From the UHGV virus genome UHGV-0138833: a stretch of DNA of 23,871 nt; one strand, written 5' to 3'. This document shows positions 1-23,871 of the stretch, in pieces. Within the stretch, counting starts at the first letter, position 1, and each line of letters starts with the position of its first letter. The notes under the pieces are model-generated. The model saw only the letters and a program-made list of their open reading frames with translations, did not search any database and was not told the DNA's origin. Both the position numbers and the translations under genes were made by a program. Source of the stretch: a virus.

Positions 1-60
1 TCAGCGGCTGCGCCGCGCTTCGGGGCGATGTGGCCCCGCTGCTCCCTGGTATTTTCTTTC
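1..60. repeat. GC-rich ~55-bp element, copy A (second copy at 834-893)
   Basis: Hand alignment of 1-55 with 834-893 gives roughly 75-80 percent identity, sharing the core GCGG-TGCGC-GCGCTT-GGGG-ATGTGGC ... CC-GGGTATTT. Confidence 0.45.
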
Positions 61-146
61 GCCCCTTCCATGCCCTGTCGGGCATCACATGAATGTAACT
101 ATATGTATTTGATGGTGTTTTTTTTGAAGAATGGAGGGAAAAATAC

Positions 147-175
147 TTGATAATAGGTCAGTTCTGACCTATTAT
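147..175 (+). promoter_or_regulatory. Putative sigma70 promoter overlapped by a 26-bp palindromic operator
   Basis: -35 TTGATA (147-152), 17-bp spacer, -10 TATTAT (170-175). Perfect inverted repeat ATAATAGGTCAG-TT-CTGACCTATTAT (150-175) spans -35 to -10. Lies about 55 bp upstream of ORF 231-515. Confidence 0.4.
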
Positions 176-230
176 AAACACATCGGGAGGGGATGGTCCC
201 CAACCACCAAAGCCGCTCAGCGGCAGGAGC

Positions 231-515
231 ATGAAAATGCATTTCACAACTTTTCTAAAAAAACATTTCGATATAGAAAAAGTCGTTGGTACTTCTGATT
301 CTGGAAATGATACCGAATCTATTTATGTTTATGAAAAAGGAAATGATTGCGAACCGTTGTTTATTCTGCATGAATCCTGGCTAAATGCAGAAATTAAAAA
401 GTGTGGGGTATGGACTATTGGCAATATATATTCCACATTGGAACACGGAAAAGAATATTCTGAACAGGAACTAATAAAAATGATTAAGGAGGGTAAAGTA
501 ATCAGCAAATATTAA
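231..515 (+). CDS. Hypothetical protein (94 aa, soluble, AT-rich codon usage)
   Basis: Intact ORF with AGGAG 3-4 nt upstream of ATG 231 (alternative ATG at 237). No recognisable motif. Followed by a long hairpin. Confidence 0.55.
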   Translation: MKMHFTTFLKKHFDIEKVVGTSDSGNDTESIYVYEKGNDCEPLFILHESWLNAEIKKCGVWTIGNIYSTLEHGKEYSEQELIKMIKEGKVISKY

Positions 516-522
516 TTTGGGG

Positions 523-555
523 TTGGTAACAGGCTGTGGGGCAGCCTGTTACCAA
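523..555. terminator. Long perfect hairpin (12-14-bp stem), possible bidirectional terminator or RNA processing site
   Basis: GGTAACAGGCTG / CAGCCTGTTACC arms with TGGGG loop. No clean U-tract on either strand, so function is uncertain. Confidence 0.35.
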
Positions 556-584
556 ATGACAGATGCATCTTTGGAGATTCTCAA

Positions 585-719
585 ATGTCAGTATGTGAAA
601 TGATAGAGCTTGCAAACCGCATTGTAAATGGGGAACCTGTAAAAACACCCGCGATAGAAGCATGGATTATTAGCGAAATCATTTGGTGGGCGCATAACCG
701 GGATAATGCTTTAGTTTGA
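585..719 (+). CDS. Small hypothetical protein (44 aa), not in the supplied ORF track
   Basis: ATG 585 preceded by GGAG (573-576) at 8-nt spacing; translation MSVCEMIELANRIVNGEPVKTPAIEAWIISEIIWWAHNRDNALV; ends 10 nt before an intrinsic terminator. Confidence 0.3.
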   Translation: MSVCEMIELANRIVNGEPVKTPAIEAWIISEIIWWAHNRDNALV

Positions 720-728
720 GTCATATAT

Positions 729-759
729 GGGGAGAGTGTCATGCTCTCCCTTTCTTATT
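729..759 (+). terminator. Rho-independent terminator
   Basis: Stem GGGAGAG / CTCTCCC (7 bp), loop TGTCATG, then TTTCTTATT. Confidence 0.55.
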
Positions 760-774
760 GTGTAGCGCGTTGTA

Positions 775-828
775 TTACATAGTTAGCTTTACGTTGTAAA
801 GATTTTATTGTCTTTACAGTGTGGTGCG
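775..828. repeat. Composite inverted-repeat element, copy 1 of 3
   Basis: TTACATAG...CTTTAC-GTT-GTAAAG palindrome followed by TTGTCTTTACAGTGTGG. Same architecture recurs at 1379-1430 and 1528-1568. Confidence 0.5.
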
Positions 829-833
829 TTTTC

Positions 834-893
834 CGGCGGTTGCGCTGCGCTTAGGGGTATGTGGCTTCGATGATCCAGGGTATTTCGACGTAA
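834..893. repeat. GC-rich ~55-bp element, copy B
   Basis: See copy A at 1-60. Sits immediately after composite element copy 1 and before the 3' end of the minus-strand gene 903-1346. Confidence 0.45.
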
Positions 894-902
894 TGCGTTG
901 TA

Positions 903-1346
903 TTACGATGTATACTCTTTAATTGCTTGCAATCTCTTTTCACGTTCGTTGCTTTGTTGGGCCTTTTCCAGTTGGCTGTATATGTACTCTTCATCTTTAC
1001 CCGTGAGTATTGAGCCGGAGAGCAGACGATTAATAACTATACGTTTAATTTCTGGGTAATCTTTGGTTTTATCGAGTATGGACAATATGTGGTCACTGCT
1101 AAGAATTATCCCACTCCATGAGTCTAAATAGCTCTTAAAAATCACAATCATAAACACACCGAAAAGCATTATGATGATTGTTACCACATTAATGCTAAAC
1201 GTTGATATAAAGGTATACGCGGCCACACCAATTATTGCTAAACAGAGACATAAATAAATGAAACCGATTTTGTTGCGTTGCTTTTTTTCTGCACGATCAT
1301 GATCATCTATGATTTCCAGTATCTTTTCTGGGATTAGTTGAGTCAT
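903..1346 (-). CDS. Hypothetical membrane protein (147 aa, two predicted TM helices)
   Basis: Intact ORF with hydrophobic stretches IGFIYLCLCLAIIGVAAYTFI and VVTIIIMLFGVFMIVIF. AT-rich. Composite repeat copy 2 lies about 40 bp upstream of its start. Confidence 0.55.
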   Translation of the reverse strand: MTQLIPEKILEIIDDHDRAEKKQRNKIGFIYLCLCLAIIGVAAYTFISTFSINVVTIIIMLFGVFMIVIFKSYLDSWSGIILSSDHILSILDKTKDYPEIKRIVINRLLSGSILTGKDEEYIYSQLEKAQQSNEREKRLQAIKEYTS

Positions 1347-1378
1347 TTTCTTTCCTTATTTGGGACACGGAGTGTTTA

Positions 1379-1430
1379 ATTACATAGCTTTACATTGTAA
1401 ATCTATGTTTGTCTTTACGATGTAAATGAT
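1379..1430. repeat. Composite inverted-repeat element, copy 2 of 3
   Basis: TTACATAG + TTTACA-T-TGTAAA (perfect 6-bp inverted repeat, 1-bp spacer) + TTGTCTTTACGATGTAAAT. Confidence 0.5.
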
Positions 1431-1527
1431 GAGATGTGCAGTTAAAAGTGTCAATCAGATATCATATAGTAAAATACTATATTATTTTCTATGTATCACA
1501 TACACAGCGATAAAACTGGATAAATGA

Positions 1528-1568
1528 CTTACACTGTAAAGATTGAGCTGTCTTTACAGTGTGGTTCA
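1528..1568. repeat. Composite inverted-repeat element, copy 3 of 3 (upstream of the hicA promoter)
   Basis: CTTACACTGTAAAG + CTGTCTTTACAGTGTGG. The 13-mer TCTTTACAGTGTGG is identical to that in copy 1. Confidence 0.5.
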
Positions 1569-1590
1569 TAAGTCATACGAATGAAATAAT

Positions 1591-1619
1591 TTGCCTTTGT
1601 GTGTATGCGTGTGTATAAT
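1591..1619 (+). promoter_or_regulatory. Sigma70 promoter for hicAB
   Basis: -35 TTGCCT (1591-1596), 17-bp spacer, consensus -10 TATAAT (1614-1619); GGAGG RBS at 1633-1637 before ATG 1643. Confidence 0.55.
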
Positions 1620-1642
1620 TATCCTCAGGTTAGGGAGGACAT

Positions 1643-1825
1643 ATGAAATCTGCTGACCTGTTGAAAGAACTGATAGCTGCTGGTTGCGAGTTGAAACGGC
1701 ATAAGGCAAGCAGTCACCAGATATGGTGGTCGCCAATAACAGGAAAAACTTTTCCTGTTCCTCATCCTAAAAAGGACTTGCCGCTAGGTACTGTCAGATC
1801 GATCAAAAAAATGGCGGGGATTTAA
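1643..1825 (+). CDS. hicA: HicA-family toxin (mRNA interferase, 60 aa)
   Basis: Size, position upstream of a HicB-like gene, and pattern MK.S..L...G.......SSH ... G....P.HP...L..GT.RSI.K.AGI resembling E. coli HicA as recalled from memory. Confidence 0.7.
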   Translation: MKSADLLKELIAAGCELKRHKASSHQIWWSPITGKTFPVPHPKKDLPLGTVRSIKKMAGI

Positions 1826-1849
1826 TCCCCGCCGACTTTGGAGGTAGCC

Positions 1850-2287
1850 ATGTTCTTTTCTGTTGGTGTCGAAACACCGAAAGATGATCATACAGCATAC
1901 GGTATCACCGTTCCGGTTTTTGATTGCTTTGATTTTGGATGTGTTTCTGCTGCTGATTCTCAGGCAGAAATACCCGCAATGGCGCGTGAAGCGATATTGG
2001 CAATCGTGGAAGAGATGGTAATAAGCGGTGCTCATTCTGTTGATGATATTCATGATGAAGGGTGTTTGACTTATTCCGCCAACCCAAATTATAACCACTG
2101 TGATAGCTGGTTTGTAATTGATGTTGATTTGTCAGAAATTGAGGGCAAACAACAACGTATTAATATTTCATTGCCTGATGTATTGATTCGTCGTATTGAT
2201 GGATATGTGAGAGAAAGTGGTGGCGTATACAAAGATCGTAGCCATTTTCTGGCTCAGGCGGCACGTCATGAACTTGCATATAAATAA
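1850..2287 (+). CDS. hicB: HicB-family antitoxin (about 145 aa) with C-terminal ribbon-helix-helix-like tail
   Basis: Immediately downstream of hicA; ATG 1850 with GGAGG at 1839-1843 (track start 1838 is a TTG). C-terminus RINISLPDVLIRRIDGYVRESGG...SHFLAQAARHEL looks RHH-like. Confidence 0.65.
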   Translation: MFFSVGVETPKDDHTAYGITVPVFDCFDFGCVSAADSQAEIPAMAREAILAIVEEMVISGAHSVDDIHDEGCLTYSANPNYNHCDSWFVIDVDLSEIEGKQQRINISLPDVLIRRIDGYVRESGGVYKDRSHFLAQAARHELAYK

Positions 2288-2291
2288 AACT

Positions 2292-2320
2292 ATCCCCGCG
2301 TTGTGCGGGGATTTTTTTTG
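2292..2320 (+). terminator. Rho-independent terminator after hicB
   Basis: Stem ATCCCCGC / GCGGGGAT, loop GTTGT, followed by TTTTTTTT. Confidence 0.7.
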
Positions 2321-2417
2321 ATAGCTAACCGCTCGCCGCAGTCCAGCGACCGAGCATAGCGAGCGAGCGACGAGGAAGCGGAAGATCCACCGTTGCCAGG
2401 AGAAAAGCAGGTACGCA

Positions 2418-2738
2418 CTATGCGTTCTGCCCTAGTGATGCTTTCACAAACCACGCAGCCTGAACTATTACGCCATGAATCCAGCGTAAATCGGCATCAC
2501 GATTTTCTTTTTTCATTTTTTCGCCACTTAATGCCTTGCTTACGTGACTTTTTACCAGATTTTCGTGTAATTCTTTTGCTTCTTCAATTGTGAAACCACC
2601 AGGCAAATTTGGCGCTTCTGCTTCCAGTGATGCCAGAGCAATTTCATAAGCCCGACGCTCAATATTGTCTCGGACGTCCAGGCTGCCTATACGCTCTTTG
2701 ATTTCTTTAATCAGTTCTTTGTCGGTGAACGTTGTCAT
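2418..2738 (-). CDS. Hypothetical phage protein (106 aa)
   Basis: Intact ORF with AAGGA RBS upstream of ATG 2738. Shares the motif ALASLEAEA with the protein at 3014-3457, suggesting paralogy. Confidence 0.55.
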   Translation of the reverse strand: MTTFTDKELIKEIKERIGSLDVRDNIERRAYEIALASLEAEAPNLPGGFTIEEAKELHENLVKSHVSKALSGEKMKKENRDADLRWIHGVIVQAAWFVKASLGQNA

Positions 2739-2748
2739 GTGTTAGTCC

Positions 2749-3012
2749 TTATCCTGCTGTGCTTTCAACTGATGAGGGGAATAAAATCTTTTCATCAAAT
2801 CCGGCATTCATATCATGGACAGCAACACACCAATCCATCGACGAACGATTATCAAGAGCCTCCATGATTTCATCCATGCGGCGCAGGTCATACAGGTAAA
2901 TGCTTTTATCGCCAATGGTGTAAAAACCAATTTTTTTCGGTGATGGGCAGCGATCAAGAACGTCCTGTAATTCGTTCAACCATGCCCGTTCTTTTTTTGT
3001 TAAAGTTGCCAT
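2749..3012 (-). CDS. Hypothetical phage protein (about 88 aa)
   Basis: Start taken at MATLTKK (ATG 3012) with GGAGAG RBS; abuts the stop of the upstream gene. Confidence 0.5.
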   Translation of the reverse strand: MATLTKKERAWLNELQDVLDRCPSPKKIGFYTIGDKSIYLYDLRRMDEIMEALDNRSSMDWCVAVHDMNAGFDEKILFPSSVESTAG

Positions 3013-3013
3013 A

Positions 3014-3457
3014 TCACTCTCCTTTGATGCCAATGTTTACAGCCTGACAAGCCTCTTCGAGAACCCAGTCAACAGCGTCTTTCCATGCTACGGTTTCGAC
3101 TGCCGGATTCTCATTTTTTACCTGCTCATAAAAACGCACCGCTTTAACCAGTCCTTCAGGCACTACCGGCGCTGGCAAGGCAGCGTGATAGTAGAGTGGC
3201 ATAGTTTTGTACAGTGGTTCGCCAGGACTTCCGTCAACCTGATTCCATTCTTCAACCCAGGCATCAACAACCGCTTTGCTGGTTGATACATGTTCTTCTG
3301 AATCTACATTTTGTCCTGATATACAGAACATAACTGCCTCTGCTTCCAGCGATGCCAGAGCAATTCGTGCCAGTTCCATTTGTTCGCCACGAGTAAGTCC
3401 GTTATCAAGCGGATTTTTAATGAATAATTTGATACGTTCTTTGGTTATAGCGTTCAT
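3014..3457 (-). CDS. Hypothetical phage protein (about 148 aa)
   Basis: Start taken at MNAITKER (ATG 3457) with AAGGAGAG RBS. Ends ...IKGE, as does the upstream Ea22-like gene. Confidence 0.55.
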   Translation of the reverse strand: MNAITKERIKLFIKNPLDNGLTRGEQMELARIALASLEAEAVMFCISGQNVDSEEHVSTSKAVVDAWVEEWNQVDGSPGEPLYKTMPLYYHAALPAPVVPEGLVKAVRFYEQVKNENPAVETVAWKDAVDWVLEEACQAVNIGIKGE

Positions 3458-3458
3458 C

Positions 3459-4274
3459 TCACTCTCCTTTGATGCGAATGCCAGTAGCGCGGATTGCATC
3501 GATGACTTCAGAAACTTTGTATGCCATTACCGTTTGGTAATCATCGTGAAAATCTGTTCGATGAAGCATGCTGCTACGTTCCGGGAGCGATATTTCCCGA
3601 GCATCCAGTTCCTTAACGCGCTCCTCCAGTTCGTAGACCCTGCATTGTTCTCTATCATCAATCAGATATAACCCAAGACATTCGCTTTCTACCCAACCGC
3701 CAAAATCATGATCGTAACGCTCACATGAAAACTCACCGTCACCGTCCTTTGTTGGAATGGTGTAACTATCTAATGGGCCACCATATGTCGGCACATTTCC
3801 CAATGTTGGATGCTCAATCCACATGAAAAATGCACGTCCGGTTATTGGGCAAATATCTGGCCGCCATTGGTTACGAACAGCCTTGGTTTCGGATAATTCT
3901 TCAGCGTGTTGTTTTACTTCCTCAAGCTCAACTCTCAGCTTCCCAACCGTAAGAGCAATATCCTCGTTCTTCTGGTCGCGGCGTTTGATGTATTGCTGGT
4001 TTCTTTCCAGCTCATCCAGCAGCGCCAAGACGGTAGCCGGATTGGCTGCAGCGATGAATTCAGCATTGGCCTGCTGTTCCATTTGGAAATCTTCATCGAA
4101 ACCGCTTTCAGGATGCGCTCCTTCAATTCTGCAAATGGGAATATATCCAGCAGCCTCGCGATGAATTAGCGCATCATCACCATCAAATCGGCCCTCTCCA
4201 TATTCGAGCGACCACTCACCACACGTTGCTTTCTCTGCCTTTTCACGCAGTGCCTGATAGTCAATCTTGCTCAC
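3459..4274 (-). CDS. Ea22/Ead-like early protein (271 aa)
   Basis: GTG start with AGGAGG RBS at 7-nt spacing. Coiled-coil N-terminal region and overall resemblance to the lambdoid Ea22 family (recollection, not searched). Confidence 0.5.
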   Translation of the reverse strand: MSKIDYQALREKAEKATCGEWSLEYGEGRFDGDDALIHREAAGYIPICRIEGAHPESGFDEDFQMEQQANAEFIAAANPATVLALLDELERNQQYIKRRDQKNEDIALTVGKLRVELEEVKQHAEELSETKAVRNQWRPDICPITGRAFFMWIEHPTLGNVPTYGGPLDSYTIPTKDGDGEFSCERYDHDFGGWVESECLGLYLIDDREQCRVYELEERVKELDAREISLPERSSMLHRTDFHDDYQTVMAYKVSEVIDAIRATGIRIKGE

Positions 4275-4575
4275 TGGTTGCCTCCTTTGCCGGGATTTCT
4301 AACTTTTGAGTGGTTGTATCAAATTCAAACAACTTAACCACGTCATCAAACAGGACATAATCACCATCAGGATCTTCAGTCATATCTGCGCCACAATCCT
4401 GACCGCACGAGTCGCAACCATCCATATCAAGCTCGTATCGCTTCAGGTTTGCGATATTTGATAAATTCAGCGCCAGTACAGCCAGGTCATAAACCTCTTC
4501 GGCAGTGACATCGCTGTTCAGTCCCATTTCATGGCGATATATGATTTTTTCTACTCGTTGTTTTGTGATCGTCAT
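4261..4575 (-). CDS. Hypothetical acidic phage protein (start ambiguous: ATG 4575 or ATG 4527)
   Basis: Track start 4599 is a TTG. Acidic C-terminal region with a CDSCGQDCG cysteine cluster. Confidence 0.45.
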   Translation of the reverse strand: MTITKQRVEKIIYRHEMGLNSDVTAEEVYDLAVLALNLSNIANLKRYELDMDGCDSCGQDCGADMTEDPDGDYVLFDDVVKLFEFDTTTQKLEIPAKEATSEQD

Positions 4576-4846
4576 TTTTCTCTTCACTCCGATATACAAG
4601 GATTACCACACCCCCTCTGCTGATTGCGCGAGCTGGATCCCCTGGTTCCATGCCGTCAATTCCGAAGGCTTCGGAAAACGCATTCATTGCCTTCTGGCGT
4701 TCATCCTGCTTACGGCGTTTATTCCATTTTTTCAGGAACAACAGCGACAGCCACCGTCCGCTGCAGAACACGATGTAAAAATAACCAAGGAGCGCCAGGC
4801 CGACATTCAGGGCCGTTTCTATGGTTAGTTGTGAGTCAGTTGCCAT
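4529..4846 (-). CDS. Hypothetical small membrane protein (105 aa, one TM helix)
   Basis: Hydrophobic segment LTIETALNVGLALLGYFYIVFCSG then a basic stretch KKWNKRRK. Overlaps the next gene by up to 47 nt, which lowers confidence. Confidence 0.4.
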   Translation of the reverse strand: MATDSQLTIETALNVGLALLGYFYIVFCSGRWLSLLFLKKWNKRRKQDERQKAMNAFSEAFGIDGMEPGDPARAISRGGVVILVYRSEEKNDDHKTTSRKNHISP

Positions 4847-5084
4847 TTCTTACCTGTTTAAGTAACTGGTTGAACATAACACTTAGGGGATTGCTGTATC
4901 CAAACGGCAGATTGTTTACGCAGTACAGAATCATTTTGTTTTTTTCTCCAGTTCGTACTATTAACCCATTCCACAATAACCGTGATAATTCATTACTGAT
5001 AGAAGTTGCGCTTCTTCCAAGTGCGAGGGATATATCTTCTCTACTGCAATCTGGATTTTCCTGGATATACTCGATAACGGTCAT
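4836..5084 (-). CDS. Small putative winged-helix DNA-binding protein (about 83 aa)
   Basis: Start taken at MTVIEY (ATG 5084, AAGGGA RBS). Segment EDISLALGRSATSISNELSRLLWNGLIVR resembles an HTH recognition helix plus wing. Confidence 0.45.
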   Translation of the reverse strand: MTVIEYIQENPDCSREDISLALGRSATSISNELSRLLWNGLIVRTGEKNKMILYCVNNLPFGYSNPLSVMFNQLLKQVRNGN

Positions 5085-5094
5085 GTGGTCCCTT

Positions 5095-5676
5095 TTACTT
5101 AATATCTGTTTCGGATTGCATGCCATGAGTATTCATTTCGTTAATAATTTCATCCAGAAGGATTTCAAGCCCTTCTCGACCCATATCTGAAAGAATGAAA
5201 CCTTTATCAGGGGAAGTAGTGAGCATTTTCTGATAAAGAAACAGCGCTCTTCCCATTCCTTCAGCTTCGCCGTATTTTTGAATTAAATTCCATTCAATAT
5301 ACTGTTGTAAGGCAAATCGAATGGGGCCGGGATATATCGTCATAAACCCATACATCCCGTTATATACCACGGCGTGTTCAGTTGTTCCGTGTTCATTCAG
5401 GATATCAATTGTGCCGTTCTTGTCTTCTTCTTCGTTGATGAATGTCGTCACATACAACCATCGCCACTGAGCAACCTTCATCTCAACCGGAAGTTTACCC
5501 AGTAATCCTGCTTCGTCGGCTTGCGCCAGACACTGAAGGATACGTAAACCTCGCACATTAGGAGTATCGAATTCTCCGGCATCCAGACGACGTATGGCGT
5601 CGTGATAATCAATCGTCATACTGCCAGTTCGTATACCATTGGCTGTTGCTTCAGCCTGGAATTCATCGTATTGCAT
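5095..5676 (-). CDS. Hypothetical phage protein (193 aa)
   Basis: Intact ORF with GAGGAA RBS 7 nt upstream of ATG 5676; abuts the upstream stop. Confidence 0.55.
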   Translation of the reverse strand: MQYDEFQAEATANGIRTGSMTIDYHDAIRRLDAGEFDTPNVRGLRILQCLAQADEAGLLGKLPVEMKVAQWRWLYVTTFINEEEDKNGTIDILNEHGTTEHAVVYNGMYGFMTIYPGPIRFALQQYIEWNLIQKYGEAEGMGRALFLYQKMLTTSPDKGFILSDMGREGLEILLDEIINEMNTHGMQSETDIK

Positions 5677-5681
5677 GATAT

Positions 5682-5870
5682 TTATTCCTCATCTTCATCT
5701 TCATCTGCTGGTGCAATAACGTCATATCCTGCCCTTTCTGCAATAAACAGGAATGTTGAAAGAGTTCCTACAAGTTCATCGTCATGAACATGGCGAATGA
5801 ATATTACTTTCCCGTTTTTGATGGTCAGCAATATTCTGGTTTGTTCGTGTTCTGCTGTTTTCTGATGCAT
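5682..5870 (-). CDS. Hypothetical small protein (62 aa) with acidic C-terminal tail
   Basis: GGGAGA RBS at 5-nt spacing; C-terminus ...ADEDEDEE. Confidence 0.45.
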   Translation of the reverse strand: MHQKTAEHEQTRILLTIKNGKVIFIRHVHDDELVGTLSTFLFIAERAGYDVIAPADEDEDEE

Positions 5871-6064
5871 TATTATCTCCCGTATGCTTTACGCAGAAAT
5901 AAGCAGGCAATATGCATGTAATTTTCACCGTATTGTGCAATAAGGCAGGCGGTCTTGTGTGATGCCATATTCTTTATAAAAGTCACAATAAAGCCTCCTG
6001 TGGATTAAGGTTGTAACAATCCCCGGCGATAAAACCGCAATAAACGTTCAGGGCATATTTGTTG

Positions 6065-6430
6065 TTATTGCGCTAATTCTTTTTCGGCAGCAGCTTTTGT
6101 ATACTCACATGCAAAACTCAGAATTTCGCTGCCGAGTGTTTTCGTTTCGTGATTACTGGACATATGTAATACCTGTGTTGCATGCAATAAATGATAAACA
6201 TTTACCGCAAATGAATCAGGCTCCAGACAAATGCCTTCGTAATTATCTTGCTGTGAGGTTGTTTCTGTCATTGCTCCTGAAGTGCATGCGAGCCTGTTTT
6301 TGACAATTCTCTTTTCTCTAATCACTATATCGGCAACATCTATTGCCTTTACAACCTCCGGGAGAAGTTCCGGGTTTGTATAATCAAAGTCATCAACATG
6401 GAGAACAGTTATGTTTTCGAACTTTTTCAT
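6065..6430 (-). CDS. Hypothetical phage protein (121 aa)
   Basis: GAGGAA RBS 3 nt upstream of ATG 6430; preceded by about 130 bp of intergenic sequence containing inverted repeats. Confidence 0.5.
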   Translation of the reverse strand: MKKFENITVLHVDDFDYTNPELLPEVVKAIDVADIVIREKRIVKNRLACTSGAMTETTSQQDNYEGICLEPDSFAVNVYHLLHATQVLHMSSNHETKTLGSEILSFACEYTKAAAEKELAQ

Positions 6431-6561
6431 GGCTTCCTCAGCTGACTTATATGTTCTGCTATATAGCGAGTCTCAGAAGTGTTTTCATATTGAGACTGTT
6501 TCCGCAATGATTGATAAAAATGTTCGCATGTACCTTGAAGGGCGAAGCGGCGATTATGTCA

Positions 6562-7062
6562 CTATTGGTATTGGTTCTTCCGCAGAAGAGCTTCGCGAGA
6601 TAAGGGGCAAACTTGTTGAGATGCGTCATGGTGTTGCTGCTCCTCACTTTTTGGTTGCTCCGGAGGAGTAACCTCACCAGTTAACAGCCACATCGGATCG
6701 CAGCCAAGAATATTTGCCAGTGGGATAAGCATACTGATAGTTGGTTCATACTCTCCGCTCTCCCACTGGATGATAATTTCTTCATCGAGATCGAGCAGCC
6801 TGGCGAGTTCGGCGGTTGTTAAGCCGCAGGCTTCGCGTTGGGTGCGAAGACGGTTGTTGATTGCAGAATTTTTGTTCTGTAAAAGCATTGCTGACGATAG
6901 CTTTCTGGATATGCTATTTGTCATATCCCATGCCAGTCCTGCGCATGACTCTATATCGCTAGAGAGCGTAGCATCAGGTGTTGCTTTTGCTATTAGTGTA
7001 ATGAGGCTGCCGAGGTTTTTCAGTTCTTCGAGACAGTCAAGAGTTGTAGCTTTATTGATCAT
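6562..7062 (-). CDS. XRE-family HTH DNA-binding protein (166 aa), first gene of the leftward operon
   Basis: Cro/C1-type HTH segment LRTQREACGLTTAELARLLDLDEEIIIQWESGEYEPTISMLIPLANILGCDPMWLLTG. GAGG RBS 11 nt upstream of ATG 7062. Confidence 0.6.
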   Translation of the reverse strand: MINKATTLDCLEELKNLGSLITLIAKATPDATLSSDIESCAGLAWDMTNSISRKLSSAMLLQNKNSAINNRLRTQREACGLTTAELARLLDLDEEIIIQWESGEYEPTISMLIPLANILGCDPMWLLTGEVTPPEQPKSEEQQHHDASQQVCPLSREALLRKNQYQ

Positions 7063-7099
7063 GAGATGATACCTCAGTTACGAACTTTGTTTTATGGTA

Positions 7100-7141
7100 A
7101 CTAAGGTATCAAGGTGTGGCAAGTGATTTTTGATACTTTGG
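7100..7141. promoter_or_regulatory. Left operator cluster (OL-like): divergent TTGATAC cores
   Basis: CCTTGATACC on the minus strand (7104-7113) and TTGATACTTTGG on the plus strand (7130-7141), between the repressor 3' end and the leftward operon start. Confidence 0.45.
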
Positions 7142-7165
7142 TTTCTTTTTGTGTTTTGTGTCTGG

Positions 7166-7822
7166 TCAGAAAATATCCCACCTGGCATCAACCACAACAC
7201 CTACTATTTCGCAATCATTGTCCATTTCTATGATTGGATATTGTGGATTAAGGGGCTTTAGAAACGCCTTTCCCATGTCAGAAATATATTTTTTGAATGT
7301 TGCTTCATTGGTCGATTTTTTTCTGGCGATGACGTAACACCCTGAAAAAACTTCTTTATCTGGGTTGACAAGGATCGACATTCCTTCAGGAAATGTTATT
7401 CCTACGGGCGAAGTCATTGAGTCTCCGTGCACTTCCAGCCAGAACCCCCTCTCACCAGCGTATTTTACAGAATGCCTCCAATTATCCTGATCATACATGT
7501 TGTAGTCATCACCAGAAGTTGCGAATAATCCTGCCTGAACCCAGTTAATTACAGGGTAAGAGTGTGCTGTGTCTCTCTGTGGGCAGCTCTTAACATTATT
7601 TTCCCAATGCTTATCTTTTTCATCTCCGTTCTGAAGCCACTGCGGTGAACACCGCAGTGCAGCTGCAACTTTAAAAAGGGTGTCACCGTTGAAACTTTTT
7701 GTAAGGCCTTGCTCGGCTTTACTGATTGCAACTCTGGTGATCCCAGCTTTTTTAGCCAACGCATCTTGTGTTAACCCAGCTTTTTGCCGTGCGTTGATGA
7801 GACGTTCACCTAAAGACTTCAT
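7166..7822 (-). CDS. CI-type prophage repressor: N-terminal HTH plus C-terminal S24 (LexA-like) autopeptidase
   Basis: Start taken at MKSLGERLINARQ (ATG 7822) with GAGAGGAGAAGAAAA RBS. HTH QKAGLTQDALAKKAGITRVAISKAEQG; Ala-Gly candidate cleavage site (VQAGLF); GDSM serine motif and downstream Lys (ARKK). Confidence 0.8.
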   Translation of the reverse strand: MKSLGERLINARQKAGLTQDALAKKAGITRVAISKAEQGLTKSFNGDTLFKVAAALRCSPQWLQNGDEKDKHWENNVKSCPQRDTAHSYPVINWVQAGLFATSGDDYNMYDQDNWRHSVKYAGERGFWLEVHGDSMTSPVGITFPEGMSILVNPDKEVFSGCYVIARKKSTNEATFKKYISDMGKAFLKPLNPQYPIIEMDNDCEIVGVVVDARWDIF

Positions 7823-7842
7823 TTTTCTTCTCCTCTCATGGC

Positions 7843-7920
7843 TGTTGATACTAAAGTAACAGAATTTCTTGATACTTTGGATTCCCGTGGTTAACATCGT
7901 TGGATAACAAAGTATCTGGT
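7843..7920. promoter_or_regulatory. Right operator cluster (OR-like): three TTGATAC-type cores
   Basis: GTTGATACTAAAG (7844-7856), CTTGATACTTTGG (7869-7881) and inverted CCAGATACTTTGT (minus strand, 7907-7919). Lies between the repressor start and the rightward genes. Confidence 0.5.
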
Positions 7921-7933
7921 GTGAGACTAAAGA

Positions 7934-8161
7934 ATGACCCTTTATGAAATATTAAAAATTCAATTTAAAACCAATGCCGCTATTGGTCGCAGGTTCCCAA
8001 AGAAAGGAAGGCCTCGTGGCAGTCAAGGTGTTGGAAAGTGGAAAACGCGAGGTGTTCCGGAGGATGTTGCCATTCTTTGTCATCTGGATCCGAGCATTCC
8101 ATATACACACCCAAGTCTAGCGAATACAGAAGATGACAAGCCCACAGGAGACCAACAATGA
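7934..8161 (+). CDS. Hypothetical small basic protein (75 aa) in the Cro position; no recognisable HTH
   Basis: First rightward ORF. Stop overlaps the next start (ATGA). Contains KKGRPRG, an AT-hook-like motif. Weak RBS, odd composition. Confidence 0.3.
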   Translation: MTLYEILKIQFKTNAAIGRRFPKKGRPRGSQGVGKWKTRGVPEDVAILCHLDPSIPYTHPSLANTEDDKPTGDQQ

Positions 8162-8865
8162 ACACCGCAATTTTTAACGGCAAAGCATCCATGACCAGCG
8201 TTGAGATCGCAGAGCTGGTGGGTAAACGTCATGACAATGTGAAACGCACTATTGAAACATTAGCCAAAGGTGGCGTTGTCCGGTCTCCTCAAATTGAGGT
8301 TTCCGAAAGAATCAATAACTTAGGTTTTAAAGTTCAATATGAGCATTACCTGTTTGAAGGAGAACAAGGTAAGCGCGACAGCATCATTGTCGTCGCACAG
8401 CTCTGTCCTGAATTCACTGCTCGCCTGGTAGATCGCTGGCGCGAACTGGAAGAACAGATCCGTAAGCCAATGAGCGAAATCGAAATGGTTGCCGCGATGG
8501 CTCTTGAAGCCGTTCGCCAACAGAAACGGATCACTCAGGTGGAAGAAAAAGTCAGCCACGTTGCTGAAACAGTCGAGCAAATTAAAAAGGGCACTATTCG
8601 TGAGGGCTATGCCGGATATCGCCAACTGAAAGCAAAAACCGGTTTGTCAGATGATAAATGCCGCAATCTGGTGAACGCCTATCAGATTCCTACAGACACC
8701 CATGAGTTCATGACGCCGGACGGATTGTTGTCACGTCGCGCAATTGTTGCTGTGGAACCGTTTATGGCTGCTTTTTATCGGGTTATGGAGGAAGCAGAAC
8801 CGCGAGGGACTCGCTGGTATCACCCGAAAATGGGGTTATTTCAGGTTATTGGTTGGCAGCGGTGA
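8158..8865 (+). CDS. Rha-family phage regulatory protein / antirepressor-like (235 aa)
   Basis: Strong AGGAGA RBS. N-terminal SVEIAELVGKRHDNVKRTIETL pattern typical of Rha-type regulators (recollection of family signature). Confidence 0.55.
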   Translation: MNTAIFNGKASMTSVEIAELVGKRHDNVKRTIETLAKGGVVRSPQIEVSERINNLGFKVQYEHYLFEGEQGKRDSIIVVAQLCPEFTARLVDRWRELEEQIRKPMSEIEMVAAMALEAVRQQKRITQVEEKVSHVAETVEQIKKGTIREGYAGYRQLKAKTGLSDDKCRNLVNAYQIPTDTHEFMTPDGLLSRRAIVAVEPFMAAFYRVMEEAEPRGTRWYHPKMGLFQVIGWQR

Positions 8866-8889
8866 AAAAAAGCCGGGAGTAACCCGGCT
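8864..8889 (-). terminator. Hairpin with a U-tract only in the minus orientation (antisense-blocking terminator candidate)
   Basis: AAAAAAA then AGCCGGG-AGTAA-CCCGGCT. On the minus strand this reads hairpin followed by TTTTTTT. No leftward gene ends here. Confidence 0.4.
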
Positions 8890-9087
8890 CACTCAACATC
8901 AATAACGGGGAGCTGTTTCGCATAAAACGGCTCCGAAACATCCAAGAACAGTTCTAAAGATATCAGCAGCTATATGATCATTTCAAGACCAAATATTGAT
9001 TCTGCAATTTCGGGACGTTACACTGTCTCTGCACCTTATAAAGCGGGTGCCGGGGGTCGCAGCCCGGAATTGTCAACGGCGATATAT

Positions 9088-9108
9088 GACGCGCCAGCGT
9101 CTTTTTTA
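9088..9108 (+). terminator. Short intrinsic terminator candidate in the leader of the second Rha gene (tR1-like position)
   Basis: Stem GACGC / GCGTC, loop GCCA, followed by TTTTTTA. Confidence 0.35.
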
Positions 9109-9273
9109 TCGTCCGCGCTCACGCACGCCAGAATTATGGTGGGCTGGGCAGGGGAGCCGAAAGGCTCGCCGGTCTCCGTTGACGCCGGTACTGCGAACCC
9201 TGTTCAGTCTGCCACCAGTGAGTTTCGCAGCTCCGGTGGTGGAAGTTTTCCACAGTCAACGGAGGCTGCCATC

Positions 9274-9825
9274 ATGGCTACGATCCCAACCCTCACTCAA
9301 CCTGAAATTGCCATCGTTGATGGTCAGGCTGTTACTTCATCCCTGGCTGTTGCCAACTTCTTCTCCAAGCGTCATGACGATGTACTGAAAAAGATCCGCA
9401 CGCTTGAATGCTCCGCATCATTCACTGCCCGCAATTTTTCGGTGAGTGATTACACCGATTGCACAGGCCGCAAACTACCTTGCTATCAAATCACCCGTGA
9501 TGGCTTCGCGTTCCTTGCTATGGGCTTTACTGGCAAACGTGCAGCCCGGTTCAAAGAGGCATACATCAACGCCTTTAACCTGATGGAGAAGAGTTTATCA
9601 GGTGCCGATGCGTCTGATATGTCAGCTGTCGCACGAAACGCCAGAGGCGTATACCTGCATTTGCGTGAAATCCATCAAATCTGGACAAGCCAGCTTTATC
9701 CAATGCTTAAGGCCGTTGAATCTCCGCTGGCTAGCAAACTGTACGACCGTGTTGGTGATGCTGTTTTTGGCGCTGCACTTGTTGGTTCCAGGCTGAATGG
9801 TTCTGACAAGGAGGTTCGCCCATGA
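9274..9825 (+). CDS. Rha-family phage regulatory protein (about 183 aa)
   Basis: Start taken at MATIPTL (ATG 9274) with GGAGG RBS at 9261-9265. Segment FSKRHDDVLKKIRTL...ARNFSVSDY...YQITRDGFAFLAMGFTGKRAARFKEAYINAFNLME matches the Rha pattern. Confidence 0.65.
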   Translation: MATIPTLTQPEIAIVDGQAVTSSLAVANFFSKRHDDVLKKIRTLECSASFTARNFSVSDYTDCTGRKLPCYQITRDGFAFLAMGFTGKRAARFKEAYINAFNLMEKSLSGADASDMSAVARNARGVYLHLREIHQIWTSQLYPMLKAVESPLASKLYDRVGDAVFGAALVGSRLNGSDKEVRP

Positions 9826-10016
9826 TTAGTTACGAAATCATCATCTCCACTACGGAATACAGAAACGATGTATCAGTTCGCACGGATGTATCTGTCTGGC
9901 ACCGTCGCTATAAATCCAGAAAAACAGCGGAACTGAAAGCGGCAGAGATGTGTGAAACCATCTCAATGAAAGGTAGCCCGGTTAAATACGTAACTACGGT
10001 GGAGGTGCGTCCATGA
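9822..10016 (+). CDS. Hypothetical small phage protein (64 aa)
   Basis: Start overlaps the upstream stop (ATGA), indicating translational coupling. Confidence 0.5.
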   Translation: MISYEIIISTTEYRNDVSVRTDVSVWHRRYKSRKTAELKAAEMCETISMKGSPVKYVTTVEVRP

Positions 10017-10237
10017 TCCGCCACATCGTTAATTCCCTGTATCACCGATACAACCGTTGCCCCCGTGTGGGGCAGTGGTTCGCCACCAGCAACGGTCACG
10101 TTCTGCGGGTTTGCCTAGTCAACGCTGAAAGCCAGAAAGTCGTGTGCGAACTACAGGGGCGTAGCTACACCATCAGTTACCCTCTGGCGGTATTTCTGTC
10201 TGGAAAAATGTTTAAGCGTCTGGGAGGTGTGGCGTGA
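10013..10237 (+). CDS. Hypothetical small phage protein (74 aa)
   Basis: Translationally coupled to neighbours by ATGA/GTGA overlaps. Confidence 0.5.
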   Translation: MIRHIVNSLYHRYNRCPRVGQWFATSNGHVLRVCLVNAESQKVVCELQGRSYTISYPLAVFLSGKMFKRLGGVA

Positions 10238-10533
10238 ACTGTTTTCAGTTTGTGTGCGGATGTGCTTTCGATAACCCGATTCAGCGCCTAATTATGTTGC
10301 GTGTTTTGATGTCGGGTTCTTCAGACGGTGAAGGCGAGAGAGTTATTGATCATCAGGTGCTTGCTGATTTCTGCTGTTGTTCTAAGCAAGCGATATTCAG
10401 GGAAACCCTGGCACTGGAAAGAGCTGGTTATCTTCATATCCGAAAAATTGCAACGCTTACTATTGATGCAAAAGCCAGACTACAACCTGCGCGTGGCTAC
10501 ACAATTCTCATGCCGCGGAAGGAGGTTGTATGA
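10234..10533 (+). CDS. Hypothetical small phage protein (99 aa), possible winged helix
   Basis: Coupled ORF; segment AIFRETLALERAGYLHI is HTH-like. Confidence 0.45.
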   Translation: MNCFQFVCGCAFDNPIQRLIMLRVLMSGSSDGEGERVIDHQVLADFCCCSKQAIFRETLALERAGYLHIRKIATLTIDAKARLQPARGYTILMPRKEVV

Positions 10534-11516
10534 GCCGTTACGCCCCCACACCGGAAGTTATGGCTATTGGTCAAATTAATATTTCCGGCAATGTTACACC
10601 TGCGAACTGGTGGAAATATATTCGACTACCCAGTGGGCGTCCGGATGCGACGGCTATCGCTCTGCTTTCAGAGATCGTTTACTGGTACCGCCCGACAGAG
10701 ATCAGGGATGAGCACACCGGAGCGTTGCTGGGATATCGCAAGCGTTTTCAGGGCGACAAACTGCAAAGAAGCTACCAGGCGTTTGCTGAGCAGTTTGGTT
10801 TCGGGAAAAGGGAAACCGCAGATGCGCTGAAGCGTCTGCGCGATGCAGGGTTTATTACTCTGGATTTACGCACGGTGGAAATGCTCGATGGGGTGAAATG
10901 CAGCAATATTTTGTTTGTCGGGATCAACCCACAGGCAATTGCGGCCATCACCACACCTTCTTCTGTTTCGCCAGAAAGTAACAGCAATAATGCAATCAGC
11001 GATACAGCTATTACGTTAAAACGGAACACCCCCCGACGTCATAACGGAACAGGGGATACGCCGAATGTTGATACAAATACAGAGATTACTACAGAGATTA
11101 CAACGGAGACTAAAAACACTATTGATGCATCCGCTGACGCGTCTGCGCGTTCTGCCCGACAGGAATATTCACCGGAATTTGAACAGGCCTGGCAGGAATA
11201 TCCCAAACGTGCTGGTGGCAATTCCAAGTCAGCGGCCTTCAAAGCCTGGAAAGCCCGTATCAGGGAGGGAATAAAACCGGAGACCATGCTTGATGGCGTG
11301 AAGCGGTATGCCGCCTGGGTACGTGCTACAGGAAATACCGGCACACAGTTCGTGAAGCAGGCTGCGACGTTCTTTGGACCCGATCGTCACTTCGAAGATT
11401 ACTGGCAACAGCCAGCCGCTCACGGAGGTGGGCGACAGCGACAGGTCGATGTCCTGGCTGGCCTGGGAGCCATGTCTGACAAATTCGGTAAATCCAGTAA
11501 CAAATTGACATTCTGA
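10530..11516 (+). CDS. Putative replication initiation protein (O-like position, 328 aa)
   Basis: AGGAGG RBS. Sits directly upstream of the DnaC-like and DnaB-like genes. Central low-complexity linker TEITTEITTETK encoded by 12-bp tandem repeats. Confidence 0.5.
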   Translation: MSRYAPTPEVMAIGQINISGNVTPANWWKYIRLPSGRPDATAIALLSEIVYWYRPTEIRDEHTGALLGYRKRFQGDKLQRSYQAFAEQFGFGKRETADALKRLRDAGFITLDLRTVEMLDGVKCSNILFVGINPQAIAAITTPSSVSPESNSNNAISDTAITLKRNTPRRHNGTGDTPNVDTNTEITTEITTETKNTIDASADASARSARQEYSPEFEQAWQEYPKRAGGNSKSAAFKAWKARIREGIKPETMLDGVKRYAAWVRATGNTGTQFVKQAATFFGPDRHFEDYWQQPAAHGGGRQRQVDVLAGLGAMSDKFGKSSNKLTF

Positions 11517-11526
11517 GGTGACAGCG

Positions 11527-12426
11527 ATGATGACGATTGACCAACGTGAGAAACAAACAAGACTACAGGCGCGAATGGATGAGTTACGGGCAGAAATGGA
11601 TGAGTTACGGGCAGAGATTGCATTTGCTCAGAAGGGCGAAAAGCCATGGCCTTATCGTTCCTGCCTGATGCGTGAAGGTCGCGGATATTGCGAAAAACAC
11701 GGTAAATATCGTACGCATATACTGGTGTGGATCGATCGTAATGGCGAGGACAGAGAAAAAATTTCATGCTGCCCTGACTGCTTGATCGCTGAGGCCAGTG
11801 ATTTGACCATGGAACTGTCGTCCCTCAAGGCGGAAGAACTGACTGATAACGCCGGAATTGCTCTGCGTTTTCGGGACTGCGAGTTTGATAATTATCTGGA
11901 GGTTAATCCTGACGCAGCCAGAAATCTTGCGGCCTGTCGCCGCTATGCGGAGAACTGGCCAGATATGCTGGAGAACGGTACCAGTCTTGTTATGACCGGC
12001 AGTTGCGGTACCGGGAAAAATCATCTGGCGGTATCAATGGCAAAACACATCATCCGTAACTATCTGGCCAGTGTGGAGATCACCGACGTGATGCGCCTTA
12101 CCCGGGCTGTGAAAAACTGCTGGCGGAATGACAGTGAAAAAACAGCGGATGACGTCATTGAGCATTATGCGTCACTGGATTTGCTGATTGTCGACGAAGT
12201 CGGCGTTCAGTTTGGCAGTGCGGCTGAAATGGCCATTTTGCAGGAAATTATCAATGCCCGGTATGAGGGTATTTTGCCAACTATCTTGATCAGCAATCTT
12301 TCACCGGAAGAATTGTGGGCGTTCATCAGTCCCCGGATTGCCGACAGGATCACCGATGGCGGGCGCAACTGGTTGTCGTTTAACTGGCCCAGCTACCGTT
12401 CTCGTATCGGAGGTGTTGCCGCATGA
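11527..12426 (+). CDS. DnaC-like helicase loader / IstB-type AAA+ ATPase (about 299 aa)
   Basis: Walker A GSCGTGKNHLA and Walker B LLIVDEVG. Start ATG 11527 after GAGGTGA. Contains a perfect 21-bp tandem duplication (RAEMDELRAEMDEL). Confidence 0.75.
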   Translation: MMTIDQREKQTRLQARMDELRAEMDELRAEIAFAQKGEKPWPYRSCLMREGRGYCEKHGKYRTHILVWIDRNGEDREKISCCPDCLIAEASDLTMELSSLKAEELTDNAGIALRFRDCEFDNYLEVNPDAARNLAACRRYAENWPDMLENGTSLVMTGSCGTGKNHLAVSMAKHIIRNYLASVEITDVMRLTRAVKNCWRNDSEKTADDVIEHYASLDLLIVDEVGVQFGSAAEMAILQEIINARYEGILPTILISNLSPEELWAFISPRIADRITDGGRNWLSFNWPSYRSRIGGVAA

Positions 12427-13823
12427 CCAGCCAGAACACCCCGGCATGGCGTAACGATGACCTGGAAGGCGCTGTCATCGGTGCGTTTTTTCTGCGTGGG
12501 GCCGATCCGGAAGTGATGGATATTCTGGCCACACTTCCGGCGGATGTATTTTTTGTGCGTCAGTACCGGGATATTTACGCGGGGATTTGCAGACAGGCTC
12601 GCATATCCGGCGTCATTGACCCCGTACTGCTGTGCAATGAGATGCCGGAACTTGCCCCGGTGATTACCGACACCGGACGCAAAACCTGGGTGAAGTCTTC
12701 ACTGGAGCACTATGTCGCAGCGTTGCGGCGCAATGCCGCACTGCGCGATGCAGAAAAAACACTGACTGAAGCATTACAGAATTTACGTGATGCGTATACC
12801 TGTGAAGCAGCCGAGGATGCCCTGAAGGATGTGCAGAACATGATGGCCTCACTGTCGACCGGAAAGGGCGTCATTCAGCCGGTTCACATTGATGATGTCC
12901 TTCCGGAAGTGGTCGACCGTGTTGAATGCCGCAATCAGGGACTGGAGAAATCCAGGGCGCTGATGACCGGTATTGATGAACTGGACGCAAAAACGGGCGG
13001 TATGGAGCCCGGAGACCTGGTATTCATTGCCGCCCGTCCTTCGATGGGGAAAACCGAACTTGCGCTGGACATCATCGACAAGGTGACTGAGCAGGGGCAT
13101 GGCGTGCTTCTGTTCACCATGGAGATGGCGAACATCCAGATTGGTGAACGTATGGTGTCTGCTGCCGGTGGAATGCCGGTATCCCGTCTTAAGTCTGTTG
13201 CCCGTTTTGAAGATGAAGACTGGGCGCGTTTCTCGCAGGGCGTGGGACGAATGACGGGGCGTAATATCTGGATGGTGGACCAGGCAAACCTGACCATTGA
13301 TGAGATATGTGCAACCACGAAGCACCACCGGATGAAACACCCGGAAACGGCGCTGGTGGTGGTCGATTACCTCGGCCTGATTAAAACCCGCAGCACGGGG
13401 CGTCACGACCTTGCGGTGGGGGAAATCTCAAAGGGACTTAAAAGCCTGGCAAAATCCGGCGGTTTTCCGCTGATTGCTCTGAGCCAGCTCTCCCGCGGCG
13501 TGGAATCCAGACCCAATAAACGCCCAATGAACTCGGACCTGAAAAACTCCGGGGAAATCGAGGCGGATGCCGACATCATTCTGATGCTTTACAGGGATGA
13601 GGTATACAACCCGGAAACTCAGGCCAGAGGCATAGCAGAAATCAACATCACGAAACAGCGTAATGGCACGCTCGGGACCATTTACCGGCGTTTTCATAAC
13701 GGACATTTTCTGCCTGTGGACCAGGAGAGTGCCCGGGTTCTTTCCACACCCATGACGCCGGGCAATCCGCGCAGATACAGCAATAACCGCATGTCGGGCA
13801 GTAAAACGGAGCGTTTATTTTGA
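12423..13823 (+). CDS. DnaB-family replicative helicase (466 aa)
   Basis: Walker A ARPSMGKTELALDI, Walker B LVVVDYLGLI, ALSQLSR motif. Start overlaps the loader stop (ATGA). Confidence 0.8.
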   Translation: MTSQNTPAWRNDDLEGAVIGAFFLRGADPEVMDILATLPADVFFVRQYRDIYAGICRQARISGVIDPVLLCNEMPELAPVITDTGRKTWVKSSLEHYVAALRRNAALRDAEKTLTEALQNLRDAYTCEAAEDALKDVQNMMASLSTGKGVIQPVHIDDVLPEVVDRVECRNQGLEKSRALMTGIDELDAKTGGMEPGDLVFIAARPSMGKTELALDIIDKVTEQGHGVLLFTMEMANIQIGERMVSAAGGMPVSRLKSVARFEDEDWARFSQGVGRMTGRNIWMVDQANLTIDEICATTKHHRMKHPETALVVVDYLGLIKTRSTGRHDLAVGEISKGLKSLAKSGGFPLIALSQLSRGVESRPNKRPMNSDLKNSGEIEADADIILMLYRDEVYNPETQARGIAEINITKQRNGTLGTIYRRFHNGHFLPVDQESARVLSTPMTPGNPRRYSNNRMSGSKTERLF

Positions 13824-14077
13824 ACAACAGAACAATCACTGTTTCACCGGAACAACTTCGTCGGCAGGCGCAGGAGATGCTTCGTTGTGCTGAACAGATG
13901 AAAAAAACGAGCGTGAAAAAAGATACGCTCCGCAAGCAGCTTACTCCGGCGCTTCGTGATCTGCTGCAGGCAAAACACCGCACACAAAAGGCGGTGGATG
14001 AGCTGGTGGATTGCGTGGCGGAACTGGAAGGACAGGTAAGCCAGTTTGAAACGCTGGTGAAGGAGTTTACTGCGTGA
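13820..14077 (+). CDS. Hypothetical small coiled-coil protein (85 aa, probable TTG start)
   Basis: ORF coupled to the helicase stop; charged helical sequence. Confidence 0.4.
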   Translation: MNNRTITVSPEQLRRQAQEMLRCAEQMKKTSVKKDTLRKQLTPALRDLLQAKHRTQKAVDELVDCVAELEGQVSQFETLVKEFTA

Positions 14078-14123
14078 TGGCTGAATTTTTTTCTCCTGTG
14101 TTCATGCAATACCGTTCGCTGAG

Positions 14124-15119
14124 GTGACCGTGAGAGCACTGCTGACCCCTGAAATTGCCCCGCGTATGGGGATTGTATTGTTCAGGCCCGGTTCAGAGCT
14201 GATGCCCCTGTTTATGCAGGGGCGTGTCCTGCTGGAGCCTGAGCCGGAACGTTATTCATCTTTCGCCAGCGGTGCCGTTCCGGCAGCATCACAACCGCTG
14301 GCGGATGATCCTGCCGTTCGGGCCGTGTTCCGCCATGAGGCGGTGATCCGTCGTGCTGGTGGCGTGGAATGCCTTGAGAGCTGGTTACTTCGTGAAAAAG
14401 GCTGTCAGTGGCCTCATTCCGACTGGCACAGCGAGAACATGACCACAATGCGGCACGCGCCAGGCGCAATCCGTCTGTGCTGGCACTGTGACAATCTTCT
14501 CCGTGACCAGTTCACGGAACGGCTGGAAGCAATGGCAACGGATAACTGTGCCCGCTGGGTGTTGTCTGTTGTGCGCCGTGATCTTGGTTTTGATGACAGT
14601 CACGTTGTGACAATGCCGGAACTGTGCTGGTGGCTGATTCGTAATGACCTGGCGGATGCCTTACCGGAAAGTGCAGCCCGTAAGGCACTGAGATTACCGA
14701 AGCCTGTTGTGCCGTCTGTCACCCGGGAAAGTGACCTTGTGCCTTCGGTTACTGCCACCAGCATCATCCAGGATAAGGCGAAAAAGGTGCTGGCGCTGAA
14801 AGTGGATCCGGAGTCGCCGGAGTCTTTTATGTTACGCCCAAAACGTCGTCGCTGGGTTAATGAAAAGTACACGCGCTGGGTTAAGACGCAGCCGTGTGCA
14901 TGTTGTGGTAAGCCAGCCGACGATCCCCATCACCTGATTGGTCATGGTCAGGGCGGAATGGGGACAAAATCTCACGATATTTTCACGCTACCGCTGTGTC
15001 GGGAGCATCACAACGAGCTTCATGCGGATCCTCTGGCGTTCGAAGAAAAGCATGGTTCTCAGGTTGATTTAATTTTTCGTTTTCTTGATCACGCCTTTGC
15101 AACTGGCGTGCTTGGGTAA
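14124..15119 (+). CDS. DUF968-type protein with C-terminal HNH-like Cys/His cluster (about 331 aa)
   Basis: C-terminal CACCGKPADDPHHLIGHGQGG...LCREHHNELHA. GTG start at 14124 or 14130. Family name is from recollection of E. coli prophage proteins, not searched. Confidence 0.55.
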   Translation: MTVRALLTPEIAPRMGIVLFRPGSELMPLFMQGRVLLEPEPERYSSFASGAVPAASQPLADDPAVRAVFRHEAVIRRAGGVECLESWLLREKGCQWPHSDWHSENMTTMRHAPGAIRLCWHCDNLLRDQFTERLEAMATDNCARWVLSVVRRDLGFDDSHVVTMPELCWWLIRNDLADALPESAARKALRLPKPVVPSVTRESDLVPSVTATSIIQDKAKKVLALKVDPESPESFMLRPKRRRWVNEKYTRWVKTQPCACCGKPADDPHHLIGHGQGGMGTKSHDIFTLPLCREHHNELHADPLAFEEKHGSQVDLIFRFLDHAFATGVLG

Positions 15120-15131
15120 AAGAGGTGACTG

Positions 15132-15491
15132 ATGCTCATAGATTTGGTTTTACCTTACCCGCCGACGGTGAACACTTACTGGCGACGCCGTGGCAGCACA
15201 TATTTTGTATCAAAAGCCGGGGAGCGTTATCGCCGGGCAGTGGCGCTTATTGTTCGCCAGCAGCGGCTGAAATTAAGCCTGTCCGGAAGGCTGGCGATAA
15301 AGGTGATTGCAGAGCCACCGGATAAGCGCCGTCGTGACCTGGACAATATTCTGAAAGCACCACTGGATGCACTGACACATGCGGGGTTGCTTATCGACGA
15401 CGAGCAGTTTGATGAAATCAATATTGTGCGCGGACTGCCTGTTCCTGGTGGTCGGTTGGGGATAAAAATCACAGAGCTGGAGTGCGCATGA
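15132..15491 (+). CDS. rusA: RusA-family Holliday junction resolvase (119 aa)
   Basis: Close resemblance to E. coli RusA as recalled: LPYPPTVNTYWRRRG..., DKRRRDLDNILKAPLDALTHAGLLIDDEQ, GGRLGIKITELE. Confidence 0.8.
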   Translation: MLIDLVLPYPPTVNTYWRRRGSTYFVSKAGERYRRAVALIVRQQRLKLSLSGRLAIKVIAEPPDKRRRDLDNILKAPLDALTHAGLLIDDEQFDEINIVRGLPVPGGRLGIKITELECA

Positions 15492-16177
15492 ATAACCAGT
15501 ATTTACAGTTTGTTCGTGAGCAACTCATTATCGCCACCGCCGATTTGAGTGGGGCAACAAAAGGTCAGCTTGAAGCCTGGCAGGAGAATGCCATGTTTGA
15601 TACAGGGCGTTACAGACGTAAAAAAATCCGGTACCGCGATAAGGTCACTGGAAAAATGGTAACGCTGGATAATCCACCGATCCCGGGAAAGCAATCGCTG
15701 GCGAAAGGTTCATCAATTGCCCTAGTCAGTCCGGTTGAGTTTTCGACATCATCATGGCGACGCGCCGTTCTGTCTCTTGAAGAGCATCAGAAGGCGTGGG
15801 TACTGTGGGTATACAGTGAAAATCCGAGTTGGGATTATCAGGTGGTCATTGCGAAATGGGCGTGGGATAAGTTTCAGGTGCATTTTGGCACCAGAAAAAT
15901 TACAGGGAAAACGCTTGAGCGTCTGAAGAAATTAATCTGGCTGGCGGCGCAGGATGTCAGGGGGAGGATTACTGGGTGTGACGTCTACCAGCGACAGGAA
16001 CTTGCCAGACTGTGTGGAGTTAAGTCAGACAACTGGAGCCACAATTATGCGCACTACTGGCGTGATATGTGCGACATTTTTAAGAACCTCGACAACGAAT
16101 CTTTGATTTATACCATGAAAACAAGATCGCAACAAAAAGCGACCTTTTCGCGGCGGGTTATTGCAAAAGTCAATTAA
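15488..16177 (+). CDS. Putative late-gene antiterminator (Q-like, about 229 aa)
   Basis: Assignment is positional: directly after rusA with an ATGA overlap and followed within about 70 nt by a terminator-like hairpin (lambda Q-PR'-tR' geometry). No sequence motif was confirmed. Confidence 0.4.
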   Translation: MNNQYLQFVREQLIIATADLSGATKGQLEAWQENAMFDTGRYRRKKIRYRDKVTGKMVTLDNPPIPGKQSLAKGSSIALVSPVEFSTSSWRRAVLSLEEHQKAWVLWVYSENPSWDYQVVIAKWAWDKFQVHFGTRKITGKTLERLKKLIWLAAQDVRGRITGCDVYQRQELARLCGVKSDNWSHNYAHYWRDMCDIFKNLDNESLIYTMKTRSQQKATFSRRVIAKVN

Positions 16178-16241
16178 ATCGCGTACATTTCGTGTAAATC
16201 TGATATTTTGCTGATTTTGTACACGATGGCAAACTAAACAA

Positions 16242-16272
16242 AGCCTGCTGCTGAGCGGGCTATCTTTTGTCG
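16242..16272 (+). terminator. tR'-like intrinsic terminator candidate downstream of the Q-like gene
   Basis: Stem AGCCTGC / GCGGGCT (7 bp including one G-U pair), loop TGCTGA, followed by ATCTTTTGT. Confidence 0.4.
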
Positions 16273-16449
16273 TAAGTTGAGCGAAAGACCATCGATTTTA
16301 CCTTGCTAAAACTATTCTGCTATTGCCGAGTTACCCTTTAGGTAATACACTCATCTTATAAAAGAAAGTGGTTGTTAGCCACATAGGTTAGGATGTGCGC
16401 ATACTTTGTTTGTGTGCTTTTTGTGTTTTATCTGTTAACGGAGGGGAGC

Positions 16450-16677
16450 ATGCCGAAATATCTAACACTTGCCGCTCGCGCGATCCTCTCACCTGAGAAG
16501 ATCATCAAAAAAATTGCAGATATAGCTTCCATGTGTGATGGAAAAGAAGCTAAGCATGAAAGTGACAAGTTTTTCATTGATAGTAATGGTTCGATGGTTT
16601 TGAATCGCAACAACGCTGATGTGCAAAAGGCTTTCGCAGCCAATATTAAGGGATTGAGTACTAAGAAGAAGGGTTAG
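16450..16677 (+). CDS. Hypothetical small soluble protein (75 aa), first gene of an AT-rich two-gene cassette
   Basis: Strong GGAGGGGAG RBS before ATG 16450 (track start 16393 lacks an RBS). AT-rich relative to flanking phage genes (visual estimate). Confidence 0.55.
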   Translation: MPKYLTLAARAILSPEKIIKKIADIASMCDGKEAKHESDKFFIDSNGSMVLNRNNADVQKAFAANIKGLSTKKKG

Positions 16678-16683
16678 TCTTCT

Positions 16684-17481
16684 ATGTGGGCTGCGCTGAT
16701 TGTTATTGTTTTAGTTTGTGGTTATCACTATACCAACTGCCATTTGCCGTCACGATACCGTCAAAGCAAAGCGATCGGTTGGAATGCATACTTTGATGTT
16801 GCACTGAAAGGTGGTGAGTTTCTCATAAGTGGTATTCTTATCGCTGCCTTATTGGTTGTTGTTCTGTACGCTGGAATGTCACTTTGGAACATTCCAGCGT
16901 ACTTGTTTGGTTGGTACGCTCCCTTTACTTTCGCCCATGACTTTCTCAAAATGCAAGTGTTTGGGTTGAGCATGTTCCCTGCTATGTCGATAGCTTTCAC
17001 TATTATTGTAAGTATCGGGAAGGCATCAGAGGCAACCAAAAACCATAAAGACCCACAAAAGCGCAAGGCTATTTTTGAAGAAATTGCGGCTCATAGTGCC
17101 GTGGAAAATATCCTTCTTGAATCAGTTGAGCGTGGATTGTTATTGTTGGTTACACTGAAGTCTCGCAAGGTCTATGTGGGGATGATTGATGAGGCACGTT
17201 TCAATCAGTTAGATACTAACACATTGGTGCTAATCCCTTTTATGTCCGGGTACAGAGATAAAGATACTCTGACTTTTTGTGTTGAGCATAATTATGTGGA
17301 CTACTACCTTAGTCAGGGTATCACATTAACTTCTGAGCCATTGTCAGTTTATCAGTTTAGGCATGTGTTGCCCTTCGATCAGATCGAATCTTTTTCGCTG
17401 TTTAATGTTGAAACATTCGAGACTTTCAAGGCAGGTATTGAAGGGAAGAAGGCCACTGAAGTACAGAATCAAACAAGTTAA
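16684..17481 (+). CDS. Hypothetical membrane protein (265 aa): about three N-terminal TM helices plus a ~150-aa soluble C-terminal domain
   Basis: Hydrophobic segments AALIVIVLVCGY, FLISGILIAALLVVVLYAGMSLW and VFGLSMFPAMSIAFTIIVSIG. No recognisable catalytic motif. Followed by a strong terminator. Confidence 0.6.
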   Translation: MWAALIVIVLVCGYHYTNCHLPSRYRQSKAIGWNAYFDVALKGGEFLISGILIAALLVVVLYAGMSLWNIPAYLFGWYAPFTFAHDFLKMQVFGLSMFPAMSIAFTIIVSIGKASEATKNHKDPQKRKAIFEEIAAHSAVENILLESVERGLLLLVTLKSRKVYVGMIDEARFNQLDTNTLVLIPFMSGYRDKDTLTFCVEHNYVDYYLSQGITLTSEPLSVYQFRHVLPFDQIESFSLFNVETFETFKAGIEGKKATEVQNQTS

Positions 17482-17500
17482 GGTTGTTACCTCATTAATT

Positions 17501-17527
17501 AAACCCGCCATTGAGCGGGTTTTTTGA
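17501..17527 (+). terminator. Strong rho-independent terminator closing the two-gene cassette
   Basis: AAACCCGC-CATTGA-GCGGGTTT followed by TTTTTG. Confidence 0.75.
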
Positions 17528-17643
17528 TGCCCGAAGTGCGGTACATTAAACGCGCTGGTAGTTATTAATATCGGTCTTTCAGCTTGCTGGCTTTTTCGAC
17601 AAGAGTTATTGGTATGTCACGTTAACCAGAAAAGGGAAAAGGC

Positions 17644-17841
17644 ATGCTAAAACAGCAGGATATGACCGAAACTGCCAGAGTGGTGTTTAATGAATTAAGC
17701 GTCACCGAACCGGCGACCGTCGGGGAAATTGCGCATAATACTTACCTTTCACGCGAACGTTGCCAGTTAATACTGACCCAGCTTGTTATGGCGGGTCTGG
17801 CAGATTATCAGTTCGGTTGTTACAGACGCCTTCCTCAGTGA
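17644..17841 (+). CDS. Small putative HTH DNA-binding protein (65 aa) upstream of the methyltransferase
   Basis: Segment ATVGEIAHNTYLSRERCQLILTQLVMAGLA resembles a winged-helix/HTH. Confidence 0.45.
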   Translation: MLKQQDMTETARVVFNELSVTEPATVGEIAHNTYLSRERCQLILTQLVMAGLADYQFGCYRRLPQ

Positions 17842-17939
17842 AGGCTTTTTTATTTGTGGTAATGGGCGGCTGGTGGGTGTTAGCGGCACCTGCCAGCCAT
17901 CTGCTCATGCGTTGGGTTCACAAGCAAACCTCAGGCCCA

Positions 17940-17958
17940 CTGCTTTGCGCAAAAGCAG
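17940..17958. promoter_or_regulatory. 19-bp palindrome just upstream of the methyltransferase start
   Basis: CTGCTTT-GCGCA-AAAGCAG, about 30 bp before ATG 17991. Confidence 0.35.
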
Positions 17959-17990
17959 AATGAGCCTATCAGAGACAGGCTTAATGATCC

Positions 17991-19040
17991 ATGCTTAATA
18001 CTGTAAAAATATCCAGTTGTGAGTTAATCAACGCCGACTGCCTGGAATTTATCCGGTCGTTACCCGAAAATTCTGTTGACCTGATAGTTACGGACCCGCC
18101 GTACTTTAAAGTGAAGCCTGAGGGCTGGGATAACCAGTGGAAGGGCGACGATGATTACCTGAAGTGGCTGGACCAGTGTCTGGCGCAGTTCTGGCGGGTG
18201 CTGAAACCTGCCGGAAGTCTTTACCTGTTCTGTGGTCATCGCCTGGCATCTGATATCGAAATCATGATGCGTGAACGCTTCAGTGTGCTGAACCATATTA
18301 TCTGGGCGAAGCCGTCCGGACGCTGGAACGGATGCAACAAGGAAAGCCTGCGGGCGTATTTCCCCGCCACAGAGCGCATTCTGTTCGCGGAACATTATCA
18401 GGGGCCGTATCGTCCGAAAGATGCCGGGTATGAGGCGAAGGGCAGGGCACTGAAACAGCATGTGATGGCCCCGCTGATTGCTTACTTTCGTGATGCGCGC
18501 GCTGCCCTGGGGATAACGGCAAAACAGATTGCAGATGCCACAGGAAAGAAAAACATGGTGCCGCACTGGTTCAGTGCCAGTCAGTGGCAGCTACCGAACG
18601 AAAGCGATTATCTGAAATTACAGTCGCTGTTTGCCCGGGTGGCAGAAGAGAAACATCAGCGCGGGGAACTGGAAAAGCCACACCACCAGCTGGTCAGCAC
18701 ATACAGTGAGCTGAACCGGCAGTATATGGAACTGCTGAGTGAATATAAAAATTTGCGGCGGTATTTCGGTGTGACGGTGCAGGTGCCGTACACCGATGTG
18801 TGGACGTATAAACCGGTGCAGTACTATCCCGGGAAACATCCGTGCGAAAAACCGGCAGAAATGCTGCAGCAGATAATCAGCGCAAGTAGTCGTCCTGGTG
18901 ATCTGGTTGCGGATTTTTTCATGGGGTCGGGTTCAACGGTAAAAGCGGCGATGGCACTGGGGCGTCGTGCGATTGGTGTTGAGCTGGAGACCGGACGTTT
19001 TGAGCAGACAGTCAGGGAAGTTCAGGATTTAATCGTTTGA
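17991..19040 (+). CDS. DNA amino-methyltransferase (probable N6-adenine, beta-class motif order; 349 aa)
   Basis: Catalytic motif IV DPPY (VTDPPYF) near the N-terminus and AdoMet motif I FFMGSGST near the C-terminus. No adjacent restriction endonuclease, so apparently orphan. Confidence 0.8.
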   Translation: MLNTVKISSCELINADCLEFIRSLPENSVDLIVTDPPYFKVKPEGWDNQWKGDDDYLKWLDQCLAQFWRVLKPAGSLYLFCGHRLASDIEIMMRERFSVLNHIIWAKPSGRWNGCNKESLRAYFPATERILFAEHYQGPYRPKDAGYEAKGRALKQHVMAPLIAYFRDARAALGITAKQIADATGKKNMVPHWFSASQWQLPNESDYLKLQSLFARVAEEKHQRGELEKPHHQLVSTYSELNRQYMELLSEYKNLRRYFGVTVQVPYTDVWTYKPVQYYPGKHPCEKPAEMLQQIISASSRPGDLVADFFMGSGSTVKAAMALGRRAIGVELETGRFEQTVREVQDLIV

Positions 19041-19089
19041 AACGGATGAGATTGCAGTATTAATTCCGTAACGTTATTATTCTGCGCGC

Positions 19090-19165
19090 GGCCCTTTAGC
19101 TCAGTGGTGAGAGCGAGCGACTCATAATCGCCAGGTCGCTGGTTCAAATCCAGCAAGGGCCACCA
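19090..19165 (+). tRNA. tRNA with anticodon CAU (Ile2-like, ileX/ileZ type; Met not excluded)
   Basis: Manual cloverleaf: acceptor GGCCCTT/AAGGGCC, D-arm GCTC..GAGC, anticodon loop CTCATAA, T-arm GCTGG-TTCAAAT-CCAGC, encoded CCA. Resembles E. coli ileX as recalled. Confidence 0.8.
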
Positions 19166-19172
19166 TCACATA

Positions 19173-19249
19173 CCGCCATTAGCTCATCAGGAAAGAGCGC
19201 CAGCCTTCGAAGCTGGCTGCGCGGGGTTCAAGTCCCCGATGGCGGTCCA
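19173..19249 (+). tRNA. tRNA-Arg (anticodon UCG)
   Basis: Manual cloverleaf: acceptor CCGCCAT/ATGGCGG, anticodon stem CCAGC/GCTGG with loop CTTCGAA, T-arm CGGGG-TTCAAGT-CCCCG, encoded CCA. Confidence 0.75.
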
Positions 19250-19262
19250 TTATCTGCATCAT

Positions 19263-19339
19263 GCGTTGTTAGCTCAGCCGGACAGAGCAATTGCCTTCTA
19301 AGCAATCGGTCACTGGTTCGAATCCAGTACAGCGCGCCA
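19263..19339 (+). tRNA. tRNA-Arg (anticodon UCU)
   Basis: Manual cloverleaf: acceptor GCGTTGT/ACAGCGC (one G-U pair), anticodon stem ATTGC/GCAAT with loop CTTCTAA, T-arm ACTGG-TTCGAAT-CCAGT, G73, encoded CCA. Confidence 0.8.
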
Positions 19340-19446
19340 TATTCATTCTTCCAGATTCCTTTCGGCAGAGCCTTATACTGAAATATACCTGGCTCAGGAT
19401 ATTGTTGAAAATATTATATGTTTGTCAAAAATAAAAGTTCTGTTAA

Positions 19447-19803
19447 GTGTTGATTGAGTGTTTGTTATACGGTCTAATGGTTTTTTCAGCATTAAATATT
19501 TATCATTCATATGGTGTGGGTAGAGTGAATATTGATGAGGCGTCGGGGTGTTTCATCCTTAGGCAGCGTATTGATATAGTCAATGCAGAACGAGCAAAGG
19601 CCTTCAGCCGTTTGACAGTTTTGTTCTGTACTCCTGATCGTCTTTCGGGAAGAGACGTTATTATTCTGAATAGTGATGCTATACAGAGGGTTTGCGATGA
19701 GTTCATGGTGGCTAATTCAGAATTATTTGCTCTTGTTCAGGAGTACAACAGAATAGCCAGGACCTGTGGTATGGATGAACTTCGGATTACTCATCTGGGG
19801 TAG
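19447..19803 (+). CDS. Hypothetical protein (about 109-118 aa) in the AT-rich island after the tRNAs
   Basis: ORF with uncertain start (TTG 19447 or ATG 19474). AT-rich; no recognisable motif. Confidence 0.4.
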   Translation: MLIECLLYGLMVFSALNIYHSYGVGRVNIDEASGCFILRQRIDIVNAERAKAFSRLTVLFCTPDRLSGRDVIILNSDAIQRVCDEFMVANSELFALVQEYNRIARTCGMDELRITHLG

Positions 19804-20195
19804 ATACATATCTGGATTATCACCGGTTACGGTAAAAAGTGATTGCTTACTGTTTTTGTGAATGGCATTGCAGCAGCCGGATAATGTCAGTGCTGGCTGA
19901 CGGTGTGCTGGTGGCGGGTGTGGTGGTTGCTGCTTTCCCGTTGCTGAAAAAGAAAACGCCAGACTGTTAGCCGGGTATCAGTTAGCGGGAGAAATTTTTA
20001 AATACTTCACAATTCAGGCGGTTGACTGTTGTCTGGTTTGCGGGGAGTTTGTTAAAAGAAACTGGCATGGTGAATCCCCCTGTGCGGAGGGGCAATCAGC
20101 GAGTAGGTATATGGGATAATCGCGGATTCAGGTGCTGGTACTGAATTCACCGGGAGGCACCCGGCACCATGCAATGGCACATAGCGCCACTCTCC

Positions 20196-20231
20196 AGCCC
20201 CTCTCCGGAGGGGCTGTTTATATTGATTTTG
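20196..20231 (+). terminator. Rho-independent terminator ending a GC-rich structured segment
   Basis: AGCCCCTC-TCCG-GAGGGGCT (8-bp stem) followed by GTTTATATTGATTTTG. A sibling hairpin CCCCT-GTGCGG-AGGGG lies at 20077-20092. Confidence 0.65.
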
Positions 20232-20250
20232 TCAGATGTGAGTAAACTCC

Positions 20251-20586
20251 TTATGGACTTTGTTGTTTTAGCCCATAAGGACATATTTGCAGAGTGCAAC
20301 GGTTATTAAAGCATTCATTCAATACGTTATCTGTATTTGTAGGGCATTCCTGGCTGTTTTTGATTAAATTCCAGAATGTTTTATTGAATGGTACTACGTT
20401 GTAAATGGTTACAGGCAGCACTTTGTTATTGAGCATGATGCCTGTGTGAGTCAGTGTAAATATACTTTCAGGAGGTAAGAAAGCATCCGATTGATACCAG
20501 ATTATTAATTTTATTTTACTCCATATGACTGAAAAAGATATTCCGCATGATGGCTGGATAACTGTATCAATCACAATCCACTTCAT
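20251..20586 (-). CDS. Hypothetical protein (111 aa), very AT-rich, convergent with the preceding plus-strand unit
   Basis: Good AAGGAAA RBS about 5 nt upstream of ATG 20586. Cys-containing; no recognisable domain. Confidence 0.5.
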
Positions 20587-20846
20587 TTAGTTTCCTTGTT
20601 TATGCCTTGCTGGTGATGTTCTGAAAAGTATAAATGATATTTTTGATTGTAAACCATAGAGCAGAATTATTTTTCTGATGTTGTTTATTGTTTATTTAAA
20701 TGCAGGGTGGTTTATATCTCGTCTTGTAGTTTATCCATGCATATCTGCTTGATGATGAGGTTTTTAATTAAGGTATGGTTTTGTGTTTTTTCTGTATTAC
20801 ATGTCAGGTATTTTAAAGAATCATTTTTCAGATGGTGGAAAGAACC

Positions 20847-21035
20847 ATGGCATTTAAACACTATGATGTTGTCAGGGCGGCGTCGCCGTCAGATCTTGCG
20901 GAAAAGCTGACACATAAACTGAAAGAGGGCTGGCAGCCGTTTGGTAGTCCGGTGGCCATAACCCCTTATACCCTGATGCAGGCGATTGCAGCAGAAGGTG
21001 ATGTGGTGGTCAGTGGTGCAACTGAGCCGGAGTGA
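20847..21035 (+). CDS. Hypothetical small protein (about 63 aa) upstream of the holin
   Basis: Start taken at MAFKHYD (ATG 20847). Family not determinable from sequence alone. Confidence 0.5.
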   Translation: MAFKHYDVVRAASPSDLAEKLTHKLKEGWQPFGSPVAITPYTLMQAIAAEGDVVVSGATEPE

Positions 21036-21278
21036 TACTACGTCATCGTACTGGCCCGGCATTCCAGGCCATAAAAGACGGTCTGGCAGTGGGACTAAAT
21101 GCACTGACGCTGACGGATATTACCAAAAATGCAACGTATGGCGTTGAGATGGAAAGTCTGGTGCTGGAGATAAATGCACCGGCATCATCATAAAAAGTGA
21201 GCCAGTCAAATGGAAGGTATCGTTAAACTCACCGGTAGTGTCAGTGGGTCGTCTGAGACGCCTGCATGAGTTATCAGA

Positions 21279-21310
21279 GCCATCAGTACTTAACTGGTGG
21301 CTTTTTTATT
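21279..21310 (+). terminator. Rho-independent terminator immediately upstream of the holin gene
   Basis: Stem GCCATCAG / CTGGTGGC (8 bp, one G-U pair), loop TACTTAA, followed by TTTTTTATT. Confidence 0.6.
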
Positions 21311-21342
21311 GTTGTCAGCTTCCGGATAACGGGAGACGGGGT

Positions 21343-21558
21343 ATGTACCAGATGGAAAAAATCACAACAGGTGTGTCATACACCACGTCAGCGGTGGGAA
21401 CGGGCTACTGGTTCCTGCAGTTGCTGGACAGGGTTTCCCCGTCTCAGTGGGCGGCAATAGGCGTGCTGGGGAGTCTGCTGTTTGGGCTGCTGACATATCT
21501 GACTAACCTGTATTTCAAAATCAAAGAGGACCGGCGTAAGGCGGCGCGGGGAGAGTAA
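21343..21558 (+). CDS. Pinholin (phage 21 S-type holin, 71/68 aa) with dual-start motif
   Basis: [10 protein letters not shown]... has two in-frame starts (Met1, Met4). Core ...[51 protein letters not shown] closely matches the S21 pinholin as recalled. GGAG RBS present. Confidence 0.8.
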
Positions 21559-21562
21559 AGTG

Positions 21563-22453
21563 ATGAATAAAAAATATGAACTGGTTGTTAAGGGGATAAA
21601 TAATTACGGGGATAAGGTTACTGTTACTGTGAAGCCGGAAGGTGACGGGCAAGCGTCGCTGTTGTTGCCAGATGTGGCGATTAGTCTTGACCGTACTGAA
21701 GGTGCCACGCTGGAGTTTTACGAAGCTGAGGCGAAAAAGCAGGCGAAGCAGTTTTTCATGGATGTTGCTGCCGGGTTATGTGAAGGGGATGGTCCGTTGC
21801 CGGAAAAGCGCCCCGTAATTTTAGAGGCGCAGGATGTGTTGATAACCTACAAAGGAAAGCTACCGGGAAGAATTACTTGTTCTCTGAAGATGCCGCCGTC
21901 AACACTGCGGTCAGAAAAAGATGATGTTGAATCACGTATTGAAAAACTGGAGAGCTACGTCGTTGAGCTGAATAAGAAATGGTCGATATTGGTGCCTTCT
22001 GGCGATGAAAAGCAGTTTGCTGCGTTTGACGATTATTGTCGGAAAGTGATGAGCAGAAATCTCGCAGAGTGTTTCAGTATTCATAATGATAATTTCAGTG
22101 ACCCGGAATGGGAGTGTAACCGGCCATCCTTTGTTGTATCCGGTGATGCTGGGAAAATAACCATCTCAGAAAATGGGAAAGTAACACCTCCATCGCACCA
22201 GCACAGTGAGGAGCTCATTGAATTTGCCATTGATTACCTGAAGAACAATAAAAAGCAGGGGCTGATGAAGCGCGTTGGCCGTTGCATGGGATATCTGCAG
22301 GTAGCTGCTGAGATTGAAGCGCTGGCCAGTGGTGCTGATAAGGATGCAATTGTGCGGGAGGCTCTTCTTCGTGATTTTAATACTCCACCCTTTAAAAAAG
22401 TGCCGGCTTACTGGCTTCATCCGGGGCTGACTTATCTTAAAGTGCGTATTTAG
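21563..22453 (+). CDS. Hypothetical soluble protein (296 aa) inserted between pinholin and endolysin
   Basis: GGAGAG RBS 7 nt upstream of ATG 21563. No TM segment or recognisable catalytic motif. Lower GC than flanking lysis genes (visual estimate). Confidence 0.6.
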   Translation: MNKKYELVVKGINNYGDKVTVTVKPEGDGQASLLLPDVAISLDRTEGATLEFYEAEAKKQAKQFFMDVAAGLCEGDGPLPEKRPVILEAQDVLITYKGKLPGRITCSLKMPPSTLRSEKDDVESRIEKLESYVVELNKKWSILVPSGDEKQFAAFDDYCRKVMSRNLAECFSIHNDNFSDPEWECNRPSFVVSGDAGKITISENGKVTPPSHQHSEELIEFAIDYLKNNKKQGLMKRVGRCMGYLQVAAEIEALASGADKDAIVREALLRDFNTPPFKKVPAYWLHPGLTYLKVRI

Positions 22454-22489
22454 TGGGCCAGGGACAGCGGCTGAATATTTAATATATCC

Positions 22490-23023
22490 ATGAACACCAA
22501 AATCAAATACGGCCTGTCGGCTGCCGTTCTGGCGCTGATTGCCGCTGGTGCGCCTGCGCCTGACATTCTCGACCAGTTTCTGGATGAAAAGGAAGGCAAG
22601 CACACCACAGCATACCGTGATGGTGCAGGTATCTGGACCATCTGCCGTGGTGCCATCATGGTGGATGGCAAACCTGTCGTTCCGGGCATGAAGTTGTCGA
22701 AGGAAAAATGCGACCAGGTTAACGCCATTGAGCGTGATAAAGCGCTGGCGTGGGTGGAGAAAAACATCAGAGTGCCGCTGACCGAACCCCAGAAAGCGGG
22801 GATCGCGTCATTCTGTCCGTACAACATTGGTCCCGGTAAGTGTTTCCCGTCGACGTTTTACAGACGAATTAATGCTGGTGATCGAAAAGGTGCCTGCGAA
22901 GCGATTCGCTGGTGGATTAAGGACGGTGGCAGAGACTGCCGTATTCGTTCAAACAACTGTTACGGTCAGGTATCCCGTCGTGACCAGGAGAGCGCGCTGG
23001 CGTGCTGGGGTATCGACAGATAA
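22490..23023 (+). CDS. SAR endolysin (phage 21 R-type lysozyme, GH24-like; 177 aa)
   Basis: N-terminal signal-anchor-release segment YGLSAAVLALIAAGAPAP; E-D-T catalytic arrangement in EGKHTTAYRDGAGIWTICRG; C-terminal ACWG. Pairs with the pinholin. Confidence 0.8.
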   Translation: MNTKIKYGLSAAVLALIAAGAPAPDILDQFLDEKEGKHTTAYRDGAGIWTICRGAIMVDGKPVVPGMKLSKEKCDQVNAIERDKALAWVEKNIRVPLTEPQKAGIASFCPYNIGPGKCFPSTFYRRINAGDRKGACEAIRWWIKDGGRDCRIRSNNCYGQVSRRDQESALACWGIDR

Positions 23024-23215
23024 GCAGAATATTTTGCTGAAAAATGAGGAATGGCCACGCGGGCGGATAACACGAAATCCTGCGAACTGGCGAAACGTAA
23101 GTGAATAAAAGTAAAAACCCCGTTTGTTGGCACCAAGCGAGGTTTTGTGTTTCTGACCTTGAGTAAGGCAAGGGAGAACATGGCGAAGTGTAAACGAATT
23201 CTGTTGAGGTTGACT

Positions 23216-23362
23216 ATGAAAAATGGCCTTGAACTGAAAGCGCCTGTAACTGATGACATCAGCAGAGCACTGGCTTTTGCCATTAAGTGGGTGGCGGTCG
23301 GTGTTGCTGTGTCCCCGATGCTGTATGGGCTGGCAAAACTGGTCATTGCGTTGAAATCGTGA
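23216..23362 (+). CDS. Hypothetical small membrane peptide (about 48 aa; alternative start ATG 23180)
   Basis: GAGG RBS 6 nt upstream of ATG 23216. Hydrophobic segment [27 protein letters not shown]. Confidence 0.35.
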
Positions 23363-23376
23363 AGGGAGGATTAAGC

Positions 23377-23508
23377 ATGTCAGACAAACTCATAACGCTG
23401 GCGAAGATCCTCTGTGTAATTGTCGGCATTTCATTTTCACTAATGCTGGTTGCTCTTTTTCTTTCCATGGCCTGGATGATGTTGTCTTCGTCGGGGTTGC
23501 TGGGGTGA
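23377..23508 (+). CDS. Hypothetical small TM peptide (43 aa)
   Basis: Strong GGGAGGA RBS 5-6 nt upstream of ATG 23377. Almost entirely hydrophobic ([26 protein letters not shown]). Stop overlaps the Rz start region. Confidence 0.45.
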
Positions 23509-23519
23509 ACATAAACCGA

Positions 23520-23871
23520 ATGCTTTCCGCGTTTATCGTTATTCTGCTGGTGGCCTGTGGTGCGCTGTGGATGGCAACAGACCATTACCGTGATAACGCG
23601 ATTACCTACAAAGCGCAGCGCGATAACAAAGCCAGTGAACTGAAGCTGGCGAACGCAACCATTACTGATATGCAGGTGCGCCAGCGCGATGTTGCTGCGC
23701 TCGATGCAAAATACTCGAGGGAATTAGCCGATGCGAGAACTGAAAATGAAACTCTTCGCGCTGACGTTGCCGCTGGTCGTAAGCGCCTGCGGATCAACGC
23801 CACCTGTCCAGGCTCCGTGCGTGAAGCCACCACCGCCTCCGGCGTGGATAATGCAGCCTCCCCCCGACTGG
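23520..23871 (+). CDS. Rz: Rz i-spanin, 3'-truncated by the window end
   Basis: Hand translation [65 protein letters not shown]... matches lambda Rz as recalled. Not in the ORF track because no stop lies within the window. Confidence 0.8.
23731..23871 (+). CDS. Rz1: Rz1 o-spanin lipoprotein, embedded in Rz in a different reading frame, 3'-truncated
   Basis: Hand translation [47 protein letters not shown]: lipobox LVVSAC and proline-rich region typical of Rz1. Confidence 0.75.

Follow-up and report, generated by a model that had tools for sequence, protein, structure and literature searches.

Candidate partition-protein boxes and a GC-rich structured module in an IncI2 plasmid fragment joined to a lambdoid prophage

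The virus genome UHGV-0138833 was analysed as one stretch of 23,871 nucleotides, called the window below, and the features at its beginning are the following.

1–80, plus strand: 3′ end of a GC-rich structured core of about 280 nt, 100% identical to positions 12001–12080 of the plasmid locus L001 (pH6437-2)
69–86, plus strand: terminal hairpin of this core, CATGCCCTGTCGGGCATC, conserved in relatives through compensatory changes
147–175, plus strand: sigma70-like promoter TTGATA-17-TATTAT of the module, found in every module copy
231–719, plus strand: two small module-driven ORFs, 231–515 (94 aa) and 585–719 (44 aa), with no family assignment
729–751, plus strand: terminator-like hairpin closing the small-ORF operon
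787–826, no strand: site 1, boxes 787–801 CTTTACGTTGTAAAG (a perfect palindrome) and 812–826 CTTTACAGTGTGGTG
836–885, plus strand: relic of the GC-rich core, degenerate and derived from its 3′ part
903–1346, minus strand: predicted membrane protein gene, 147 aa (ORF prediction)
1388–1427, no strand: site 2, boxes 1388–1402 CTTTACATTGTAAAT and 1413–1427 CTTTACGATGTAAAT
1454–1426, minus strand: predicted promoter of the membrane-protein gene, TTGACA at 1454–1449 and CATCAT at 1431–1426
1527–1566, no strand: site 3, boxes 1527–1541 ACTTACACTGTAAAG and 1552–1566 CTTTACAGTGTGGTT, with a 19-nt inverted repeat
1591–1619, plus strand: hicAB core promoter TTGCCT-17-TATAAT (TTGCCT at 1591, TATAAT at 1614)
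1643–2287, plus strand: hicA (1643–1825) and hicB (1850–2287), with a terminator internal to hicA at 1813–1833

The membrane protein gives only a weak match, to the STM3941 family, and the HicAB system of IncI2 plasmids and its internal terminator have been described previously (PMC11878559). Window positions 1–3365 are 99.91% identical to the IncI2 plasmid pH6437-2, which encodes a shufflon, pil genes, a VirB-type T4SS and a NikA-like relaxase operon. The same block is present in pBK15692, which is typed IncI2, and the neighbourhoods of the 147-aa protein are IncI2 in 10 of the 10 listed, of 28 contigs. Judged by its sequence, this part of the window is a leading/maintenance-region fragment of an IncI2 conjugative plasmid, fused to a lambdoid prophage; the junction itself was not found in any complete E. 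coli genome. In a search of 5426 complete E. coli genomes with window 1–2400, 1549 of the 1559 matching places lay on plasmids, a DNA-level search of the phage collection with the window gave zero matches, and the only exact match among 185,579 species-representative genomes was an IncI2 fragment on a mis-binned contig. This distribution does not agree with the preliminary description, in which the block was taken for prophage cargo, nor is it that of a REP-like chromosomal repeat, which the same description had named as the finding that would overturn its view. For annotation, the lesson is that what appears to be a prophage accessory block is here plasmid DNA attached to a prophage. At gathering thresholds, Rfam contains no family matching the region, either in the window or at the plasmid locus.

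The three composite inverted-repeat elements noticed earlier are borne out, as is their intergenic placement, and they can now be resolved to sites 1, 2 and 3. They form a 3-copy, 48-nt repeat family at 775–822, 1376–1423 and 1515–1562, and each consists of two 15-bp palindromic boxes, CTTTAC-N3-GTAAAG, whose centres are 25 bp apart. When CTTTACNNNGTAAAG was searched in the 23.9-kb window with at most two mismatches, 5 matches were obtained against 0.71 expected, 4 of them within 787–1541, and none of 100 shuffles gave as many as 5. The suggestion that a single common regulator is involved gains support, the repeats being non-random, intergenic and best explained by one DNA-binding protein. 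Site 1 lies after the hairpin at 729–751, between convergent genes, where there is no promoter; the second box of site 2 covers the −10/+1 region of the predicted minus-strand promoter of the membrane-protein ORF; and site 3 precedes the hicAB promoter, at 25–65 bp from its −35. Of the three, only site 2 overlaps a core promoter. Comparison of IncI2 variants has little power as a footprint because most of them are at least 99% identical, and the approximately 90% identical pGD81/R721 lineage gives modest extra help. Site 2 of pBK15692 carries a 13-bp deletion and site 3 of pS35CTX a 25-bp deletion, and since such natural variants lose boxes, the dispersed sites are dispensable. Within the boxes of site 3, variants shift toward the consensus.

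In pH6437-2, a box scan allowing two mismatches at most gave 12 matches against 2.4 expected. Five boxes lie at L001 8743–8852, upstream of parA, and one perfect box lies at L001 8020–8034, between parA and a gene for a ribbon-helix-helix (RHH) protein; the predicted −35 (TTTACA) and −10 (TACAAT) of parA fall inside boxes. The IncI2 ParA is a Walker-type protein of 221 aa without an N-terminal DNA-binding domain, which matches CbiA/MipZ/AAA_31/ParA of Pfam with E values of 1e-7 to 1e-11 and ParA_partition of NCBIfam over its full length with E=2.9e-29, a score below the equivalog cut-off. The ORF of the RHH protein, WP_001162371.1 (94 aa), begins 73 bp after parA. Its predicted RHH nature draws on sub-threshold sequence and fold scores: the match to RHH_1 of Pfam has E=0.003, below the gathering score, the best PDB profile match is a CopG-family protein, and the top Foldseek matches, non-significant at E=0.6, are RHH proteins without exception (CopG 1ea4 with a TM score of 0.75, Reg576, Arc and NikA-N). 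The AF2 model was poor when made from the single sequence (pLDDT 61) and was redone with an alignment, giving a pLDDT of 77 overall and above 84 (84–94) over residues 41–90, which form a strand-helix-helix core. No sequence homology to ParG was detected. Neither parA nor the RHH gene is present in the window, so the boxes are orphans here, unless the protein comes from the remainder of the plasmid, lying upstream, or from an IncI2 plasmid in the same cell.

Type Ib partition systems with an RHH centromere-binding protein include ParF/ParG–parH of TP228 and ParA/ParB–parC1/parC2 of pB171 par2. The IncI2 locus is similar to them in having a 221-aa Walker-type ParA followed by a protein of about 94 aa with a predicted flexible N-terminal tail and C-terminal RHH fold, and in having iterated short sites over the parA promoter with a further site on the other side of parA. 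The five boxes over the promoter and the one past parA would correspond to the classic type-Ib layout of centromere and auto-operator. Unlike the 4-bp or 6-bp tandem boxes of type Ib, however, the IncI2 site is a 15-bp palindrome spaced 20–25 bp, and extra boxes occur 4–5 kb away beside unrelated genes. A literature search on the IncI2 centromere and partition, including box binding and stability, returned nothing relevant.

The position of a small RHH gene directly after parA is syntenic in four further lineages. A word-based protein search with the RHH protein returned only IncI2 copies and frameshift variants, and an exhaustive search was needed for relatives; a Morganella plasmid and two metagenome lineages (L019 and L021) encode homologues of 36–52% identity, in each case immediately behind a small ParA. 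In all three cassettes, (C/A)TTTAC-N3-GTAAA boxes precede parA and overlap its promoter, and the two lineages whose parA–RHH spacer was read have a box there as well. The box is accompanied by a single common gene pair, parA with the RHH gene, in four of the four lineages examined; two of these are short metagenome contigs, and the Morganella plasmid among them has a different backbone. Plasmids p_STEC1588_3 and pMTY9757 have an unrelated par cassette, with a ParA 33% identical and an unrelated RHH protein, and carry a different palindrome, TGTGTA-N4-TACACA, in 6 and 5 perfect copies, respectively, located at par and adjoining toxin–antitoxin modules, 140–190 bp upstream of the toxin–antitoxin operons. 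In pMTY9757, one such box occupies the place that site 1 has in the window, just past the terminator of the 44-aa ORF, and precedes a near-identical hicAB by 188 nt. The CTTTAC and TGTGTA sets are mutually exclusive between the two plasmid types. On these comparisons, the box sequence appears to change together with the RHH protein of par, and CTTTAC-N3-GTAAAG is most likely the recognition site of WP_001162371.1, whose binding to it we infer.

HicB is an antitoxin with a C-terminal RHH domain, reporter assays show it to be a repressor of the hicA promoter (PMC11878559), and site 3 is located just upstream of hicAB. The boxes might instead be operators of HicB, through which it autoregulates hicAB and controls the neighbouring genes. 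This is very improbable. In hicAB loci of 84–91% nucleotide identity (IncF, pKPX-1 and pMTY9757), upstream conservation is limited to the core promoter, starting at its −35, and no CTTTAC box is found within 400 nt; HicA and HicB of pMTY9757 are near-identical to those of the window, yet the box upstream of its hicAB is of its own par type; and the CTTTAC box is iterated at par loci without an annotated or called hicAB in the stretches fetched (17.7, 7.3 and 8.3 kb). A better candidate for the HicB operator is likely the direct repeat GTGTGTAT at 1599–1606 and 1609–1616, which lies within the conserved hicAB core promoter. A HicB protein search against phages gave only homologues of less than 45% identity, which are useless for operator comparison. 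Taken together, the box arrays at par, their covariation with par type and the hicAB loci that elsewhere lack boxes make sites of a type-Ib partition protein the best reading of the boxes.

Several small DNA-binding proteins are encoded nearby, and the boxes could be bound by one of them, such as the StbA-like 159-aa protein, the CaiF/GrlA-type regulator or the Xre-like HTH protein, or by a host factor recognising TTTACA, a half-site that resembles −35 hexamers and some OmpR-type sites. Lineages that differ in par and box type also differ in further backbone genes, which is consistent with such a regulator. We regard it as unlikely, although less so than HicB, since no gene other than parA and the RHH gene accompanies the box in all four lineages, the Xre-like HTH gene and its operon are common to IncX4 and p_STEC1588_3, both without the CTTTAC box, and a host factor would leave the lineage-specific exchange of boxes unexplained. 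HicB, CI-type and XRE proteins, which the preliminary description had put forward as binders, are not the best candidates; the box type tracks the ParA-associated RHH protein.

It was also proposed earlier that the repeats might be recombination signatures of cargo cassettes. On such a reading, the boxes would be recombination or insertion scars, attC-like or site-specific, which bound mobile cassettes with no regulatory protein involved. The boxes do lie at junctions of gene blocks; a 17-nt direct repeat (762–778 and 890–906) brackets site 1 together with the GC-rich relic; homology to R721 ends within site 1; and right after the relic, pGD81-1 and R721 have the remaining module and a hicB-like cassette of about 405 bp, which is deleted in the window lineage. 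Repeated GC-rich modules are, moreover, obvious substrates of homologous recombination. Against this, the ordered box array contains the −35 and −10 of parA and is conserved with the ParA–RHH cassette across 36–52% protein identity, no integrase or recombinase co-occurs, and the box has been swapped in place for one of the matching par type, which would not be expected of a passive scar. When the elements were compared with cassette boundaries, the single mapped variant breakpoint (L015) fell outside the boxes, at position 694 of the window; the nearest, site 1, is about 90 bp away. The part of the proposal that stands is that GC-rich modules mark cassette heads with insertions and deletions; for the boxes no recombinase link or boundary role was found, and a scar origin is improbable.

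The whole is best explained, with a probability of roughly 0.7, as an IncI2 fragment in which the boxes would be sites of the partition RHH protein and the GC-rich core heads operons. The case is made from observed sequence patterns, their distribution, the covariation with par type and the fold family. At par, the boxes would act as centromere and operator of a type-Ib partition protein. Site 2 may directly repress the membrane-protein promoter, site 3 may act on the divergent control region of hicAB and the membrane-protein gene or serve as an accessory centromere, and site 1 may stand at the head of a now truncated cassette.

Two other partition proteins offer a comparison for scattered sites. 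KorB of IncP-1 plasmids is a global regulator whose OB sites are scattered over the plasmid, sometimes distant from promoters, as are the IncI2 boxes. KorB, however, is an HTH, CTP-dependent ParB that slides and spreads, whereas the IncI2 protein would be a small RHH dimer, for which we know of no spreading mechanism. Omega (ParB) of pSM19035/inc18 is an RHH protein, and its repeat arrays over the promoters of copS, delta/parA and omega are both operators and parS centromeres (PMC9499535). In IncI2, too, par-type boxes lie at par and beside a toxin–antitoxin operon. The omega sites differ in being contiguous 7-bp heptads, 7–10 per site, directly over promoters, where IncI2 has paired 15-bp palindromes of which some cover a core promoter; the host range of IncI2 is Gram-negative and there is no sequence relationship. 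A more speculative proposal, which we consider rather unlikely, links two readings: in one, the RHH partition protein would regulate or organise the plasmid as a whole, and in the other, the GC-rich core would be a new class of single-strand initiation signal, unrelated in sequence to those known. Under the first of these, boxes would be deliberately placed by toxin–antitoxin modules and where leading-region cassettes begin, and swapped in situ when the par cassette is exchanged, so that segregation, addiction and establishment would be coupled.

The colistin-resistance gene mcr-1 is carried principally by IncI2 and IncX4 plasmids, whose maintenance and establishment circuits are, to our knowledge, largely uncharacterised. 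The CTTTAC box provides a concrete candidate for the centromere/operator sequence of the IncI2 partition system and could serve as an incompatibility or curing target. Judging by the arrangement, the partition protein may also act on the hicAB addiction module, which has been shown to drive plasmid–plasmid competition (PMC11878559).

The window begins inside the third plasmid copy of a leading-region repeat module of about 450 nt. The GC-rich 55-bp element that had been noticed at 1–55 and 834–893 does recur, in degenerate form, at 836–885, but it is not a separate 55-bp element: positions 1–55 are the truncated 3′ end of the repeat unit and a fragment of its core of about 280 nt. Positions 23–54 and 854–885 are 75% identical, and a gapped alignment of 836–885 with repeat positions 224–274 has 39 identities in 51 and a score of 45, far above the maximum of 26 in 500 shuffles, so the second copy is real but degenerate. 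The core is present in 3 copies in pH6437-2 and in 1226 PLSDB plasmids, including IncX4 (about 92% identity). In five plasmids its copies lie upstream of operons that point toward the oriT/relaxase gene, and in each of the 27 metagenome loci with at least two copies, these share one orientation. Short core matches in IncF plasmids (H104 and H105) were uninformative fragments and were set aside, and a literature search on the IncX4 leading region and the core sequence string returned nothing relevant.

As single-stranded DNA, the template strand of the core folds with z = −4.8. Compensatory changes occupy 21 cells, against 6.6 ± 1.9 in shuffles, and 0 of 500 shuffles were as high; in the hairpin at 69–86 (helix 9), 4 of 6 pairs change on both sides, with CG and GC interchanged in 7–8 of 25 sequences. 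The two strands fold about equally (−67.8 and −64.8 kcal/mol). A preference for the minus strand, drawn from the count of G·T against A·C pairs (34 vs 6), was dropped: the structure had been predicted on the minus strand, which biases the count, and the plus-strand alignment folds with similar energy, so no strand is called.

The single-stranded DNA promoters known as Frpo/ssi in F and ColIb-P9, and the newer class 2/3 hairpins of pESBL, are large, stable hairpin-forming elements repeated in front of leading-region operons for which the transferred strand serves as template (PMC11541004, PMC12672017). The IncI2/IncX4 core is like them in position, orientation, repetition and strong folding. 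It differs in that, on reading both arms of its stems by eye, no −35/−10 pair with 16–18-nt spacing was seen, and a conventional double-strand promoter with an operator comes after the core, this being the only good promoter of the module. A blastn comparison (word size 7) with Frpo1/Frpo2 of ColIb-P9, ssiD/ssiE of F and two published candidates gave a best E of 0.11, from chance matches of 9–28 nt.

It is possible, if rather doubtful, that the core acts on the transferred single strand, the identity of which we infer from the NikA/relaxase arrangement, as a priming or promoter signal. The core and a repressible sigma70 promoter would together head each operon pointing to oriT; if this is a new class of signal, the core would lie just ahead of each repressible promoter and, on the incoming strand, prime transcription or synthesis of the complementary strand, and each establishment operon would become double-stranded and be expressed first. 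Somewhat more credible, at a little under even odds, is a core with no single-strand function: a selfish or neutral repeat, an inter-operon insulator or transcription terminator, or a gene for a small RNA retained by travelling with the promoter module. This agrees with the lack of Frpo/ssi similarity, of a −35/−10 pair read in the stems and of an Rfam family, with the similar folding of both strands and with the existence of internally deleted and truncated copies. It agrees less well with about 120 nt of near-invariant core among IncI2, IncX4, IncX6-type and Morganella plasmids, while the flanks fall to 77–80%, with the preservation of at least two hairpins by compensatory changes and with the strict co-orientation; one copy in p_STEC1588_3 is followed by no co-oriented gene, which argues for a strand-specific role independent of the promoter. 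The conserved structured core that heads every leading-region operon may represent a new class of early-entry signal; single-strand promoters and leading-region anti-defence genes are an active research topic (PMC11541004, PMC12672017).

The promoter at 147–175 holds a perfect 12-bp inverted repeat (150–175) resembling an operator, and p_STEC1588_3 has a different palindrome at this position. CUP (conserved upstream) repeats also carry a promoter. In IncN pKM101/R46, CUP is a repeated non-coding module that lies upstream of several leading-region genes and contains the operator for the plasmid repressor ArdK (PMC6289460, citing Delver and Belogurov 1997). Like CUP, the IncI2/IncX4 module of about 450 nt heads each operon with a promoter and an operator-like palindrome; unlike CUP, it has the additional GC-rich structured core. 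The two small ORFs that follow this promoter in the window are annotated as hypothetical in IncI2 plasmids.

The opening 3365 nt of the stretch are plasmid DNA, since 1-3365 matches pH6437-2, a plasmid of E. coli O157:H7, in a single piece at 99.91% identity, so that the prophage setting first assumed for the repeat-rich block does not hold. The block matches complete E. coli genomes at 1559 places, 1549 of them on plasmids of some 55-65 kb, and a search of the phage collection with the block gave no match. The gene content of pH6437-2 comprises a shufflon, type IV pilus genes, a VirB-type T4SS and a NikA-like relaxase operon, and pBK15692, in which the same block is present, is typed IncI2. 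A distance of 3-5 kb separates the block from the presumed oriT, and the relaxase gene lies on the far side of oriT; if IncI1 is a guide, the block would be the leading region. Among the GTDB species representatives, a 21-kb contig (JAEWTL010000067.1) of a "Bacillota bacterium" MAG has 99% identity to IncI2 plasmid DNA, probably through mis-binning or contamination.

The remainder, 2731-23871, is a lambdoid prophage, and 2731-3365 is common to IncI2 plasmids and lambdoid prophages at about 99% identity. This segment is likely where plasmid and prophage were joined, either by recombination or by chimeric assembly. Past about 2740, IncI2 variants are mosaic. Because the junction was found in no complete E. 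coli genome and the window start falls within a three-copy repeat, the hybrid may be either a genuine cointegrate or a product of assembly. Within 2614-3365, a 110-nt segment at the 5′ end of a 106-aa gene has a second copy at the start of a neighbouring gene in IncI2 plasmids.

The repeats themselves were recovered much as the preliminary description had drawn them, both by a repeat search of the window, which returned a three-copy family (775-822, 1376-1423 and 1515-1562), and by a shuffle-tested count. The composite element consists of two 15-bp boxes with the consensus CTTTAC-N3-GTAAAG and centres 25 bp apart, which are previously uncharacterised; its best-conserved part is the inner half-sites TGTAAAG-N10-CTTTACA. 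Allowing two mismatches at most, the window contains five boxes where 0.71 would be expected, a count that 100 shuffles never attained.

Features of the block and of the related plasmid module
787-801 and 812-826: boxes of site 1, after a terminator-like hairpin at 729-751
1388-1402 and 1413-1427: boxes of site 2, overlapping the -10/+1 of a predicted minus-strand promoter of a 147-aa membrane-protein ORF
1527-1541 and 1552-1566: boxes of site 3, 25-65 bp upstream of the hicAB -35
1599-1606 and 1609-1616: GTGTGTAT direct repeat in the hicAB promoter, over its spacer and -10
69-86: helix 9 of the GC-rich core
147-175; pH6437-2 9240-9268 and 12146-12176; p_STEC1588_3 about 19290-19330: near-consensus module promoter TTGATA-17-TATTAT

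In a lineage of about 90% identity, substitutions shift the first boxes of sites 2 and 3 closer to the consensus. Natural deletions also occur: 13 bp in pBK15692 (equivalent of 1410-1422), which takes out half of site 2, and 25 bp in pS35CTX (equivalent of 1540-1564), which takes out most of site 3. That is to say, the dispersed boxes are dispensable in some plasmids and not essential.

In pH6437-2, 12 box matches were found against 2.4 expected, and the good ones are confined to sites 1-3 and the par locus. Five boxes lie upstream of the gene for a 221-aa Walker-type ParA (annotated "MipZ"), with the predicted parA -35 (TTTACA) and -10 (TACAAT) inside boxes, and one perfect palindrome box occupies the spacer between parA and a 94-aa ORF; neither parA nor this second gene is encoded in the window. 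The 94-aa product (WP_001162371.1) has a sub-threshold match to RHH_1, AF2 confidently models a strand-helix-helix core in it, and its best PDB profile match is a CopG-family protein; the best structural matches are all ribbon-helix-helix (RHH) proteins, CopG first, none of them significant. Its family is small, with 28 representatives in an exhaustive search. Relatives at 36-52% identity are encoded directly behind a small ParA in two metagenome lineages and a Morganella plasmid, in all three of which (C/A)TTTAC-N3-GTAAA is iterated upstream of parA, and the parA-RHH spacer box is also present in the two of the three whose spacer was read. A perfect box core, TTTACTGTGTAAA, occurs at 20812-20824 of pH6437-2 within the relaxase (LPD7) gene, and may be chance or an additional site.

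A natural swap points to the same cassette. The plasmids p_STEC1588_3 and pMTY9757 share the gene layout of IncI2 but not its par cassette, theirs being unrelated (ParA 33% identical). Their box is the 16-bp palindrome TGTGTA-N4-TACACA, with six and five perfect copies, respectively, located at par and beside toxin-antitoxin modules; the IncI2 type and this type of plasmid each lack the box of the other. A near-identical hicAB in pMTY9757 is preceded at 188 nt by a box of this kind, which stands directly behind the terminator of the homologue of the 44-aa ORF, where the window has site 1. Upstream of hicAB in the IncF, pKPX-1 and pMTY9757 backbones, conservation is limited to the core promoter, including the GTGTGTAT direct repeat, and no CTTTAC box was found near hicAB there. 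As the sole upstream feature kept with hicAB in these backbones, the repeat is probably the HicB operator. Thus the par array, the relatives, the natural swap and the box-free hicAB elsewhere link the box with the ParA-RHH cassette and speak against HicB; HicB, CI or XRE had been suggested as binder, and the par RHH protein is the likely one instead. A common regulator, as the preliminary description supposed, is likely, but the block belongs to a plasmid, the probable binder is another one, and the GC-rich element has a different extent. Downstream of hicB, a GC-rich element (2326-2383) is 83% identical to 3300-3358 of pMTY9757, where it lies upstream of hicA.

The par array is most likely a type-Ib centromere and auto-operator, and the RHH protein is predicted to bind the dispersed sites 1-3 also. 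At site 2 it would directly repress the membrane-protein promoter; site 3 might be an accessory centromere or act on the divergent control region; and site 1 would be the head of a truncated cassette. The nearest functional analogue of the IncI2 RHH system is omega of pSM19035, an RHH ParB whose repeat arrays over several promoters double as centromeres (PMC9499535).

The GC-rich element had been described as 55 bp long, and proved to extend further: 1-80 is the 3′ end of a core of about 280 nt, which is part of a module of about 450 nt with three copies in pH6437-2. The repeat search returned a two-copy family at 23-54 and 854-885, the second copy matching the repeat at 39 of 51 places (score 45; shuffle maximum 26). 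The relic at 836-885 has a continuation in the related IncI2 plasmids pGD81-1 and R721: the remaining module and, directly behind the relic (885/886), a cassette of about 405 bp, which holds an orphan hicB-like ORF and is deleted in the window lineage. On the 3′ side of the core follow an AT-rich stretch, the module promoter and a conserved 5′ UTR. A perfect 12-bp inverted repeat, ATAATAGGTCAG/CTGACCTATTAT, takes up the spacer and -10 of this promoter, and the p_STEC1588_3 copies have another palindrome, AATACATCTA/TAGATGTATT, at the equivalent position. From its sequence, the palindrome looks like a lineage-specific operator, whose repressor would permit zygotic induction; a candidate is a small Xre-like HTH protein whose gene closes the preceding operon.

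The core is present in 1226 plasmids, being about 92% identical in IncX4 and 77-80% identical in IncX6-type and Morganella plasmids. All copies examined but one lie upstream of operons directed at the relaxase gene, and all 27 metagenome loci with at least two copies have them on one strand. The exception, in p_STEC1588_3 (42164-42384, on to 8-36 over the record start), lies between the coupling-protein and virB11 genes, and no co-oriented gene follows it, yet its orientation is still that of all others.

About 120 nt of the core are nearly invariant. Compensatory changes maintain at least two hairpins (21 cells against 6.6 ± 1.9 in shuffles), and the template strand folds with z = -4.8. The core module resembles the IncN CUP repeats in logic (PMC6289460), and the core resembles Frpo/ssi hairpins in position and folding (PMC11541004, PMC12672017), but has no similarity to known Frpo/ssi sequences; reading by eye revealed no stem with a -35/-10 pair. 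As a guess, and a rather doubtful one, the core may act on the transferred single strand as a signal for priming or as a promoter. The core is not in Rfam. Rfam matches in the prophage part lie at 9031-9219, 19090-19336 and 20036-20225: isrK beside C4 antisense RNA, three tRNA genes, and STnc100.

Follow-up and report, generated by a model that had tools for sequence, protein, structure and literature searches.

The inverted repeat at positions 147-175 of the window, that is, of the whole 23,871-nt stretch of UHGV-0138833 analysed here, is probably one of four operators through which a plasmid-encoded, autoregulated repressor silences a regulon resembling the CUP regulon of IncN plasmids. This reading is drawn from the anatomy of the site, its repetition, its conservation pattern and the co-variation of operator and HTH protein, all of which can be read directly from the sequences compared.

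Palindrome and predicted promoter

The segment between positions 147 and 175 reads TTGATA-ATAGGTCAGTTCTGACC-TATTAT. A promoter scan recognised in it a -35 hexamer (TTGATA, 147..152, plus strand) and a -10 hexamer (TATTAT, 170..175, plus strand) at a 17-bp spacing, with 10 of 12 consensus matches, in full agreement with the original prediction. Directly 5' of the -35 lies the A-tract AAAAATAC (139..146, plus strand), which may act as an UP element, judging from its resemblance to such elements; an A-rich tract is found at the same position in all types of the promoter/leader cassette to which this promoter belongs (see below). Twelve copies of the cassette, taken from IncI2, two IncX4-like plasmids and one IncX6 plasmid, were aligned. 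The TTG of the -35 is invariant in these 12 and in all operator types, and the -10 is TATTAT in every cassette of types T1-T3 and TATAAT in IncX3. In the case of plasmid pOXA-48, two of the three cassettes have TATAAT, and the third, located before orf19, has TATTAT. Whatever the operator type, all cassettes hence retain the TTG, the spacing and TAWWAT. Such conservation of the -35, spacing and -10 among relatives favours the view that the palindrome lies inside a sigma-70-type promoter.

The inverted repeat proper (150-175) consists of two perfectly complementary 12-nt arms, ATAATAGGTCAG (150-161) and CTGACCTATTAT (164-175), around a 2-nt TT centre. It had been described as a perfect 26-bp palindrome, which holds for both arms but not for the centre, as TT is not self-complementary; if one mismatch is allowed, each arm reaches 15 nt (147-161 and 164-178). 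When the 23.9-kb window was simulated 200 times with a first-order Markov model, inverted repeats with perfect arms of 12 nt or more and no more than 6 nt between them turned up in 3 of the runs.

Not all of the repeat is conserved to the same extent. Invariant throughout the 12 aligned cassettes are TAGGTCA-N4-TGACCTA (154-171), the first three bases of the -35 (TTG) and the -10 hexamer TATTAT, together with TAGGTCA and TGACCTATTAT, parts of the leader and AGGAG. The outer left arm, ATAA, is conserved in the IncI2-type copies only, and the outer right arm coincides with the -10, so the functional dyad is likely to span ~18 bp rather than 26. The predicted operator core, designated type T1, is accordingly the sequence TAGGTCA-GTTC-TGACCTA (154..171, unstranded), which represents the conserved part of the 150-175 palindrome. 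The centres of its half-sites are 11 bp apart, and the dyad overlaps the -10, which extends into the right half-site. Meanwhile the central 4 nt are variable and often asymmetric (GTTC, TTTA, GAAC, TTTC, TAAC, GAAA and TAAA in the 12 cassettes). Invariant half-sites around a free centre are what sequence-specific recognition of a pair of half-sites would leave behind, and the comparative evidence thus speaks for the earlier proposal that a dimeric repressor bound here would occlude RNA polymerase.

Plasmid context and repetition of the cassette

The first 900 bases of the window matched 648 E. coli records with an identity of up to 99.8%, and 1581 of the 1587 matching places in E. coli were on plasmids, while a search of 50,697 phage records for the window start returned no match at all. 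The best match was the 59.4-kb plasmid NZ_CP124823.1, position 9188 of which corresponds to position 1 of the window; plasmids related to it are typed as IncI2, MOBP and conjugative. The unit in the window is flanked by replication and partition genes on one side and by stbB, nikA-like and relaxase genes on the other, with T4SS and type IV pilus (pil) genes located farther along the plasmid. The window therefore derives from an IncI2-type conjugative plasmid of ~60 kb, from the region adjoining oriT and the relaxase gene. The prophage setting assumed at first, with its terms moron and lysogen, was abandoned in view of these matches and neighbours, and neither term is applicable to a region of a conjugative plasmid next to the relaxase. 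Judging from the position of the relaxase gene and by analogy with IncF, IncI1 and IncN plasmids, the region would correspond to the leading region; by the same analogy, since the plus-strand genes point to oriT, the transferred strand would be their template.

The palindrome had been taken for a private operator of the downstream unit. The site turned out, however, to belong to one of four copies of a promoter/leader cassette, each preceding a different operon of the plasmid, that is, to a regulon; three of the copies lie just outside the window, which contains only its own copy of the core. Within a 3-kb stretch of the plasmid there are three exact copies of the core AGGTCAGNNCTGACCT and one variant, AGGTCATTTATGACCT; all four are on one strand, each ~80 nt 5' of a different gene, and no further core copies with fewer than 3 mismatches were detected in the remainder of the plasmid. 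In 22 kb, the parent plasmid has six occurrences of the 8-mer TAGGTCAG (three dyads) where 0.32 would be expected, a result reached in none of 100 shuffles.

An alignment of the four regions showed that the shared cassette extends from about -45 to the start codon and comprises, in this order, the A-tract, TTGATA, the dyad, TATTAT, a leader of ~50 nt with two hairpins, and AGGAG placed 6-7 nt before the ATG. All four operons are situated between the replication/partition genes and oriT and are oriented toward the latter. A GC-rich, strongly structured repeat of ~300 nt stands before three of the four cassettes; its 3' end occupies positions 1..90 (plus strand), as the window starts inside it. 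The repeat includes the block CCTTCCATGCCCTGTCGGGCAT (64-85, plus strand), which is common to the IncN CUP repeats, and a hairpin ATGCCC-TGTC-GGGCAT (70-85). On the minus strand (T, the predicted transferred strand) it folds with -100.8 kcal/mol (z = -5.05), and blastn detected the element in 1253 plasmids, which are of IncI2/IncX4 type. No such repeat precedes the fourth cassette, which drives three genes, the last of them coding for an 83-aa HTH protein. At least 366 PLSDB plasmids carry the cassette, in 1284 places or ~3.5 copies each. Several copies, including one in the candidate regulator's own promoter, are thus found both on this plasmid (four) and on others.

Leader and downstream unit

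Transcription is predicted to start near positions 181-183 (CATCG). The predicted 5' leader (181..229, plus strand; RNA fold -24.7 kcal/mol, z = -3.08) contains hairpin 1 (185-205, plus strand) with a GGGGA/UCCCC core, hairpin 2 (212-224, plus strand; GCCGC-UCA-GCGGC) and the Shine-Dalgarno sequence AGGAG (225-229, plus strand). According to RNAalifold, three of the four pairs of hairpin 1 are kept through changes on both sides. RNAalifold over the leaders of all types returned hairpin 1 only, as indels between the types misalign hairpin 2; the raw sequences show that the other types build hairpin 2 from sequences of their own and that it directly adjoins the Shine-Dalgarno in every case. A search of Rfam with the leader and the GC-rich element gave nothing at E <= 1.

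The first gene of the downstream unit (237..515, plus strand) encodes a 92-aa protein which shares 49% identity (E = 1e-34) with CcgD ("CUP-controlled gene D") of R46/pKM101. The ORF had been assigned a start at position 231, only 1 nt past the Shine-Dalgarno; the ATG at 237, located 7 nt past AGGAG as in the other cassettes, is the more likely start. No Pfam or NCBIfam family was assigned to the CcgD-like protein, and the label "CbiX" that it bears in RefSeq was rejected for want of HMM support. Its AF2 model, although confident (pLDDT 84.6), yielded nothing below E = 0.7 in a Foldseek search of the PDB. A perfect hairpin with 14-nt arms (523..555, plus strand) separates this ORF from a 44-aa ORF with its own GGAG (585..719, plus strand), which is likely to be the unit's second gene; in several plasmid records, two hypothetical proteins are annotated across this stretch. 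The scan further marked a terminator-like hairpin followed by a T-rich tail (729..751, plus strand), the probable end of the transcription unit. The other small proteins encoded behind cassettes gave nothing significant against Pfam and NCBIfam.

Candidate repressor and operator types

The binding protein, which had been left wholly open, now has a candidate in the 83-aa Xre/MqsA-like HTH protein, the sequence of which co-varies with the operator type. Its gene (NZ_CP124823.1, 8623-8874) is located ~0.5 kb upstream of the window and is the last gene of one cassette-driven operon. The protein scored above threshold with Pfam PF20432 (Xre-like HTH; 30.2 bits, cutoff 25.8, E = 5.7e-7) and below threshold with the MqsA family (PF15731, 23 vs 30 bits; TIGR03830, 24.8 vs 61.8), the MqsA profile match covering the HTH part only (positions 70-126). 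Its nearest relatives of solved structure are an uncharacterised regulator (PDB 3mlf, E = 0.002), MqsA (3fmy, E = 0.004) and Aca3 (E = 0.013). Homologues of the 83-aa protein are encoded by 4191 plasmids.

Since a profile search of contigs with the HTH alignment yielded 4 loci only, diversity was gathered from the PLSDB matches and the encoding contigs instead, giving 17 loci from IncI2, IncX3/X4/X6, IncL and other plasmids, from each of which the HTH was extracted by tblastn. A strict cassette pattern (TTGnnn, N16-18, TAWWAT, N38-75, RGGAG, N4-11, start codon) run over these 17 fetched loci recovered these cassettes only. Four types of dyad were found at the same promoter position, the -35, spacing, -10 and leader architecture being kept. 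Type T1 (dyad TAGGTC..GACCTA) accompanies HTH proteins with the helix [PA]R[TS]WRRKEEP in nine loci on IncI2, IncX4, IncX6, IncFII-rep and Pantoea backbones, across which the identity of the HTH falls to 70%. Type T2 (ACATC..GATGT; ATAATACATCTA-AA-TAGATGTATTAT) goes with the helix LSTWQKKE in one IncI2 and two Rep_3 plasmids, and was fetched first from an IncI2 plasmid the HTH of which is 55% identical to the 83-aa protein. Type T3 (TACGAC..GTCGTA; AATACGAC-N6-GTCGTATT), with the helix [LI]RTWQKKEE, occurs on IncX4 and an IncFII-rep contig and was fetched first from an mcr-1 IncX4 plasmid (HTH identity 63%). Finally, type T4 (TACCATCA-N2-TGATGGTA), with the helix LSAWQAKE, occurs on IncX3 and a Pantoea plasmid and was fetched first from IncX3 (HTH identity 40%).

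Operator type and recognition-helix variant agreed without a single mismatch among the loci carrying both cassette and HTH gene, an association partly confounded by linkage, as both reside in one 3-kb region and are co-inherited. All two to four copies on one plasmid are of the same operator type. One and the same backbone may carry different pairs (IncI2 with T1 or T2, IncX4 with T1 or T3), which indicates that repressor and operator travel together. The variable helix residues, 33 and 37 (R/R in the 83-aa protein, S/K with T2 and S/A with T4), align with N97 and R101 of MqsA, the base-contacting residues of that protein. On a Salmonella plasmid of 26 kb, the only cassette is of type T1 and its operon ends in a T1-type HTH gene, so that, from its sequence, this plasmid appears to carry a minimal autoregulated unit. 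In the case of Pantoea stewartii p4 (L012), a T3-like HTH was found with no cassette within 12 kb.

The linkage confound holds for every gene in the block, and the dyad could accordingly serve another protein: a conserved ORF of ~86 aa, some other small protein expressed from a cassette, or a host transcription factor. Conserved synteny was seen for the ~86-aa ORF at all loci, each time with an overlap onto the beginning of the HTH gene; this ORF co-varies equally well, has no known domain (no match in Pfam) and could contribute to specificity or even be its real determinant. The HTH protein is, however, the only product of the conserved block with a recognisable DNA-binding domain, and the tandem HTH and asymmetric site of pOXA-48, described below, fit the HTH specifically. 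The plasmids concerned have their hosts (Escherichia, Salmonella, Klebsiella) in common and yet place four different dyads in the same promoter, which makes a host factor unlikely. Taken as a whole, an operator for another protein seems unlikely.

Orf20 of pOXA-48

The homologue of the 83-aa protein in pOXA-48 (IncL) is Orf20, a protein of 159 aa with two HTH domains in tandem, each sharing 42% identity with it. As in the case of the 83-aa HTH, the orf20 gene follows a small upstream ORF. Three cassettes of homologous promoter and leader are present in pOXA-48, including the one that precedes orf19-orf20, and in all three the spacer is conserved and non-palindromic (...ATGGCTCATTnGnCGTAT...). 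A tandem HTH would act as a pseudo-dimer with two different heads, and an asymmetric site is what such a protein would need. The spacer sites (NZ_CP039953.1, near 26,980, 28,498 and 32,757) are hence predicted to be operators of Orf20. Orf20 and the 83-aa protein would accordingly differ in that a tandem duplication is paired with a predicted asymmetric site in one and a single HTH with a palindrome in the other.

It has been reported that Orf20 is essential for the maintenance of pOXA-48, its gene being deletable only with orf20 supplied in trans, and that transconjugants receiving orf20-deleted pOXA-48 elongate and stop dividing; the targets and function of Orf20 were stated by the authors to be unknown (PMC12365149). 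The same essentiality was obtained by CRISPRi (PMC12361523). Deletion of orf19 was neutral, and the depletion of transposon insertions in orf19 was attributed by the authors to polarity on orf20 (PMC12365149). The essentiality of Orf20 provides indirect experimental support for the notion that the family represses something costly.

Proposed mode of action

If the 83-aa HTH protein is indeed the regulator, its dimer would sit on TAGGTCA-N4-TGACCTA and cover the spacer and the -10, excluding RNA polymerase. All four promoters would be shut in this way, that of the repressor included (negative autoregulation), and in an established donor the cassettes would be nearly silent. Upon entry into a repressor-free recipient, and once the plasmid is double-stranded, a burst of expression would be expected from the cassettes, followed by shutdown at rising levels of repressor (zygotic induction or overshoot). 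What we infer in this scheme is the activity of the promoters, the binding, the timing and the toxicity or cost of the cargo.

An inverted repeat may also act as a nucleic-acid hairpin, in this case as a structure of the transferred single-stranded DNA (promoter, priming or SSB-related), as a hairpin of read-through RNA or as a terminator on the minus strand which would block antisense transcription. The palindrome folds well as single-stranded DNA (-8.4 kcal/mol, z about -4.6 to -5.3), lies just downstream of the strongly structured GC-rich element and is marked as terminator-like on the minus strand by the scan; moreover, dyad symmetry is retained through the sequence replacements from T1 to T4, which a hairpin would also show. 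Within a type, however, the stem does not vary in sequence and shows no compensatory drift, and the central bases are free, while the pOXA-48 cassettes do without a palindrome altogether (-3.1 kcal/mol, z = -1.65). For the palindrome, a single-stranded promoter of the Frpo type was rejected, since the -35 and the -10 pair with each other when it folds on itself, and such a hairpin cannot rebuild a promoter as Frpo-type elements do. The upstream GC-rich element was found by blastn in plasmids of IncI2/IncX type only (1253 records), none of them listed as IncF. An intrinsic terminator on the minus strand was likewise rejected: the stem has only 3 GC pairs, no minus-strand gene ends upstream of the palindrome, and the apparent minus-strand "T-run" is the conserved A-tract upstream of the -35; on the plus strand, no U-run follows the stem. 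A role as a hairpin is thus considered very unlikely.

Very unlikely, too, is the idea that the HTH is the antitoxin of a toxin-first, MqsRA-like pair with the overlapping 86-aa ORF, its operators having spread by cassette duplication with no role in establishment, for although Pfam and NCBIfam place the HTH nearest to Xre-type and MqsA-type antitoxins, the overlapping toxin-first layout resembles mqsRA and the loss of Orf20 from pOXA-48 is lethal, the protein has only 83 aa and no MqsA zinc domain, the dyad fronts two to four unrelated operons per plasmid, as a regulon rather than a single toxin-antitoxin promoter would, and the reported neutrality of the orf19 deletion, with the transposon depletion laid to polarity, means that Orf19 is not the agent of toxicity.

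Implications of the proposed repressed cassette regulon

Repressed and repeated promoters of the leading region are known in kind since 1997 from IncN. The literature searched yielded no account of the cassette for IncI2, IncX4, IncX3 or pOXA-48, nor one of the Xre-type repressor with its operators in the spacer, of specificity types that switch, or of a connection with Orf20; transcriptome or reporter data on IncI2 or IncX cassettes did not turn up there either. The analysis names a candidate operator and regulon where two studies of 2025 could not name the targets of Orf20, and it predicts the residues that set specificity. Homologues of the candidate repressor are present in more than 4,000 plasmids, including the IncI2/IncX4 vehicles of mcr-1, the IncX3 vehicles of NDM and the IncL vehicles of OXA-48. 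Should the repressor reading be confirmed, the idea of a "CUP regulon", put forward for IncN in 1997, would extend to several plasmid groups with an unrelated repressor, and blocking the repressor would be a possible way to destabilise such plasmids.

A broader proposal, to which we would give slightly less than an even chance, is that small Xre/MqsA-like repressors and their spacer operators form interchangeable "immunity types" controlling a portable cassette before every early operon. There would then be at least four palindromic types and one asymmetric type (with the tandem HTH), distributed over IncI2, IncX3/X4/X6 and IncL (pOXA-48), that is, over the main carriers of mcr-1, NDM-5 and OXA-48. 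The essentiality of Orf20 would be explained by run-away expression of the cassette-driven operons, and plasmids sharing a type would, on entry, repress one another's establishment genes, whereas those of different types would not.

Comparison with known systems

MqsA (PDB 3fmy) is the best-matching characterised HTH and is a dimeric protein acting on a short dyad in its own promoter, as proposed for the 83-aa protein. The MqsA site is ACCT-N3-AGGT. The half-sites in the window differ from it in orientation and sequence, and the N-terminal zinc domain of MqsA is absent from the 83-aa protein. The acr-aca operons share with the present system a strong promoter with an inverted repeat, small proteins of unknown function and a terminal small HTH protein that would repress its own promoter. 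Here, however, the cargo contains no known anti-CRISPR, one repressor would serve several operons, and the likeness of the protein itself, weak to Aca3 (E = 0.013) and weaker to Aca1 (E = 0.91), does not go beyond the general XRE fold.

Closer in layout are the operators of KorC (IncP RP4, pOXA-48), dyads of 17-18 bp located between or over the -35 and -10 of kil or establishment-type genes and bound by a small autoregulated HTH repressor. The KorC site of pOXA-48, TAGGACA-AAA-TGTCCTA (PMC12365149), resembles the T1 form with a spacing of N3 instead of N4. The 83-aa HTH showed no sequence similarity to KorC, and no KorC homologue was detected on the plasmid.

A further counterpart is provided by IncN plasmids, in which each CUP consists of a promoter and an ArdK-binding site before operons of the leading region, and ArdK represses both the CUPs and itself (PMC6289460, PMC5371602). 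The two systems have in common a GC-rich part, promoter and leader repeated 5' of same-oriented operons near oriT, with a repressor site in each copy and a repressor that is autoregulated (here by proposal); the CUP of R46 is furthermore similar in its homologous CcgD cargo, its -35/17 bp/-10 layout and, by eye, the start of its leader, CATCGGGAGG. At the nucleotide level, blastn with the R46 CUP returned a single 22-nt block, CCTTCCATGCCCTGnCGGGCAT, with 95% identity and no wider similarity. The putative ArdK site of R46, CGTACTTGTATTGAC, as deduced from the sequence common to the CUP and ardK promoters, appears both to overlap and to precede the -35, whereas the dyad of the window occupies the spacer and the -10. 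The regulators differ as well, being ArdK in IncN and, as proposed, an Xre/MqsA-like HTH of at least four specificity types here. BLASTP of the 83-aa HTH against ArdK, ArdR and the adjacent 79-aa ORF of R46 gave no alignment, and a search of the whole IncI2 plasmid for homologues of ArdK and ArdR found none (best E = 0.34). ArdK, ArdR and KorC, having neither similarity to the 83-aa protein nor a homologue on the plasmid, were therefore rejected as the regulator. On the sequence evidence, the element in the window is a CUP-like cassette with an unrelated repressor, which would work in the manner of CUP and ArdK and is not itself a member of that system.

Sequence features surrounding the cassettes

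Three of the four cassettes (the repeated promoter/leader with a predicted operator dyad between the -35 and -10) are preceded by a GC-rich repeat of ~300 nt, which is found at positions 1-90 and 820-900 of the window and at 8950-9290 of the best-matching plasmid, NZ_CP124823.1. This repeat, present in 1253 plasmids of IncI2/IncX4 type, is predicted to form a highly stable structure in the transferred strand (z = -5), and the hairpin ATGCCC..GGGCAT within it (window 70-85) covaries, being replaced by ATCCGC..GCGGAT in other plasmids. It may represent a single-strand promoter of non-Frpo class or a priming site. Of all the window's perfect inverted repeats, the longest is a hairpin with 14-nt arms and without a U-run (523-555), located between the ccgD-like ORF and the 44-aa ORF.

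Inverted repeats of the form TGTAAAG-N9-11-CTTTACA (window 789-825, 1390-1426 and 1524-1569) stand on both sides of the minus-strand ORF 903-1346 and also upstream of hicA; in a related plasmid they are clustered beside a ParA/MipZ-like gene (L006 3290-3400). The family may serve as sites for partition or for a regulator. The hicA/hicB toxin-antitoxin pair (window 1643-2287) lies directly downstream, a position that is kept in IncX4-like plasmids.

Associated genes and their annotation

The product of ORF 237-515 is named "cobalamin biosynthesis protein CbiX" in RefSeq. Since this name is without support from any Pfam or NCBIfam model, and the protein is a homologue of CcgD of IncN plasmid R46 (49% identity, E = 1e-34), the RefSeq name is probably a mis-annotation that has been propagated. 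An assignment of another kind, that of contig JAEWTL010000067.1 to "MAG: Bacillota bacterium", is probably a binning error: the contig shares 99% identity with this E. coli IncI2 region, and the matching part contains three cassettes of the T1 operator type.

The start of the gene for the HTH protein, the candidate repressor, is overlapped by a conserved ORF of ~86 aa (NZ_CP124823.1 8373-8633), which has an equivalent in every related locus and gave no match in family searches; the arrangement of the two genes is toxin-first, mqsRA-like. One locus of Pantoea stewartii p4 carries a T4 HTH gene adjoining a T4 cassette, as well as a T3-like HTH gene (L012 5992-6204) with no recognisable cassette found within 12 kb.

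Comparison with the KorC operator

The KorC operator of pOXA-48, TAGGACA-AAA-TGTCCTA (L009 7456-7484), is likewise located between the -35 and -10. Its layout is the same as that of the T1 dyad, TAGGTCA-N4-TGACCTA, and the half-sites are similar, whereas KorC and the HTH protein studied here are unrelated in sequence.

What the first reader, a model, noticed from the sequence alone, without database searches (positions are those of the whole stretch)
1591..2320. Self-contained HicA/HicB toxin-antitoxin module with an intercistronic hairpin
hicA (60 aa) then hicB (RHH-like C-terminus) sit between a near-consensus sigma70 promoter and a strong terminator. A 9-bp-stem hairpin GGCGGGGAT-TTA-ATCCCCGCC (1814-1834) overlaps the hicA stop codon and lies just before the hicB RBS, with no U-tract, which suggests translational or processing control of the toxin:antitoxin ratio. 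Composite repeat copy 3 lies just upstream of the promoter, so the module may be co-regulated with the other accessory genes.
Basis: partly seen in the sequence, partly recalled or inferred. Interest (0 to 1): 0.45.

Follow-up and report, generated by a model that had tools for sequence, protein, structure and literature searches.

The report
Known HicAB module with internal terminator
This is the HicA/HicB toxin-antitoxin operon of IncI2 conjugative plasmids, and its hairpin between the two genes was already shown in 2025 to stop most transcription after the toxin gene, so the finding is real but already published.

Summary
The sequence features are all present. They comprise hicA (1643-1825), hicB (1850-2287), a conserved sigma-70 promoter (1591-1619), a strong terminator (2292-2319) and a perfect 9-bp hairpin over the hicA stop codon.

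The window is an IncI2 plasmid. Bases 1625-2486 are 100% identical to pHNSHP45 (p45), and both proteins are identical to p45's. Lin et al. (NAR 2025, PMC11878559) studied exactly this operon on p45:
- HicA is toxic and HicB neutralises it.
- They call the intergenic hairpin plus UUU a "noncanonical intrinsic terminator". It makes hicA mRNA about 10-fold more abundant than hicB mRNA and also lowers HicB protein.
- Deleting the hairpin abolishes the plasmid-competition advantage.
- Phage resistance was unaffected.

Modest additions from this work:
- The hairpin is kept, with compensatory changes, in 37 of 44 related loci. These span Enterobacterales, Gilliamella/Orbaceae, Vibrio and Rheinheimera, on chromosomes as well as plasmids.
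- On the minus strand the hairpin reads as a canonical terminator.
- The promoter carries conserved GTGTGTAT repeats.

Verdict: already known, low interest.

The parts
1515..1562 (.). Composite repeat copy 3. It is an imperfect inverted repeat built on TTACACTGTAAAG / CTTTACAGTGT and is adjacent to the module rather than shown to be part of it.
   Evidence: Direct-repeat family D1 (775-822, 1376-1423, 1515-1562) and inverted repeat I13. Motif hits number 9 against 1.7 expected. Further copies lie at cassette borders in other IncI2 plasmids.
1591..1619 (+). Sigma-70 promoter: TTGCCT (1591-1596), 17-nt spacer, TATAAT (1614-1619). The short leader puts the expected start about 6-9 nt before the hicA Shine-Dalgarno.
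   Evidence: Matches 10 of 12 consensus positions. The -10 hexamer and its surroundings are conserved in nearly all of about 43 related loci. p45 has TTGCTT at the -35 because of a SNP at 1595.
1599..1616 (+). Two direct copies of GTGTGTAT (1599-1606 and 1609-1616), 10 bp start to start. The second overlaps the -10. This is a probable HicB operator (inferred).
   Evidence: GTGTGTAT-N2-3-GTGTGTATAAT is conserved across genera. Some loci add an inverted ATACACAC copy upstream. HicB self-repression of the promoter is reported in PMC11878559.
1634..1638 (+). hicA Shine-Dalgarno GGAGG, 4 nt before the ATG.
   Evidence: Sequence. Conserved as CAGGTTAGG(G)AGG. The paper notes strong GGAGG ribosome-binding sites for both genes.
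1643..1825 (+). hicA, encoding the 60-aa HicA toxin (an mRNA interferase with a dsRBD-like fold). The conserved Ser-His motif is at S24-H25.
   Evidence: PF07927, E 1.1e-15, 58 bits. PDB hits 4C26 and 6G26 at E about 2e-8 and 4P78_C at 4.5e-5. Identical to WP_000833470.1 of p45. Toxicity shown in PMC11878559.
1805..1811 (+). A7 run encoding Lys-Lys of the HicA C-terminus. On the minus strand it is the U-tract following the hairpin.
   Evidence: The minus-strand terminator call is GGCGGGGATTAAATCCCCGCC followed by ATTTTTTTGA. The A-run is conserved in homologs.
1813..1833 (+). Internal hairpin GGCGGGGAT-TTA-ATCCCCGCC. It is a perfect 9-bp stem with 7 G/C pairs and overlaps the hicA stop codon (1823-1825). 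It is the 'hicA-specific noncanonical intrinsic terminator' of HicA^T B.
   Evidence: Identical to p45. Function shown in PMC11878559. Conserved in 37 of 44 distinct loci, with variable loop and stop codon and with compensatory stem changes.
1837..1839 (+). Short UUU tract, 3 nt after the stem.
   Evidence: Sequence. Described as 'short U tract (n = 3)' in PMC11878559. Homologs carry 2-5 T in the 8 nt after the stem, for example TTTTC and TTTTT in Pectobacterium and Winslowiella.
1840..1844 (+). hicB Shine-Dalgarno GGAGG, 5 nt before the ATG.
   Evidence: Sequence. Conserved in the alignment.
1850..2287 (+). hicB, encoding the 145-aa HicB antitoxin. It has an N-terminal HicB-like domain and a C-terminal DNA-binding region that is taken to be ribbon-helix-helix (about residues 102-142).
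   Evidence: PF15919, E 1.3e-26. PDB hit 6G1N at 1.1e-11 (single sequence) or 1.1e-12 (profile), and 4P78_A at 6.8e-9, both aligned through the C-terminal region. Weak NikR ribbon-helix-helix hits over residues 102-143. Identical to WP_000466318.1 of p45.
2292..2319 (+). Operon-end intrinsic terminator ATCCCCGC-GTTGT-GCGGGGAT followed by a T run. It is also called on the minus strand, so it is bidirectional between convergent units. It is built from the same 8-mers as the internal hairpin.
   Evidence: GCGGGGAT occurs 6 times in the window against 0.66 expected. It is present in IncI2 plasmids that lack hicAB, so it is backbone or a retained remnant.

Best explanation
This is the HicA^T B type II toxin-antitoxin operon of IncI2 conjugative plasmids. 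A conserved promoter, probably repressed by HicB through GTGTGTAT repeats, transcribes hicA and then hicB. HicA is an RNase-type toxin. HicB binds and neutralises it and carries a C-terminal DNA-binding domain. The G/C-rich hairpin over the hicA stop codon, with the short UUU after it, acts as a leaky, non-canonical intrinsic terminator. Most transcripts end after hicA and a minority read through into hicB, ending at the strong terminator at 2292-2319. Where the hairpin forms in read-through mRNA, it sits 6 nt upstream of the hicB ribosome-binding site and further lowers HicB synthesis. The result is an unusually high toxin:antitoxin ratio, which makes the plasmid strongly addictive in plasmid-plasmid competition. 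What is shown experimentally, on identical sequence, is toxicity, neutralisation, complex formation, the mRNA imbalance, the effect of deleting the hairpin and the competition phenotype. Two things are inferred: that the imbalance arises by termination itself, and that the GTGTGTAT repeats are the HicB operator.
For: Family assignment rests. Window bases 1625-2486 are identical to pHNSHP45, and the proteins have the same RefSeq accessions. PMC11878559 reports the following for p45. HicA is toxic and bacteriostatic, HicB neutralises it, and the two form a complex. The ORFs are 24 bp apart, as here (1826-1849). RNA-seq and qRT-PCR show hicA mRNA about 10-fold above hicB with a sharp drop after hicA. 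A 13-bp deletion in the hairpin equalises the two. HicB-FLAG protein rises without the hairpin. The deletion mutant loses the competition advantage. Comparative support obtained here: the hairpin is identical in homologs only 72-76% identical overall. It is retained as a stem of at least 7 bp in 37 of 44 distinct loci from several gammaproteobacterial orders, while the loop, the Ile codon third base and the stop codon (TAA, TGA or TAG) vary. There are compensatory pairs. A synonymous GGG-to-GGC change is matched by C-to-G in the non-coding arm in Vibrio and Rheinheimera. A-U becomes C-G in Gilliamella. G-C becomes A-U in Rheinheimera and Rosenbergiella. A short T-rich stretch follows the stem in most loci, and 4-5 T directly abut it in Pectobacterium and Winslowiella.
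Against: The hairpin lacks the 7-8 nt U-tract of a canonical terminator, and the plus-strand scan does not call it. The paper's text contains no in vitro transcription, 3'-end mapping or Northern blot. Termination is therefore not separated from differential RNA stability or processing. The formal covariation count on a model-fitted alignment is only modest: 87.5% of cells are paired, 3 pairs have double changes, and 21 of 500 shuffles reach the covariation score. The stem is mostly conserved rather than covarying, and its 5' arm is also constrained by the Ala-Gly-Ile coding sequence. Seven of 44 loci have lost or weakened the hairpin, and most of these still have an intact hicA.
Confidence: 0.85

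Rival explanations
1. The hairpin works mainly after transcription. It would act as a 3' stabiliser or processing boundary that protects the hicA segment from 3' exonucleases after cleavage, and as a structure next to the hicB ribosome-binding site that limits independent HicB translation. On this view there is little true termination.
For: There is no canonical U-tract on the plus strand. The hairpin ends 6 nt before the hicB Shine-Dalgarno. HicB protein rises when the hairpin is deleted (PMC11878559). The published evidence consists of steady-state RNA levels and a deletion, and the text has no in vitro termination assay or 3'-end mapping. That evidence fits this model as well as it fits termination.
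Against: A sharp RNA-seq drop immediately after hicA and the UUU tract fit termination. In Pectobacterium and Winslowiella homologs 4-5 U directly follow the stem, which is the terminator arrangement. The rise in HicB protein could simply follow from more hicB mRNA.
Confidence: 0.15
2. The element is primarily, or additionally, a terminator for minus-strand transcription. Antisense read-through from the convergent leftward genes (2418 onward), or from within hicB, would be stopped before it reaches hicA and the promoter. The hairpin would then be a bidirectional insulator.
For: On the minus strand the hairpin is followed by ATTTTTTT and is called as a canonical terminator. The minus-strand fold is about -18.9 kcal/mol. 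The A-run is conserved in nearly all homologs. The best sub-threshold Rfam hit is on the minus strand at 1805-1880, at 28 bits against a gathering score of 46.
Against: The A-run encodes the conserved Lys-Lys of HicA using the preferred AAA codon, so it needs no further explanation. The hairpin is conserved in loci whose downstream genes have different orientations. No minus-strand promoter is predicted or conserved inside hicB. Antisense termination cannot explain hicA mRNA exceeding hicB mRNA.
Confidence: 0.07
3. The palindrome acts at the DNA level, either as a protein-binding site such as a second HicB operator or as a recombination or deletion hotspot. On this view it is not an RNA structure.
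For: It is a perfect 9-bp inverted repeat. In the pHAB-6 lineage of IncI2 plasmids, the deletion that removed hicA and its promoter ends in the hairpin loop. The same 8-mers form the terminal terminator 460 bp away.
Against: Compensatory changes preserve pairing rather than sequence. The conserved operator-like repeats are at the promoter and have an unrelated sequence. The shared arms are confined to the IncI2/IncX4-like context, apart from a 7-mer in one Klebsiella plasmid. RNA-level effects of the deletion are documented.
Confidence: 0.03

Closest known systems
HicA^T B of IncI2 plasmid pHNSHP45 (Lin et al., Nucleic Acids Res 2025, gkaf125; PMC11878559)
   Same: Window bases 1625-2486 are 100% identical to pHNSHP45. 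This stretch covers both genes, the 24-bp spacer, the hairpin, the UUU tract and the terminal terminator. The protein accessions are the same (WP_000833470.1 and WP_000466318.1) and the plasmid type is the same.
   Different: There are only a few SNPs upstream, at 1595 in the -35 hexamer and at 1601, 1621, 1623 and 1624. The window's plasmid shows no mcr-1 in the stretch examined, where the relaxase gene is followed directly by backbone genes.
Burkholderia pseudomallei HicAB (PDB 4C26, 6G1N, 6G26)
   Same: Same two-protein architecture. HicA is about 60 aa and shares the VPHPKKDLP.GTV.SI.K.AG motif. HicB aligns over residues 8-140, including the C-terminal region.
   Different: Sequence similarity is distant (E 1e-8 to 1e-12). 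An internal hairpin was not examined for that locus here.
Yersinia pestis HicA3/HicB3 (PDB 4P78, 4P7D)
   Same: Toxin-first operon. HicA carries the G-S-H motif that aligns with S24-H25 here. The C-terminal part of HicB aligns through residue 142.
   Different: More distant (E 4.5e-5 for HicA, 6.8e-9 for the HicB profile).
HicA^O B of IncX4 plasmids and of some IncI2 plasmids
   Same: Same family names, and also plasmid-borne. A copy with an 82-aa HicA and a 115-aa HicB lies upstream in pHAB-6-type IncI2 plasmids.
   Different: The ORFs overlap and there is no internal hairpin. hicA and hicB mRNA levels are equal, protein identity is below 26% and the competition effect is weak (PMC11878559).
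E. coli K-12 hicAB (two-promoter regulation; cited as reference 56 in PMC11878559)
   Same: Toxin-first operon. A HicB-repressed promoter lies close to the hicA ribosome-binding site. The short leader predicted here is comparable.
   Different: About 20% protein identity according to the paper. The published K-12 mechanism favours the antitoxin, whereas the hairpin here favours the toxin.
Canonical Rho-independent (intrinsic) terminators
   Same: G/C-rich stem-loop followed by U residues. Steady-state RNA drops after it.
   Different: Only 3 U residues, and they are separated from the stem by 3 nt. The element lies inside an operon, overlaps a stop codon and is leaky.

Membership tests
HicA toxin (Pfam PF07927, COG1724) | Sequence match to the HicA profile above the curated cut-off, over the full small (about 60 aa) protein | tested here: met
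   58 bits against a cut-off of 27, E 1.1e-15, residues 4-60 on profile positions 2-58 of 58. PDB HicA chains match at E 1.7e-8 to 4.5e-5.
HicA toxin (Pfam PF07927, COG1724) | Conserved catalytic histidine in the G/S-S-H motif of strand 2 | tested here: met
   S24-H25 (ASSHQIWW) aligns with the GSH motif of Y. pestis HicA3 and with the histidine cluster of B. pseudomallei HicA. The motif is GSHQIWW or GSHH in all intact homologs. That this histidine is catalytic comes from established knowledge of the family and was not tested here.
HicA toxin (Pfam PF07927, COG1724) | Growth inhibition when expressed alone, relieved by the cognate HicB | not testable with these tools
   Reported for the identical protein from p45 (PMC11878559).
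HicB antitoxin (Pfam PF15919 plus a C-terminal DNA-binding domain) | N-terminal HicB-like domain matching the profile above the cut-off | tested here: met
   93.6 bits against a cut-off of 27, E 1.3e-26, residues 7-138. PDB 6G1N at 1.1e-12 and 4P78 at 6.8e-9 with the profile.
HicB antitoxin (Pfam PF15919 plus a C-terminal DNA-binding domain) | C-terminal ribbon-helix-helix domain | tested here: met
   Residues about 102-142 (QRINISLPDVLIRRIDGYV...RSHFLAQAARHEL) align with the C-terminal region of 6G1N and 4P78. There are weak NikR ribbon-helix-helix hits. The paper assigns COG0864. That this region of 6G1N and 4P78 is a ribbon-helix-helix comes from established knowledge. No structure was predicted here.
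Type II toxin-antitoxin operon | Adjacent co-oriented genes with their own promoter and terminator; antitoxin binds toxin and autoregulates | tested here: met
   Gene order, the 24-bp spacer, the promoter and the terminator are all present. Complex formation and self-repression are reported in PMC11878559 and were not testable here.
HicA^T B subfamily (internal hicA-specific terminator) | G/C-rich hairpin with a short U tract in the hicA-hicB intergenic region, with ORFs that do not overlap | tested here: met
   Hairpin at 1813-1833, UUU at 1837-1839 and a 24-bp spacer. The sequence is identical to the p45 type member.
Canonical intrinsic (Rho-independent) terminator | Stable G/C-rich stem-loop | tested here: met
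   Perfect 9-bp stem with 7 G/C pairs, at -16.6 to -18.1 kcal/mol.
Canonical intrinsic (Rho-independent) terminator | U-tract of about 7-8 nt immediately after the stem | tested here: not met
   The plus strand reads GACUUUGG after the stem, and the scan does not call it. The minus strand does meet the criterion, with AUUUUUUU. This is why the paper labels it 'noncanonical'.
Canonical intrinsic (Rho-independent) terminator | Factor-independent release of RNA polymerase at the site | not testable with these tools
   Only in vivo steady-state RNA and a deletion mutant are published. The paper's text contains no in vitro transcription or 3'-end mapping.

The most novel reading that the evidence does not exclude
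The internal hairpin may not be an adaptation of IncI2 resistance plasmids. It could instead be the ancestral design of a whole HicAB clade. It is maintained by compensatory substitutions in chromosomal and plasmid hicAB loci of Enterobacterales, Gilliamella/Orbaceae, Vibrio and Rheinheimera, always together with the same GTGTGTAT-repeat promoter. If so, producing more toxin than antitoxin transcript would be the default for this clade. Because of its conserved upstream A-run, the element would also serve as a canonical terminator for antisense transcription, making it a bidirectional attenuator embedded in a coding-sequence end.
Probability: 0.35. Interest if true: 0.35.

Novelty: already known. 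Interest (0 to 1): 0.1.

Why it matters
The module matters biologically. [quoted passage not shown] It does this through an unusual regulatory design in which an internal terminator favours the toxin. That was established experimentally on identical sequence in 2025, so re-finding it here adds no new biology. The only increments are comparative. The hairpin and the promoter repeats are conserved far beyond IncI2 and IncX4 plasmids, including in chromosomes. The published evidence also does not yet separate true termination from RNA-stability effects.

Tried and rejected
1. Phage origin. A megablast of the region against 50,697 phage records found nothing. The region is plasmid-borne: 414 of 419 E. 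coli matches are on plasmids, and 605 of 624 PLSDB hits are conjugative plasmids.

2. Long-range pairing or a shared origin of the internal and terminal hairpins. The same 8-mers are used in both. However, this holds only in the IncI2/IncX4-like context and not in the other loci examined, apart from a 7-mer match in one Klebsiella plasmid. I treat it as local history or chance.

3. An antisense small RNA ending at the minus-strand terminator and covering the hicB start. There is only a TATGAT without a -35 hexamer at about 1886-1891, it is not conserved in homologs, and the scan calls no promoter there. The Rfam hit is sub-threshold.

4. Known RNA families. Nothing reaches a gathering score in 1300-2500.

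5. Anti-phage defence models. PADLOC gives no hit for HicA, HicB or the two flanking small proteins.

6. Formal covariation on a covariance-model alignment. The signal is weak, because the model misaligns the shifted or bulged stems of Vibrio, Gilliamella and Rheinheimera. I relied instead on per-locus folding.

7. A link between hairpin loss and hicA decay. None was found. Loci with a frameshifted hicA keep a hairpin of at least 9 bp, and most loci with a lost or weakened hairpin have an intact hicA.

Full report
**1. Observation**

Reading the sequence and listing ORFs confirms two co-oriented genes. hicA is 1643-1825 (60 aa). hicB is 1850-2287 (145 aa from the ATG; the mechanical ORF begins at a TTG at 1838).

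The consensus scan finds TTGCCT, a 17-nt spacer and TATAAT at 1591-1619, matching 10 of 12 positions. It also finds a strong terminator at 2292-2312 followed by a T run.

The hicA stop TAA (1823-1825) covers the end of the loop and the first base of the 3' arm. GGAGG of hicB follows at 1840-1844.

The hairpin folds at -16.6 to -18.1 kcal/mol. Perfect stems of this kind occur 3 times in the window, against 0.065 per shuffle. In an 81-nt context the fold z-score is only -1.8, so it is the local stem that stands out rather than the wider region.

On the plus strand the stem is followed by GACUUUGG and is not called as a terminator. On the minus strand it is followed by AUUUUUUU and is called as a canonical one.

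**2. What it is**

Pfam assigns HicA_toxin (E 1.1e-15) and HicB_lk_antitox (E 1.3e-26). NCBIfam adds only weak NikR ribbon-helix-helix hits over HicB residues 102-143.

Among solved structures, HicA matches Burkholderia pseudomallei HicA (4C26, 6G26) and Yersinia HicA3 (4P78_C). S24-H25 of this HicA aligns with their Ser-His motif. HicB matches 6G1N and 4P78_A through its C-terminal region.

The region has no phage match. It is 100% identical to many IncI2 conjugative plasmids of about 56-65 kb from E. coli and Salmonella, where RefSeq annotates both genes as HicA and HicB. Annotated CDS coordinates in plasmid pH6437-2 coincide with the window's ORFs.

The window also holds the stbB-mobC/relaxase region, the topoisomerase gene, an integrase gene next to the shufflon pilV adhesin gene, and type IV pilus genes. 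hicAB lies about 3.3 kb from the stbB-mobC intergenic region, on the side away from the relaxase gene.

**3. It is already characterised**

A literature search found Lin et al., Nucleic Acids Res 2025, gkaf125 (PMC11878559). That paper studies the hicAB operon of the IncI2 plasmid pHNSHP45 (p45).

I fetched p45 and compared it with the window. hicA and hicB are found exactly, and window bases 1625-2486 have no mismatch. Within about 50 bp upstream there are only five SNPs (1595, 1601, 1621, 1623, 1624). The protein accessions are the same.

The paper reports the following:
- HicA is a bacteriostatic toxin, HicB neutralises it, and the two form a complex.
- The ORFs are 24 bp apart, as here.
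- RNA-seq and qRT-PCR show about 10-fold more hicA than hicB mRNA, with a sharp drop after hicA.
- A 13-bp deletion in the hairpin equalises the two mRNAs, raises HicB protein, reduces toxicity and abolishes the advantage in plasmid-plasmid competition.
- HicB is stable and represses the promoter.
- Deleting the module did not alter resistance to lytic phages.
- The subfamily is named HicA^T B. HicA^O B is a second subfamily with overlapping ORFs and no hairpin.

**4.

The identification and the idea of control over the toxin:antitoxin ratio are right. The experiments instead point to premature termination at a short U-tract, with reduced HicB protein as a secondary effect. The proposed phage-defence test has been done and was negative. 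PADLOC has no model matching either protein.

**5. What this analysis adds**

(a) Conservation of the hairpin. Plasmid homologs only 72-76% identical overall (Salmonella, Klebsiella) carry an identical hairpin. A Vibrio plasmid has CGCGGGC-AUCUA-GCCCGCG, which contains two compensatory pairs.

A scan of one genome per species returned 45 loci. By per-locus folding, 37 of 44 distinct loci keep a stem of at least 7 bp over the hicA stop codon. The loop, the third base of the Ile codon and the stop codon (TAA, TGA or TAG) vary while the arms are kept.

The compensatory changes include:
- GGG to GGC (synonymous Gly), matched by C to G in the non-coding arm, in Vibrio and Rheinheimera;
- A-U to C-G in Gilliamella;
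- G-C to A-U in Rheinheimera and Rosenbergiella;
- G-U wobbles in Brenneria.

The loci include complete chromosomes (Xenorhabdus, Pectobacterium) and megabase-size contigs. The feature is therefore not specific to IncI2 and IncX4 plasmids, which was the scope of the paper's survey.

A covariance-model alignment gave only modest formal covariation: 87.5% of cells paired, 3 pairs with double changes, and 21 of 500 shuffles reaching the score. This is partly because the shifted or bulged stems are misaligned. The stem is mostly conserved, and its 5' arm is also constrained by coding.

(b) The tail after the stem. The 8 nt after the stem hold 2-5 T in most loci. In Pectobacterium and Winslowiella, 4-5 T abut the stem directly. 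This fits a terminator.

(c) The promoter. GTGTGTAT-N2-3-GTGTGTATAAT-N7-CAGGTTAGG(G)AGG is conserved in almost all loci. Some loci have an extra inverted ATACACAC copy upstream. This supports the promoter call and suggests the HicB operator, but that is an inference.

(d) Limits of the published evidence. The paper's text contains no in vitro transcription, 3'-end mapping, Northern blot or discussion of antisense transcription. True termination is therefore not formally separated from an RNA-stability effect. The canonical minus-strand terminator reading also remains unaddressed.

**6. Rivals**

- A post-transcriptional role (3' stabiliser plus occlusion near the ribosome-binding site) fits the steady-state data. 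It is disfavoured by the sharp drop in RNA and by the U-rich tails in homologs.
- A primary antisense-terminator role is unlikely. The A-run encodes conserved Lys-Lys, the hairpin is conserved in different downstream contexts, and no conserved antisense promoter exists.
- A DNA-level role is contradicted by changes that preserve pairing rather than sequence.

**7. Verdict**

The finding is real, correctly identified and biologically meaningful. It is also already known, down to the hairpin's function on identical sequence. Interest is low, and the comparative extension is a modest increment.

Noticed in passing
window 1814-1821 and 1825-1832 versus 2292-2299 and 2305-2312: The internal hairpin and the operon-end terminator are built from the same 8-mer pair, GCGGGGAT and ATCCCCGC. 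The 8-mer occurs 6 times in the window against 0.66 expected. Apart from a 7-mer match downstream of hicB in one Klebsiella plasmid (L007), the sharing is seen only in the IncI2/IncX4-like context and not in the other loci, so it is probably local history or chance rather than a functional long-range pairing.
   Followed up: partly
L002 (pHAB-6) 2280-3090 and L004; compare window 1563-1824 and 2140-2290: A second lineage of IncI2 plasmids has lost the promoter and hicA through a deletion that runs from just after composite repeat copy 3 into the hairpin loop. It keeps a mutated 3' arm (ATCACTGCC) and a truncated orphan hicB whose C-terminal part is replaced by a segment holding another composite repeat. 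These plasmids carry a different hicAB (82-aa and 115-aa proteins with overlapping ORFs) about 1 kb upstream.
   Followed up: partly
window 775-822, 1376-1423, 1515-1562; L054 (p45) 7072, 7795-7879, 11840, 12846-12999: The composite repeats are made of CTTTAC-N3-GTAAAG palindromes plus a TGTCTTTACAGTGT unit. They sit in intergenic regions and at cassette borders of the IncI2 accessory region. They also cluster just upstream of the parA-like (MipZ-annotated) gene of p45. This suggests binding sites for a plasmid-encoded DNA-binding protein, either a partition protein or a global regulator. The binding protein was not identified.
   Followed up: partly
window 1599-1616 and the equivalent position in about 40 loci (L005-L053): Two direct GTGTGTAT repeats 10 bp apart overlap the -10 hexamer and are conserved across genera. 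Some loci add an inverted ATACACAC copy upstream. This is a likely HicB operator that the paper's text does not describe.
   Followed up: partly
L010, L011, L030, L037, L049, L053 (about 200 nt upstream of hicB in each): Several loci have a frameshifted or interrupted hicA yet keep a hairpin of at least 9 bp, perfect or with G-U pairs. Conversely, L020, L023, L027 and L040 have an intact hicA but a degraded hairpin. Hairpin loss and toxin decay are therefore not simply linked.
   Followed up: partly
window 2418-2738 (-) and 3014-3499 (-); repeats 2614-2643/3336-3365 and 2992-3035/3437-3480: The small leftward genes downstream of hicAB share repeated segments: the peptide motif IALASLEAEA and similar ribosome-binding-site and start regions. 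They therefore look like paralogous cassettes of unknown function.
   Followed up: no
window 1805-1880, minus strand: There is a sub-threshold Rfam match to Burkholderia sRNA ncS025 (28 bits against a gathering score of 46). It reflects the terminator-like shape of the hairpin on the minus strand. No conserved promoter for such an antisense RNA was found.
   Followed up: yes

Follow-up and report, generated by a model that had tools for sequence, protein, structure and literature searches.

Positions 6562-8161 of the window (the whole stretch of viral DNA analysed, 23,871 nt) hold a leftward repressor gene with a group of repeated sites and a predicted early promoter on either side, an HTH-encoding gene to its left and a divergent ORF of 75 aa to its right, followed by two genes with Rha domains and two predicted RNA elements (Table 1). 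The 75-aa ORF is the first gene behind PR and is separated from the divergent cI by an intergenic region of 111 bp. In RefSeq its product is labelled 'hypothetical protein'. The first leftward gene belongs to phrog_4739 and encodes an HTH_3 domain at residues 72-126 (Pfam); comparison with phage PhiR49_2 assigns its 5' approximately 210 nt (6850-7062) to the immunity-specific cassette.

Table 1. Genes, predicted control sites and RNA elements of the immunity region and the adjoining DNA
Feature	Position	Strand	Description
First leftward (PL operon) gene	6562-7062	-	166 aa; N-terminal domain of unknown type and C-terminal HTH_3; phiP27 L10 homologue
OL1	7066-7083	none	18-mer ATGATACCTCAGTTACGA; past the PL start, over the RBS of the leftward gene
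PL-like promoter	7094-7122	-	TTGCCA-17-TACCAT (consensus scan)
OL2	7095-7112	none	minus strand TTGATACCTTAGTTACCA; overlaps PL spacer and -10
OL3	7130-7147	none	TTGATACTTTGGTTTCTT; immediately upstream of PL -35
CI-type repressor (cI)	7166-7822	-	218 aa; HTH_3 and Peptidase_S24; Ala97-Gly98, Ser135, Lys178
OR3	7845-7862	none	TTGATACTAAAGTAACAG; of the OR sites the nearest to cI
Candidate PRM extended -10	7853-7861	-	TGTTACTTT on minus strand, inside OR3; read from sequence
OR2	7869-7886	none	TTGATACTTTGGATTCCC; left half is the PR -35
PR	7869-7897	+	TTGATA-17-TAACAT (consensus scan)
OR1	7901-7918	none	minus strand CAGATACTTTGTTATCCA; covers the predicted PR start site
cro (predicted)	7934-8161	+	75 aa; diverged P22_Cro-type HTH; 5-residue turn insertion, residues ~22-26
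Rha-family gene	8158-8865	+	235 aa; Phage_pRha 40.2 bits vs. cutoff 29.9; phrog_63
IsrK promoter-like site	8996-9024	+	TTGATT-17-TACACT; read from sequence
IsrK-like sRNA	9031-9107	+	Rfam RF01394, 58.7 bits vs. gathering 50; has terminator
C4-type antisense RNA element	9132-9219	+	Rfam RF01695, 78.8 bits vs. gathering 45, full length
Second Rha-domain gene (AnrP-like)	9274-9825	+	Phage_pRha 104 bits for 9274-9825 alone; start 9274 inferred

Repressor, operators and promoters

An earlier note on this DNA had described the repressor as a protein combining an HTH with a LexA-like autopeptidase, and both domains were found. The N-terminal HTH is of the Cro/C1 type (HTH_3, residues 10-63, 54 bits vs. 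a cutoff of 23) and matches 434 Cro and P22 C2 (E 1e-8), and the C-terminal part belongs to Peptidase_S24 (PF00717, 78.8 bits) and carries the catalytic Ser and Lys residues. Alignment with lambda CI (3bdn, E 8.7e-34) superimposes the motifs VQAG(L/M)F, G(D/N)SMT and TFKK. Thereby the linker VQA97-G98LF with its putative Ala-Gly cleavage site faces VQA111-G112MF of lambda, and Ser135 (GDSMT) and Lys178 (TFKK) face Ser149 and Lys192 in lambda numbering. The start at 7822 agrees with that of phiP27 L11 and with PGAP. Judging from these alignments, the protein is a close relative of lambda CI which keeps the Ala-Gly site and the Ser/Lys dyad. DNA damage would lead to RecA-stimulated cleavage at Ala97-Gly98 and so to inactivation of the repressor, in agreement with the SOS-inducibility predicted in the earlier note.

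The putative operators are 18-bp pseudo-palindromes of the form TTGATAC-N4-GTWWC.., six in total, three on either side of the repressor gene. Five repeats with a TTGATAC core had been claimed before; the repeats are real and four of them are exact (7106-7112 on the minus strand, 7130-7136, 7845-7851 and 7869-7875 on the plus strand), but there are six sites, OL1 being the one overlooked before, and these are 18-bp pseudo-palindromes and not 7-mers. The fifth repeat claimed, at 7907-7919, does belong to OR1, but this site contains CAGATAC (7912-7918, minus strand) as its core and no exact TTGATAC. Two short intergenic stretches thus hold four exact and two degenerate half-sites. Four exact copies in about 215 bp of intergenic DNA correspond to a Poisson P of 2e-8 if 2.99 copies per window are expected (shuffle), and still of 7e-6 if the 13 copies observed per window are taken instead. 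The dyad symmetry is imperfect; for the five sites computed (all but OR1) it amounts to 6 of 9 positions in OR3 and 3-4 of 9 in the other four. Furthermore, OL3 and OR2 form a direct repeat of 19 nt (89% identical), and OL1 pairs with 7097-7111 as an inverted repeat of 15 nt (93% complementary).

We aligned nine loci from E. coli phages and six other enterobacterial genera (Raoultella, Yersinia, Phytobacter, Photorhabdus, Pantoea and Xenorhabdus). The half-sites, the PR -10 (TAnnnT) and the -35 and -10 of PL make up the invariant columns, while the spacers vary. GA.AC.AAAGTA.CA of OR3 is invariant and TTGATACTTTGG of OR2 is unchanged in all nine loci. This applies also to GATA and flanking positions of OR1, to the GATAC and TAGTTAC columns of OL2 (alignment A4) and to AGTATC of OL3 in the respective alignments. 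OL1 was found in phiP27, an Stx2a phage, Photorhabdus and Xenorhabdus. With a symmetrised matrix built from the other genera only, OL3, OL2, OR2 and OR3 took the first four ranks in the 23.9-kb window, whereas OR1 (rank 8) and OL1 (outside the top 20) scored poorly. Because the top scores overlap the null maximum, the case for the operators rests on clustering and conservation, not on single-site scores. On both sides of cI the dyad sites lie over the early promoters, as in a tripartite operator. The view that OL/OR-like operators flank the repressor is supported by dyads, promoter overlap and invariance across genera.

Alternatively, the TTGATAC repeats might serve another factor, for instance a host protein or the HTH_3 protein of the gene 6562-7062, or might be promoter-related sequence of fortuitous origin: TTGATA also serves as a -35 hexamer, and with 13 copies vs. 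about 3 expected TTGATAC is over-represented in the window as a whole. The nine copies that lie outside this region lack a second half-site, however, while in the 18-bp dyads the second half-sites are conserved, too. The sites are also kept in genera whose first leftward ORF comprises 63-71 aa, judging by its length too short for an extra HTH, and cI and cro are always present there. Moreover, PhiR49_2, whose cassette differs, has the HTH part of the leftward protein in common with the window. We regard this explanation as the least credible of those considered and extremely improbable.

CI dimers most likely bind the six pseudo-palindromes via the half-site TTGATAC. Bound to OR1 and OR2, CI would cover the PR start site and -35, and bound to OL2 and OL1 the PL -10 and start region, so that both early operons would be shut off. 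From these features we infer DNA binding by CI or Cro and the order of site occupancy. Across genera the first T, the A and the final T of the PR -10 are invariant and the remaining positions of the hexamer vary; for PL, CTTG of the -35 and TAC..T of the -10 show no change over the 9 loci. The likely cI promoter and OR3 overlap. The promoter scan gave no convincing sigma-70 -35/-10 pair for cI, which makes PRM uncertain. The extended -10 inside OR3 is suggested as PRM by its sequence only; it is invariant in alignment A3, an invariance for which operator function alone could account.

The 75-aa protein and the Cro lineage

The 75-aa ORF is a real gene, as indicated by its dN/dS of 0.05-0.1. 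Its product is basic (pI 9.5; 10.2 for residues 1-59) and contains KKGRPRG, as had been noticed before. Neither this protein nor any of 32 family members has a Pfam match at threshold, and a PDB sequence search was likewise empty. In a direct test it stayed below the Pfam gathering score of P22_Cro (or Cro/YdaS). Matches of the family to Nup358 and Peripla_BP_3 were rejected as chance.

The earlier note had seen no HTH in this ORF and no recognisable Cro at the locus. The AlphaFold model speaks against the first claim. It is confident and predicts four helices (residues 3-11, 14-20, 30-39 and 43-51) in a compact HTH domain with pLDDT >90 across the motif. In a fold comparison with the PDB the best matches were the Cro proteins of N15, Xfaso1 and P22, with POU-specific domains among the weaker ones; Foldseek E-values were >0.1. 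The predicted fold is an all-alpha HTH like that of P22 and N15 Cro. As to the second claim, direct searches were indeed empty, but a transitive profile search reaches Pfam P22_Cro: the family profile finds P0052 with E 8.7e-5, and P0052 matches PF14549 with 31.2 bits (cutoff 30.2). The family profile detects insertion-less relatives at E 1e-11 to 5e-4. For 7 of 10 of these P22_Cro is the best Pfam match, two have no match and one has a weak match to a CI-repressor HTH; one of the ten exceeds the gathering cutoff. By direct sequence comparison the evidence for Cro is weak: besides the empty Pfam and PDB searches, hhalign of the family against the single sequence of P22 Cro gave a probability of 2.8%, with the gap at the expected place. 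A Cro-like gene is thus detected by profile search, namely the 75-aa ORF itself, though it is not fully conventional.

Size and gene position are further features shared with the Cro proteins of P22, N15 and Xfaso1 (Pfam P22_Cro, PF14549, the all-alpha branch of Cro), as is the recognition-helix motif AV(S/G)(Q/K)WK followed by (V/I)PE. In 10 of 10 genome loci found, the ORF is divergent from a repressor of the CI type, and the insertion-less relatives are divergent from HTH_3+S24 repressors, too (3 loci). The main difference is the insertion of five residues in the HTH turn compared to P22 Cro and the insertion-less relatives; furthermore, unlike P22-type Cro, the 75-aa protein stays below every Pfam threshold. 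Instead of the canonical turn of 3-4 residues between HTH helices 2 and 3, the model has a loop of 9 residues (21-29) with the conserved basic pattern P-[KR]-[KR]-G-x-x-R, in which P22, G25 and R28 are invariant throughout the family. KKGRPRG coincides with this insertion region. The AT-hook-like motif proposed earlier does not hold, as GRP occurs in 2 of 32 aligned members (that of the window and P0001) and the segment lies inside a confidently folded domain. At this position GKP is commonest, and GKA, GSA, GRA, GTP, GNS, GKS and GKV were found as well. The five-residue insertion accounts both for the failure of profile libraries to recognise the protein and for its AT-hook look. A turn of 9 residues is uncommon in HTH proteins and might, in principle, interfere with canonical reading of DNA.

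Predicted fold, transitive profile homology and invariant gene position identify the 75-aa ORF as a diverged Cro of the P22_Cro/YdaS type. Alternatively it might be that the protein has the Cro fold and another role, e.g. that of a CII-like activator or of a YdaS-type toxin/antitoxin-like factor. YdaS_toxin is among the nearest Pfam families of the insertion-less relatives, as second match, BFVD matches are named YdaS, the extended turn might change function, and this phage type has no recognisable homologue of CII or N (Smith et al. 2012). We consider another role unlikely. P22_Cro is the better Pfam match, the ORF is the first PR gene and divergent from cI at every locus, and it moves as one cassette with cI and the operators. 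The PDB entry 8co2 (fold match rank 54) is itself named 'Putative antirepressor protein Cro; YdaS', and YdaS of prophage CP-933P is described as Cro-like, too.

As the module's Cro and a small, all-alpha member of the P22-Cro lineage with an HTH, the product of the first PR gene most likely binds the same operators as CI and would turn down expression of cI. An extended HTH turn is known from POU-specific domains. Tentatively, the extended-turn family might be an undescribed Cro subfamily in which the loop adds a DNA contact, so that Cro would read the shared operators differently from CI; we rate this as possible, with the odds rather against it. Such a contact may be made e.g. to the A/T-rich stretch of 4 bp in the centre of the 18-bp operators or to their flanking minor groove, with the extended HTH of POU-specific domains, or else an arm, as parallels. 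A literature search with the motif returned nothing relevant.

Rha-domain genes and the IsrK/C4 module

The stop codon of cro and the start codon of the first Rha gene overlap in ATGA (8158-8161). The translational coupling to a Rha-type regulator postulated earlier is well in line with this overlap, and Cro would be translated together with the Rha-family protein. PhiR49_2 has the same overlap behind another cro allele, and an Stx2a phage has it behind the homologous cro. Both Rha-domain genes exceed the gathering score of PF09669, and PHROGs labels the families of both as 'anti-repressor'.

The second Rha-domain gene is preceded by the Rfam matches for IsrK and C4. RefSeq annotates this module only as one long 'Rha family' ORF (8974-9825), whose 'Ash' part coincides with the two RNA elements; 9274-9825 is probably the true coding part. 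IsrK- and C4-like RNAs directly upstream of a Rha-domain antirepressor-like gene are also found in isrK-orf45-anrP of Gifsy-1 and c4-icd-ant of P1 immI. Unlike these loci, the module described here lies outside the switch and replaces no Cro. The IsrK-like sRNA adjoins the switch and is no part of it, and control by the RNAs is a prediction.

It had been suggested that the switch uses a Cro substitute or an antirepressor circuit, i.e. that there is no Cro, the 75-aa protein being AT-hook-like or in any case no HTH protein, and that Rha proteins decide between lysis and lysogeny. The empty direct Pfam search, the resemblance of KKGRPRG to an AT-hook core, the two Rha-domain genes with their 'anti-repressor' families and the similarity of 9031-9219 to the controller of the antirepressor-like AnrP in Gifsy-1 would fit this explanation. 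The compact HTH model with Cro proteins as best structural matches, the replacement of GRP in most family members and the P22_Cro matches of the insertion-less relatives argue against it. Furthermore, the gene following cro varies from genus to genus, whereas cI and cro form a constant pair. The first Rha gene lies downstream of PR and the scan found no separate promoter for it, so it should be silent in the lysogen. A search for LexA boxes found none near either Rha gene. A switch of this kind is therefore very unlikely. The 75-aa ORF is itself Cro-like, and the putatively RNA-controlled antirepressor-like module 0.9 kb downstream is additional to Cro and no substitute for it.

Related phages and comparison with lambda

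The Stx2e phage phiP27 has the same immunity module (95.8% nucleotide identity over 6676-8133), L11 being the repressor and L12 the counterpart of the 75-aa ORF, which has been typed as cro12 (Smith et al. 2012). An extra leftward ORF, L13, is located between L12 and the Rha gene, and the ATGA coupling is absent. In the accessible literature we found no description of the operators or the HTH insertion of phiP27, and a search of the literature yielded no data on binding, cleavage or transcripts for this type of immunity. In PhiR49_2 the flanks are 89-99.9% identical to the window and the cassette 6850-8144 (OL, cI, OR, cro) is replaced as one unit, a canonical YdaS/P22-type Cro taking the place of cro.

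The area 6562-8161 probably represents a complete immunity module of the lambda type, belonging to the phiP27 immunity group, with the 75-aa ORF as its Cro. By its sequence features the switch is of ordinary lambda style: its repressor is of the self-cleaving type, and six operator sites accompany the two early promoters. As in lambda (cI, cro, OR1-3, OL1-3, PR, PL, PRM), cI and cro are divergent, three dyad operators lie on each side of cI over PR and PL, one adjacent pair (here OR2-OR3) has a centre-to-centre spacing of 24 bp, and the C-terminal domain of CI is clearly homologous, with Ala-Gly, Ser and Lys retained. In contrast to lambda, the operators comprise 18 bp with TTGATAC as half-site, and OR1 and OR2 are 32 bp apart. 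OL follows directly after cI, 715 bp from OR3 and without rex genes; the cI-OL3 interval has no terminator-like hairpin, unlike that of relatives in other genera. Furthermore, the N-terminal domain of CI is closer to 434 Cro and P22 C2, Cro is predicted to be all-alpha whereas lambda Cro has an alpha+beta fold, and homologues of N, cII and cIII are not recognisable.

The immunity type was detected in 197 of 5,426 complete E. coli genomes. Since it occurs in Stx1a-, Stx2a- and Stx2e-converting phages, too, the repressor and its operators bear on the induction of Shiga-toxin prophages, and CI and the operators would help to set the timing of induction in those of the phiP27 immunity group. With the operator map, footprinting and reporter experiments become straightforward. 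The general view of lambdoid switches is unchanged. To a lineage that already serves as a model for the divergence of fold and specificity, the family would add a Cro whose HTH turn is expanded.

Identity of the first rightward gene

The 75-aa ORF (7934-8161, +) beside the repressor gene cI is, on sequence grounds, a real gene. It shares 61-95% identity and 24 invariant residues with 31 relatives across Enterobacterales, and the family has a dN/dS of 0.05-0.1 with synonymous sites saturated between genera. Pfam and PDB sequence searches with this ORF gave no match, and its PHROGs family has no assigned function. The earlier note had seen no recognisable Cro here, which is true of a direct profile search, but transitive homology and context identify one. 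A profile of the 75-aa family, searched against 1.84 billion representatives, found relatives at E-values of 1e-11 to 5e-4 with a normal short HTH turn (e.g. FNV-TRQSVSHWK). P22_Cro was the best Pfam match in 7 of 10 of these relatives, one above the gathering score, and YdaS the second-best in five of the seven. In both the alignment and hhalign, P22 Cro and the insertion-less relatives have a five-residue gap opposite P-K-K-G-R of the window protein, and the recognition-helix motif AV(G/S)(K/Q)WK, then (V/I)PE, lines up between the 75-aa family, the relatives and P22 Cro.

A genome scan with the family yielded ten loci (in Raoultella, Yersinia, Phytobacter, Photorhabdus, Providencia, Pantoea, Xenorhabdus and Proteus). 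The homologue is divergent from an HTH-S24 repressor in all ten, with 88-115 bp between them; the insertion-less relatives are likewise divergent from HTH_3+S24 repressors. Degenerate "cro12" primers encode MTLYEI and GKQSEV (Smith et al. 2012). These are the two ends of L12 of phage phiP27, the gene of which is already treated as cro in the literature. Judged by homology and context, the 75-aa protein is a diverged P22-type Cro carrying an insertion in the HTH turn.

This insertion, KKGRPRG, had been described as AT-hook-like. Residues P22, G25 and R28 are invariant across the family, but the GRP core varies (GKP is commonest; GKA, GSA, GTP, GNS and others were seen), and in the predicted model the segment lies within a confidently folded domain. 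KKGRPRG is therefore not a conserved AT-hook. POU-specific domains, whose lambda-repressor-like HTH carries an extended turn, were among the weaker fold matches of the protein. An extra DNA contact by the inserted basic loop is less likely than not.

Putative operators and promoters around cI

The window has 13 exact copies of TTGATAC, compared to about 3 expected. Four lie in the non-coding DNA flanking cI, which totals about 215 bp (Poisson P for this clustering 2e-8, or 7e-6 with the observed window frequency). Five such sites had been listed around cI previously; four are exact, while the fifth holds only CAGATAC. Extension of the core gave six related 18-mers, including OL1, which was absent from that list. 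In each, the left half (TTGATAC) is strong and the right half (GTWWC) weaker, on either side of a 4-bp A/T-rich centre, the same half-site asymmetry as in lambda operators.

Features of the immunity region and the adjacent RNA module (OL and OR, putative operators; PL and PR, predicted early promoters)
Feature	Position	Strand	Details
OL1, operator-like 18-mer	7066-7083		ATGATACCTCAGTTACGA
OL2, operator-like 18-mer	7095-7112	-	TTGATACCTTAGTTACCA
OL3, operator-like 18-mer	7130-7147		TTGATACTTTGGTTTCTT
OR3, operator-like 18-mer	7845-7862		TTGATACTAAAGTAACAG
OR2, operator-like 18-mer	7869-7886		TTGATACTTTGGATTCCC
OR1, operator-like 18-mer	7901-7918	-	CAGATACTTTGTTATCCA
PR	7869-7897	+	TTGATA-17-TAACAT, promoter scan
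PL, leftward promoter	7122-7094	-	TTGCCA-17-TACCAT, promoter scan
cI repressor	7166-7822	-	218 aa; HTH_3 + Peptidase_S24 domains
IsrK-like sRNA	9031-9107	+	Rfam 58.7 bits; promoter-like site 8996-9024, terminator
C4 antisense-RNA element	9132-9219	+	Rfam 78.8 bits, full length

From the position of PR it follows that OR2 gives its -35 and that OR1 lies over the predicted start site. OL2 covers the -10 of PL, and OL1 the early PL transcript together with the ribosome-binding site that serves the leftward gene (6562-7062, -). The promoter scan gave no -35/-10 pair for cI. The best candidate for its promoter, TGTTACTTT (7861-7853, -), is an extended -10 that is invariant and overlapped by OR3; this assignment is tentative, as the invariance could come from the operator alone.

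Another nine exact copies of TTGATAC are found beyond the immunity region (3283, 3429, 4316, 11068, 12031, 15207, 15597, 20491 and 20564), about 3 times the number that shuffling predicts for the entire window, and no second half-site was recognisable at any of the nine. Those at 20491 (+) and 20564 (-), separated by 73 bp, are inverted relative to each other.

Predicted repressor function and conservation of the switch

The HTH and LexA-like autopeptidase ascribed to the repressor by the earlier note were both found. A longer ORF begins at 7897, a start used neither by phiP27 nor by PGAP. The repressor aligns with lambda CI at E 8.7e-34, placing VQA97-G98LF, GDS135MT and TFKK178 opposite the lambda cleavage site Ala111-Gly112 and the catalytic residues Ser149 and Lys192. 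RecA-dependent self-cleavage is thus a well-founded prediction.

By analogy with lambda, P22 and 434, we infer that CI dimers at OR1/OR2 and OL1/OL2 would block PR and PL, and that OR3 would overlap the cI promoter. Upon DNA damage CI would be cleaved at Ala97-Gly98, and PR would then give Cro and, by translational coupling, the first Rha protein (8158-8865, +); the coupling proposed previously agrees with an ATGA stop/start overlap at 8158-8161. Cro bound to the shared operators would keep cI expression down. Since the C-terminal domain of CI is lambda-like, it is plausible that CI binds cooperatively and that OL and OR are looped together across about 715-740 bp.

Neither the window nor phiP27 has a terminator-like hairpin in the gap from the cI stop to OL3 (7148-7166). 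In loci of seven other genera, the two Proteus loci not among them, a GC-rich hairpin with a T run behind it occupies this place. Transcripts of cI in the window phage might read into the PL operon unless OL-bound repressor blocks them.

Alignment of the OR and OL regions from nine loci revealed invariant operator half-sites (e.g. TTGATACTTTGG of OR2), an invariant T, A and final T in the PR -10, and invariant PL -35 and -10, with freely varying spacers. This conservation reads as a clear phylogenetic footprint. When a position matrix derived solely from the other genera was scored over the whole window, OL3, OL2, OR2 and OR3 took ranks 1-4, OR1 came at rank 8 and OL1 fell outside the top 20. 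Because single-site scores overlap the null maximum, the case for the operators was built on clustering and conservation. In Providencia and Proteus the recognition helix of the repressor is changed and the half-sites are partly changed (GAAAC), an anecdotal fit to repressor-operator co-evolution.

Phage PhiR49_2 shares the flanks of the immunity cassette (99.9% left, 89% right) and swaps exactly 6850-8144 (OL, cI, OR, cro) for another cassette, in which a canonical YdaS/P22-type Cro occupies the cro position and the ATGA overlap into a Rha/Roi gene is kept. Because it starts at 6850, the cassette takes in the ~70 N-terminal residues encoded by the first PL gene (5' part 6850-7062), while the C-terminal HTH_3 part of its product is 99.9% in common with PhiR49_2. 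Binding of the repeats by this leftward 166-aa HTH protein is unlikely: its HTH half falls outside the immunity cassette, and the first PL gene in other genera is an ORF too short for an extra HTH domain, yet the sites are kept. These short ORFs have 63-71 aa, and some resemble the N-terminal domain of the leftward protein by eye.

The RNA and Rha module, and the spread of the region

An antirepressor circuit in place of Cro, as considered previously, is a weak alternative, as the gene after cro differs between genera, the first Rha gene relies on PR for its transcription, and a LexA-box search found none near either Rha gene. The idea has a partial basis in the IsrK/C4 module, which adds to Cro and does not replace it. 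Both RNA elements lie inside the 5' third of ORF 8974-9825 (283 aa, "Rha family" in RefSeq). The Pfam "Ash" (Phage_ASH) match covers the same stretch, which is probably an RNA leader that has been translated in the annotation; the Rha domain begins after Met101, and the start of the true Rha-domain protein is probably near 9274. The arrangement is like Gifsy-1 isrK-orf45-anrP and P1 immI, and the module would be a second, RNA-based control layer beside Cro.

Between the two plus-strand Rha genes, the minus strand carries a promoter-like TTGAAA-18-TATCTT with upstream TG (8957-8986) and an intrinsic-terminator-like hairpin GAGCCGGGTTACTCCCGGCTT followed by seven T (8870-8890). A leftward RNA some 85 nt long could be made from this pair, recalling lambda oop. 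In phiP27 the cro homologue and the Rha gene are separated by an extra leftward ORF, L13 (223 aa; L001 4000-4671, -), which breaks the ATGA coupling, whereas the window and the Stx2a phage keep it.

The window is a lambdoid prophage. On its late-region side, 19090-19336 and 20036-20225 (+) hold three tRNA genes and an STnc100 sRNA match (132 bits). Positions 6676-8133 are 95.8% identical to the Stx2e phage phiP27 (ORFs L10-L12), and several Stx1a and Stx2a phages show about 84% identity to the same region. E. coli SF-088 carries an identical copy, and the region is present once each in 197 of 5,426 complete E. coli genomes. Overall this is a lambdoid immunity module of ordinary type, belonging to the phiP27 group, with six putative operators and two predicted promoters mapped and a third promoter tentative; the loop in the HTH turn of its Cro is the one mildly novel aspect.

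Follow-up and report, generated by a model that had tools for sequence, protein, structure and literature searches.

Bases 8996-9273 of the window, the 23,871-nucleotide stretch of virus genome UHGV-0138833 analysed here, very probably form an RNA immunity module of the P4/P1 type, standing ahead of a gene of the Rha family in a lambdoid prophage; we put the probability at roughly 0.8. The two RNA genes, one IsrK/seqA-like and one C4/CI-like, make up a known type of control module, with loops that pair to the ribosome-binding site of whichever gene follows. The module is therefore a fresh copy of an already described phage antisense-RNA switch and the mechanism is not new. Since the leader resolves to a described regulatory device, it opens no new question. 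The host element carries a CI/S24 protein repressor and is kin to the Stx-converting phages. The components of the module and the gene that follows are:

8996-9024, plus strand: putative internal promoter, -35 hexamer TTGATT (8996-9001), 17-nt spacer, -10 hexamer TACACT (9019-9024), predicted start near G9031
9031-9107, plus strand: isrK/seqA-like small RNA (Rfam RF01394)
9031-9050, plus strand: hairpin 1 of the isrK-like RNA
9051-9066, plus strand: hairpin 2 of the isrK-like RNA, site a1, TCGCAG (9057-9062), in its loop
9072-9079, plus strand: site b1, GTCAACGG, between hairpin 2 and the terminator
9088-9107, plus strand: predicted terminator of the isrK-like RNA, from both scan and fold, stem 9088-9101 and T6 at 9102-9107
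9132-9219, plus strand: C4/CI-type antisense RNA (Rfam RF01695)
9137-9153 with 9198-9214, plus strand: outer stem of C4
9154-9167, plus strand: hairpin I of C4, GAAA loop
9168-9189, plus strand: hairpin II of C4, loop b', CTCCGTTGAC, at 9174-9183
9191-9197, plus strand: junction a' of C4, CTGCGAA
9224-9230, plus strand: target site a2, TTCGCAG, complementary to a'
9255-9264, plus strand: target site b2, GTCAACGGAG, overlapping the Shine-Dalgarno GGAGG (9261-9265), which lies 8 nt before ATG 9274
9274-9825, plus strand: short nested gene of 183 amino acids with a Phage_pRha domain (104 bits), the predicted object of C4 control

Both RNA genes exceed their Rfam gathering thresholds and they are adjacent in the canonical order, isrK then C4. 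The isrK match (58.7 bits, threshold 50) covers model positions 1-77 of 77 at 9031-9107, and the C4 match (78.8 bits against 45) is likewise full-length, 1-87 of 87, at 9132-9219. The isrK-like RNA ends 24 nt 5' of C4 and bears the a1 and b1 sites for it. C4 displays an invariant acceptor-like stem, ATTATGGTGGG ... CCACC, and a search of the gap for tRNA and tmRNA genes found none. The putative promoter, which has eight of 12 consensus matches and lies under the threshold of the consensus scan, is almost invariant in 42 related module copies. Its geometry is shared with the isrK promoter of Gifsy-1, with 6 nt from the -10 hexamer to the first base of the Rfam match.

Between 7700 and 10100 the scan found six terminator-like sites, compared to 2.5 +/- 1.6 in shuffled sequence. 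Scan and fold agree on the plus-strand terminator at 9088-9107 that the first-pass annotation had described; its stem, GACGC-GCCA-GCGTC (9088-9101), folds at -8.3 kcal/mol (z = -4.3). The same annotation had picked out a GAGCC-GAAA-GGCTC hairpin at 9154-9167, which is also present (-14.8 kcal/mol, z = -4.0). C4 as a whole folds at -47.8 kcal/mol (z = -4.3). The suggestion made from these elements, that the leader insulates or attenuates the second Rha gene and the replication operon, survives in part. There is indeed a structured regulatory leader before that gene and the translationally coupled replication genes, but terminator and GNRA hairpin are not free-standing insulators, both lying inside RNA genes, isrK (RF01394) and C4 (RF01695), respectively.

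Covariation was assessed over the 42 distinct module copies, with slid pairings as controls. For the internal helices together with b':b2 and a':a2, pairing reaches 96.2% (38-45% in the slid controls), and 26 pairs are altered on both sides. For a1:a' and b1:b' the values are 98.6% against 34-49%, and 12 of the 14 pairs are compensatory. Within the isrK-like RNA, hairpin 1 is 97.6% paired, and for each of its six pairs some copy has both bases changed. The outer stem of C4 is 100% paired with four pairs altered on both sides, hairpin I is 99% paired (four of five pairs compensatory) and hairpin II is invariant. In the main helices of the a and b pairings 94-99% of cells are paired, with at most four pair types per position; b':b2 reaches 99%, seven of its ten pairs being compensatory, and two flanking a':a2 pairs are 76% paired without covariation. 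Loop b' of C4 is complementary to b2 and b1, and junction a' to a2 and a1, the upstream partners residing in the isrK-like RNA. The triple covariation of these site sets supports control by antisense pairing of the C4 loops to the ribosome-binding site.

The predicted energetics are in keeping with such control. Duplexes of a' with a2 and of b' with b2 are calculated at -10.5 and -17.4 kcal/mol, and those of the isrK-like RNA sites a1 and b1 with C4 at -9.7 and -12.5 kcal/mol. The minimum-energy fold of 9031-9290 (z = -6.2) joins b' to b2 and a' to a2, and in predicted folds the probability that the Shine-Dalgarno is unpaired is 0.001 with C4 in the transcript as opposed to 0.195 without it. 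The start buried in this fold, GGAGG-ATG 9274, had been proposed as the true one; it is genuine, being almost invariant across the 42 copies.

Loops and targets come in distinct types. We count eight variants of a', 11 of b' and 19 combinations; one lambdoid a-type, with a' TTCTCAC, recurs letter for letter in P4. Up to three modules occur in tandem in one prophage, and within one prophage the b':b2 duplex averages 9.9 for cognate and 5.5 for non-cognate partners. Of the complete E. coli genomes, about 20% gave a match to a homolog. In the 23.9-kb window GTCAACGG is confined to b1, b' and b2, so that a search for other trans targets of C4 of the b-type gave no further copy there, and TTCGCAG is not enriched (six matches, 3.7 expected). 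The eight nucleotides GTTTCGCA at 8916-8923 do recur at 9222-9229, which span a2. We considered this upstream copy as an extra C4 target but set the idea aside, since the junction sequence in question also stands, unchanged, next to modules of other a-types.

How might the module work? The conserved internal promoter at 8996-9024 would start transcription near 9031, and most transcripts would end at the weak terminator 9088-9107 to give a 77-nt isrK/seqA-like RNA carrying a1 and b1; at the isrK terminator of Gifsy-1 most transcripts do stop (PMC4825925). Transcripts that read through would carry the C4/CI-like RNA at 9132-9219. Its exposed b' and a' would pair with b2 and a2, burying the GGAGG of ATG 9274 in cis and, once C4 is processed, in trans, with the consequence that the Rha gene is not translated. 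In P1 and P4 the 5' end of C4 is matured from a longer transcript by RNase P. The gene at 9274-9825 has a normal coding signature in its codon-position variability and heads a series of genes with 4-nt overlaps, which leads into the replication genes (to 12426). Expression of the replication genes from the internal promoter would be expected to be shut off as well, because these downstream genes are translationally coupled to the Rha gene. Going by family labels, the Rha-domain product may be an antirepressor; no homology to AnrP of Gifsy-1 was found. The isrK-like RNA would supply decoy or second-target copies, either helping termination, as in P4, or titrating C4 and so switching the gene on, as in Gifsy-1. 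Finally, ribosomes that start upstream on early-promoter transcripts might read through the RNA structures and render expression insensitive to C4, by analogy with eta and kil of P4.

The experimental precedents disagree about the isrK/seqA element, which serves as a target for termination in P4 but activates in Gifsy-1. A positive switch of the Gifsy-1 type, in which the short isrK-like RNA acts in trans to open the read-through transcript or C4 and so turns the Rha gene on under stress, promoting induction, is compatible with an immunity module and is a possibility that we hold with some reserve. Such a switch has been shown experimentally at the homologous Gifsy-1 locus (PMC4825925), and the isrK-like RNA of the window bears the a1 and b1 sites it would use. 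However, the predicted duplexes of C4 with a2 and b2 are the stronger ones, the layout required by the Gifsy-1 model, an orf45 with a stop of its own, is absent, and the location differs, the window module lying in the early operon and the Gifsy-1 locus downstream of Q.

To the left of the module two features concern the opposite strand:

8863-8890, minus strand: intrinsic terminator, leftward, stem 8870-8890, T-run reaching 8863
8986-8957, minus strand: weak promoter-like site, hexamers TTGAAA and TATCTT 18 nt apart, the latter preceded by TG

The upstream gene of the Rha region is the ORF 8158-8865, with its TGA stop at 8863-8865. A hairpin with a U-tract on the minus strand only had been noted here, and terminator scan and fold both recover it. 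The stem has eight pairs, six of them G-C, and T7 is found on the minus strand only (seven A at plus-strand positions 8865-8871); the fold is at -16.4 kcal/mol with z = -4.0, and the scan calls it a minus-strand terminator. With a G+C-rich stem-loop and a U-run, 8863-8890 has the makings of an intrinsic terminator on that strand, and its T-run overlaps the TGA. The terminator is real and goes with the 3' end of the upstream gene, outside the RNA module.

It might end a transcript of its own. The candidate would be a leftward RNA of approximately 88 nt (from about 8950 to 8863), starting from the site at 8986-8957 and resembling lambda OOP after cII. The U-run terminator and the promoter-like site are suitably spaced, the minus strand of 8860-8955 folds with z = -2.7, and the location, after the gene that follows a cro-like gene, is similar to that of oop. 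The promoter-like site is not significant by itself, though, because two such sites were found where 2.6 are expected. No Rfam family matches over threshold (the best, sroD, scores 24.5 bits against 50 and is driven by the terminator), and a permissive search of the minus strand gave sub-threshold, terminator-driven matches only (sroD, PrrF, SorX and SorY). Two other loci, L041 and L029, have a non-homologous hairpin of the same polarity at the same place; no promoter of a similar kind lies within 100 nt of the one in L041. Among the 204 E. coli copies of 8862-8992 identity is never below 99%, which leaves no variation to compare and hence no evolutionary test of hairpin or leftward RNA. Overlap of such an RNA with the upstream gene amounts to the stop codon alone. 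We think a leftward RNA less likely than not; a simpler option is that the terminator keeps antisense transcription out of the upstream gene and the immunity region.

One further feature extends across the entire module:

8974-9825, plus strand: long ORF of 283 amino acids, which starts 5' of the internal promoter, crosses both RNA genes in phase with ATG 9274 and is the counterpart of P4 eta

In RefSeq the region is annotated as a single long CDS, whilst the first-pass annotation judged 8974-9273 to be probably non-coding. Selection at the peptide level is indeed absent from the leader, as its three codon positions vary equally (0.54/0.58/0.58, against 0.20/0.15/0.48 in the Rha gene). The judgement does not account for the frame in phase with ATG 9274, which is free of stops in 40 of 41 copies when stops fall at 21 and 13 distinct positions in the two remaining frames, nor for the indels, which keep this frame: all length differences between module copies are multiples of three. 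ATG 8974 lies 22 nt 5' of the -35 hexamer, and 300 nt from and in phase with ATG 9274; from ATG 9136, in the 5' stem of C4, a stop-free run leads to ATG 9274, 138 nt further on and in phase. An in-frame ATG approximately 20 nt 5' of the internal promoter, often with a strong Shine-Dalgarno, recurs in several unrelated contexts. Among 75 species-level modules, 47 are open in the frame of ATG 9274 and three in another; 25 have no open frame at all.

It could be argued that the leader is ordinary coding sequence, the N-terminal 'Ash' domain of a 283-residue Rha protein, and that the RNA-family matches are incidental. The first 100 codons match Pfam Phage_ASH (PF10554) with 52.5 bits, PHROG families include the N-terminal part, RefSeq has the one long CDS, and the frame is open in nearly all copies. 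Yet the variation has no codon periodicity and is concentrated in compensatory RNA pairs, and 25 modules of other species lack an open frame. In one variant (L057, L066 and L002) a -1/-2 indel pair shifts the frame over approximately 25 nt, altering the peptide and keeping the nucleotides. We regard a protein-coding leader as very improbable. With equal codon-position variability and a frame-shifted variant, Phage_ASH does not behave as a domain conserved as peptide. The profile also matches P4 eta over positions 1-107 of 107, and by these sequence comparisons the family seems to have arisen by translating RNA genes, those of the seqA-CI-seqC region, and not to be a protein domain.

Tentatively, the frame may be kept open for the transit of ribosomes and not for the peptide. 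In lambdoid prophages this would amount to a bypass like that of P4 eta, through which early-promoter transcripts escape RNA immunity and those from the internal promoter are silenced; the orthogonal a/b types in tandem modules might, in addition, constitute a network of RNA immunity and cross-talk among co-resident prophages and P4-like satellites. In this window an eta-like bypass may be weak or absent, since ATG 8974 has no recognisable Shine-Dalgarno (cagcagctatATG) and is uncoupled from the upstream gene: a gap of 108 nt and an in-frame stop (8923-8925) separate the long ORF from ORF 8158-8865. Other loci couple the long ORF or provide it with a strong Shine-Dalgarno, as in L041, where the upstream ORF ends at 2204 and the next starts at 2201.

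Least credible of all is a plain non-coding leader, in which independent hairpins act as terminators or insulators and attenuate the second Rha gene and replication operon without any antisense RNA. The hairpins and T-runs are real, and the majority of transcripts probably do end at the isrK terminator, as has been described for Gifsy-1. But the GAAA hairpin forms part of an 88-nt structure with a C4 match, the reading frame has been kept free of stops, and the covariation of the loops with three sets of target sites, needless in a simple insulator, already contradicts the idea.

What follows from an RNA immunity module at this place? In hundreds of E. coli genomes the annotation conceals two RNA genes beneath one CDS, named 'Rha family' or 'ash family'. 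In prophages related to Stx-converting phages the module stands ahead of the replication operon and of a gene resembling an antirepressor, so that it offers a plausible means of influencing the induction of prophages and their cross-immunity. The naturally orthogonal pairs of loop and target also form a ready resource for testing rules of antisense specificity.

Similar arrangements are known from several elements. By their descriptions, the immI regions of P1 and P7 (c4 - icd - ant1/ant2) resemble the window in that C4 derives from the same transcript as its target, with a' and b' loops, a1 and b1 sites upstream and a2 and b2 sites downstream, b2 lying over a ribosome-binding site and loop sequence setting the specificity types. 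The icd-like ORF found between c4 and ant in P1 is absent here; the window has no separate ORF whose ribosome-binding site could be the b2 target, and b2 covers the Shine-Dalgarno of the Rha gene itself. Part of the immI biology of P1 reportedly goes back to Citron and Schuster in 1990. In N15 a small processed RNA, the CA RNA, controls an antirepressor operon. This anti-immunity RNA has been named as structurally similar, and lambdoid prophages with IsrK-C4 systems have been reported (PMC3632133); in P1, C4 controls ant (PMC8198154).

The isrK - orf45 (STnc1160) - anrP locus of Gifsy-1 in Salmonella has been described (PMC4825925). As in the window, isrK stands directly before C4, the two being 25 nt apart against 24 nt here, and a regulatory gene of the Bro network follows. 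Nucleotides are conserved without conservation of the peptide in both, as the Gifsy-1 authors themselves say of theirs. Reading frame and controlled gene differ. Gifsy-1 orf45 is read in another frame than anrP and ends at a stop of its own, which overlaps the first codon of anrP (ATGA); no such short ORF, from the ATG in the C4 5' stem to a stop of its own at the next gene, is found in the window. Stops also sit upstream of the orf45 ATG, so Gifsy-1 has no long ORF. AnrP is one of the ORF6N proteins and has no relationship to the Rha protein of the window.

A close parallel in layout is the immunity region of P4 (seqA - CI RNA - seqC). The eta/kil, CI and seqA elements have been summarised, together with the ability of the Rfam C4 and isrK models to detect relatives of CI and seqA (PMC10111431). 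According to that summary, translation of the long ORF prevents termination in P4, making expression insensitive to immunity. The window differs from P4 as follows: the controlled gene encodes a 183-residue Rha-domain protein as opposed to the 65-residue Kil, the spacer from the isrK-like terminator to C4 is 24 nt as opposed to 107 nt, the host element is a lambdoid prophage and not a satellite, and the long ORF, unlike that of P4, is uncoupled from the upstream gene and has no Shine-Dalgarno. The two layouts are collinear. An isrK-like element precedes a C4-like one in the same order, and the whole stands before replication genes. In both, 138 nt separate the ATG in the 5' part of C4 from the start of the controlled gene, and the Shine-Dalgarno and start context, GGAGGCTGCCATCATGGCTAC, is homologous. 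In P4, as here, a long ORF begins 5' of the internal promoter and crosses every RNA element in the frame of the short gene, and both translations match Phage_ASH.

All three hairpins described in the first-pass annotation lie between the ORF at 8158-8865 and the ATG at 9274, and two of them belong to RNAs of known families. An Rfam scan of the entire window gives two matches above curated threshold within the leader region, to isrK (threshold 50 bits) and to the C4 antisense RNA (threshold 45 bits). The plus-strand terminator ends the isrK-like RNA, and the GAAA hairpin forms the first of the inner hairpins of C4. Folded by itself the C4 region reaches -47.8 kcal/mol (z = -4.3) and adopts the shape of the Rfam consensus.

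Features of the module, its neighbours and a distant RNA gene group
7166-7897, minus strand: HTH and S24 repressor
8158-8865: weak Rha/Ant-like protein
8870-8890, minus strand: terminator hairpin from the terminator scan, T-run on the minus strand only, fold z = -4.0
9031-9107: isrK (RF01394), 58.7 bits
9088-9101 (stem), plus strand: terminator GACGC-GCCA-GCGTC then T6, from the terminator scan, fold z = -4.3
9132-9219: C4 antisense RNA (RF01695), 78.8 bits
9154-9167, plus strand: hairpin GAGCC-GAAA-GGCTC, fold z = -4.0
9274-9825: clear Phage_pRha protein
20036-20225 and 19090-19339, plus strand: STnc100 sRNA and tRNA genes Met-CAT, Arg-TCG and Arg-TCT

The STnc100 sRNA (132 bits by Rfam, threshold 47) lies a short way 3' of the three tRNA genes, a layout that resembles the neighbourhood of the late region in Stx-type lambdoid phages.

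Two segments of the C4-like RNA are complementary to sequence just ahead of the Phage_pRha gene. The loop segment b' (CTCCGTTGAC, 9174-9183) matches b2 (GTCAACGGAG, 9255-9264), which covers the Shine-Dalgarno (SD) sequence GGAGG (9261-9265, 8 nt ahead of ATG 9274), and the junction segment a' (CTGCGAA, 9191-9197) matches a2 (TTCGCAG, 9224-9230). Shorter copies of both targets are held in the isrK-like RNA, a1 at 9057-9062 and b1 at 9072-9079; in the window GTCAACGG occurs at b1, b' and b2 only. In 80 viral loci with genes for Rha-protein relatives the segment corresponding to approximately 8991-9300 behaves as a cassette, with one to three copies per locus. Across an alignment (A1) of 42 distinct module copies the three site sets vary in concert, with eight variants of a' and 11 of b' in 19 combinations. 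The internal helices together with b':b2 and a':a2 are 96.2% paired, as opposed to 38-45% in slid controls, and 26 pairs have changed on both sides. For a1:a' and b1:b' the corresponding figures are 98.6% and 34-49%, and 12 of the 14 pairs are compensatory. Modules of one prophage are orthogonal (b':b2 mean 9.9 cognate, 5.5 non-cognate). When the read-through transcript 9031-9290 is folded to minimum energy (z = -6.2), b' pairs to b2 and a' to a2, and the SD has a computed probability of being unpaired of 0.001 with C4 in the transcript as opposed to 0.195 without. Pairing of C4 with the SD region is thus supported by covariation and by the predicted fold.

Several loci display variations on the module. 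Two carry three tandem isrK and C4 modules at a spacing of approximately 656 or 850 nt, each with its own short gene behind it (L074 946-2446 and L056 2255-4151); in L074 both a' and b' differ among all three. L056 also contains a recombinant module (3912-4240) in which b' CTATGTTGA fits the upstream b1 and not the downstream b2 TCACCAAAG. Since only a':a2 pairing is kept, the gene may escape full repression. In L008 (approximately 2499) the controlled gene has lost one base of its ATG (AT-G), leaving a 37-codon frame and indicating a pseudogene or else a sequencing error.

The isrK-like RNA would be made from an internal promoter at 8996-9024, whose elements TTGATT (8996-9001) and TACACT (9019-9024) are nearly invariant in the 42 copies. 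Read-through of its weak terminator would yield a C4 precursor continuous with the Rha mRNA, and C4, acting in cis and in trans, would occlude the SD of ATG 9274. The Rha gene would then be silent and so, by polarity, would the coupled genes downstream, where replication proteins are encoded. The genes of 9274-12426 overlap by 4 nt at every junction and thereby make up a single translationally coupled operon. The second target copies in the isrK-like RNA may serve in termination, as in P4, or titrate C4, as in Gifsy-1. A 75-residue ORF in the cro/cII position (7934-8161, phrog_4749) terminates in an ATGA overlapping the start of the first Rha/Ant-like gene (8158-8161), so this gene couples to the early operon and lacks its own RNA module.

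Is the leader translated? The translation of 8974-9273 matches Pfam Phage_ASH (52.5 bits) and RefSeq annotates one long CDS. The earlier suggestion that this stretch is probably non-coding holds with respect to the peptide but not to the frame. Leader variability is equal over codon positions (0.54/0.58/0.58); the adjacent Rha gene displays the usual coding pattern (0.20/0.15/0.48). In a variant found in L057, L066 and L002 a -1/-2 indel pair alters approximately 14 residues while nucleotides are kept. On these two grounds the leader peptide is not under selection. Nevertheless, read in phase with ATG 9274, 40 of 41 copies are stop-free over approximately 294 nt, the other two frames carrying 21 and 13 distinct stop positions, and every length difference between modules is a multiple of three. 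An independent sample, with each species represented by a single genome, contained 75 modules: 47 keep this frame open (approximately 300 nt), three are open in another, and 25, several Pseudomonas loci among them, have no open frame. An in-frame ATG lies approximately 20 nt 5' of the -35 element in at least five unrelated contexts, in several with a strong SD, and at other loci the frame is continuous with a long ORF further upstream. Ribosomes that initiate at the upstream ATG of a transcript from the early promoter would evade control. This bypass may be weak in the window, as ATG 8974 has no SD and is uncoupled from the upstream gene.

The minus-strand terminator is not part of the module. 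Other loci share the final 66-89 nt of the upstream gene, with or without the hairpin, and have different sequence thereafter; L041 and L029 have a non-homologous hairpin at the same position, also scored as a minus-strand terminator, and a third junction type has none. Most likely the terminator blocks leftward transcription into the upstream gene and the immunity region; an approximately 88-nt leftward RNA from a promoter-like site at 8986-8957 is possible but unsupported. The 8-mer GTTTCGCA at 8916-8923, within the loop region of another hairpin upstream of the module (8909-8934), recurs at 9222-9229, across a2. As it shows no covariation with module type, it is probably chance or a relic.

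The order isrK then C4 is present in both P4 and Gifsy-1, and IsrK-C4 systems in lambdoid prophages have been noted earlier (PMC3632133). In P4 the CI RNA and seqA, relatives of which are detectable by Rfam C4 and isrK, are situated within eta; transcription from a constitutive promoter within eta soon terminates and the transcript is processed to CI, the truncated product is Kil, and translation of full-length Eta, which prevents termination, occurs only with transcription from an upstream promoter (PMC10111431). The long P4 ORF (L083 8821 to 8168, minus strand) passes through seqA, CI and seqC to reach the kil start, whose context GGAGGCTGCCATCATGGCTACA is nearly the same as in the window, and in both the 5'-end ATG of C4 lies 138 nt from the gene start. 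As this ORF matches the entire Phage_ASH profile and the leader lacks a codon-position signature, PF10554 (NCBI 'ash family protein') appears to be a conceptual translation of the seqA/isrK - CI/C4 - seqC RNA region. The 107-nt seqA-CI spacer of P4 (L083 approximately 8508-8614, minus strand), in which the C4 5' end is partly repeated (CAGATTATGGTGTGGTGTGTGG), is not present in the window or Gifsy-1. The a-specificity of P4 (a' TTCTCAC, targets GTGAGAA) is also that of L057/L066/L002 2207-2532, an identity in sequence which suggests that RNA cross-talk between prophage and satellite is possible. In Gifsy-1 orf45 ends at a stop of its own, which overlaps the ATG of anrP, there is no long ORF, and AnrP is unrelated to the Rha protein of the window. 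By these comparisons the window layout is P4-like, not Gifsy-1-like. The module has widespread relatives, with matches in 1079 of 5426 complete E. coli genomes, and these carry no RNA annotation. The window module is another copy of a known device, the P4/P1-type antisense-RNA immunity with its isrK/seqA partner, nested in an eta-like ORF.

Follow-up and report, generated by a model that had tools for sequence, protein, structure and literature searches.

Three contiguous 12-bp repeats inside the putative replication-initiator gene of an E. coli prophage form a 36-bp block that, to judge from its conservation across phages and plasmids, is a cis-acting DNA signal and does more than encode a protein linker. 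On balance we favor the view that this block is part of a two-part prophage origin, located within the linker-coding DNA of the initiator gene, in which the 12-mers would most likely be the easily melted part. The window analyzed here, meaning the whole stretch of 23,871 nucleotides, matches NZ_CP027134 at 100% identity. A first-pass annotation of the same DNA had described the repeats as candidate origin iterons. The idea of a cis-acting block in linker-coding DNA has held up well, but the 12-mers are unlikely to be iterons that determine specificity, because the same 12-mer is found with different N-terminal domains, and "iterons" is probably the wrong label for them. The features discussed below are collected in Table 1.

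Table 1. Coordinates of the initiator gene, the candidate origin and the neighboring genes in the window
Feature	Position	Strand	Basis or remark
Replication initiator gene, 328 aa	10530-11516	+	ORF; phrog_270 "replication initiation protein", E=5.6e-75
Coding region of N-terminal winged-helix domain, aa 1-144	10530-10961	+	Signature IVYWYRP...D.LQRSY
Zone of suppressed synonymous divergence; candidate origin (dyads, 12-mers and short flank)	10992-11135		Codon comparison
Dyad-like unit 1, TACGTTAAAACGGA	11012-11025		Holds the start of AACGGAACA; candidate initiator-binding site (iteron)
Dyad-like unit 2, GACGTCATAACGGA	11035-11048		23 bp after unit 1, in another reading frame
Dyad-like unit 3, TACGCCGAATGTTG, degenerate	11057-11070		22 bp after unit 2
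Junction GATACAAAT, from last dyad to first 12-mer	11070-11078	+	Family consensus GAGAC(A/G)(A/T)AT
Tandem 12-mer array, three units	11079-11114	+	Direct reading; Tandem Repeats Finder; candidate unwinding/loading element of the putative origin
12-mer unit 1, ACAGAGATTACT	11079-11090		
12-mer unit 2, ACAGAGATTACA	11091-11102		
12-mer unit 3, ACGGAGACTAAA, diverged	11103-11114		3/12 mismatches
Mosaic joints	11079 (Stx phages) or 11118-11120 (phiP27, PhiR49_2)		Start of similarity to initiators with other N-domains
Coding region of C-terminal helical domain, aa 211-296	11160-11417	+	AlphaFold2 model; nucleotide and protein comparisons
DnaC/IstB-like helicase loader gene	11518-12426	+	PF01695, E=4e-14; phrog_50, E=1.4e-87
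DnaB-like replicative helicase gene	12423-13823	+	PF03796 DnaB_C, E=7.7e-74

The earlier designation of the gene as a putative initiator is well founded, both in its phrog_270 match and in the DnaC/IstB-like ATPase and DnaB-like helicase genes that follow it (the loader also matches NF005931 DnaC, at a score below the model cut-off). An AlphaFold2 model, built from an alignment of 32 enterobacterial sequences, predicts an N-terminal winged-helix domain, a disordered linker and a C-terminal helical domain, with confidence at residues 1-144 and 211-296 and a pLDDT of about 30 at residues 145-210. The full-length protein has no Pfam match at E<=0.01 and no NCBIfam family. Searches of Pfam, NCBIfam and PDB sequences for a named family of the N-domain returned weak generic HTH matches alone, and Foldseek against the PDB returned generic winged-helix folds alone (E>=0.016), among which DnaD-N ranked 42nd. 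Relatives of the N-domain at 35-60% identity occur in Firmicutes, Acinetobacter, cyanobacteria, Chloroflexota and other groups. The C-terminal part matches phrog_1701 ("DnaD-like helicase loader") and phrog_26426, and by recombination it is common to other initiator types that precede the same type of loader; we infer that this domain recruits the loader.

The 12-bp tandem repeat inside the initiator gene is evident on direct reading and was also reported by Tandem Repeats Finder (11078-11109, period 12, 2.7 copies, 90% match, score 50). It had originally been placed at 11078-11113, which is one base off the correct interval. The units follow one another at 12-bp spacing without dyad symmetry, they are in frame within the initiator ORF, and they are translated as TEIT-TEIT-TETK (TEITTEITTETK); the repeats occupy residues 161-195, in the predicted disordered linker. 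There is no further copy of the exact 12-mer in the window, where the array has the second-highest tandem-repeat score. By itself an array of 2.7 copies is only modestly above chance, and its significance comes from its recurrence in hundreds of related loci.

Repeats of the ACAGAGAWTACT type recur in genes for replication initiators that belong to phages and plasmids from different bacterial phyla. At least 120 viral contigs carry the motif, as do at least 115 cultured phage genomes, and the family consensus of the 12-mer is ACAGAGAWTACW. Over stretches of 24-48 bp the motif keeps an identity above 90% among phages that infect E. coli, Klebsiella, Acinetobacter, Bacillus, Staphylococcus, Vibrio and Synechococcus, amid genes that have diverged to 35-60% protein identity among the phages that bear the motif. 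The ACAGAGAWTAC array follows the N-domain type of the window, three other types (named for P0071, L001 and P0083) and further ones, and it is combined with at least eight types of C-domain. Homology between the N-domain types was not established by hhalign (probabilities of 53% and 9%), and we treat them as separate families with a common Q..YW helix and winged-helix layout. The joints listed in Table 1 come from Megablast alignments with query starts of 880, 919 and 921, for a query that began at 10200. The motif marks a point of exchange between initiator modules.

The first-pass annotation had suggested comparing conservation of the repeats at the DNA and protein levels. That comparison comes out on the side of DNA, in that silent positions retain their nucleotides and the sequence also persists out of frame and outside coding regions. 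The result is the opposite of the refuting case that had been proposed, namely homologues that keep the peptide and lose the nucleotide repeats. A profile of 77 in-frame units, taken from 56 loci of several phyla with N-domain DNA identity below 80%, reads A C A(71/77) G A G(67/77) A W T(72/77) A C W. Glutamate within the 12-mers is encoded by GAG in 52 of 57 cases, as against 581 of 1453 (40%) in the rest of these genes (p=2e-15); lysine is AAG in 15/16 (p=1e-6) and isoleucine ATT in 39/46 (p=8e-9). The threonine codon depends on its position in the unit, with ACA in 71/77 units at position 1 and mostly ACT (37) or ACA (23) at position 4 (p=1e-13), all of these p-values being nominal and inflated by shared ancestry among loci that were partly ascertained via the motif or homology. 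As a control, codon choice was examined at the invariant IVYWYRP motif of these loci, where it is unconstrained (Tyr 29/27; Pro 12/18/19/7).

The motif is also independent of reading frame. At least 14 loci have a copy of the 12-mer in another reading frame, where it encodes an unrelated peptide (RDY). Plasmid pBSG3 carries non-coding copies in an orphan element at 740-845, where three repeats of CCTACAGGGAAA are followed by three of ACAGAGATTACT, with upstream stops in all frames, and two further loci (L119 and L118) have non-coding copies resembling those of pBSG3. Repeats of ACAGAGATTACA that encode RDYN in a giant-virus contig (L096) were set aside as an unrelated low-complexity coincidence. 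A comparison of seven enterobacterial homologues gives a codon identity of 0.3-0.5 for shared residues of the N-domain, which rises to 0.7-1.0 across 10992-11135 and peaks at 0.94 at 11079-11102. Moderate synonymous conservation in the same homologues extends to about 11190, and this extension may be due to a recent exchange of the C-terminal module by recombination and not to a role in the origin. On the reading favored here, the conserved TEITTEIT peptide in the disordered linker is largely a by-product of translating conserved DNA.

The block also lies where the duplex is weakest. The least stable 40-bp duplex between 9500 and 12500 is 11063-11103, with a dG of -45.8, about 3 sd away from the mean for the gene (-57.6, sd 4.0). 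In 32 of 40 diverse loci the 12-mer block ranks among the 5% least stable stretches of its own gene; in some low-GC hosts the minimum lies elsewhere, and the block's A+T content of about 64% is far less extreme than that of classical unwinding elements. The block resembles unwinding elements in consisting of short contiguous tandem repeats beside candidate initiator sites, at a local stability minimum.

The candidate initiator sites are three 14-bp dyad-like units upstream of the 12-mers, which share an ACG-N6-CGG pattern, at 11013, 11036 and 11058, with a spacing of 22-23 bp. A nearby motif had earlier been noticed to recur, and exact copies of AACGGAACA indeed lie at 11020-11028 and 11043-11051, 23 bp apart and in two reading frames (K-R-N and N-G-T). 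Unit 1 resembles the perfect dyad TACGTTGAAACGTA that is repeated in homologues from Yersinia, Serratia and Xenorhabdus, the window's dyads being degenerate relative to those of Yersinia and Serratia, and the counterpart of unit 3 in relative L007 is GATACGCCGAAAAGTGAGACG. Just upstream of the 12-mers, each lineage carries a distinct set of X4-N6-X4' dyads, with a spacing of about 22 bp, and in each the last dyad leads through a conserved GAGACAAAT junction into the 12-mers. A weight matrix of this junction from 37 diverse loci reads gaGACaaAT, with the final AT nearly invariant. The dyad arms seem to change along with the recognition-helix region, a suggestive covariation that was judged by eye.

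These features can be accommodated in a model in which the two parts of the origin have different roles. The dyads at 11012-11070 would be the lineage-specific duplex sites, and thus the true iterons, for the N-terminal winged-helix domain. Binding of the initiator there would distort the DNA so that the adjacent 12-mer array, the least stable stretch of the 3-kb replication module, opens beyond the conserved GA.ACAAAT junction, and a conserved surface of the initiator, as the most likely partner, would then bind one melted 12-mer strand in a sequence-specific manner. The C-terminal domain would next load the DnaC-like loader and the DnaB-like helicase on the opened strands. The strict conservation of the 12-mer sequence argues for a sequence-specific contact; a purely thermodynamic unwinding element needs no fixed sequence, and the identity we give to the reader of the 12-mers is for this reason a guess.

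A broader proposal, which we put forward tentatively and would not rate as high as an even chance, is that ACAGAGAWTACW together with GAGACAAAT constitutes a near-universal and previously unrecognized origin box, read sequence-specifically at origin opening or helicase loading. Its carriers would be the initiators of phages, plasmids and integrative elements that have a winged helix with the Q..YW helix, in Proteobacteria, Firmicutes, cyanobacteria, Chloroflexota and other groups. The reader of the box might be, for example, a surface of the initiator that binds single-stranded DNA, or a universal host protein such as primase or helicase. If this proposal is true, one short motif marks the replication start of thousands of mobile elements.

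Several other explanations for the repeats have to be weighed against the two-part origin. One is that the 12-mers are themselves the iterons, bound as duplex by the N-terminal domain, with the upstream dyads in an auxiliary or regulatory role. They are, after all, direct tandem repeats within an initiator gene that are constrained at the DNA level, they always lie on the coding strand at a constant place after the N-domain, and the window type of N-domain is unusually conserved across phyla (45-60% identity), as would fit a conserved target. We nonetheless regard this arrangement as unlikely. The repeat of an iteron system changes with its DNA-binding domain, but here the same 12-mer stands behind N-domains that are weakly or undetectably related (hhalign 53% and 9%), and it is the dyads that differ by lineage, being present in every lineage at about 22-bp spacing and changing with the recognition-helix region. 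Nor are contiguous 12-bp units without dyad symmetry like the sites of winged-helix dimers; classical iterons are units of about 17-22 bp set about two helical turns apart, and here a spacing of 22-23 bp belongs to the ACG-N6-CGG units and not to the 12-mers. Furthermore, the array is down to two copies among E. coli alleles with 98-99% identity (P0002-P0007), and SPP1 has its bound repeats upstream and its AT-rich part downstream. It is quite improbable, in our estimate, that the 12-mers are simply a recombination joint for swapping N- and C-terminal initiator modules, with no role as a replication signal. Similarity to initiators with other N-domains does begin at 11079 or 11118-11120, and the block does link N- and C-domains in many different pairings. 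Second-order selection of this kind is, however, implausible as a cause of near-invariance over 24-36 bp across Firmicutes, Proteobacteria and cyanobacteria, an orphan element with iterons occurs in non-coding plasmid DNA, and exchange by recombination is to be expected wherever a functional site is conserved, as a consequence and not as the cause.

The remaining explanations place the constraint in the transcript or in the protein. An mRNA-level signal, such as a translational pause, a regulator-binding site or an RNase site that controls initiator synthesis, would agree with a motif that is strictly strand-specific and nearly always within a transcribed gene, but an oriented origin predicts strand specificity equally well. 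No Rfam family was matched at E<=1, the predicted fold is no more structured than shuffled controls (z=0.02) and leaves the 12-mers unpaired, and the motif also occurs in non-coding plasmid DNA beside iteron-like repeats, so that we consider a signal in the mRNA very improbable. We find it harder still to credit selection on the protein alone, in which a conserved T-E-I-T linker peptide serves, for example, as a tether, flexible or phosphorylatable, or as a partner-binding site and the DNA has no function. The peptide T[NY]TE[IN]TTE[IN]T is kept in nearly all homologues, and 117 of 120 viral matches are in the same frame. Yet silent positions are fixed here but not at the invariant residues in other parts of the gene, both out-of-frame copies (peptide RDY) and non-coding copies exist, and disorder is predicted for the segment; the codon data already largely refute this explanation.

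The persistence of one motif amid diverged genes points to a conserved and seemingly unnamed step, in the opening of the origin or the loading of the helicase, that depends on sequence, and the 12-mer would serve as a simple marker when origins are to be predicted in prophages, phages and phage-like plasmids. Searches of open-access full text turned up no account of the motif, as DNA or as peptide, and an older account in a subscription journal is possible; searches of the same literature for DUF6017 and pBSG3 gave nothing relevant. Among carriers of the motif, none was identified whose origin has been mapped by experiment.

Origins inside initiator genes are already known from lambda, SPP1 and TP901-1, and each of these phages has its own repeat sequences. 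The lambda origin lies in the linker-coding middle of gene O, where initiator sites, in the form of four 19-bp dyad iterons, are followed by an A+T-rich segment, and the O protein is modular, with an N-terminal DNA-binding part and a C-terminal part that recruits the loader. The window resembles lambda in that the candidate origin falls within inter-domain linker-coding DNA of the initiator gene, and also in the position of the mosaic joint at the linker, as in lambdoid phages. It differs in having three degenerate 14-bp dyads ahead of its A+T-rich, least stable segment, and its fixed-sequence 12-mer array has no counterpart in lambda. Membership in Phage_rep_O (PF04492) was considered and rejected, as the protein has no Pfam match at E<=0.01 and PF04492 is absent for the N-domain at E<=10; matches to O-like PHROGs are weak (phrog_391, E=8e-7). 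RepA_N (PF06970) was likewise rejected, being unlisted for eight family members at E<=10.

The rep gene of Lactococcus phage TP901-1 (ORF13), annotated as "replication protein, experimental", offers a similar arrangement. It is a DnaD-like initiator gene with direct repeats (TTTTCCAGATGTGG), which are followed by an A+T-rich stretch encoding N, T, E and K before the C-terminal domain; unlike the window gene it has no ACAGAGAWTAC unit, and its N-domain is different. The 12-mer motif is absent from the origins of both TP901-1 and SPP1. In the Bacillus phage SPP1, oriL lies inside gene 38, which encodes the replisome organizer gp38 (G38P), and consists of direct repeats bound by gp38 followed by an AT-rich unwinding element (PMC6316719), which stands where the window has its 12-mers; inspection of the SPP1 sequence confirmed this layout. 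The window shares with SPP1 oriL the placement of repeats and an AT-rich tandem between the N- and C-terminal coding parts of the initiator gene, with the genes for a loader and a DnaB-type helicase coming next. The sequences themselves are unrelated, the SPP1 repeats being AAACGACAC... and its AT-rich tandem AACAATGATAAC as compared with ACAGAGAWTACW, and the C-terminal domain of the SPP1 protein is Phg_2220_C, which the window protein lacks. Neither the window N-domain nor its Bacillus relative gave an hmmscan match to TIGR01714 or PF09681; the GenBank annotation of phage 0105phi7-2 cites an HHpred match to TIGR01714 for the Bacillus relative.

The 12-mers themselves have parallels among repeats at which one strand is read after melting. 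TrfA, RepE and DnaA each bind one melted strand, at 13-mers or trios. Sequence-specific binding of one strand by Rep proteins is documented for the 13-mers of oriC and RK2 oriV (PMC4081077; PMC10602881). The window repeats differ from these in sequence and in lying within coding DNA, and the window initiator is neither DnaA nor a WH1/WH2 Rep protein. What they have in common with oriC and RK2 oriV is a contiguous series of A+T-rich tandem repeats of 12-13 bp, located at a local stability minimum and beside initiator sites, which in the window are candidate sites.

The window, an E. coli prophage, matches NZ_CP027134 at 100% identity and recurs in several hundred complete E. coli genomes. Its initiator gene does contain the tandem 12-bp repeats (11079-11114) that the first-pass annotation had proposed as origin iterons and had placed one base too low. 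Sequence comparisons indicate that these 12-mers are very likely a cis-acting origin element, though the label "iterons" is probably wrong for them and better fits the dyad-symmetric units upstream. What makes the finding stand out is that the DNA of the motif itself has been kept in different bacterial phyla.

Features around the 12-mers in the window
Feature	Position	Strand	Remarks
99-aa ORF	10234-10533	+	directly upstream of the initiator; ATGA overlap with its start
Initiator ORF, 328 aa	10530-11516	+	PHROG 270 "replication initiation protein", E=5.6e-75
Dyad-like unit 1, TACGTTAAAACGGA	11012		
Dyad-like unit 2, GACGTCATAACGGA	11035		
Dyad-like unit 3, TACGCCGAATGTTG	11057		
12-mer unit 1, ACAGAGATTACT	11079-11090		in frame, initiator linker
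12-mer unit 2, ACAGAGATTACA	11091-11102		in frame, initiator linker
12-mer unit 3, ACGGAGACTAAA	11103-11114		in frame, initiator linker
Loader (DnaC/IstB-like ATPase) gene	11518-12426	+	directly after the initiator
DnaB-like helicase gene	12423-13823	+	after the loader

The 12-mers translate as TEIT-TEIT-TETK (residues 184-195) within a linker predicted to be disordered. In an AlphaFold2 model based on 32 homologues, this linker (residues 145-210, pLDDT about 30) joins a confident N-terminal domain (1-144), which resembles only generic winged-helix proteins, to a confident C-terminal helical domain (211-296); Pfam and NCBIfam searches assigned no family to the initiator. The nearby recurrence of AACGGAACA was also borne out, with copies at 11020 and 11043 that occupy different reading frames (KRN versus NGT). 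Unit number is polymorphic in E. coli and Shigella, where initiators P0002-P0007 and P0017 (98-99% identical) have two units (TEIT-TETK) rather than three. Near the start of the loader gene, a 21-bp perfect tandem duplication (AATGGATGAGTTACGGGCAGA x2, 11574-11615, plus strand) encodes MDELRAE twice; its TRF score of 84 is the highest in the window, and it is probably a recent slippage event.

Whether the repeats are conserved as DNA or as protein was the check that the first-pass annotation had called for, and the DNA level was upheld by silent codon positions that are nearly fixed across 56 loci and by copies in other frames. The codon comparison used 77 in-frame units from these loci, all below 80% identical to one another in N-domain DNA, and gave the profile A-C-A(71/77)-G-A-G(67/77)-A-W-T(72/77)-A-C-W. 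Within the units, Glu is GAG in 52 of 57 cases versus 40% in the rest of these genes (p=2e-15), Lys is AAG in 15 of 16 (p=1e-6), Ile is ATT in 39 of 46 (p=8e-9), and Thr is ACA at the first position but ACT or ACA at the last (p=1e-13), all of these p-values being nominal and inflated by shared ancestry. Codon choice for the same amino acid thus depends on position, which rules out codon bias as the cause. At the invariant IVYWYRP residues of the same loci, all synonymous codons are in free use, a control showing that silent sites are otherwise saturated. At least 14 loci have an extra copy of the motif in another frame, where it yields an unrelated RDY peptide. Where seven enterobacterial homologues have a residue in common, codon identity climbs from 0.3-0.5 to 0.7-1.0 over 10992-11135, with a peak of 0.94 at the first two 12-mer units.

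The element also occurs outside initiator genes. The Bacillus plasmid pBSG3 (8.4 kb, NC_014104.1), a small plasmid of the rolling-circle type with near-identical counterparts in B. velezensis, carries at about 740-845 three copies of CCTACAGGGAAA spaced 22-23 bp, then GACAATT, then three copies of ACAGAGATTACT. This orphan, origin-like element is non-coding, with stops upstream in every frame and no initiator-like ORF, and the plasmid's own rep gene lies downstream of it. Through it the plasmid may be able to exploit a phage initiator in trans; alternatively, it may serve as a decoy. Two viral contigs, L119 (1-130) and L118 (about 11000-11230), have dyads (GTCAGAATTGAC x4 and CGACAAAATGACGG x4, respectively) and 12-mers without an intact initiator ORF, and in L119 a stop codon immediately precedes the first 12-mer. 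A role for the repeat in the protein only is contradicted by this non-coding evidence together with the codon and reading-frame evidence. A role as RNA finds no support, with no Rfam match and a fold z-score of 0.02.

Relatives of the window-type N-domain (signature IVYWYRP...D.LQRSY), at 35-60% identity, occur in many phyla (Serratia, Yersinia, Xenorhabdus, Acinetobacter, Bacillus, Lachnospiraceae, Thermoanaerobacterales, cyanobacteria, Chloroflexota and others), fused to many kinds of C-terminal domain, including DnaB_2, DUF6017 and Phg_2220_C. The domain's invariant residues are G20, W27, IVYWYRP, F73, D76, L78, Q79, R114 and N126 (window 10530-10961, loci L004-L083). Despite this spread, Pfam, NCBIfam and PDB searches returned no matching family, and the domain could form the basis of a new curated family. 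Nearly all of these relatives contain T[NY]TE[IN]TTE[IN]T, about 500-670 nt from the gene start. At least 120 viral contigs contain an exact double 12-mer, and 117 of these 120 have it in frame at residues 140-210 of initiator-sized ORFs; the ORFs represent several types of N-domain and eight or more types of C-domain. A 45-nt probe matched at least 115 cultured phage genomes (hosts Acinetobacter, Bacillus, Klebsiella, Staphylococcus, E. coli, Erwinia, Vibrio, Synechococcus and Burkholderia), and genes annotated as replication initiators underlie nearly all matches. The initiators of S. aureus phage 96 (L204) and Lactobacillus phage mv4 (L205, ORF292) have an N-domain of the P0071 type that shares about 50% identity with its E. 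coli counterpart. Degenerate CAGAGAMTA units are present in both: phage 96 has one or two, and mv4 has four, of which one is out of frame. A long ACAGAGATTACA / ATAGAGATTACA run at about 9000-9200 of a giant-virus metagenome contig (L096) was judged a coincidence; it lacks initiator context and belongs to a low-complexity ORF of 470 aa, whose frame differs and turns the repeats into (NRDY)n.

The 12-mers also lie at mosaic joints. The sequence shared with other E. coli prophages, Stx-converting phages among them, starts exactly at 11079, or at 11118-11120 just past the block, and relatives across the joint share the C-terminal domain and loader type and have different N-terminal domains. Where relatives carry 12-mers (Stx-phage "O" type, P0071, P0083), the repeats upstream of them are different ones; PhiR49_2 and phiP27, which have no 12-mers, contain distinct repeat sets at the equivalent place. 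In TEIT-less initiator types (PhiR49_2, L002 1462-1500; phiP27, L003 1455-1500; P0081, P0101, P0115), the shared C-domain is immediately preceded by a distinct short tandem repeat, either GAACCAGTCAAW x2-3 (EPVK/EPVN) or AAACATGATCCGCAAG x2 (KHDPQ), and copy number varies between alleles both there and in the upstream repeats (e.g. PSKSE x1-4). The breaks in similarity show that the role as a recombination joint between initiator modules is real, but as an explanation of the 12-mers it is unlikely; exchange at this point is better taken as something that follows from the presence of a conserved functional site. The 99-aa ORF matches the phrog_4617 "replication initiation protein" profile (E=2e-29) at positions 3-93 only of 223, and so resembles the DNA-binding N-terminal part of a different initiator. 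The 12 nt ACTATTGATGCA occur in its 3' end region (10459-10470) and, as an exact repeat, again after the 12-mers at the second joint (11118-11129). The partial match and the flanking repeats suggest that the present N-domain and origin (about 659 bp) were inserted into an older initiator gene or replaced its middle. Some E. coli genomes lack the ORF (nucleotide matches H39 and H40).

Upstream of the 12-mers lie two to five copies of an X4-N6-X4' dyad that is particular to each lineage (examples are TACGTTGAAACGTA in Yersinia and Serratia, TACAAAATTTTGTA, CACAAAAAAATGTG, CCCGAAAAAACGGG, GGCGCCACAGCGCC and GCCGAATTGGGC), with a conserved junction, GAGAC(A/G)(A/T)AT, between the last dyad and the 12-mers. 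In the window, GATACAAAT links the third dyad-like unit to the 12-mers, and successive units are spaced 23, 22, 21, 12 and 12 bp. Within the replication module (9500-12500), no 40-bp duplex is less stable than 11063-11103, at -45.8 kcal/mol versus a gene mean of -57.6 (sd 4.0). Among 40 diverse loci, the 12-mer block falls within the least stable 5% of its own gene in 32, in part a result of the motif's own composition. The lineage-specific dyads, symmetric and spaced by two helical turns, fit putative winged-helix dimer binding sites and would be the true iterons. The 12-mers lie end to end, lack symmetry, have low stability and do not vary with the type of DNA-binding domain; that they are themselves the iterons is rather improbable. 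We lean, by a modest degree, toward a two-part origin in which the 12-mers would act as an opening or loading module, a reading based on the fit of the dyads to dimer sites, on these properties of the 12-mers and their fixed sequence, and on their position, which corresponds to where SPP1 oriL has its AT-rich unwinding element.

The fixed sequence implies specific recognition of the 12-mers. Among analogies, the best documented is sequence-specific binding by plasmid Rep proteins and DnaA to one strand of unwinding-element 13-mers (PMC4081077, PMC10602881). The window element does not belong to the lambda O family (no match to PF04492) or to the RepA_N family; for the SPP1 organizer N-domain family, hmmscan was negative, while a Bacillus relative has an HHpred match to it according to another annotator. 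The near-universal 12-mer of fixed sequence is new, and no description of its DNA or peptide strings was found in open-access full text. In layout the element matches lambda, SPP1 and TP901-1: SPP1 oriL lies inside gene 38 and is functional in vitro (PMC6316719), and a comparable segment is present in TP901-1 rep.

Follow-up and report, generated by a model that had tools for sequence, protein, structure and literature searches.

The RexA/RexB system of phage lambda is a prophage-encoded abortive-infection system thought to protect lysogens via the membrane. The locus described here is a cassette of two genes carried by a lambda-like prophage of E. coli, found in a window of 23,871 nucleotides (the whole stretch of DNA analysed, from UHGV virus genome UHGV-0138833). 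It resembles Rex in plan: each is a two-gene prophage module that joins one multi-pass protein of the inner membrane (by prediction, in our case) to one cytoplasmic partner. The likeness stops at the plan, however, as the Rex membrane protein is the smaller of its pair (RexB, with four TM helices) and lacks an Sm-like domain, rex is located in the immunity region whereas this cassette follows Q, and no sequence or fold relation between the two pairs was found. The region after Q is also where stx, one of the virulence and fitness morons, lies in lambdoid phages.

A further point of reference is the site between gpA and the portal gene of P2, an anti-phage hotspot that carries old and tin (Rousset et al. 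2022, PMC9122126). Relatives of our pair fill exactly this site; the two proteins have no relationship to Old or Tin, nor to the systems that the study validated (PMC9122126). The copy of E. coli CFT073 appears there, in Table S5A, as "hypothetical + hypothetical" beside a Hypoth_Ymh protein, and its accessions are absent from the table of tested systems (Rousset et al. 2022, PMC9122126). Transmembrane proteins of known anti-phage systems are believed to be cell-suicide effectors (Rousset et al. 2022, PMC9122126). P2 hotspots also hold non-defence cargo, including partition systems and toxins (PMC9122126), and the virulence and fitness morons of P2-like phages include neaT and cdt (PMC3573123; PMC9122126).

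A mobile two-gene cassette in the slot after Q

The cassette is best explained as a horizontally mobile, self-contained moron of two genes that replaces the tR' terminator region after Q in its lambda-like prophage. Its limits are set by an empty-site allele: E. coli B1172 (L164), whose identity to the window is 88-91% across the Q and methyltransferase flanks, matches the window through 16237 and resumes at 17520, with a 26-nt terminator alone between the two, so that the inserted cassette spans 16238-17519, about 1.28 kb on the + strand. The Q antiterminator gene flanks it upstream and a block of a 65-aa gene, a methyltransferase gene and a tRNA downstream, and in most other matching genomes listed homology to this downstream block begins at window positions 17499-17515. 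Two further prophages, L165 and L166, hold other genes in the same slot, either a Ser/Thr kinase with a PP2C phosphatase or a 237-aa protein. GC content over 16100-17600 is 0.39-0.43, against 0.48-0.58 in both flanks. A lambdoid moron is marked by insertion between backbone genes with cassette-free alleles and by a distinct base composition, and both are observed here. The cassette is oriented with the late operon and lies between Q and the holin/lysozyme genes.

An earlier note on this DNA had described a discrete AT-rich two-gene unit in a variable cargo slot after Q and proposed a presence/absence comparison across related prophages. The GC contrast, the empty allele of L164 and the different cargo of L165 and L166 bear this description out. 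The unit that the note placed at 16178-17528 is real, but the insertion limits are corrected to 16238-17519. Its features are as follows.

15482-16177: Q gene (PF06323, E 1.5e-83)
16238-17519, + strand: whole cassette, delimited by alignment to cassette-free E. coli B1172 (L164)
16242-16270, + strand: upstream terminator-like hairpin (16242-16261) with a weak U tract, from a terminator scan, at the tR' position after Q
16323-16351, + strand: candidate cassette promoter (-35 TTGCCG at 16323-16328, 17-nt spacer, -10 TACACT at 16346-16351)
16397-16417, + strand: weak hairpin followed by a T run, from a terminator scan, in the presumed 5' leader
16440-16448, + strand: Shine-Dalgarno sequence of the small gene, GGAGGGGAG, read from the sequence
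16450-16677, + strand: small partner gene, 75 aa, soluble and basic (ORF annotated WP_001127354.1)
16684-17481, + strand: membrane protein gene, 265 aa (ORF annotated WP_021553036.1)
17501-17525, + strand: strong intrinsic terminator closing the cassette (RNA fold; homology to cassette-free prophages restarts here)

As the earlier note had proposed, a terminator stands on each side of the cassette. The upstream hairpin (16242-16261) has a predicted fold of -14.2 kcal/mol (z -2.8) and a weak U tract, and the downstream hairpin (17501-17522) is followed by U6 and folds at -15.9 kcal/mol (z -4.5). Between them the cassette probably has a promoter of its own. In L001, a copy 100% identical to the window's, in Pantoea L005 and in Serratia L006, GTAATACACTC lies 107-111 nt 5' of the ATG with TTGnnG 17 nt further upstream, a promoter-like motif that the three share although the rest of their upstream regions cannot be aligned. 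The candidate matches the consensus at 8 of 12 positions, which is under the consensus threshold of the promoter scan. Because relatives show no overall alignment upstream of the pair, a regulatory element longer than this short motif could not be defined. The fold of the hairpin at 16397-16417 is not significant (-7.8 kcal/mol, z -1.7) and the hairpin may be of chance origin; an Rfam scan of the cassette returned no known RNA, with sub-threshold matches only.

A predicted Sm-like domain on a membrane anchor

The large ORF starts 6 nt past the stop of the small one. Its product has strong hydrophobic segments at about 39-72 and 90-112 and a shorter hydrophobic N-terminal helix at 2-19, which makes the previously suggested count of about three N-terminal TM helices a reasonable one. 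The AF2 model (pLDDT 87.8) places three N-terminal helices first, then juxtamembrane helices; an Sm-like barrel follows at about 139-240 in the C-terminal part, and one more helix ends the chain. Searched against the PDB with Foldseek, the model returned a top 50 made up entirely of Sm/LSm proteins, or of spliceosome/snRNP entries and an LSm-fusion design containing them, with probabilities mostly of 0.96-1.0, target-normalised TM-scores of at most 0.70 and E-values of about 5e-3. The C-terminal domain is thus predicted to adopt an Sm/LSm-like fold. The claim that it lacks any recognisable motif does not survive this result, which came from the AlphaFold and Foldseek check that the earlier note had itself proposed.

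Sm-fold proteins such as Hfq and LSm are typically RNA binders, and the predicted domain shares with them an N-terminal helix and, after it, a five-stranded barrel with a strong bend. In hhalign, LLLVTLKSRKVYVGMI falls opposite the Sm1 motif of AF-Sm1; this alignment, of residues 151-168, is not significant (probability 0.4%, E 0.16). Pfam LSM does not match the large protein, and no Sm2 'RG' RNA-binding motif was seen in it by inspection. The domain differs from Sm/LSm proteins in an insertion of about 25 residues, in family-specific invariant loops (KSRK and SGYRDKD) and in being joined to a membrane anchor; we know of no classical Sm protein with such a fusion. The loops belong to the two invariant motifs of the large-protein family, LKSRKVYxG (158-166) and SGYRDKD (188-194).

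The layout predicted for the large protein, in which a cytoplasmic Sm-like beta domain comes after three membrane helices, is also that of MscS, which assembles as a heptameric ring. We nevertheless reject a minimal MscS-like channel as the family, given that Pfam MS_channel does not match and hhalign against E. coli MscS gives a probability of 0.1%. No MscS entry is among the top 50 Foldseek matches, and the large protein lacks the C-terminal alpha/beta vestibule domain, having a single helix after the barrel instead. The sole Pfam family with any signal is DUF6338 (PF19865), a family of unknown function according to our literature search; in 4 of the 33 diverse relatives scanned it gives a weak match that covers the membrane part at the N terminus and runs into the beginning of the barrel. 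Membership was rejected: the relatives score 16-21 bits against a gathering threshold of 26.5, and the window protein gives no match.

The 75-aa partner is basic (14 K+R versus 8 D+E) and has no hydrophobic segment (Kyte-Doolittle maximum 0.75), so the pairing of a small soluble protein with a membrane protein stands as first described. Its strong ribosome-binding site, GGAGGGGAG, stands too, and an SD-like motif precedes the ATG in most of the 77 homologous small genes recovered; the start codon, previously put at 16451, is at 16450. The AF2 model consists of a helix (2-29), a beta-hairpin (41-51) and a second helix (56-74), and is of moderate confidence (pLDDT about 83 in the core, 68 overall). 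A Pfam scan of the small protein returned noise only, Foldseek against the PDB found no fold match, no DNA-binding or other recognised antitoxin fold was found, and a profile search of a 5.8-billion-protein set added one distant match.

No named family matches either protein, in agreement with the earlier note. Scans of both against Pfam and NCBIfam gave no named match, and PHROGs matched only families of unknown function, among them phrog_3630 over the full length of the large protein (E 1.6e-59). The defence check suggested at that time also came back empty, as no model in PADLOC-DB v2.0.0 (2023) matched either window protein at E<=1, nor any of 33 diverse relatives at E<=0.01. The large-protein profile found nothing meaningful among PDB sequences, megablast against a phage collection gave no match, and a literature search on the accessions, phrog_3630, DUF6338 and Sm-like/LSm defence returned nothing relevant.

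A widespread family that recurs in unrelated cargo slots

Judged by homology, the cassette is no local oddity and is a member of a family of thousands of clusters, found outside phages as well. The large-protein family comprises about 2,750 clusters at 50% identity, with members in Proteobacteria, Acidobacteria and Bacteroidota. Of 150 related loci, 149 have a small ORF, either a homologue or a positional equivalent, immediately 5' of the large gene; loci with such a partner include those of Acidobacteria, Balneolaceae, Pseudomonas and Shewanella. Most relatives have the two genes -16 to +15 nt apart, and a search of the loci for a third conserved gene found none.

Could the two ORFs be chance reading frames or decaying remnants? 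Every annotation does read 'hypothetical', with no known function: the NCBI annotation of L001 calls both ORFs, and in each of the 14 E. coli genomes with the cassette the match covers two features annotated 'hypothetical protein'. The comparative data effectively refute this idea, however. The proteins are conserved across phyla with invariant motifs, the ribosome-binding sites are strong and the fold of the large protein is predicted with confidence. The dN/dS of the small ORF is at most 0.16, well below 1, where dS is computable; dS is saturated in all large-ORF pairs and most small-ORF pairs, with dN of 0.14-0.52, and the large ORF retains a dN of 0.14-0.24 despite saturated dS.

Within E. 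coli the pair is rare and patchy, its two types occurring in 14 and 16 of 5,426 genomes. Its prophage hosts include E. coli (CFT073 among them), Salmonella, Klebsiella, Serratia and Photorhabdus, and it is also present in many environmental bacteria. The only homologues in the phage collection are those of Salmonella phages SEN4/SEN5 (Peduoviridae, P2-like) and Klebsiella phage ST15-OXA48phi14.1. Some copies are on plasmids (L021, L038), and many chromosomal ones sit among housekeeping genes (glycosyltransferase, BacA, FtsK). Upstream neighbours elsewhere include Q-like antiterminators and integrases, and some copies adjoin known toxin-antitoxin genes (MqsA-like, TumE). In 37 of 161 related loci, or 11 of 79 after dereplication, the pair occupies exactly the P2 interval bounded by gpA and the portal gene; these copies include that of CFT073, at NC_004431 918325-919311, and the window's own occupies the lambdoid Q slot. 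The pair recurs in two unrelated prophage slots, post-Q in lambdoid and gpA-portal in P2-like prophages, as well as by integrases and at scattered chromosomal sites. Its recurrence in the P2 gpA-portal hotspot adds weight to the view that the pair benefits the lysogen.

Possible roles of the pair

What would a lysogen gain from such a module? The cassette may be a lysogen-expressed, membrane-based phage-exclusion or abortive-infection module, a reading drawn from its context to which we give slightly less than an even chance; it was first suggested by position and architecture, and these are still its basis. In such a scheme the lysogen would transcribe the cassette from its own promoter, and the large protein would be an inner-membrane protein whose N terminus faces outward and whose Sm-like domain faces the cytoplasm, as the positive-inside rule suggests. 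If it formed a ring, as other Sm-fold proteins do, it would gather 18-21 membrane helices. The small basic protein, a beta-hairpin and helix, could act as regulator or sensor by attaching to the domain in the cytoplasm, and any ligand or partner would most likely be bound at the barrel's invariant loops of basic and aromatic residues (K159-K162 and S188-D194). On superinfection the complex might block entry at the membrane, or it might open and depolarise the membrane, which would amount to abortive infection, and either way the lysogen population and the resident prophage would be protected. Several points run against this reading. No PADLOC-DB v2.0.0 model matches the pair or its relatives, the CFT073 pair is not among the tested systems of the hotspot study, P2 hotspots hold non-defence cargo too, and many chromosomal copies have housekeeping genes as neighbours. 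The cassette also lies along the late operon, so that strong expression by Q-modified polymerase would be expected while the prophage itself grows lytically, a poor fit for a potent membrane toxin.

That same position raises the alternative of a part in the lytic cycle, in which the membrane protein, expressed late, would adjust when lysis occurs, how the membrane is energised or how phage is released. The orientation and the neighbouring holin/lysozyme genes fit, and a membrane protein with a small partner loosely recalls holin and antiholin. We nonetheless consider such a role very unlikely, because prophages related in their flanks lack the cassette, which is thus dispensable, and because the P2-like copies lie far from lysis genes, many copies are outside phages altogether, and the cassette is bracketed by terminators with a probable promoter of its own. 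The mobile settings suggest a different alternative, an addiction or toxin-antitoxin-like pair in which the small protein restrains a membrane toxin and which persists by stabilising its carrier elements without excluding phages. Here the small gene precedes the larger one at tight or overlapping spacing, the small protein diverges faster than the large (37% versus 62% identity in L002), and the pair travels on prophages, plasmids and integrase-flanked islands, at times beside MqsA-like or TumE genes. Gene order and spacing are thus compatible with a type II system, but neither a recognised antitoxin fold or DNA-binding fold in the small protein nor a known toxin family, or any Pfam toxin-antitoxin family for either protein, was found, and we regard this account as unlikely. 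It also overlaps with the exclusion reading, toxin-antitoxin and abortive-infection roles not being mutually exclusive.

It seems similarly improbable that the pair is a lysogenic-conversion or host-physiology factor, altering the envelope or RNA-related physiology (stress tolerance, colonisation, virulence) and not phage interactions. The typical binding of RNA by Sm-fold proteins would suit such a role, as would the many copies in ordinary chromosomal settings of Acidobacteria and other free-living bacteria, and the slots involved do hold virulence and fitness morons such as neaT and cdt (PMC3573123; PMC9122126). Against it, the patchy mobile distribution and fast turnover suit conflict systems better, the Sm2 RNA-binding motif was not seen by inspection, and the sequence homology to Sm proteins is not significant.

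The exclusion or abortive-infection reading can be taken a step further, at some cost in confidence. We think it possible, though on balance doubtful, that the pair represents a new and widespread two-component anti-phage class, with a membrane-anchored Sm-like ring gated by its small partner and perhaps triggered by a nucleic acid or nucleotide at the basic loops. The roughly 2,750 clusters at 50% identity, from several phyla, would all be members of this class, which would have escaped notice to date for want of a Pfam or defence-database model of either protein. The pair is a solid candidate for anti-phage testing.

If the pair does act in defence or exclusion, it would add to bacterial immunity an effector of novel design, in which an Sm-like ring tethered to the membrane works with a mini-partner, and would explain what thousands of 'hypothetical' gene pairs do. 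The tR' site after Q emerges as a swap-in, swap-out cargo slot akin to the P2 hotspot, and since this module passes from one to the other, each of them is a place to prospect for more systems. Whatever its function, a conserved membrane-anchored protein with the predicted Sm fold would be an unusual use of that fold.

Results

The window represents a lambda-like prophage of E. coli; its positions 4243-19352 match the prophage of strain AR_0372, adjoining cmoA/yecN, at 99.9% identity. The earlier note had proposed, from the sequence, that Q is followed by a hairpin, an AT-rich gene pair and a terminator, and this layout is borne out, with only the start of the small ORF moving by one base. The cassette stretch has a GC content of 0.39-0.43, against 0.48-0.58 in both flanks.

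Features of the cassette and its upstream flank
15482-16177: Q antiterminator gene (PF06323, E 1.5e-83, Pfam)
16242-16261: hairpin with a weak U tract, 3' of the Q gene (terminator scan, RNA folding)
Between this hairpin and the ribosome-binding site: non-coding DNA, about 190 nt
16323-16328: candidate -35, TTGCCG (motif common to three cassettes)
16346-16351: candidate -10, TACACT (motif common to three cassettes)
16440-16448: ribosome-binding site of the small ORF, GGAGGGGAG
16450-16677: small ORF, 75 codons
16684-17481: large ORF, 265 codons, starting six bases after the small ORF
17501-17522: strong terminator with U6, 3' of the large ORF (-15.9 kcal/mol, z -4.5, RNA folding)

How is such a unit gained and lost? 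E. coli B1172 shares both the Q gene and the downstream block (65-aa protein, methyltransferase, three tRNAs) with the window, and between the counterparts of window positions 16237 and 17520 it holds a 26-nt terminator alone. Other strains fill the slot with other cargo: strain 10 with the gene for an unrelated 237-aa hypothetical protein (L165, 1226-1939), and VR50 with a Ser/Thr kinase and PP2C phosphatase (L166, 1143-2647). In most other genomes among the matches listed, the stretch homologous to the downstream block begins at window 17499-17515, that is, at the terminator. The empty allele, the alternative cargo and the resumption of homology at the terminator together identify the post-Q site as a fast-turnover cargo slot. 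The cassette is a discrete, mobile insertion bounded by 16238 and 17519, and a rare one, carried by 14 of 5,426 complete E. coli genomes and chromosomal in all of them.

The downstream block (17644-19339) encodes a winged-helix-like protein of 65 aa (phrog_331), a DNA methyltransferase (N6/N4) and three tRNAs, the first of which is Met (CAT) according to ARAGORN and tRNA-Ile in the NCBI annotation. It is very widespread, usually joined to other Q types: the query has matches in 2,483 of the 5,426 E. coli genomes, and most of the matches listed cover that block only. The cassette's closing terminator, AAACCCGCCATTGAGCGGGTTTTT (17501-17525), recurs in another fetched locus, L096, upstream of the homologous pair's small gene.

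No alignment was found between the upstream regions of related cassettes. In the E. coli, Pantoea and Serratia versions, however, GTAATACACTC stands 107-111 nt ahead of the ATG and is preceded by TTGnnG at a distance of 17 nt. This shared motif suggests a promoter belonging to the cassette itself, from which it could be expressed in the lysogen. The cassette has no Rfam family match; a sub-threshold isrJ match at 16193-16263 (21.7 bits, threshold 37), reaching from shortly past Q as far as the first terminator, a region expected to yield a short pR'-tR' transcript, is probably not meaningful.

The large protein has no match in Pfam, NCBIfam or PADLOC and belongs to phrog_3630, a PHROGs family of unknown function. 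Homologues occur throughout Enterobacterales, and profile searches extend them to Vibrionaceae, Shewanella, Pseudomonas, Psychrobacter, Neisseriales, Legionella, Acidobacteria and Balneolaceae; among 1.84 billion representative proteins, a full HMMER scan returned 2,752 clusters passing E<=1e-3 (1,711 of them E<=1e-10), nearly all of 230-300 aa. Alignments reveal two invariant motifs, LKSRKVYxG (158-166) and SGYRDKD (188-194), as well as conservation of the first cytoplasmic loop (G32, W33, Y36, G43). The nearest Pfam family is DUF6338, matched below threshold by 4 of 33 distant relatives.

In a confident AlphaFold model (pLDDT 87.8), residues 2-29, 33-75 and 97-122 are helical, further helices form a link as far as 150, and a beta-barrel at 153-240 is followed by a last helix. 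By hydropathy there are two strong membrane segments, with a shorter one at the N terminus. The way basic residues are distributed suggests an external N terminus and a cytoplasmic barrel. Each of the best 50 Foldseek matches in the PDB is an Sm/LSm protein or an entry that includes one, with a probability of mostly 0.96-1.0, a target-normalised TM-score of up to 0.70 and E about 5e-3. Matches in the viral structure set are mostly weak and uncharacterised, the few named ones including "Sm-like domain-containing protein" and "methylamine utilization protein". By sequence, the relationship to Sm proteins lacks significance in hhalign, although the expected Sm1 segment was aligned. Three membrane helices followed by an Sm-like domain recall MscS, whose C-terminal domain is, however, missing here; profile comparison with verified E. 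coli MscS gave kinship a 0.1% probability, and the resemblance is one of layout only.

The small protein taken alone is unremarkable, with no hydrophobic segment by hydropathy, no Pfam or PDB fold match, and a model of moderate confidence (helix, beta-hairpin, helix); what counts is its position. Among the 150 loci with a full-length large gene, 149 have an ORF of at least 35 codons (36-108 aa, mostly 55-95) whose end is only a few bases from the start of the large gene. These ORFs generally have a Shine-Dalgarno-like motif and an ATG. The partners have a core in common, approximately D-x-x-G-x-x-x-[LV]-N and then a helix, in which one glycine is nearly invariant, and tblastn detects them at large-protein identities as low as 35-38%. 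The small ORF has a dN/dS of at most 0.16 where computable; for the large ORF, dS is saturated in every comparison and dN is 0.14-0.24. A search around the pair found no conserved third gene. The near-universal partner, the lack of a third gene and these substitution rates together mark the two genes as an obligate, self-contained operon.

The pair has a second recurrent home: in 37 of 161 fetched loci, or 11 of 79 once these were dereplicated at 85% identity, it is placed exactly between replication gene A of P2 and the gene for the portal. This locus is a hotspot of anti-phage systems, occupied in P2 itself by old and tin (Rousset et al. 2022, PMC9122126), and was named "moron position 1" by Wiles et al. 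2013 (PMC3573123). In CFT073 prophage phi-b0847 it holds WP_001292590 and WP_000529102 (L162, 7257-8408) beside a TIGR02391/Hypoth_Ymh protein, which is independent cargo, since Rousset's table has that protein in the hotspot without the pair. The CFT073 accessions are entered in Table S5A of that study, where the pair figures only as "hypothetical + hypothetical", and none was found elsewhere in the supplement, the table of tested systems included.

Upstream of the pair there are also, repeatedly, Q-like antiterminators (three PHROG families with seven family matches), integrases, DinI and baseplate genes; further copies adjoin integrases or resolvases and TA genes, lie on plasmids (L021, L038) or, in Acidobacteria, sit among ordinary chromosomal genes. 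Phage-collection homologues are confined to Salmonella phages SEN4/SEN5 (Peduoviridae, i.e. P2-like) and one Klebsiella phage. Two chromosomal copies have conflict-type neighbours: a CHAT/NB-ARC/TPR protein in an Acidobacteriaceae locus (L052, 3921-7478) and a PLD-SNF2 helicase in Nitrincola (L035, 8801-12070).

Elsewhere in the window, about 640 nt of AT-rich DNA (19353-19994, GC 0.37-0.39) are missing from the otherwise 99.9%-identical AR_0372 prophage. This stretch lies directly 3' of the tRNA cluster, at the position of stx in Stx phages, contains a 118-aa ORF (19447-19803) and is possibly a further small cargo insertion. A strong Rfam match (132 bits) to the sRNA STnc100 (20036-20225) is likewise downstream of these tRNAs, and the SASA/NanS-p-type esterase gene of AR_0372 (L001, 21652-23505) is mostly deleted in the window (20846-21051), where only the gene ends align. 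Above-threshold matches to isrK (9031-9107) and C4 antisense RNA (9132-9219), beside or overlapping a Rha/ant-like ORF (8974-9825), look like a P1/P7-type antisense-controlled antirepressor module.

Discussion

The cassette is a real, mobile two-gene module, conserved across phyla and recurring in two independent prophage cargo slots. Its products are a membrane protein, with a domain predicted to be cytoplasmic and Sm-like, and a small soluble partner. What might it do? We propose that the module is expressed in the lysogen, where the Sm-like domain would assemble the large protein into rings, the partner would regulate it, and the pair would exclude or abort superinfecting phages.

Slot position is a good predictor of such an anti-phage role, but not a decisive one, because these slots also carry partition systems and toxins, and no link between the family and defence emerged from the databases and literature searched; we consider this role a serious possibility, falling a little short of an even chance. 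That the pair acts in addiction, as a toxin-antitoxin system, is unlikely, as is a role in host physiology or conversion, and it would be quite surprising if the pair served the lytic cycle of the phage itself. That the ORFs are non-functional can in effect be dismissed.

A prophage cargo module combining a membrane protein with a small partner is of a familiar kind; the protein family, its membrane-anchored Sm-like architecture and its obligate mini-partner are undescribed in the resources searched. The pair offers a well-defined, directly testable candidate of wide phylogenetic reach.

Follow-up and report, generated by a model that had tools for sequence, protein, structure and literature searches.

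A putative phage 82-type late-gene control unit at the end of the Q gene in a lambdoid E. coli prophage

Does the DNA directly behind the Q-like gene of this virus genome hold the switch for its late genes, and, if so, how much of the cargo lying ahead of the lysis genes would that switch govern? We analyzed a 23,871-nt stretch of virus genome UHGV-0138833 (hereafter the window; all features are on its plus strand unless stated). The initial annotation had proposed a promoter/pause/terminator (PR'/qut/tR') unit directly after a gene for a 229-aa protein, with a second terminator guarding the holin gene and with all the intervening cargo expressed at lysis. Sequence elements matching such a unit are indeed present there, in a register conserved among relatives, and we consider it about 85% probable that a lambdoid E. 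coli prophage with a phage 82-type Q antiterminator controls its late genes from this unit.

That the 229-aa protein is a Q-type antiterminator was borne out by homology. Its gene (15488–16177, stop codon at 16175–16177) begins in an overlap with the end of rusA and carries a full-length, intact reading frame. The product matches Pfam family PF06323, which is named for Q of phage 82 and is one of three unrelated Q families (PMC9388147), with an E-value of 1.5e-83 and 280.3 bits (cut-off 25) over positions 1–217 of the 220-position profile. Against phage 82 Q itself, 156 of 229 residues are identical (68%) in a full-length, gapless alignment (E 8e-118). The gene stands last in the early-right operon, where the order runs from a DUF968 gene through rusA and Q to the promoter motif described below, as it does in phage 82 (rus, orf45, Q). 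As judged from its sequence, the protein is a genuine Q-family antiterminator of the phage 82 family, with predicted antitermination activity. A sequence search of the PDB with the 229-aa protein returned no relatives.

The sequence 3' of this gene includes ATTGCAAAAGTCAATTAAATCGCGTACATTTCGTGTAAATCTGATATTTTGCTGATTTTGTACACGATGGCAAACTAAACAAAGCCTGCTGCTGAGCGGGCTATCTTTTGTCG, and the Q stop codon falls inside a sigma-70 promoter, PR' (TTGCAA-17-TACATT). The -35 hexamer TTGCAA (16161–16166) lies within the last Q codons and is invariant in 32 homologous regions; it is followed by the 17-nt spacer AAGTCAATTAAATCGCG (16167–16183) and by the -10 hexamer TACATT (16184–16189), whose register is kept in relatives. 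Transcription is predicted to start at the A of AAATC at 16196, 7 nt past the -10 hexamer and within about 3 nt either way. Such a start puts GC(T) at +15–17 and T at +25, which corresponds to the published numbering of 82 pR', and the Rfam isrJ model starts 3 nt upstream of the homologous base in prophage Gifsy-1. The predicted start lies inside the interval 16178–16240 in which one had been proposed. The unit had been drawn from 16178; the -35 hexamer lies upstream of this coordinate, inside the end of Q.

PR' scores 8/12 against the promoter consensus and is the sole -35/-10 pair reaching at least 8/12 within 16140–16262; a consensus scan set at 9/12 missed it, and the looser scan (at least 8/12) picked it up. 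Extending the pattern into the pause element gives the composite motif TTGCAA-N17-TAnnnT-N11-TGnTATnnT, which the window contains a single time and which none of 100 shuffled versions contains. In the same register, the -10 hexamers of relatives read TATATT, TATGTT, TACGTT or TATACT, and one relative region, otherwise identical, has TATATT where the window has TACATT.

The spacer is of interest as the candidate Q-binding element (QBE), which in these late promoters sits between -35 and -10; a fragment of 82PR' from -31 to +30 is a movable unit with a functional 82 QBE and pause element (PMC4914094). By analogy, Q may bind within the window spacer. Among relatives with 79–100% Q identity the spacer is identical or differs by a single base. 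Compared with phage 82, 3 of the 11 known positions differ, all in the first part, where the QBE should lie. With 32% of residues differing between the window Q and 82 Q, it is uncertain whether either would recognize the site of the other.

A promoter-like site, TTGCCA-16-CAAAAT, lies on the minus strand at 16205–16232, within the leader, and is directed back into Q. The -35 hexamer TTGCAA (16161–16166) reads identically on both strands, and the equivalent spot in phage 434 is annotated as the -35 of the antisense promoter paQ, with a CII site.

How widely is this arrangement shared? We fetched 87 loci encoding relatives of the window Q and aligned their 32 distinct downstream regions; a species-genome scan contributed only 7 loci, and viral-contig scans gave more. 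The 32 regions show little or no variation in TTGCAAAA, in the -10 position, in TAAAT at the start and in the TG.TA of the pause element; the sequence of the tR' hairpin varies freely with its pairing preserved. An exact-pattern scan of viral contigs, a non-random sample, produced at least 120 matches to the motif. A Q82-family gene (48–100% identity) ends exactly at the motif in 59 among the at least 120 matches listed, and at these 59 loci a hairpin with a T-run follows about 30–70 nt past the start. Phage 434, which has a Q82-like gene, shows the same promoter-pause-terminator layout as the window. Closer to the window itself, the stretch from Q to the cassette described below (15400–17600) is 100% identical in 7 complete E. 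coli genomes and 99.5–99.9% identical in 6 more; the stretch from the end of Q to tR' is identical in 11 fetched copies, and the whole region from Q to the holin gene is 99.7% identical in strain AREA_499.

Shortly after the predicted start, the sequence resembles a sigma-dependent pause element (16201–16212), with TG at +6 and +7, a -10-like TATTTT at +9 to +14 and GCT at +15–17. The first two together form an extended -10-like TGaTATTTT (16201–16209, +6 to +14), and behind GCT comes an A/T-rich run and then the T at +25. The TG.TA of this element is invariant in the 32 relatives and is retained beside Q genes of down to 48% identity. In 82 pR', the pause element is -10-like and extended -10, and nearer to consensus than that of lambda; its GCC at +15–17 is needed for pause stability, and pausing occurs at +25/+26, with U at +25 (PMC5001585). 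By this register, promoter-proximal pausing is predicted at +25 (T) and +26 in the window as well (16220–16221), a likeness to 82 pR' drawn from published feature positions and not from an alignment. Most close relatives have GCC at +15–17, where the window has GCT. Mutating +15–17 to A shortens the 82 pause (changes to A are the only ones tested in the literature), and pausing could thus be weaker in the window, with T instead of C at +17.

Overlapping the GC-rich +15–17 segment is a weak leader hairpin, UUGCU...GGCAA, at +13 to +37 (16208–16232). An automatic alignment with MAFFT and RNAalifold gave no consensus for it, so its pairing was counted on a hand-made alignment only: across 37 leaders aligned in this way, 85.9% of cells pair, against 15–60% in slid registers, and between leader types GC is swapped for CG and UGCCA/UGGCA for UGUCA/UGACA. 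The window copy folds at only -3.8 kcal/mol and the copies of relatives are stronger; the C to T change at +17 leaves a G-U pair in the stem. The hairpin is present in most relatives and missing in those with short leaders, such as phage 434. Given this absence, and given that the 82PR' fragment reaching to +30 is functional, the hairpin is probably not needed for Q loading.

A terminator-like hairpin had been noted about 70 nt after the Q stop. The hairpin exists, at a true distance of 64 nt, and forms the terminator tR' (16242–16272), which consists of an 8-bp stem, AGCCUGCU-GCUG-AGCGGGCU, at 16242–16261 (+47 to +66) and the tail ATCTTTTGTCG; the terminator scan gives the tail after the stem as ATCTTTTGTC. 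It folds at -14.2 kcal/mol (z = -2.5 relative to shuffled sequences). Covariation supports the pairing: over the 32 distinct homologous regions, both partners change in 6 of the 8 pairs and pairing is kept in 89.8% of stem cells, whereas control registers slid by 1–3 columns pair in only 27–59%. In phage 434, a terminator is annotated at the corresponding position, behind the Q82-like gene. The T-tract of the window copy is interrupted (A-T-C-TTTT) where relatives have 6–9 uninterrupted T, and the terminator may therefore be leaky.

Taking the start, the pause, Q binding and readthrough by homology with the phage 82 system, we infer the following course of events. Host RNA polymerase with sigma-70 would start near 16196, from the promoter overlapping the end of Q, and would pause about 25 nt downstream as sigma-70 rebinds the -10-like element. 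Without Q, polymerase would resume, stop at tR' and release an RNA of about 70–75 nt (16196–16270). After induction, Q made from the early operon would bind DNA in the promoter spacer and load onto the paused polymerase, rendering it resistant to terminators. Polymerase modified in this way would pass tR' and the further terminators at 17828, 20195 and 21276 to reach the holin gene and the other late genes, and its transcript would carry along the two-gene cassette, the 65-aa gene, the methyltransferase gene, the tRNAs, STnc100 and the DUF1737 gene. The switch could be weakened by the three points in which the window departs from close relatives, namely T at +17, TACATT as the -10 hexamer and the A-T-C-TTTT tail.

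On this account, the unit is an ordinary switch for late genes, of a well-understood kind, in a lambdoid prophage of the phage 82 type. It has in common with phage 82 the Q family, the TTGCAA over the Q stop, an extended -10-like pause element at +6 to +14, a GC-rich +15–17 segment (GCT, against GCC in phage 82), T at +25, a terminator shortly downstream and co-oriented late genes. The authentic phage 82 record extends no further than the end of Q, stop codon included, and its final letters, TTGCAAAACTGGATTAA, imply that the -35 TTGCAA overlaps the Q stop there too. The window differs from phage 82, apart from the spacer positions mentioned above, in the T in place of C at +17, in the interrupted T-tract of its terminator and in having about 5 kb of cargo with three more terminators before the holin gene. 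The phage records that we searched held no annotated late promoter or 82 pR', and a full-text literature search for the conserved promoter sequence returned nothing relevant.

Further parallels are the PR'-6S RNA-tR' unit of lambda and the PR'-StxS-tR'-stx unit of Stx phages, which follow the same logic. There too the late promoter is constitutive, polymerase pauses early in a sigma-dependent manner, lysogens make a short terminated RNA, and readthrough under Q carries cargo together with the lysis genes. The cargo carried in this way includes an Ile/Arg/Arg tRNA trio like that annotated in prophages related to the window. However, lambda Q belongs to PF03589 and the phage 21 family is PF06530, both unrelated to the Q family of the window; the pauses lie at other positions, the leaders differ in sequence, and the window has no toxin genes. 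No new mechanism is revealed here; the modest added value lies in a precise map of the late switch (promoter, pause element, terminator and predicted short RNA) for a common E. coli prophage type whose genome records leave it unannotated, and in the link to the small RNA IsrJ.

This link concerns the short leader RNA itself, predicted from its position and from a sub-threshold Rfam match to comprise about 70–75 nt (16196–16270) and to be made without Q. In a permissive search of 401 nt, the isrJ model (RF01393) matched 16193–16263 over its full length with 21.7 bits (E 0.084), below the gathering score of 37 bits; we accordingly rejected filing the leader as Rfam isrJ and treat it as a positional counterpart. 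Gifsy-1 isrJ (region 4510–4625 of locus L091) scores 100 bits, the Gifsy-1 Q belongs to the Q82 family, the homologous promoter TTGCAA-17-TATATT lies upstream, and the RNA, about 74 nt long with an intrinsic terminator, begins with the same AAATCTGATAT, some 11 nt, as the window leader. An above-threshold isrJ match also follows directly after a Q82-family gene in an Atlantibacter prophage (locus L003, 3706–3785), again with this promoter and pause motif upstream. The body of the RNA, on the other hand, diverges, and the Q gene of Gifsy-1 is separated from the isrJ promoter by an inserted isrK-C4-antirepressor module, whereas the isrK and C4 matches of the window lie in its early region (9031–9219).

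Since IsrJ starts at a Q82-family late promoter/pause motif, Salmonella IsrJ looks like the terminated leader of such a promoter, a description absent from the IsrJ papers that we read. In lysogens, this RNA of about 74 nt is transcribed at a high level in every condition tested, and it is linked to invasion (bioRxiv 10.1101/787010). This abundance offers indirect support for the idea that promoters of the PR' type fire constitutively and terminate early, and by analogy with Gifsy-1 the window late promoter is expected to be constitutive and to yield a short RNA in the lysogen. Tying IsrJ to phage 82-type late promoters would be useful for annotating prophage small RNAs and, with no relatives of the window Q in the PDB, would help in choosing templates for studying the Q82 family. 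A more novel reading, which we regard as doubtful, is that the leader is a diverged IsrJ counterpart acting as a regulatory small RNA in the lysogen, and that its imperfect terminator leaks deliberately to give low constitutive expression of the cassette. On that reading, Rfam isrJ would more generally be the leader of Q82-type late promoters, with a 5' end conserved as a DNA pause signal and not for an RNA function.

The matches in the early region are above threshold for both Rfam families, isrK at 9031–9107 and C4 antisense RNA at 9132–9219, and fall within the 5' part of an ORF (8974–9825) annotated in RefSeq as a Rha-family regulator. As in Gifsy-1, the two matches point to an immunity module of the phage P1 C4/antirepressor type at 9031–9219; the start of the ORF is possibly over-extended.

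Could the locus be mainly a small-RNA gene, with an RNA of about 70–75 nt that acts in trans in the lysogen, in the manner of IsrJ or StxS, and with antitermination as a shared or secondary role? The isrJ match spans exactly the predicted RNA, and above-threshold isrJ sequences occupy the same place in the Atlantibacter prophage and in Gifsy-1, where the RNA is abundant in lysogens and linked to invasion; StxS shows that leader RNAs of this sort can be regulators (PMC7547250), and compensatory changes in relatives preserve the leader hairpin, which Q loading probably does not require. Yet the match falls short of the family threshold, and what is shared is the DNA-level pause element and not the RNA body. 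The leader hairpin of the window is weak, its T-tract is poor as an Hfq-type tail, and a role for the RNA would in any case be compatible with antitermination. We consider a primarily trans-acting RNA unlikely, and retain the phage 82-type late switch as the preferred reading.

The interrupted T-tract that makes a poor Hfq-type tail also belongs to the case for a decayed relic in a defective prophage, in which Q or its site is dead and transcription of the cargo depends entirely on promoters of its own. The C to T change at +17 and the TACATT in place of the TATATT of an otherwise identical relative region point the same way, as do the clear autonomy of STnc100 and of the minus-strand iraM-like gene and the weak promoter-like sites that precede the cassette. 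Against decay stand the intact Q frame, the identity of 15400–17600 and of the stretch from the end of Q to tR' among the copies counted above, the intactness in relatives of the holin, lysozyme, spanin and terminase genes downstream, and the preservation of a G-U pair in the leader hairpin by the C to T change; a relic is thus quite improbable. We give still less credence to the idea that the hairpin merely ends the early operon after Q, with no promoter in between and the late genes driven in some other way. A terminator downstream of Q would indeed stop any early transcript without antitermination, and the match of the promoter to consensus is modest. But the -35, -10 and pause motifs hold a fixed register across 48–100% Q identity while the flanking non-coding DNA diverges, the homologous site in Gifsy-1 starts an observed RNA, and we found no other promoter-like site preceding the holin gene as an alternative driver of the late genes.

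At the far end of the presumed late transcript's cargo section, a strong terminator had been reported immediately upstream of the holin gene, and it is present where it was placed. The element (21276–21314) comprises a 12-bp stem (21276–21304) followed by TTTTTTATTGTTG, with a folding energy of -17 kcal/mol (z = -3.9); the terminator scan gives the tail after the stem as TTTATTGTTG. The holin ATG, at 21343, follows 39 nt after the end of the hairpin. In 24 sequence variants the hairpin keeps this place ahead of a phage 21 S-type holin gene, whatever gene precedes it, and in an alignment of 18 of these 24 variants 5 of the 12 pairs change on both sides. Conserved position and covariation together mark it as a real, conserved terminator-like element. 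We also tried the hairpin as a translational control element, comparable to that upstream of lambda S, and rejected this, as it ends 39 nt before the ATG, leaves the ribosome-binding site untouched and has a T-run behind it.

In the window and in loci L092–L171, each phage 21 S-type holin gene that we examined is preceded, at a distance of about 35–40 nt, by a covarying hairpin with a T-run, and in those loci the 35 nt from the hairpin to the ATG are almost invariant.

The holin gene itself (21343–21558) encodes a class II, phage 21 S-type protein with an M-Y-Q-M start (PF04971, E 2e-32; RefSeq) and is the first lysis gene; the holin, lysozyme and spanin genes all lie downstream on the plus strand. 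The gene after it (21560–22453) encodes 297 aa, of which only the first ~100 match DUF1327/YdfR. Related prophages have a gene of about 114 aa at this position, and the whole 297-aa protein matches phrog_1085, of unknown function.

Between tR' and the holin gene lies a series of cargo units, which bear on the claim of expression at lysis. Directly behind the unit is a two-gene cassette (16450–17481) for proteins of 75 aa and 265 aa (phrog_3630, function unknown), of which the larger looks membrane-embedded by eye; the cassette gave no matches in Pfam and none to PADLOC defence systems. Two weak promoter-like sites lie upstream of it at 16323–16351 and 16376–16405. A 65-aa gene follows, with a terminator-like hairpin at 17828–17845 and then TTTTTTATTT (17644–17855 in all), and after it come a DNA methyltransferase gene (17991–19040; PF01555, PADLOC MTase_II) and three tRNA genes (19090–19339; ARAGORN, Rfam). 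Between the tRNA genes and the holin gene is a self-contained gene for the small RNA STnc100 (20036–20225; RF02076, 132.4 bits), whose terminator is the hairpin at 20195–20216 (-20.3 kcal/mol). An iraM-like anti-adaptor gene (20251–20586; RefSeq annotation of identical DNA) lies on the minus strand, antisense to late transcription, in an AT-rich island with a GC content of 31–35%, and ends 26 nt beyond STnc100. A small TciB-like gene and a DUF1737 gene also belong to the section between tR' and the holin gene.

Two terminator hairpins had been named, and both exist; two more plus-strand hairpins, at 17828–17845 and 20195–20216, stand between them, which makes four in all between the promoter and the holin gene (16242, 17828, 20195 and 21276). 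Terminators thus follow individual cargo units, as they do where inserts are transcribed independently. Read most economically, the holin-proximal and the other internal terminators would shield the lysis genes of the lysogen from transcription that begins at cargo promoters, and Q-modified polymerase would pass them.

Most of the cargo is co-oriented with the late promoter, and from the layout, in which the Q unit is followed by co-oriented cargo with the holin gene downstream, we expect these genes to be co-transcribed with the lysis genes after Q action. The proposal that all the cargo is co-induced with lysis therefore carries over to the co-oriented genes and breaks down at the iraM-like gene, which the late promoter cannot express because it lies on the minus strand. 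The stronger claim, which places cargo expression at lysis and not in the lysogen, fails for the iraM-like gene in the same way and is unlikely to apply to STnc100, which is self-contained and has its own terminator; for the two-gene cassette, with its two weak promoter-like sites, it could go either way. The map thereby separates cargo that would be swept along on induction from cargo that is independent.

The two-gene cassette is low in GC, lies directly after tR' and is linked to the interrupted-T-tract variant of this terminator. In E. coli Eco889, the same tRNA-iraM-DUF1737-holin module stands behind a different antiterminator gene, encoding 273 aa, which indicates mosaic exchange at this position.
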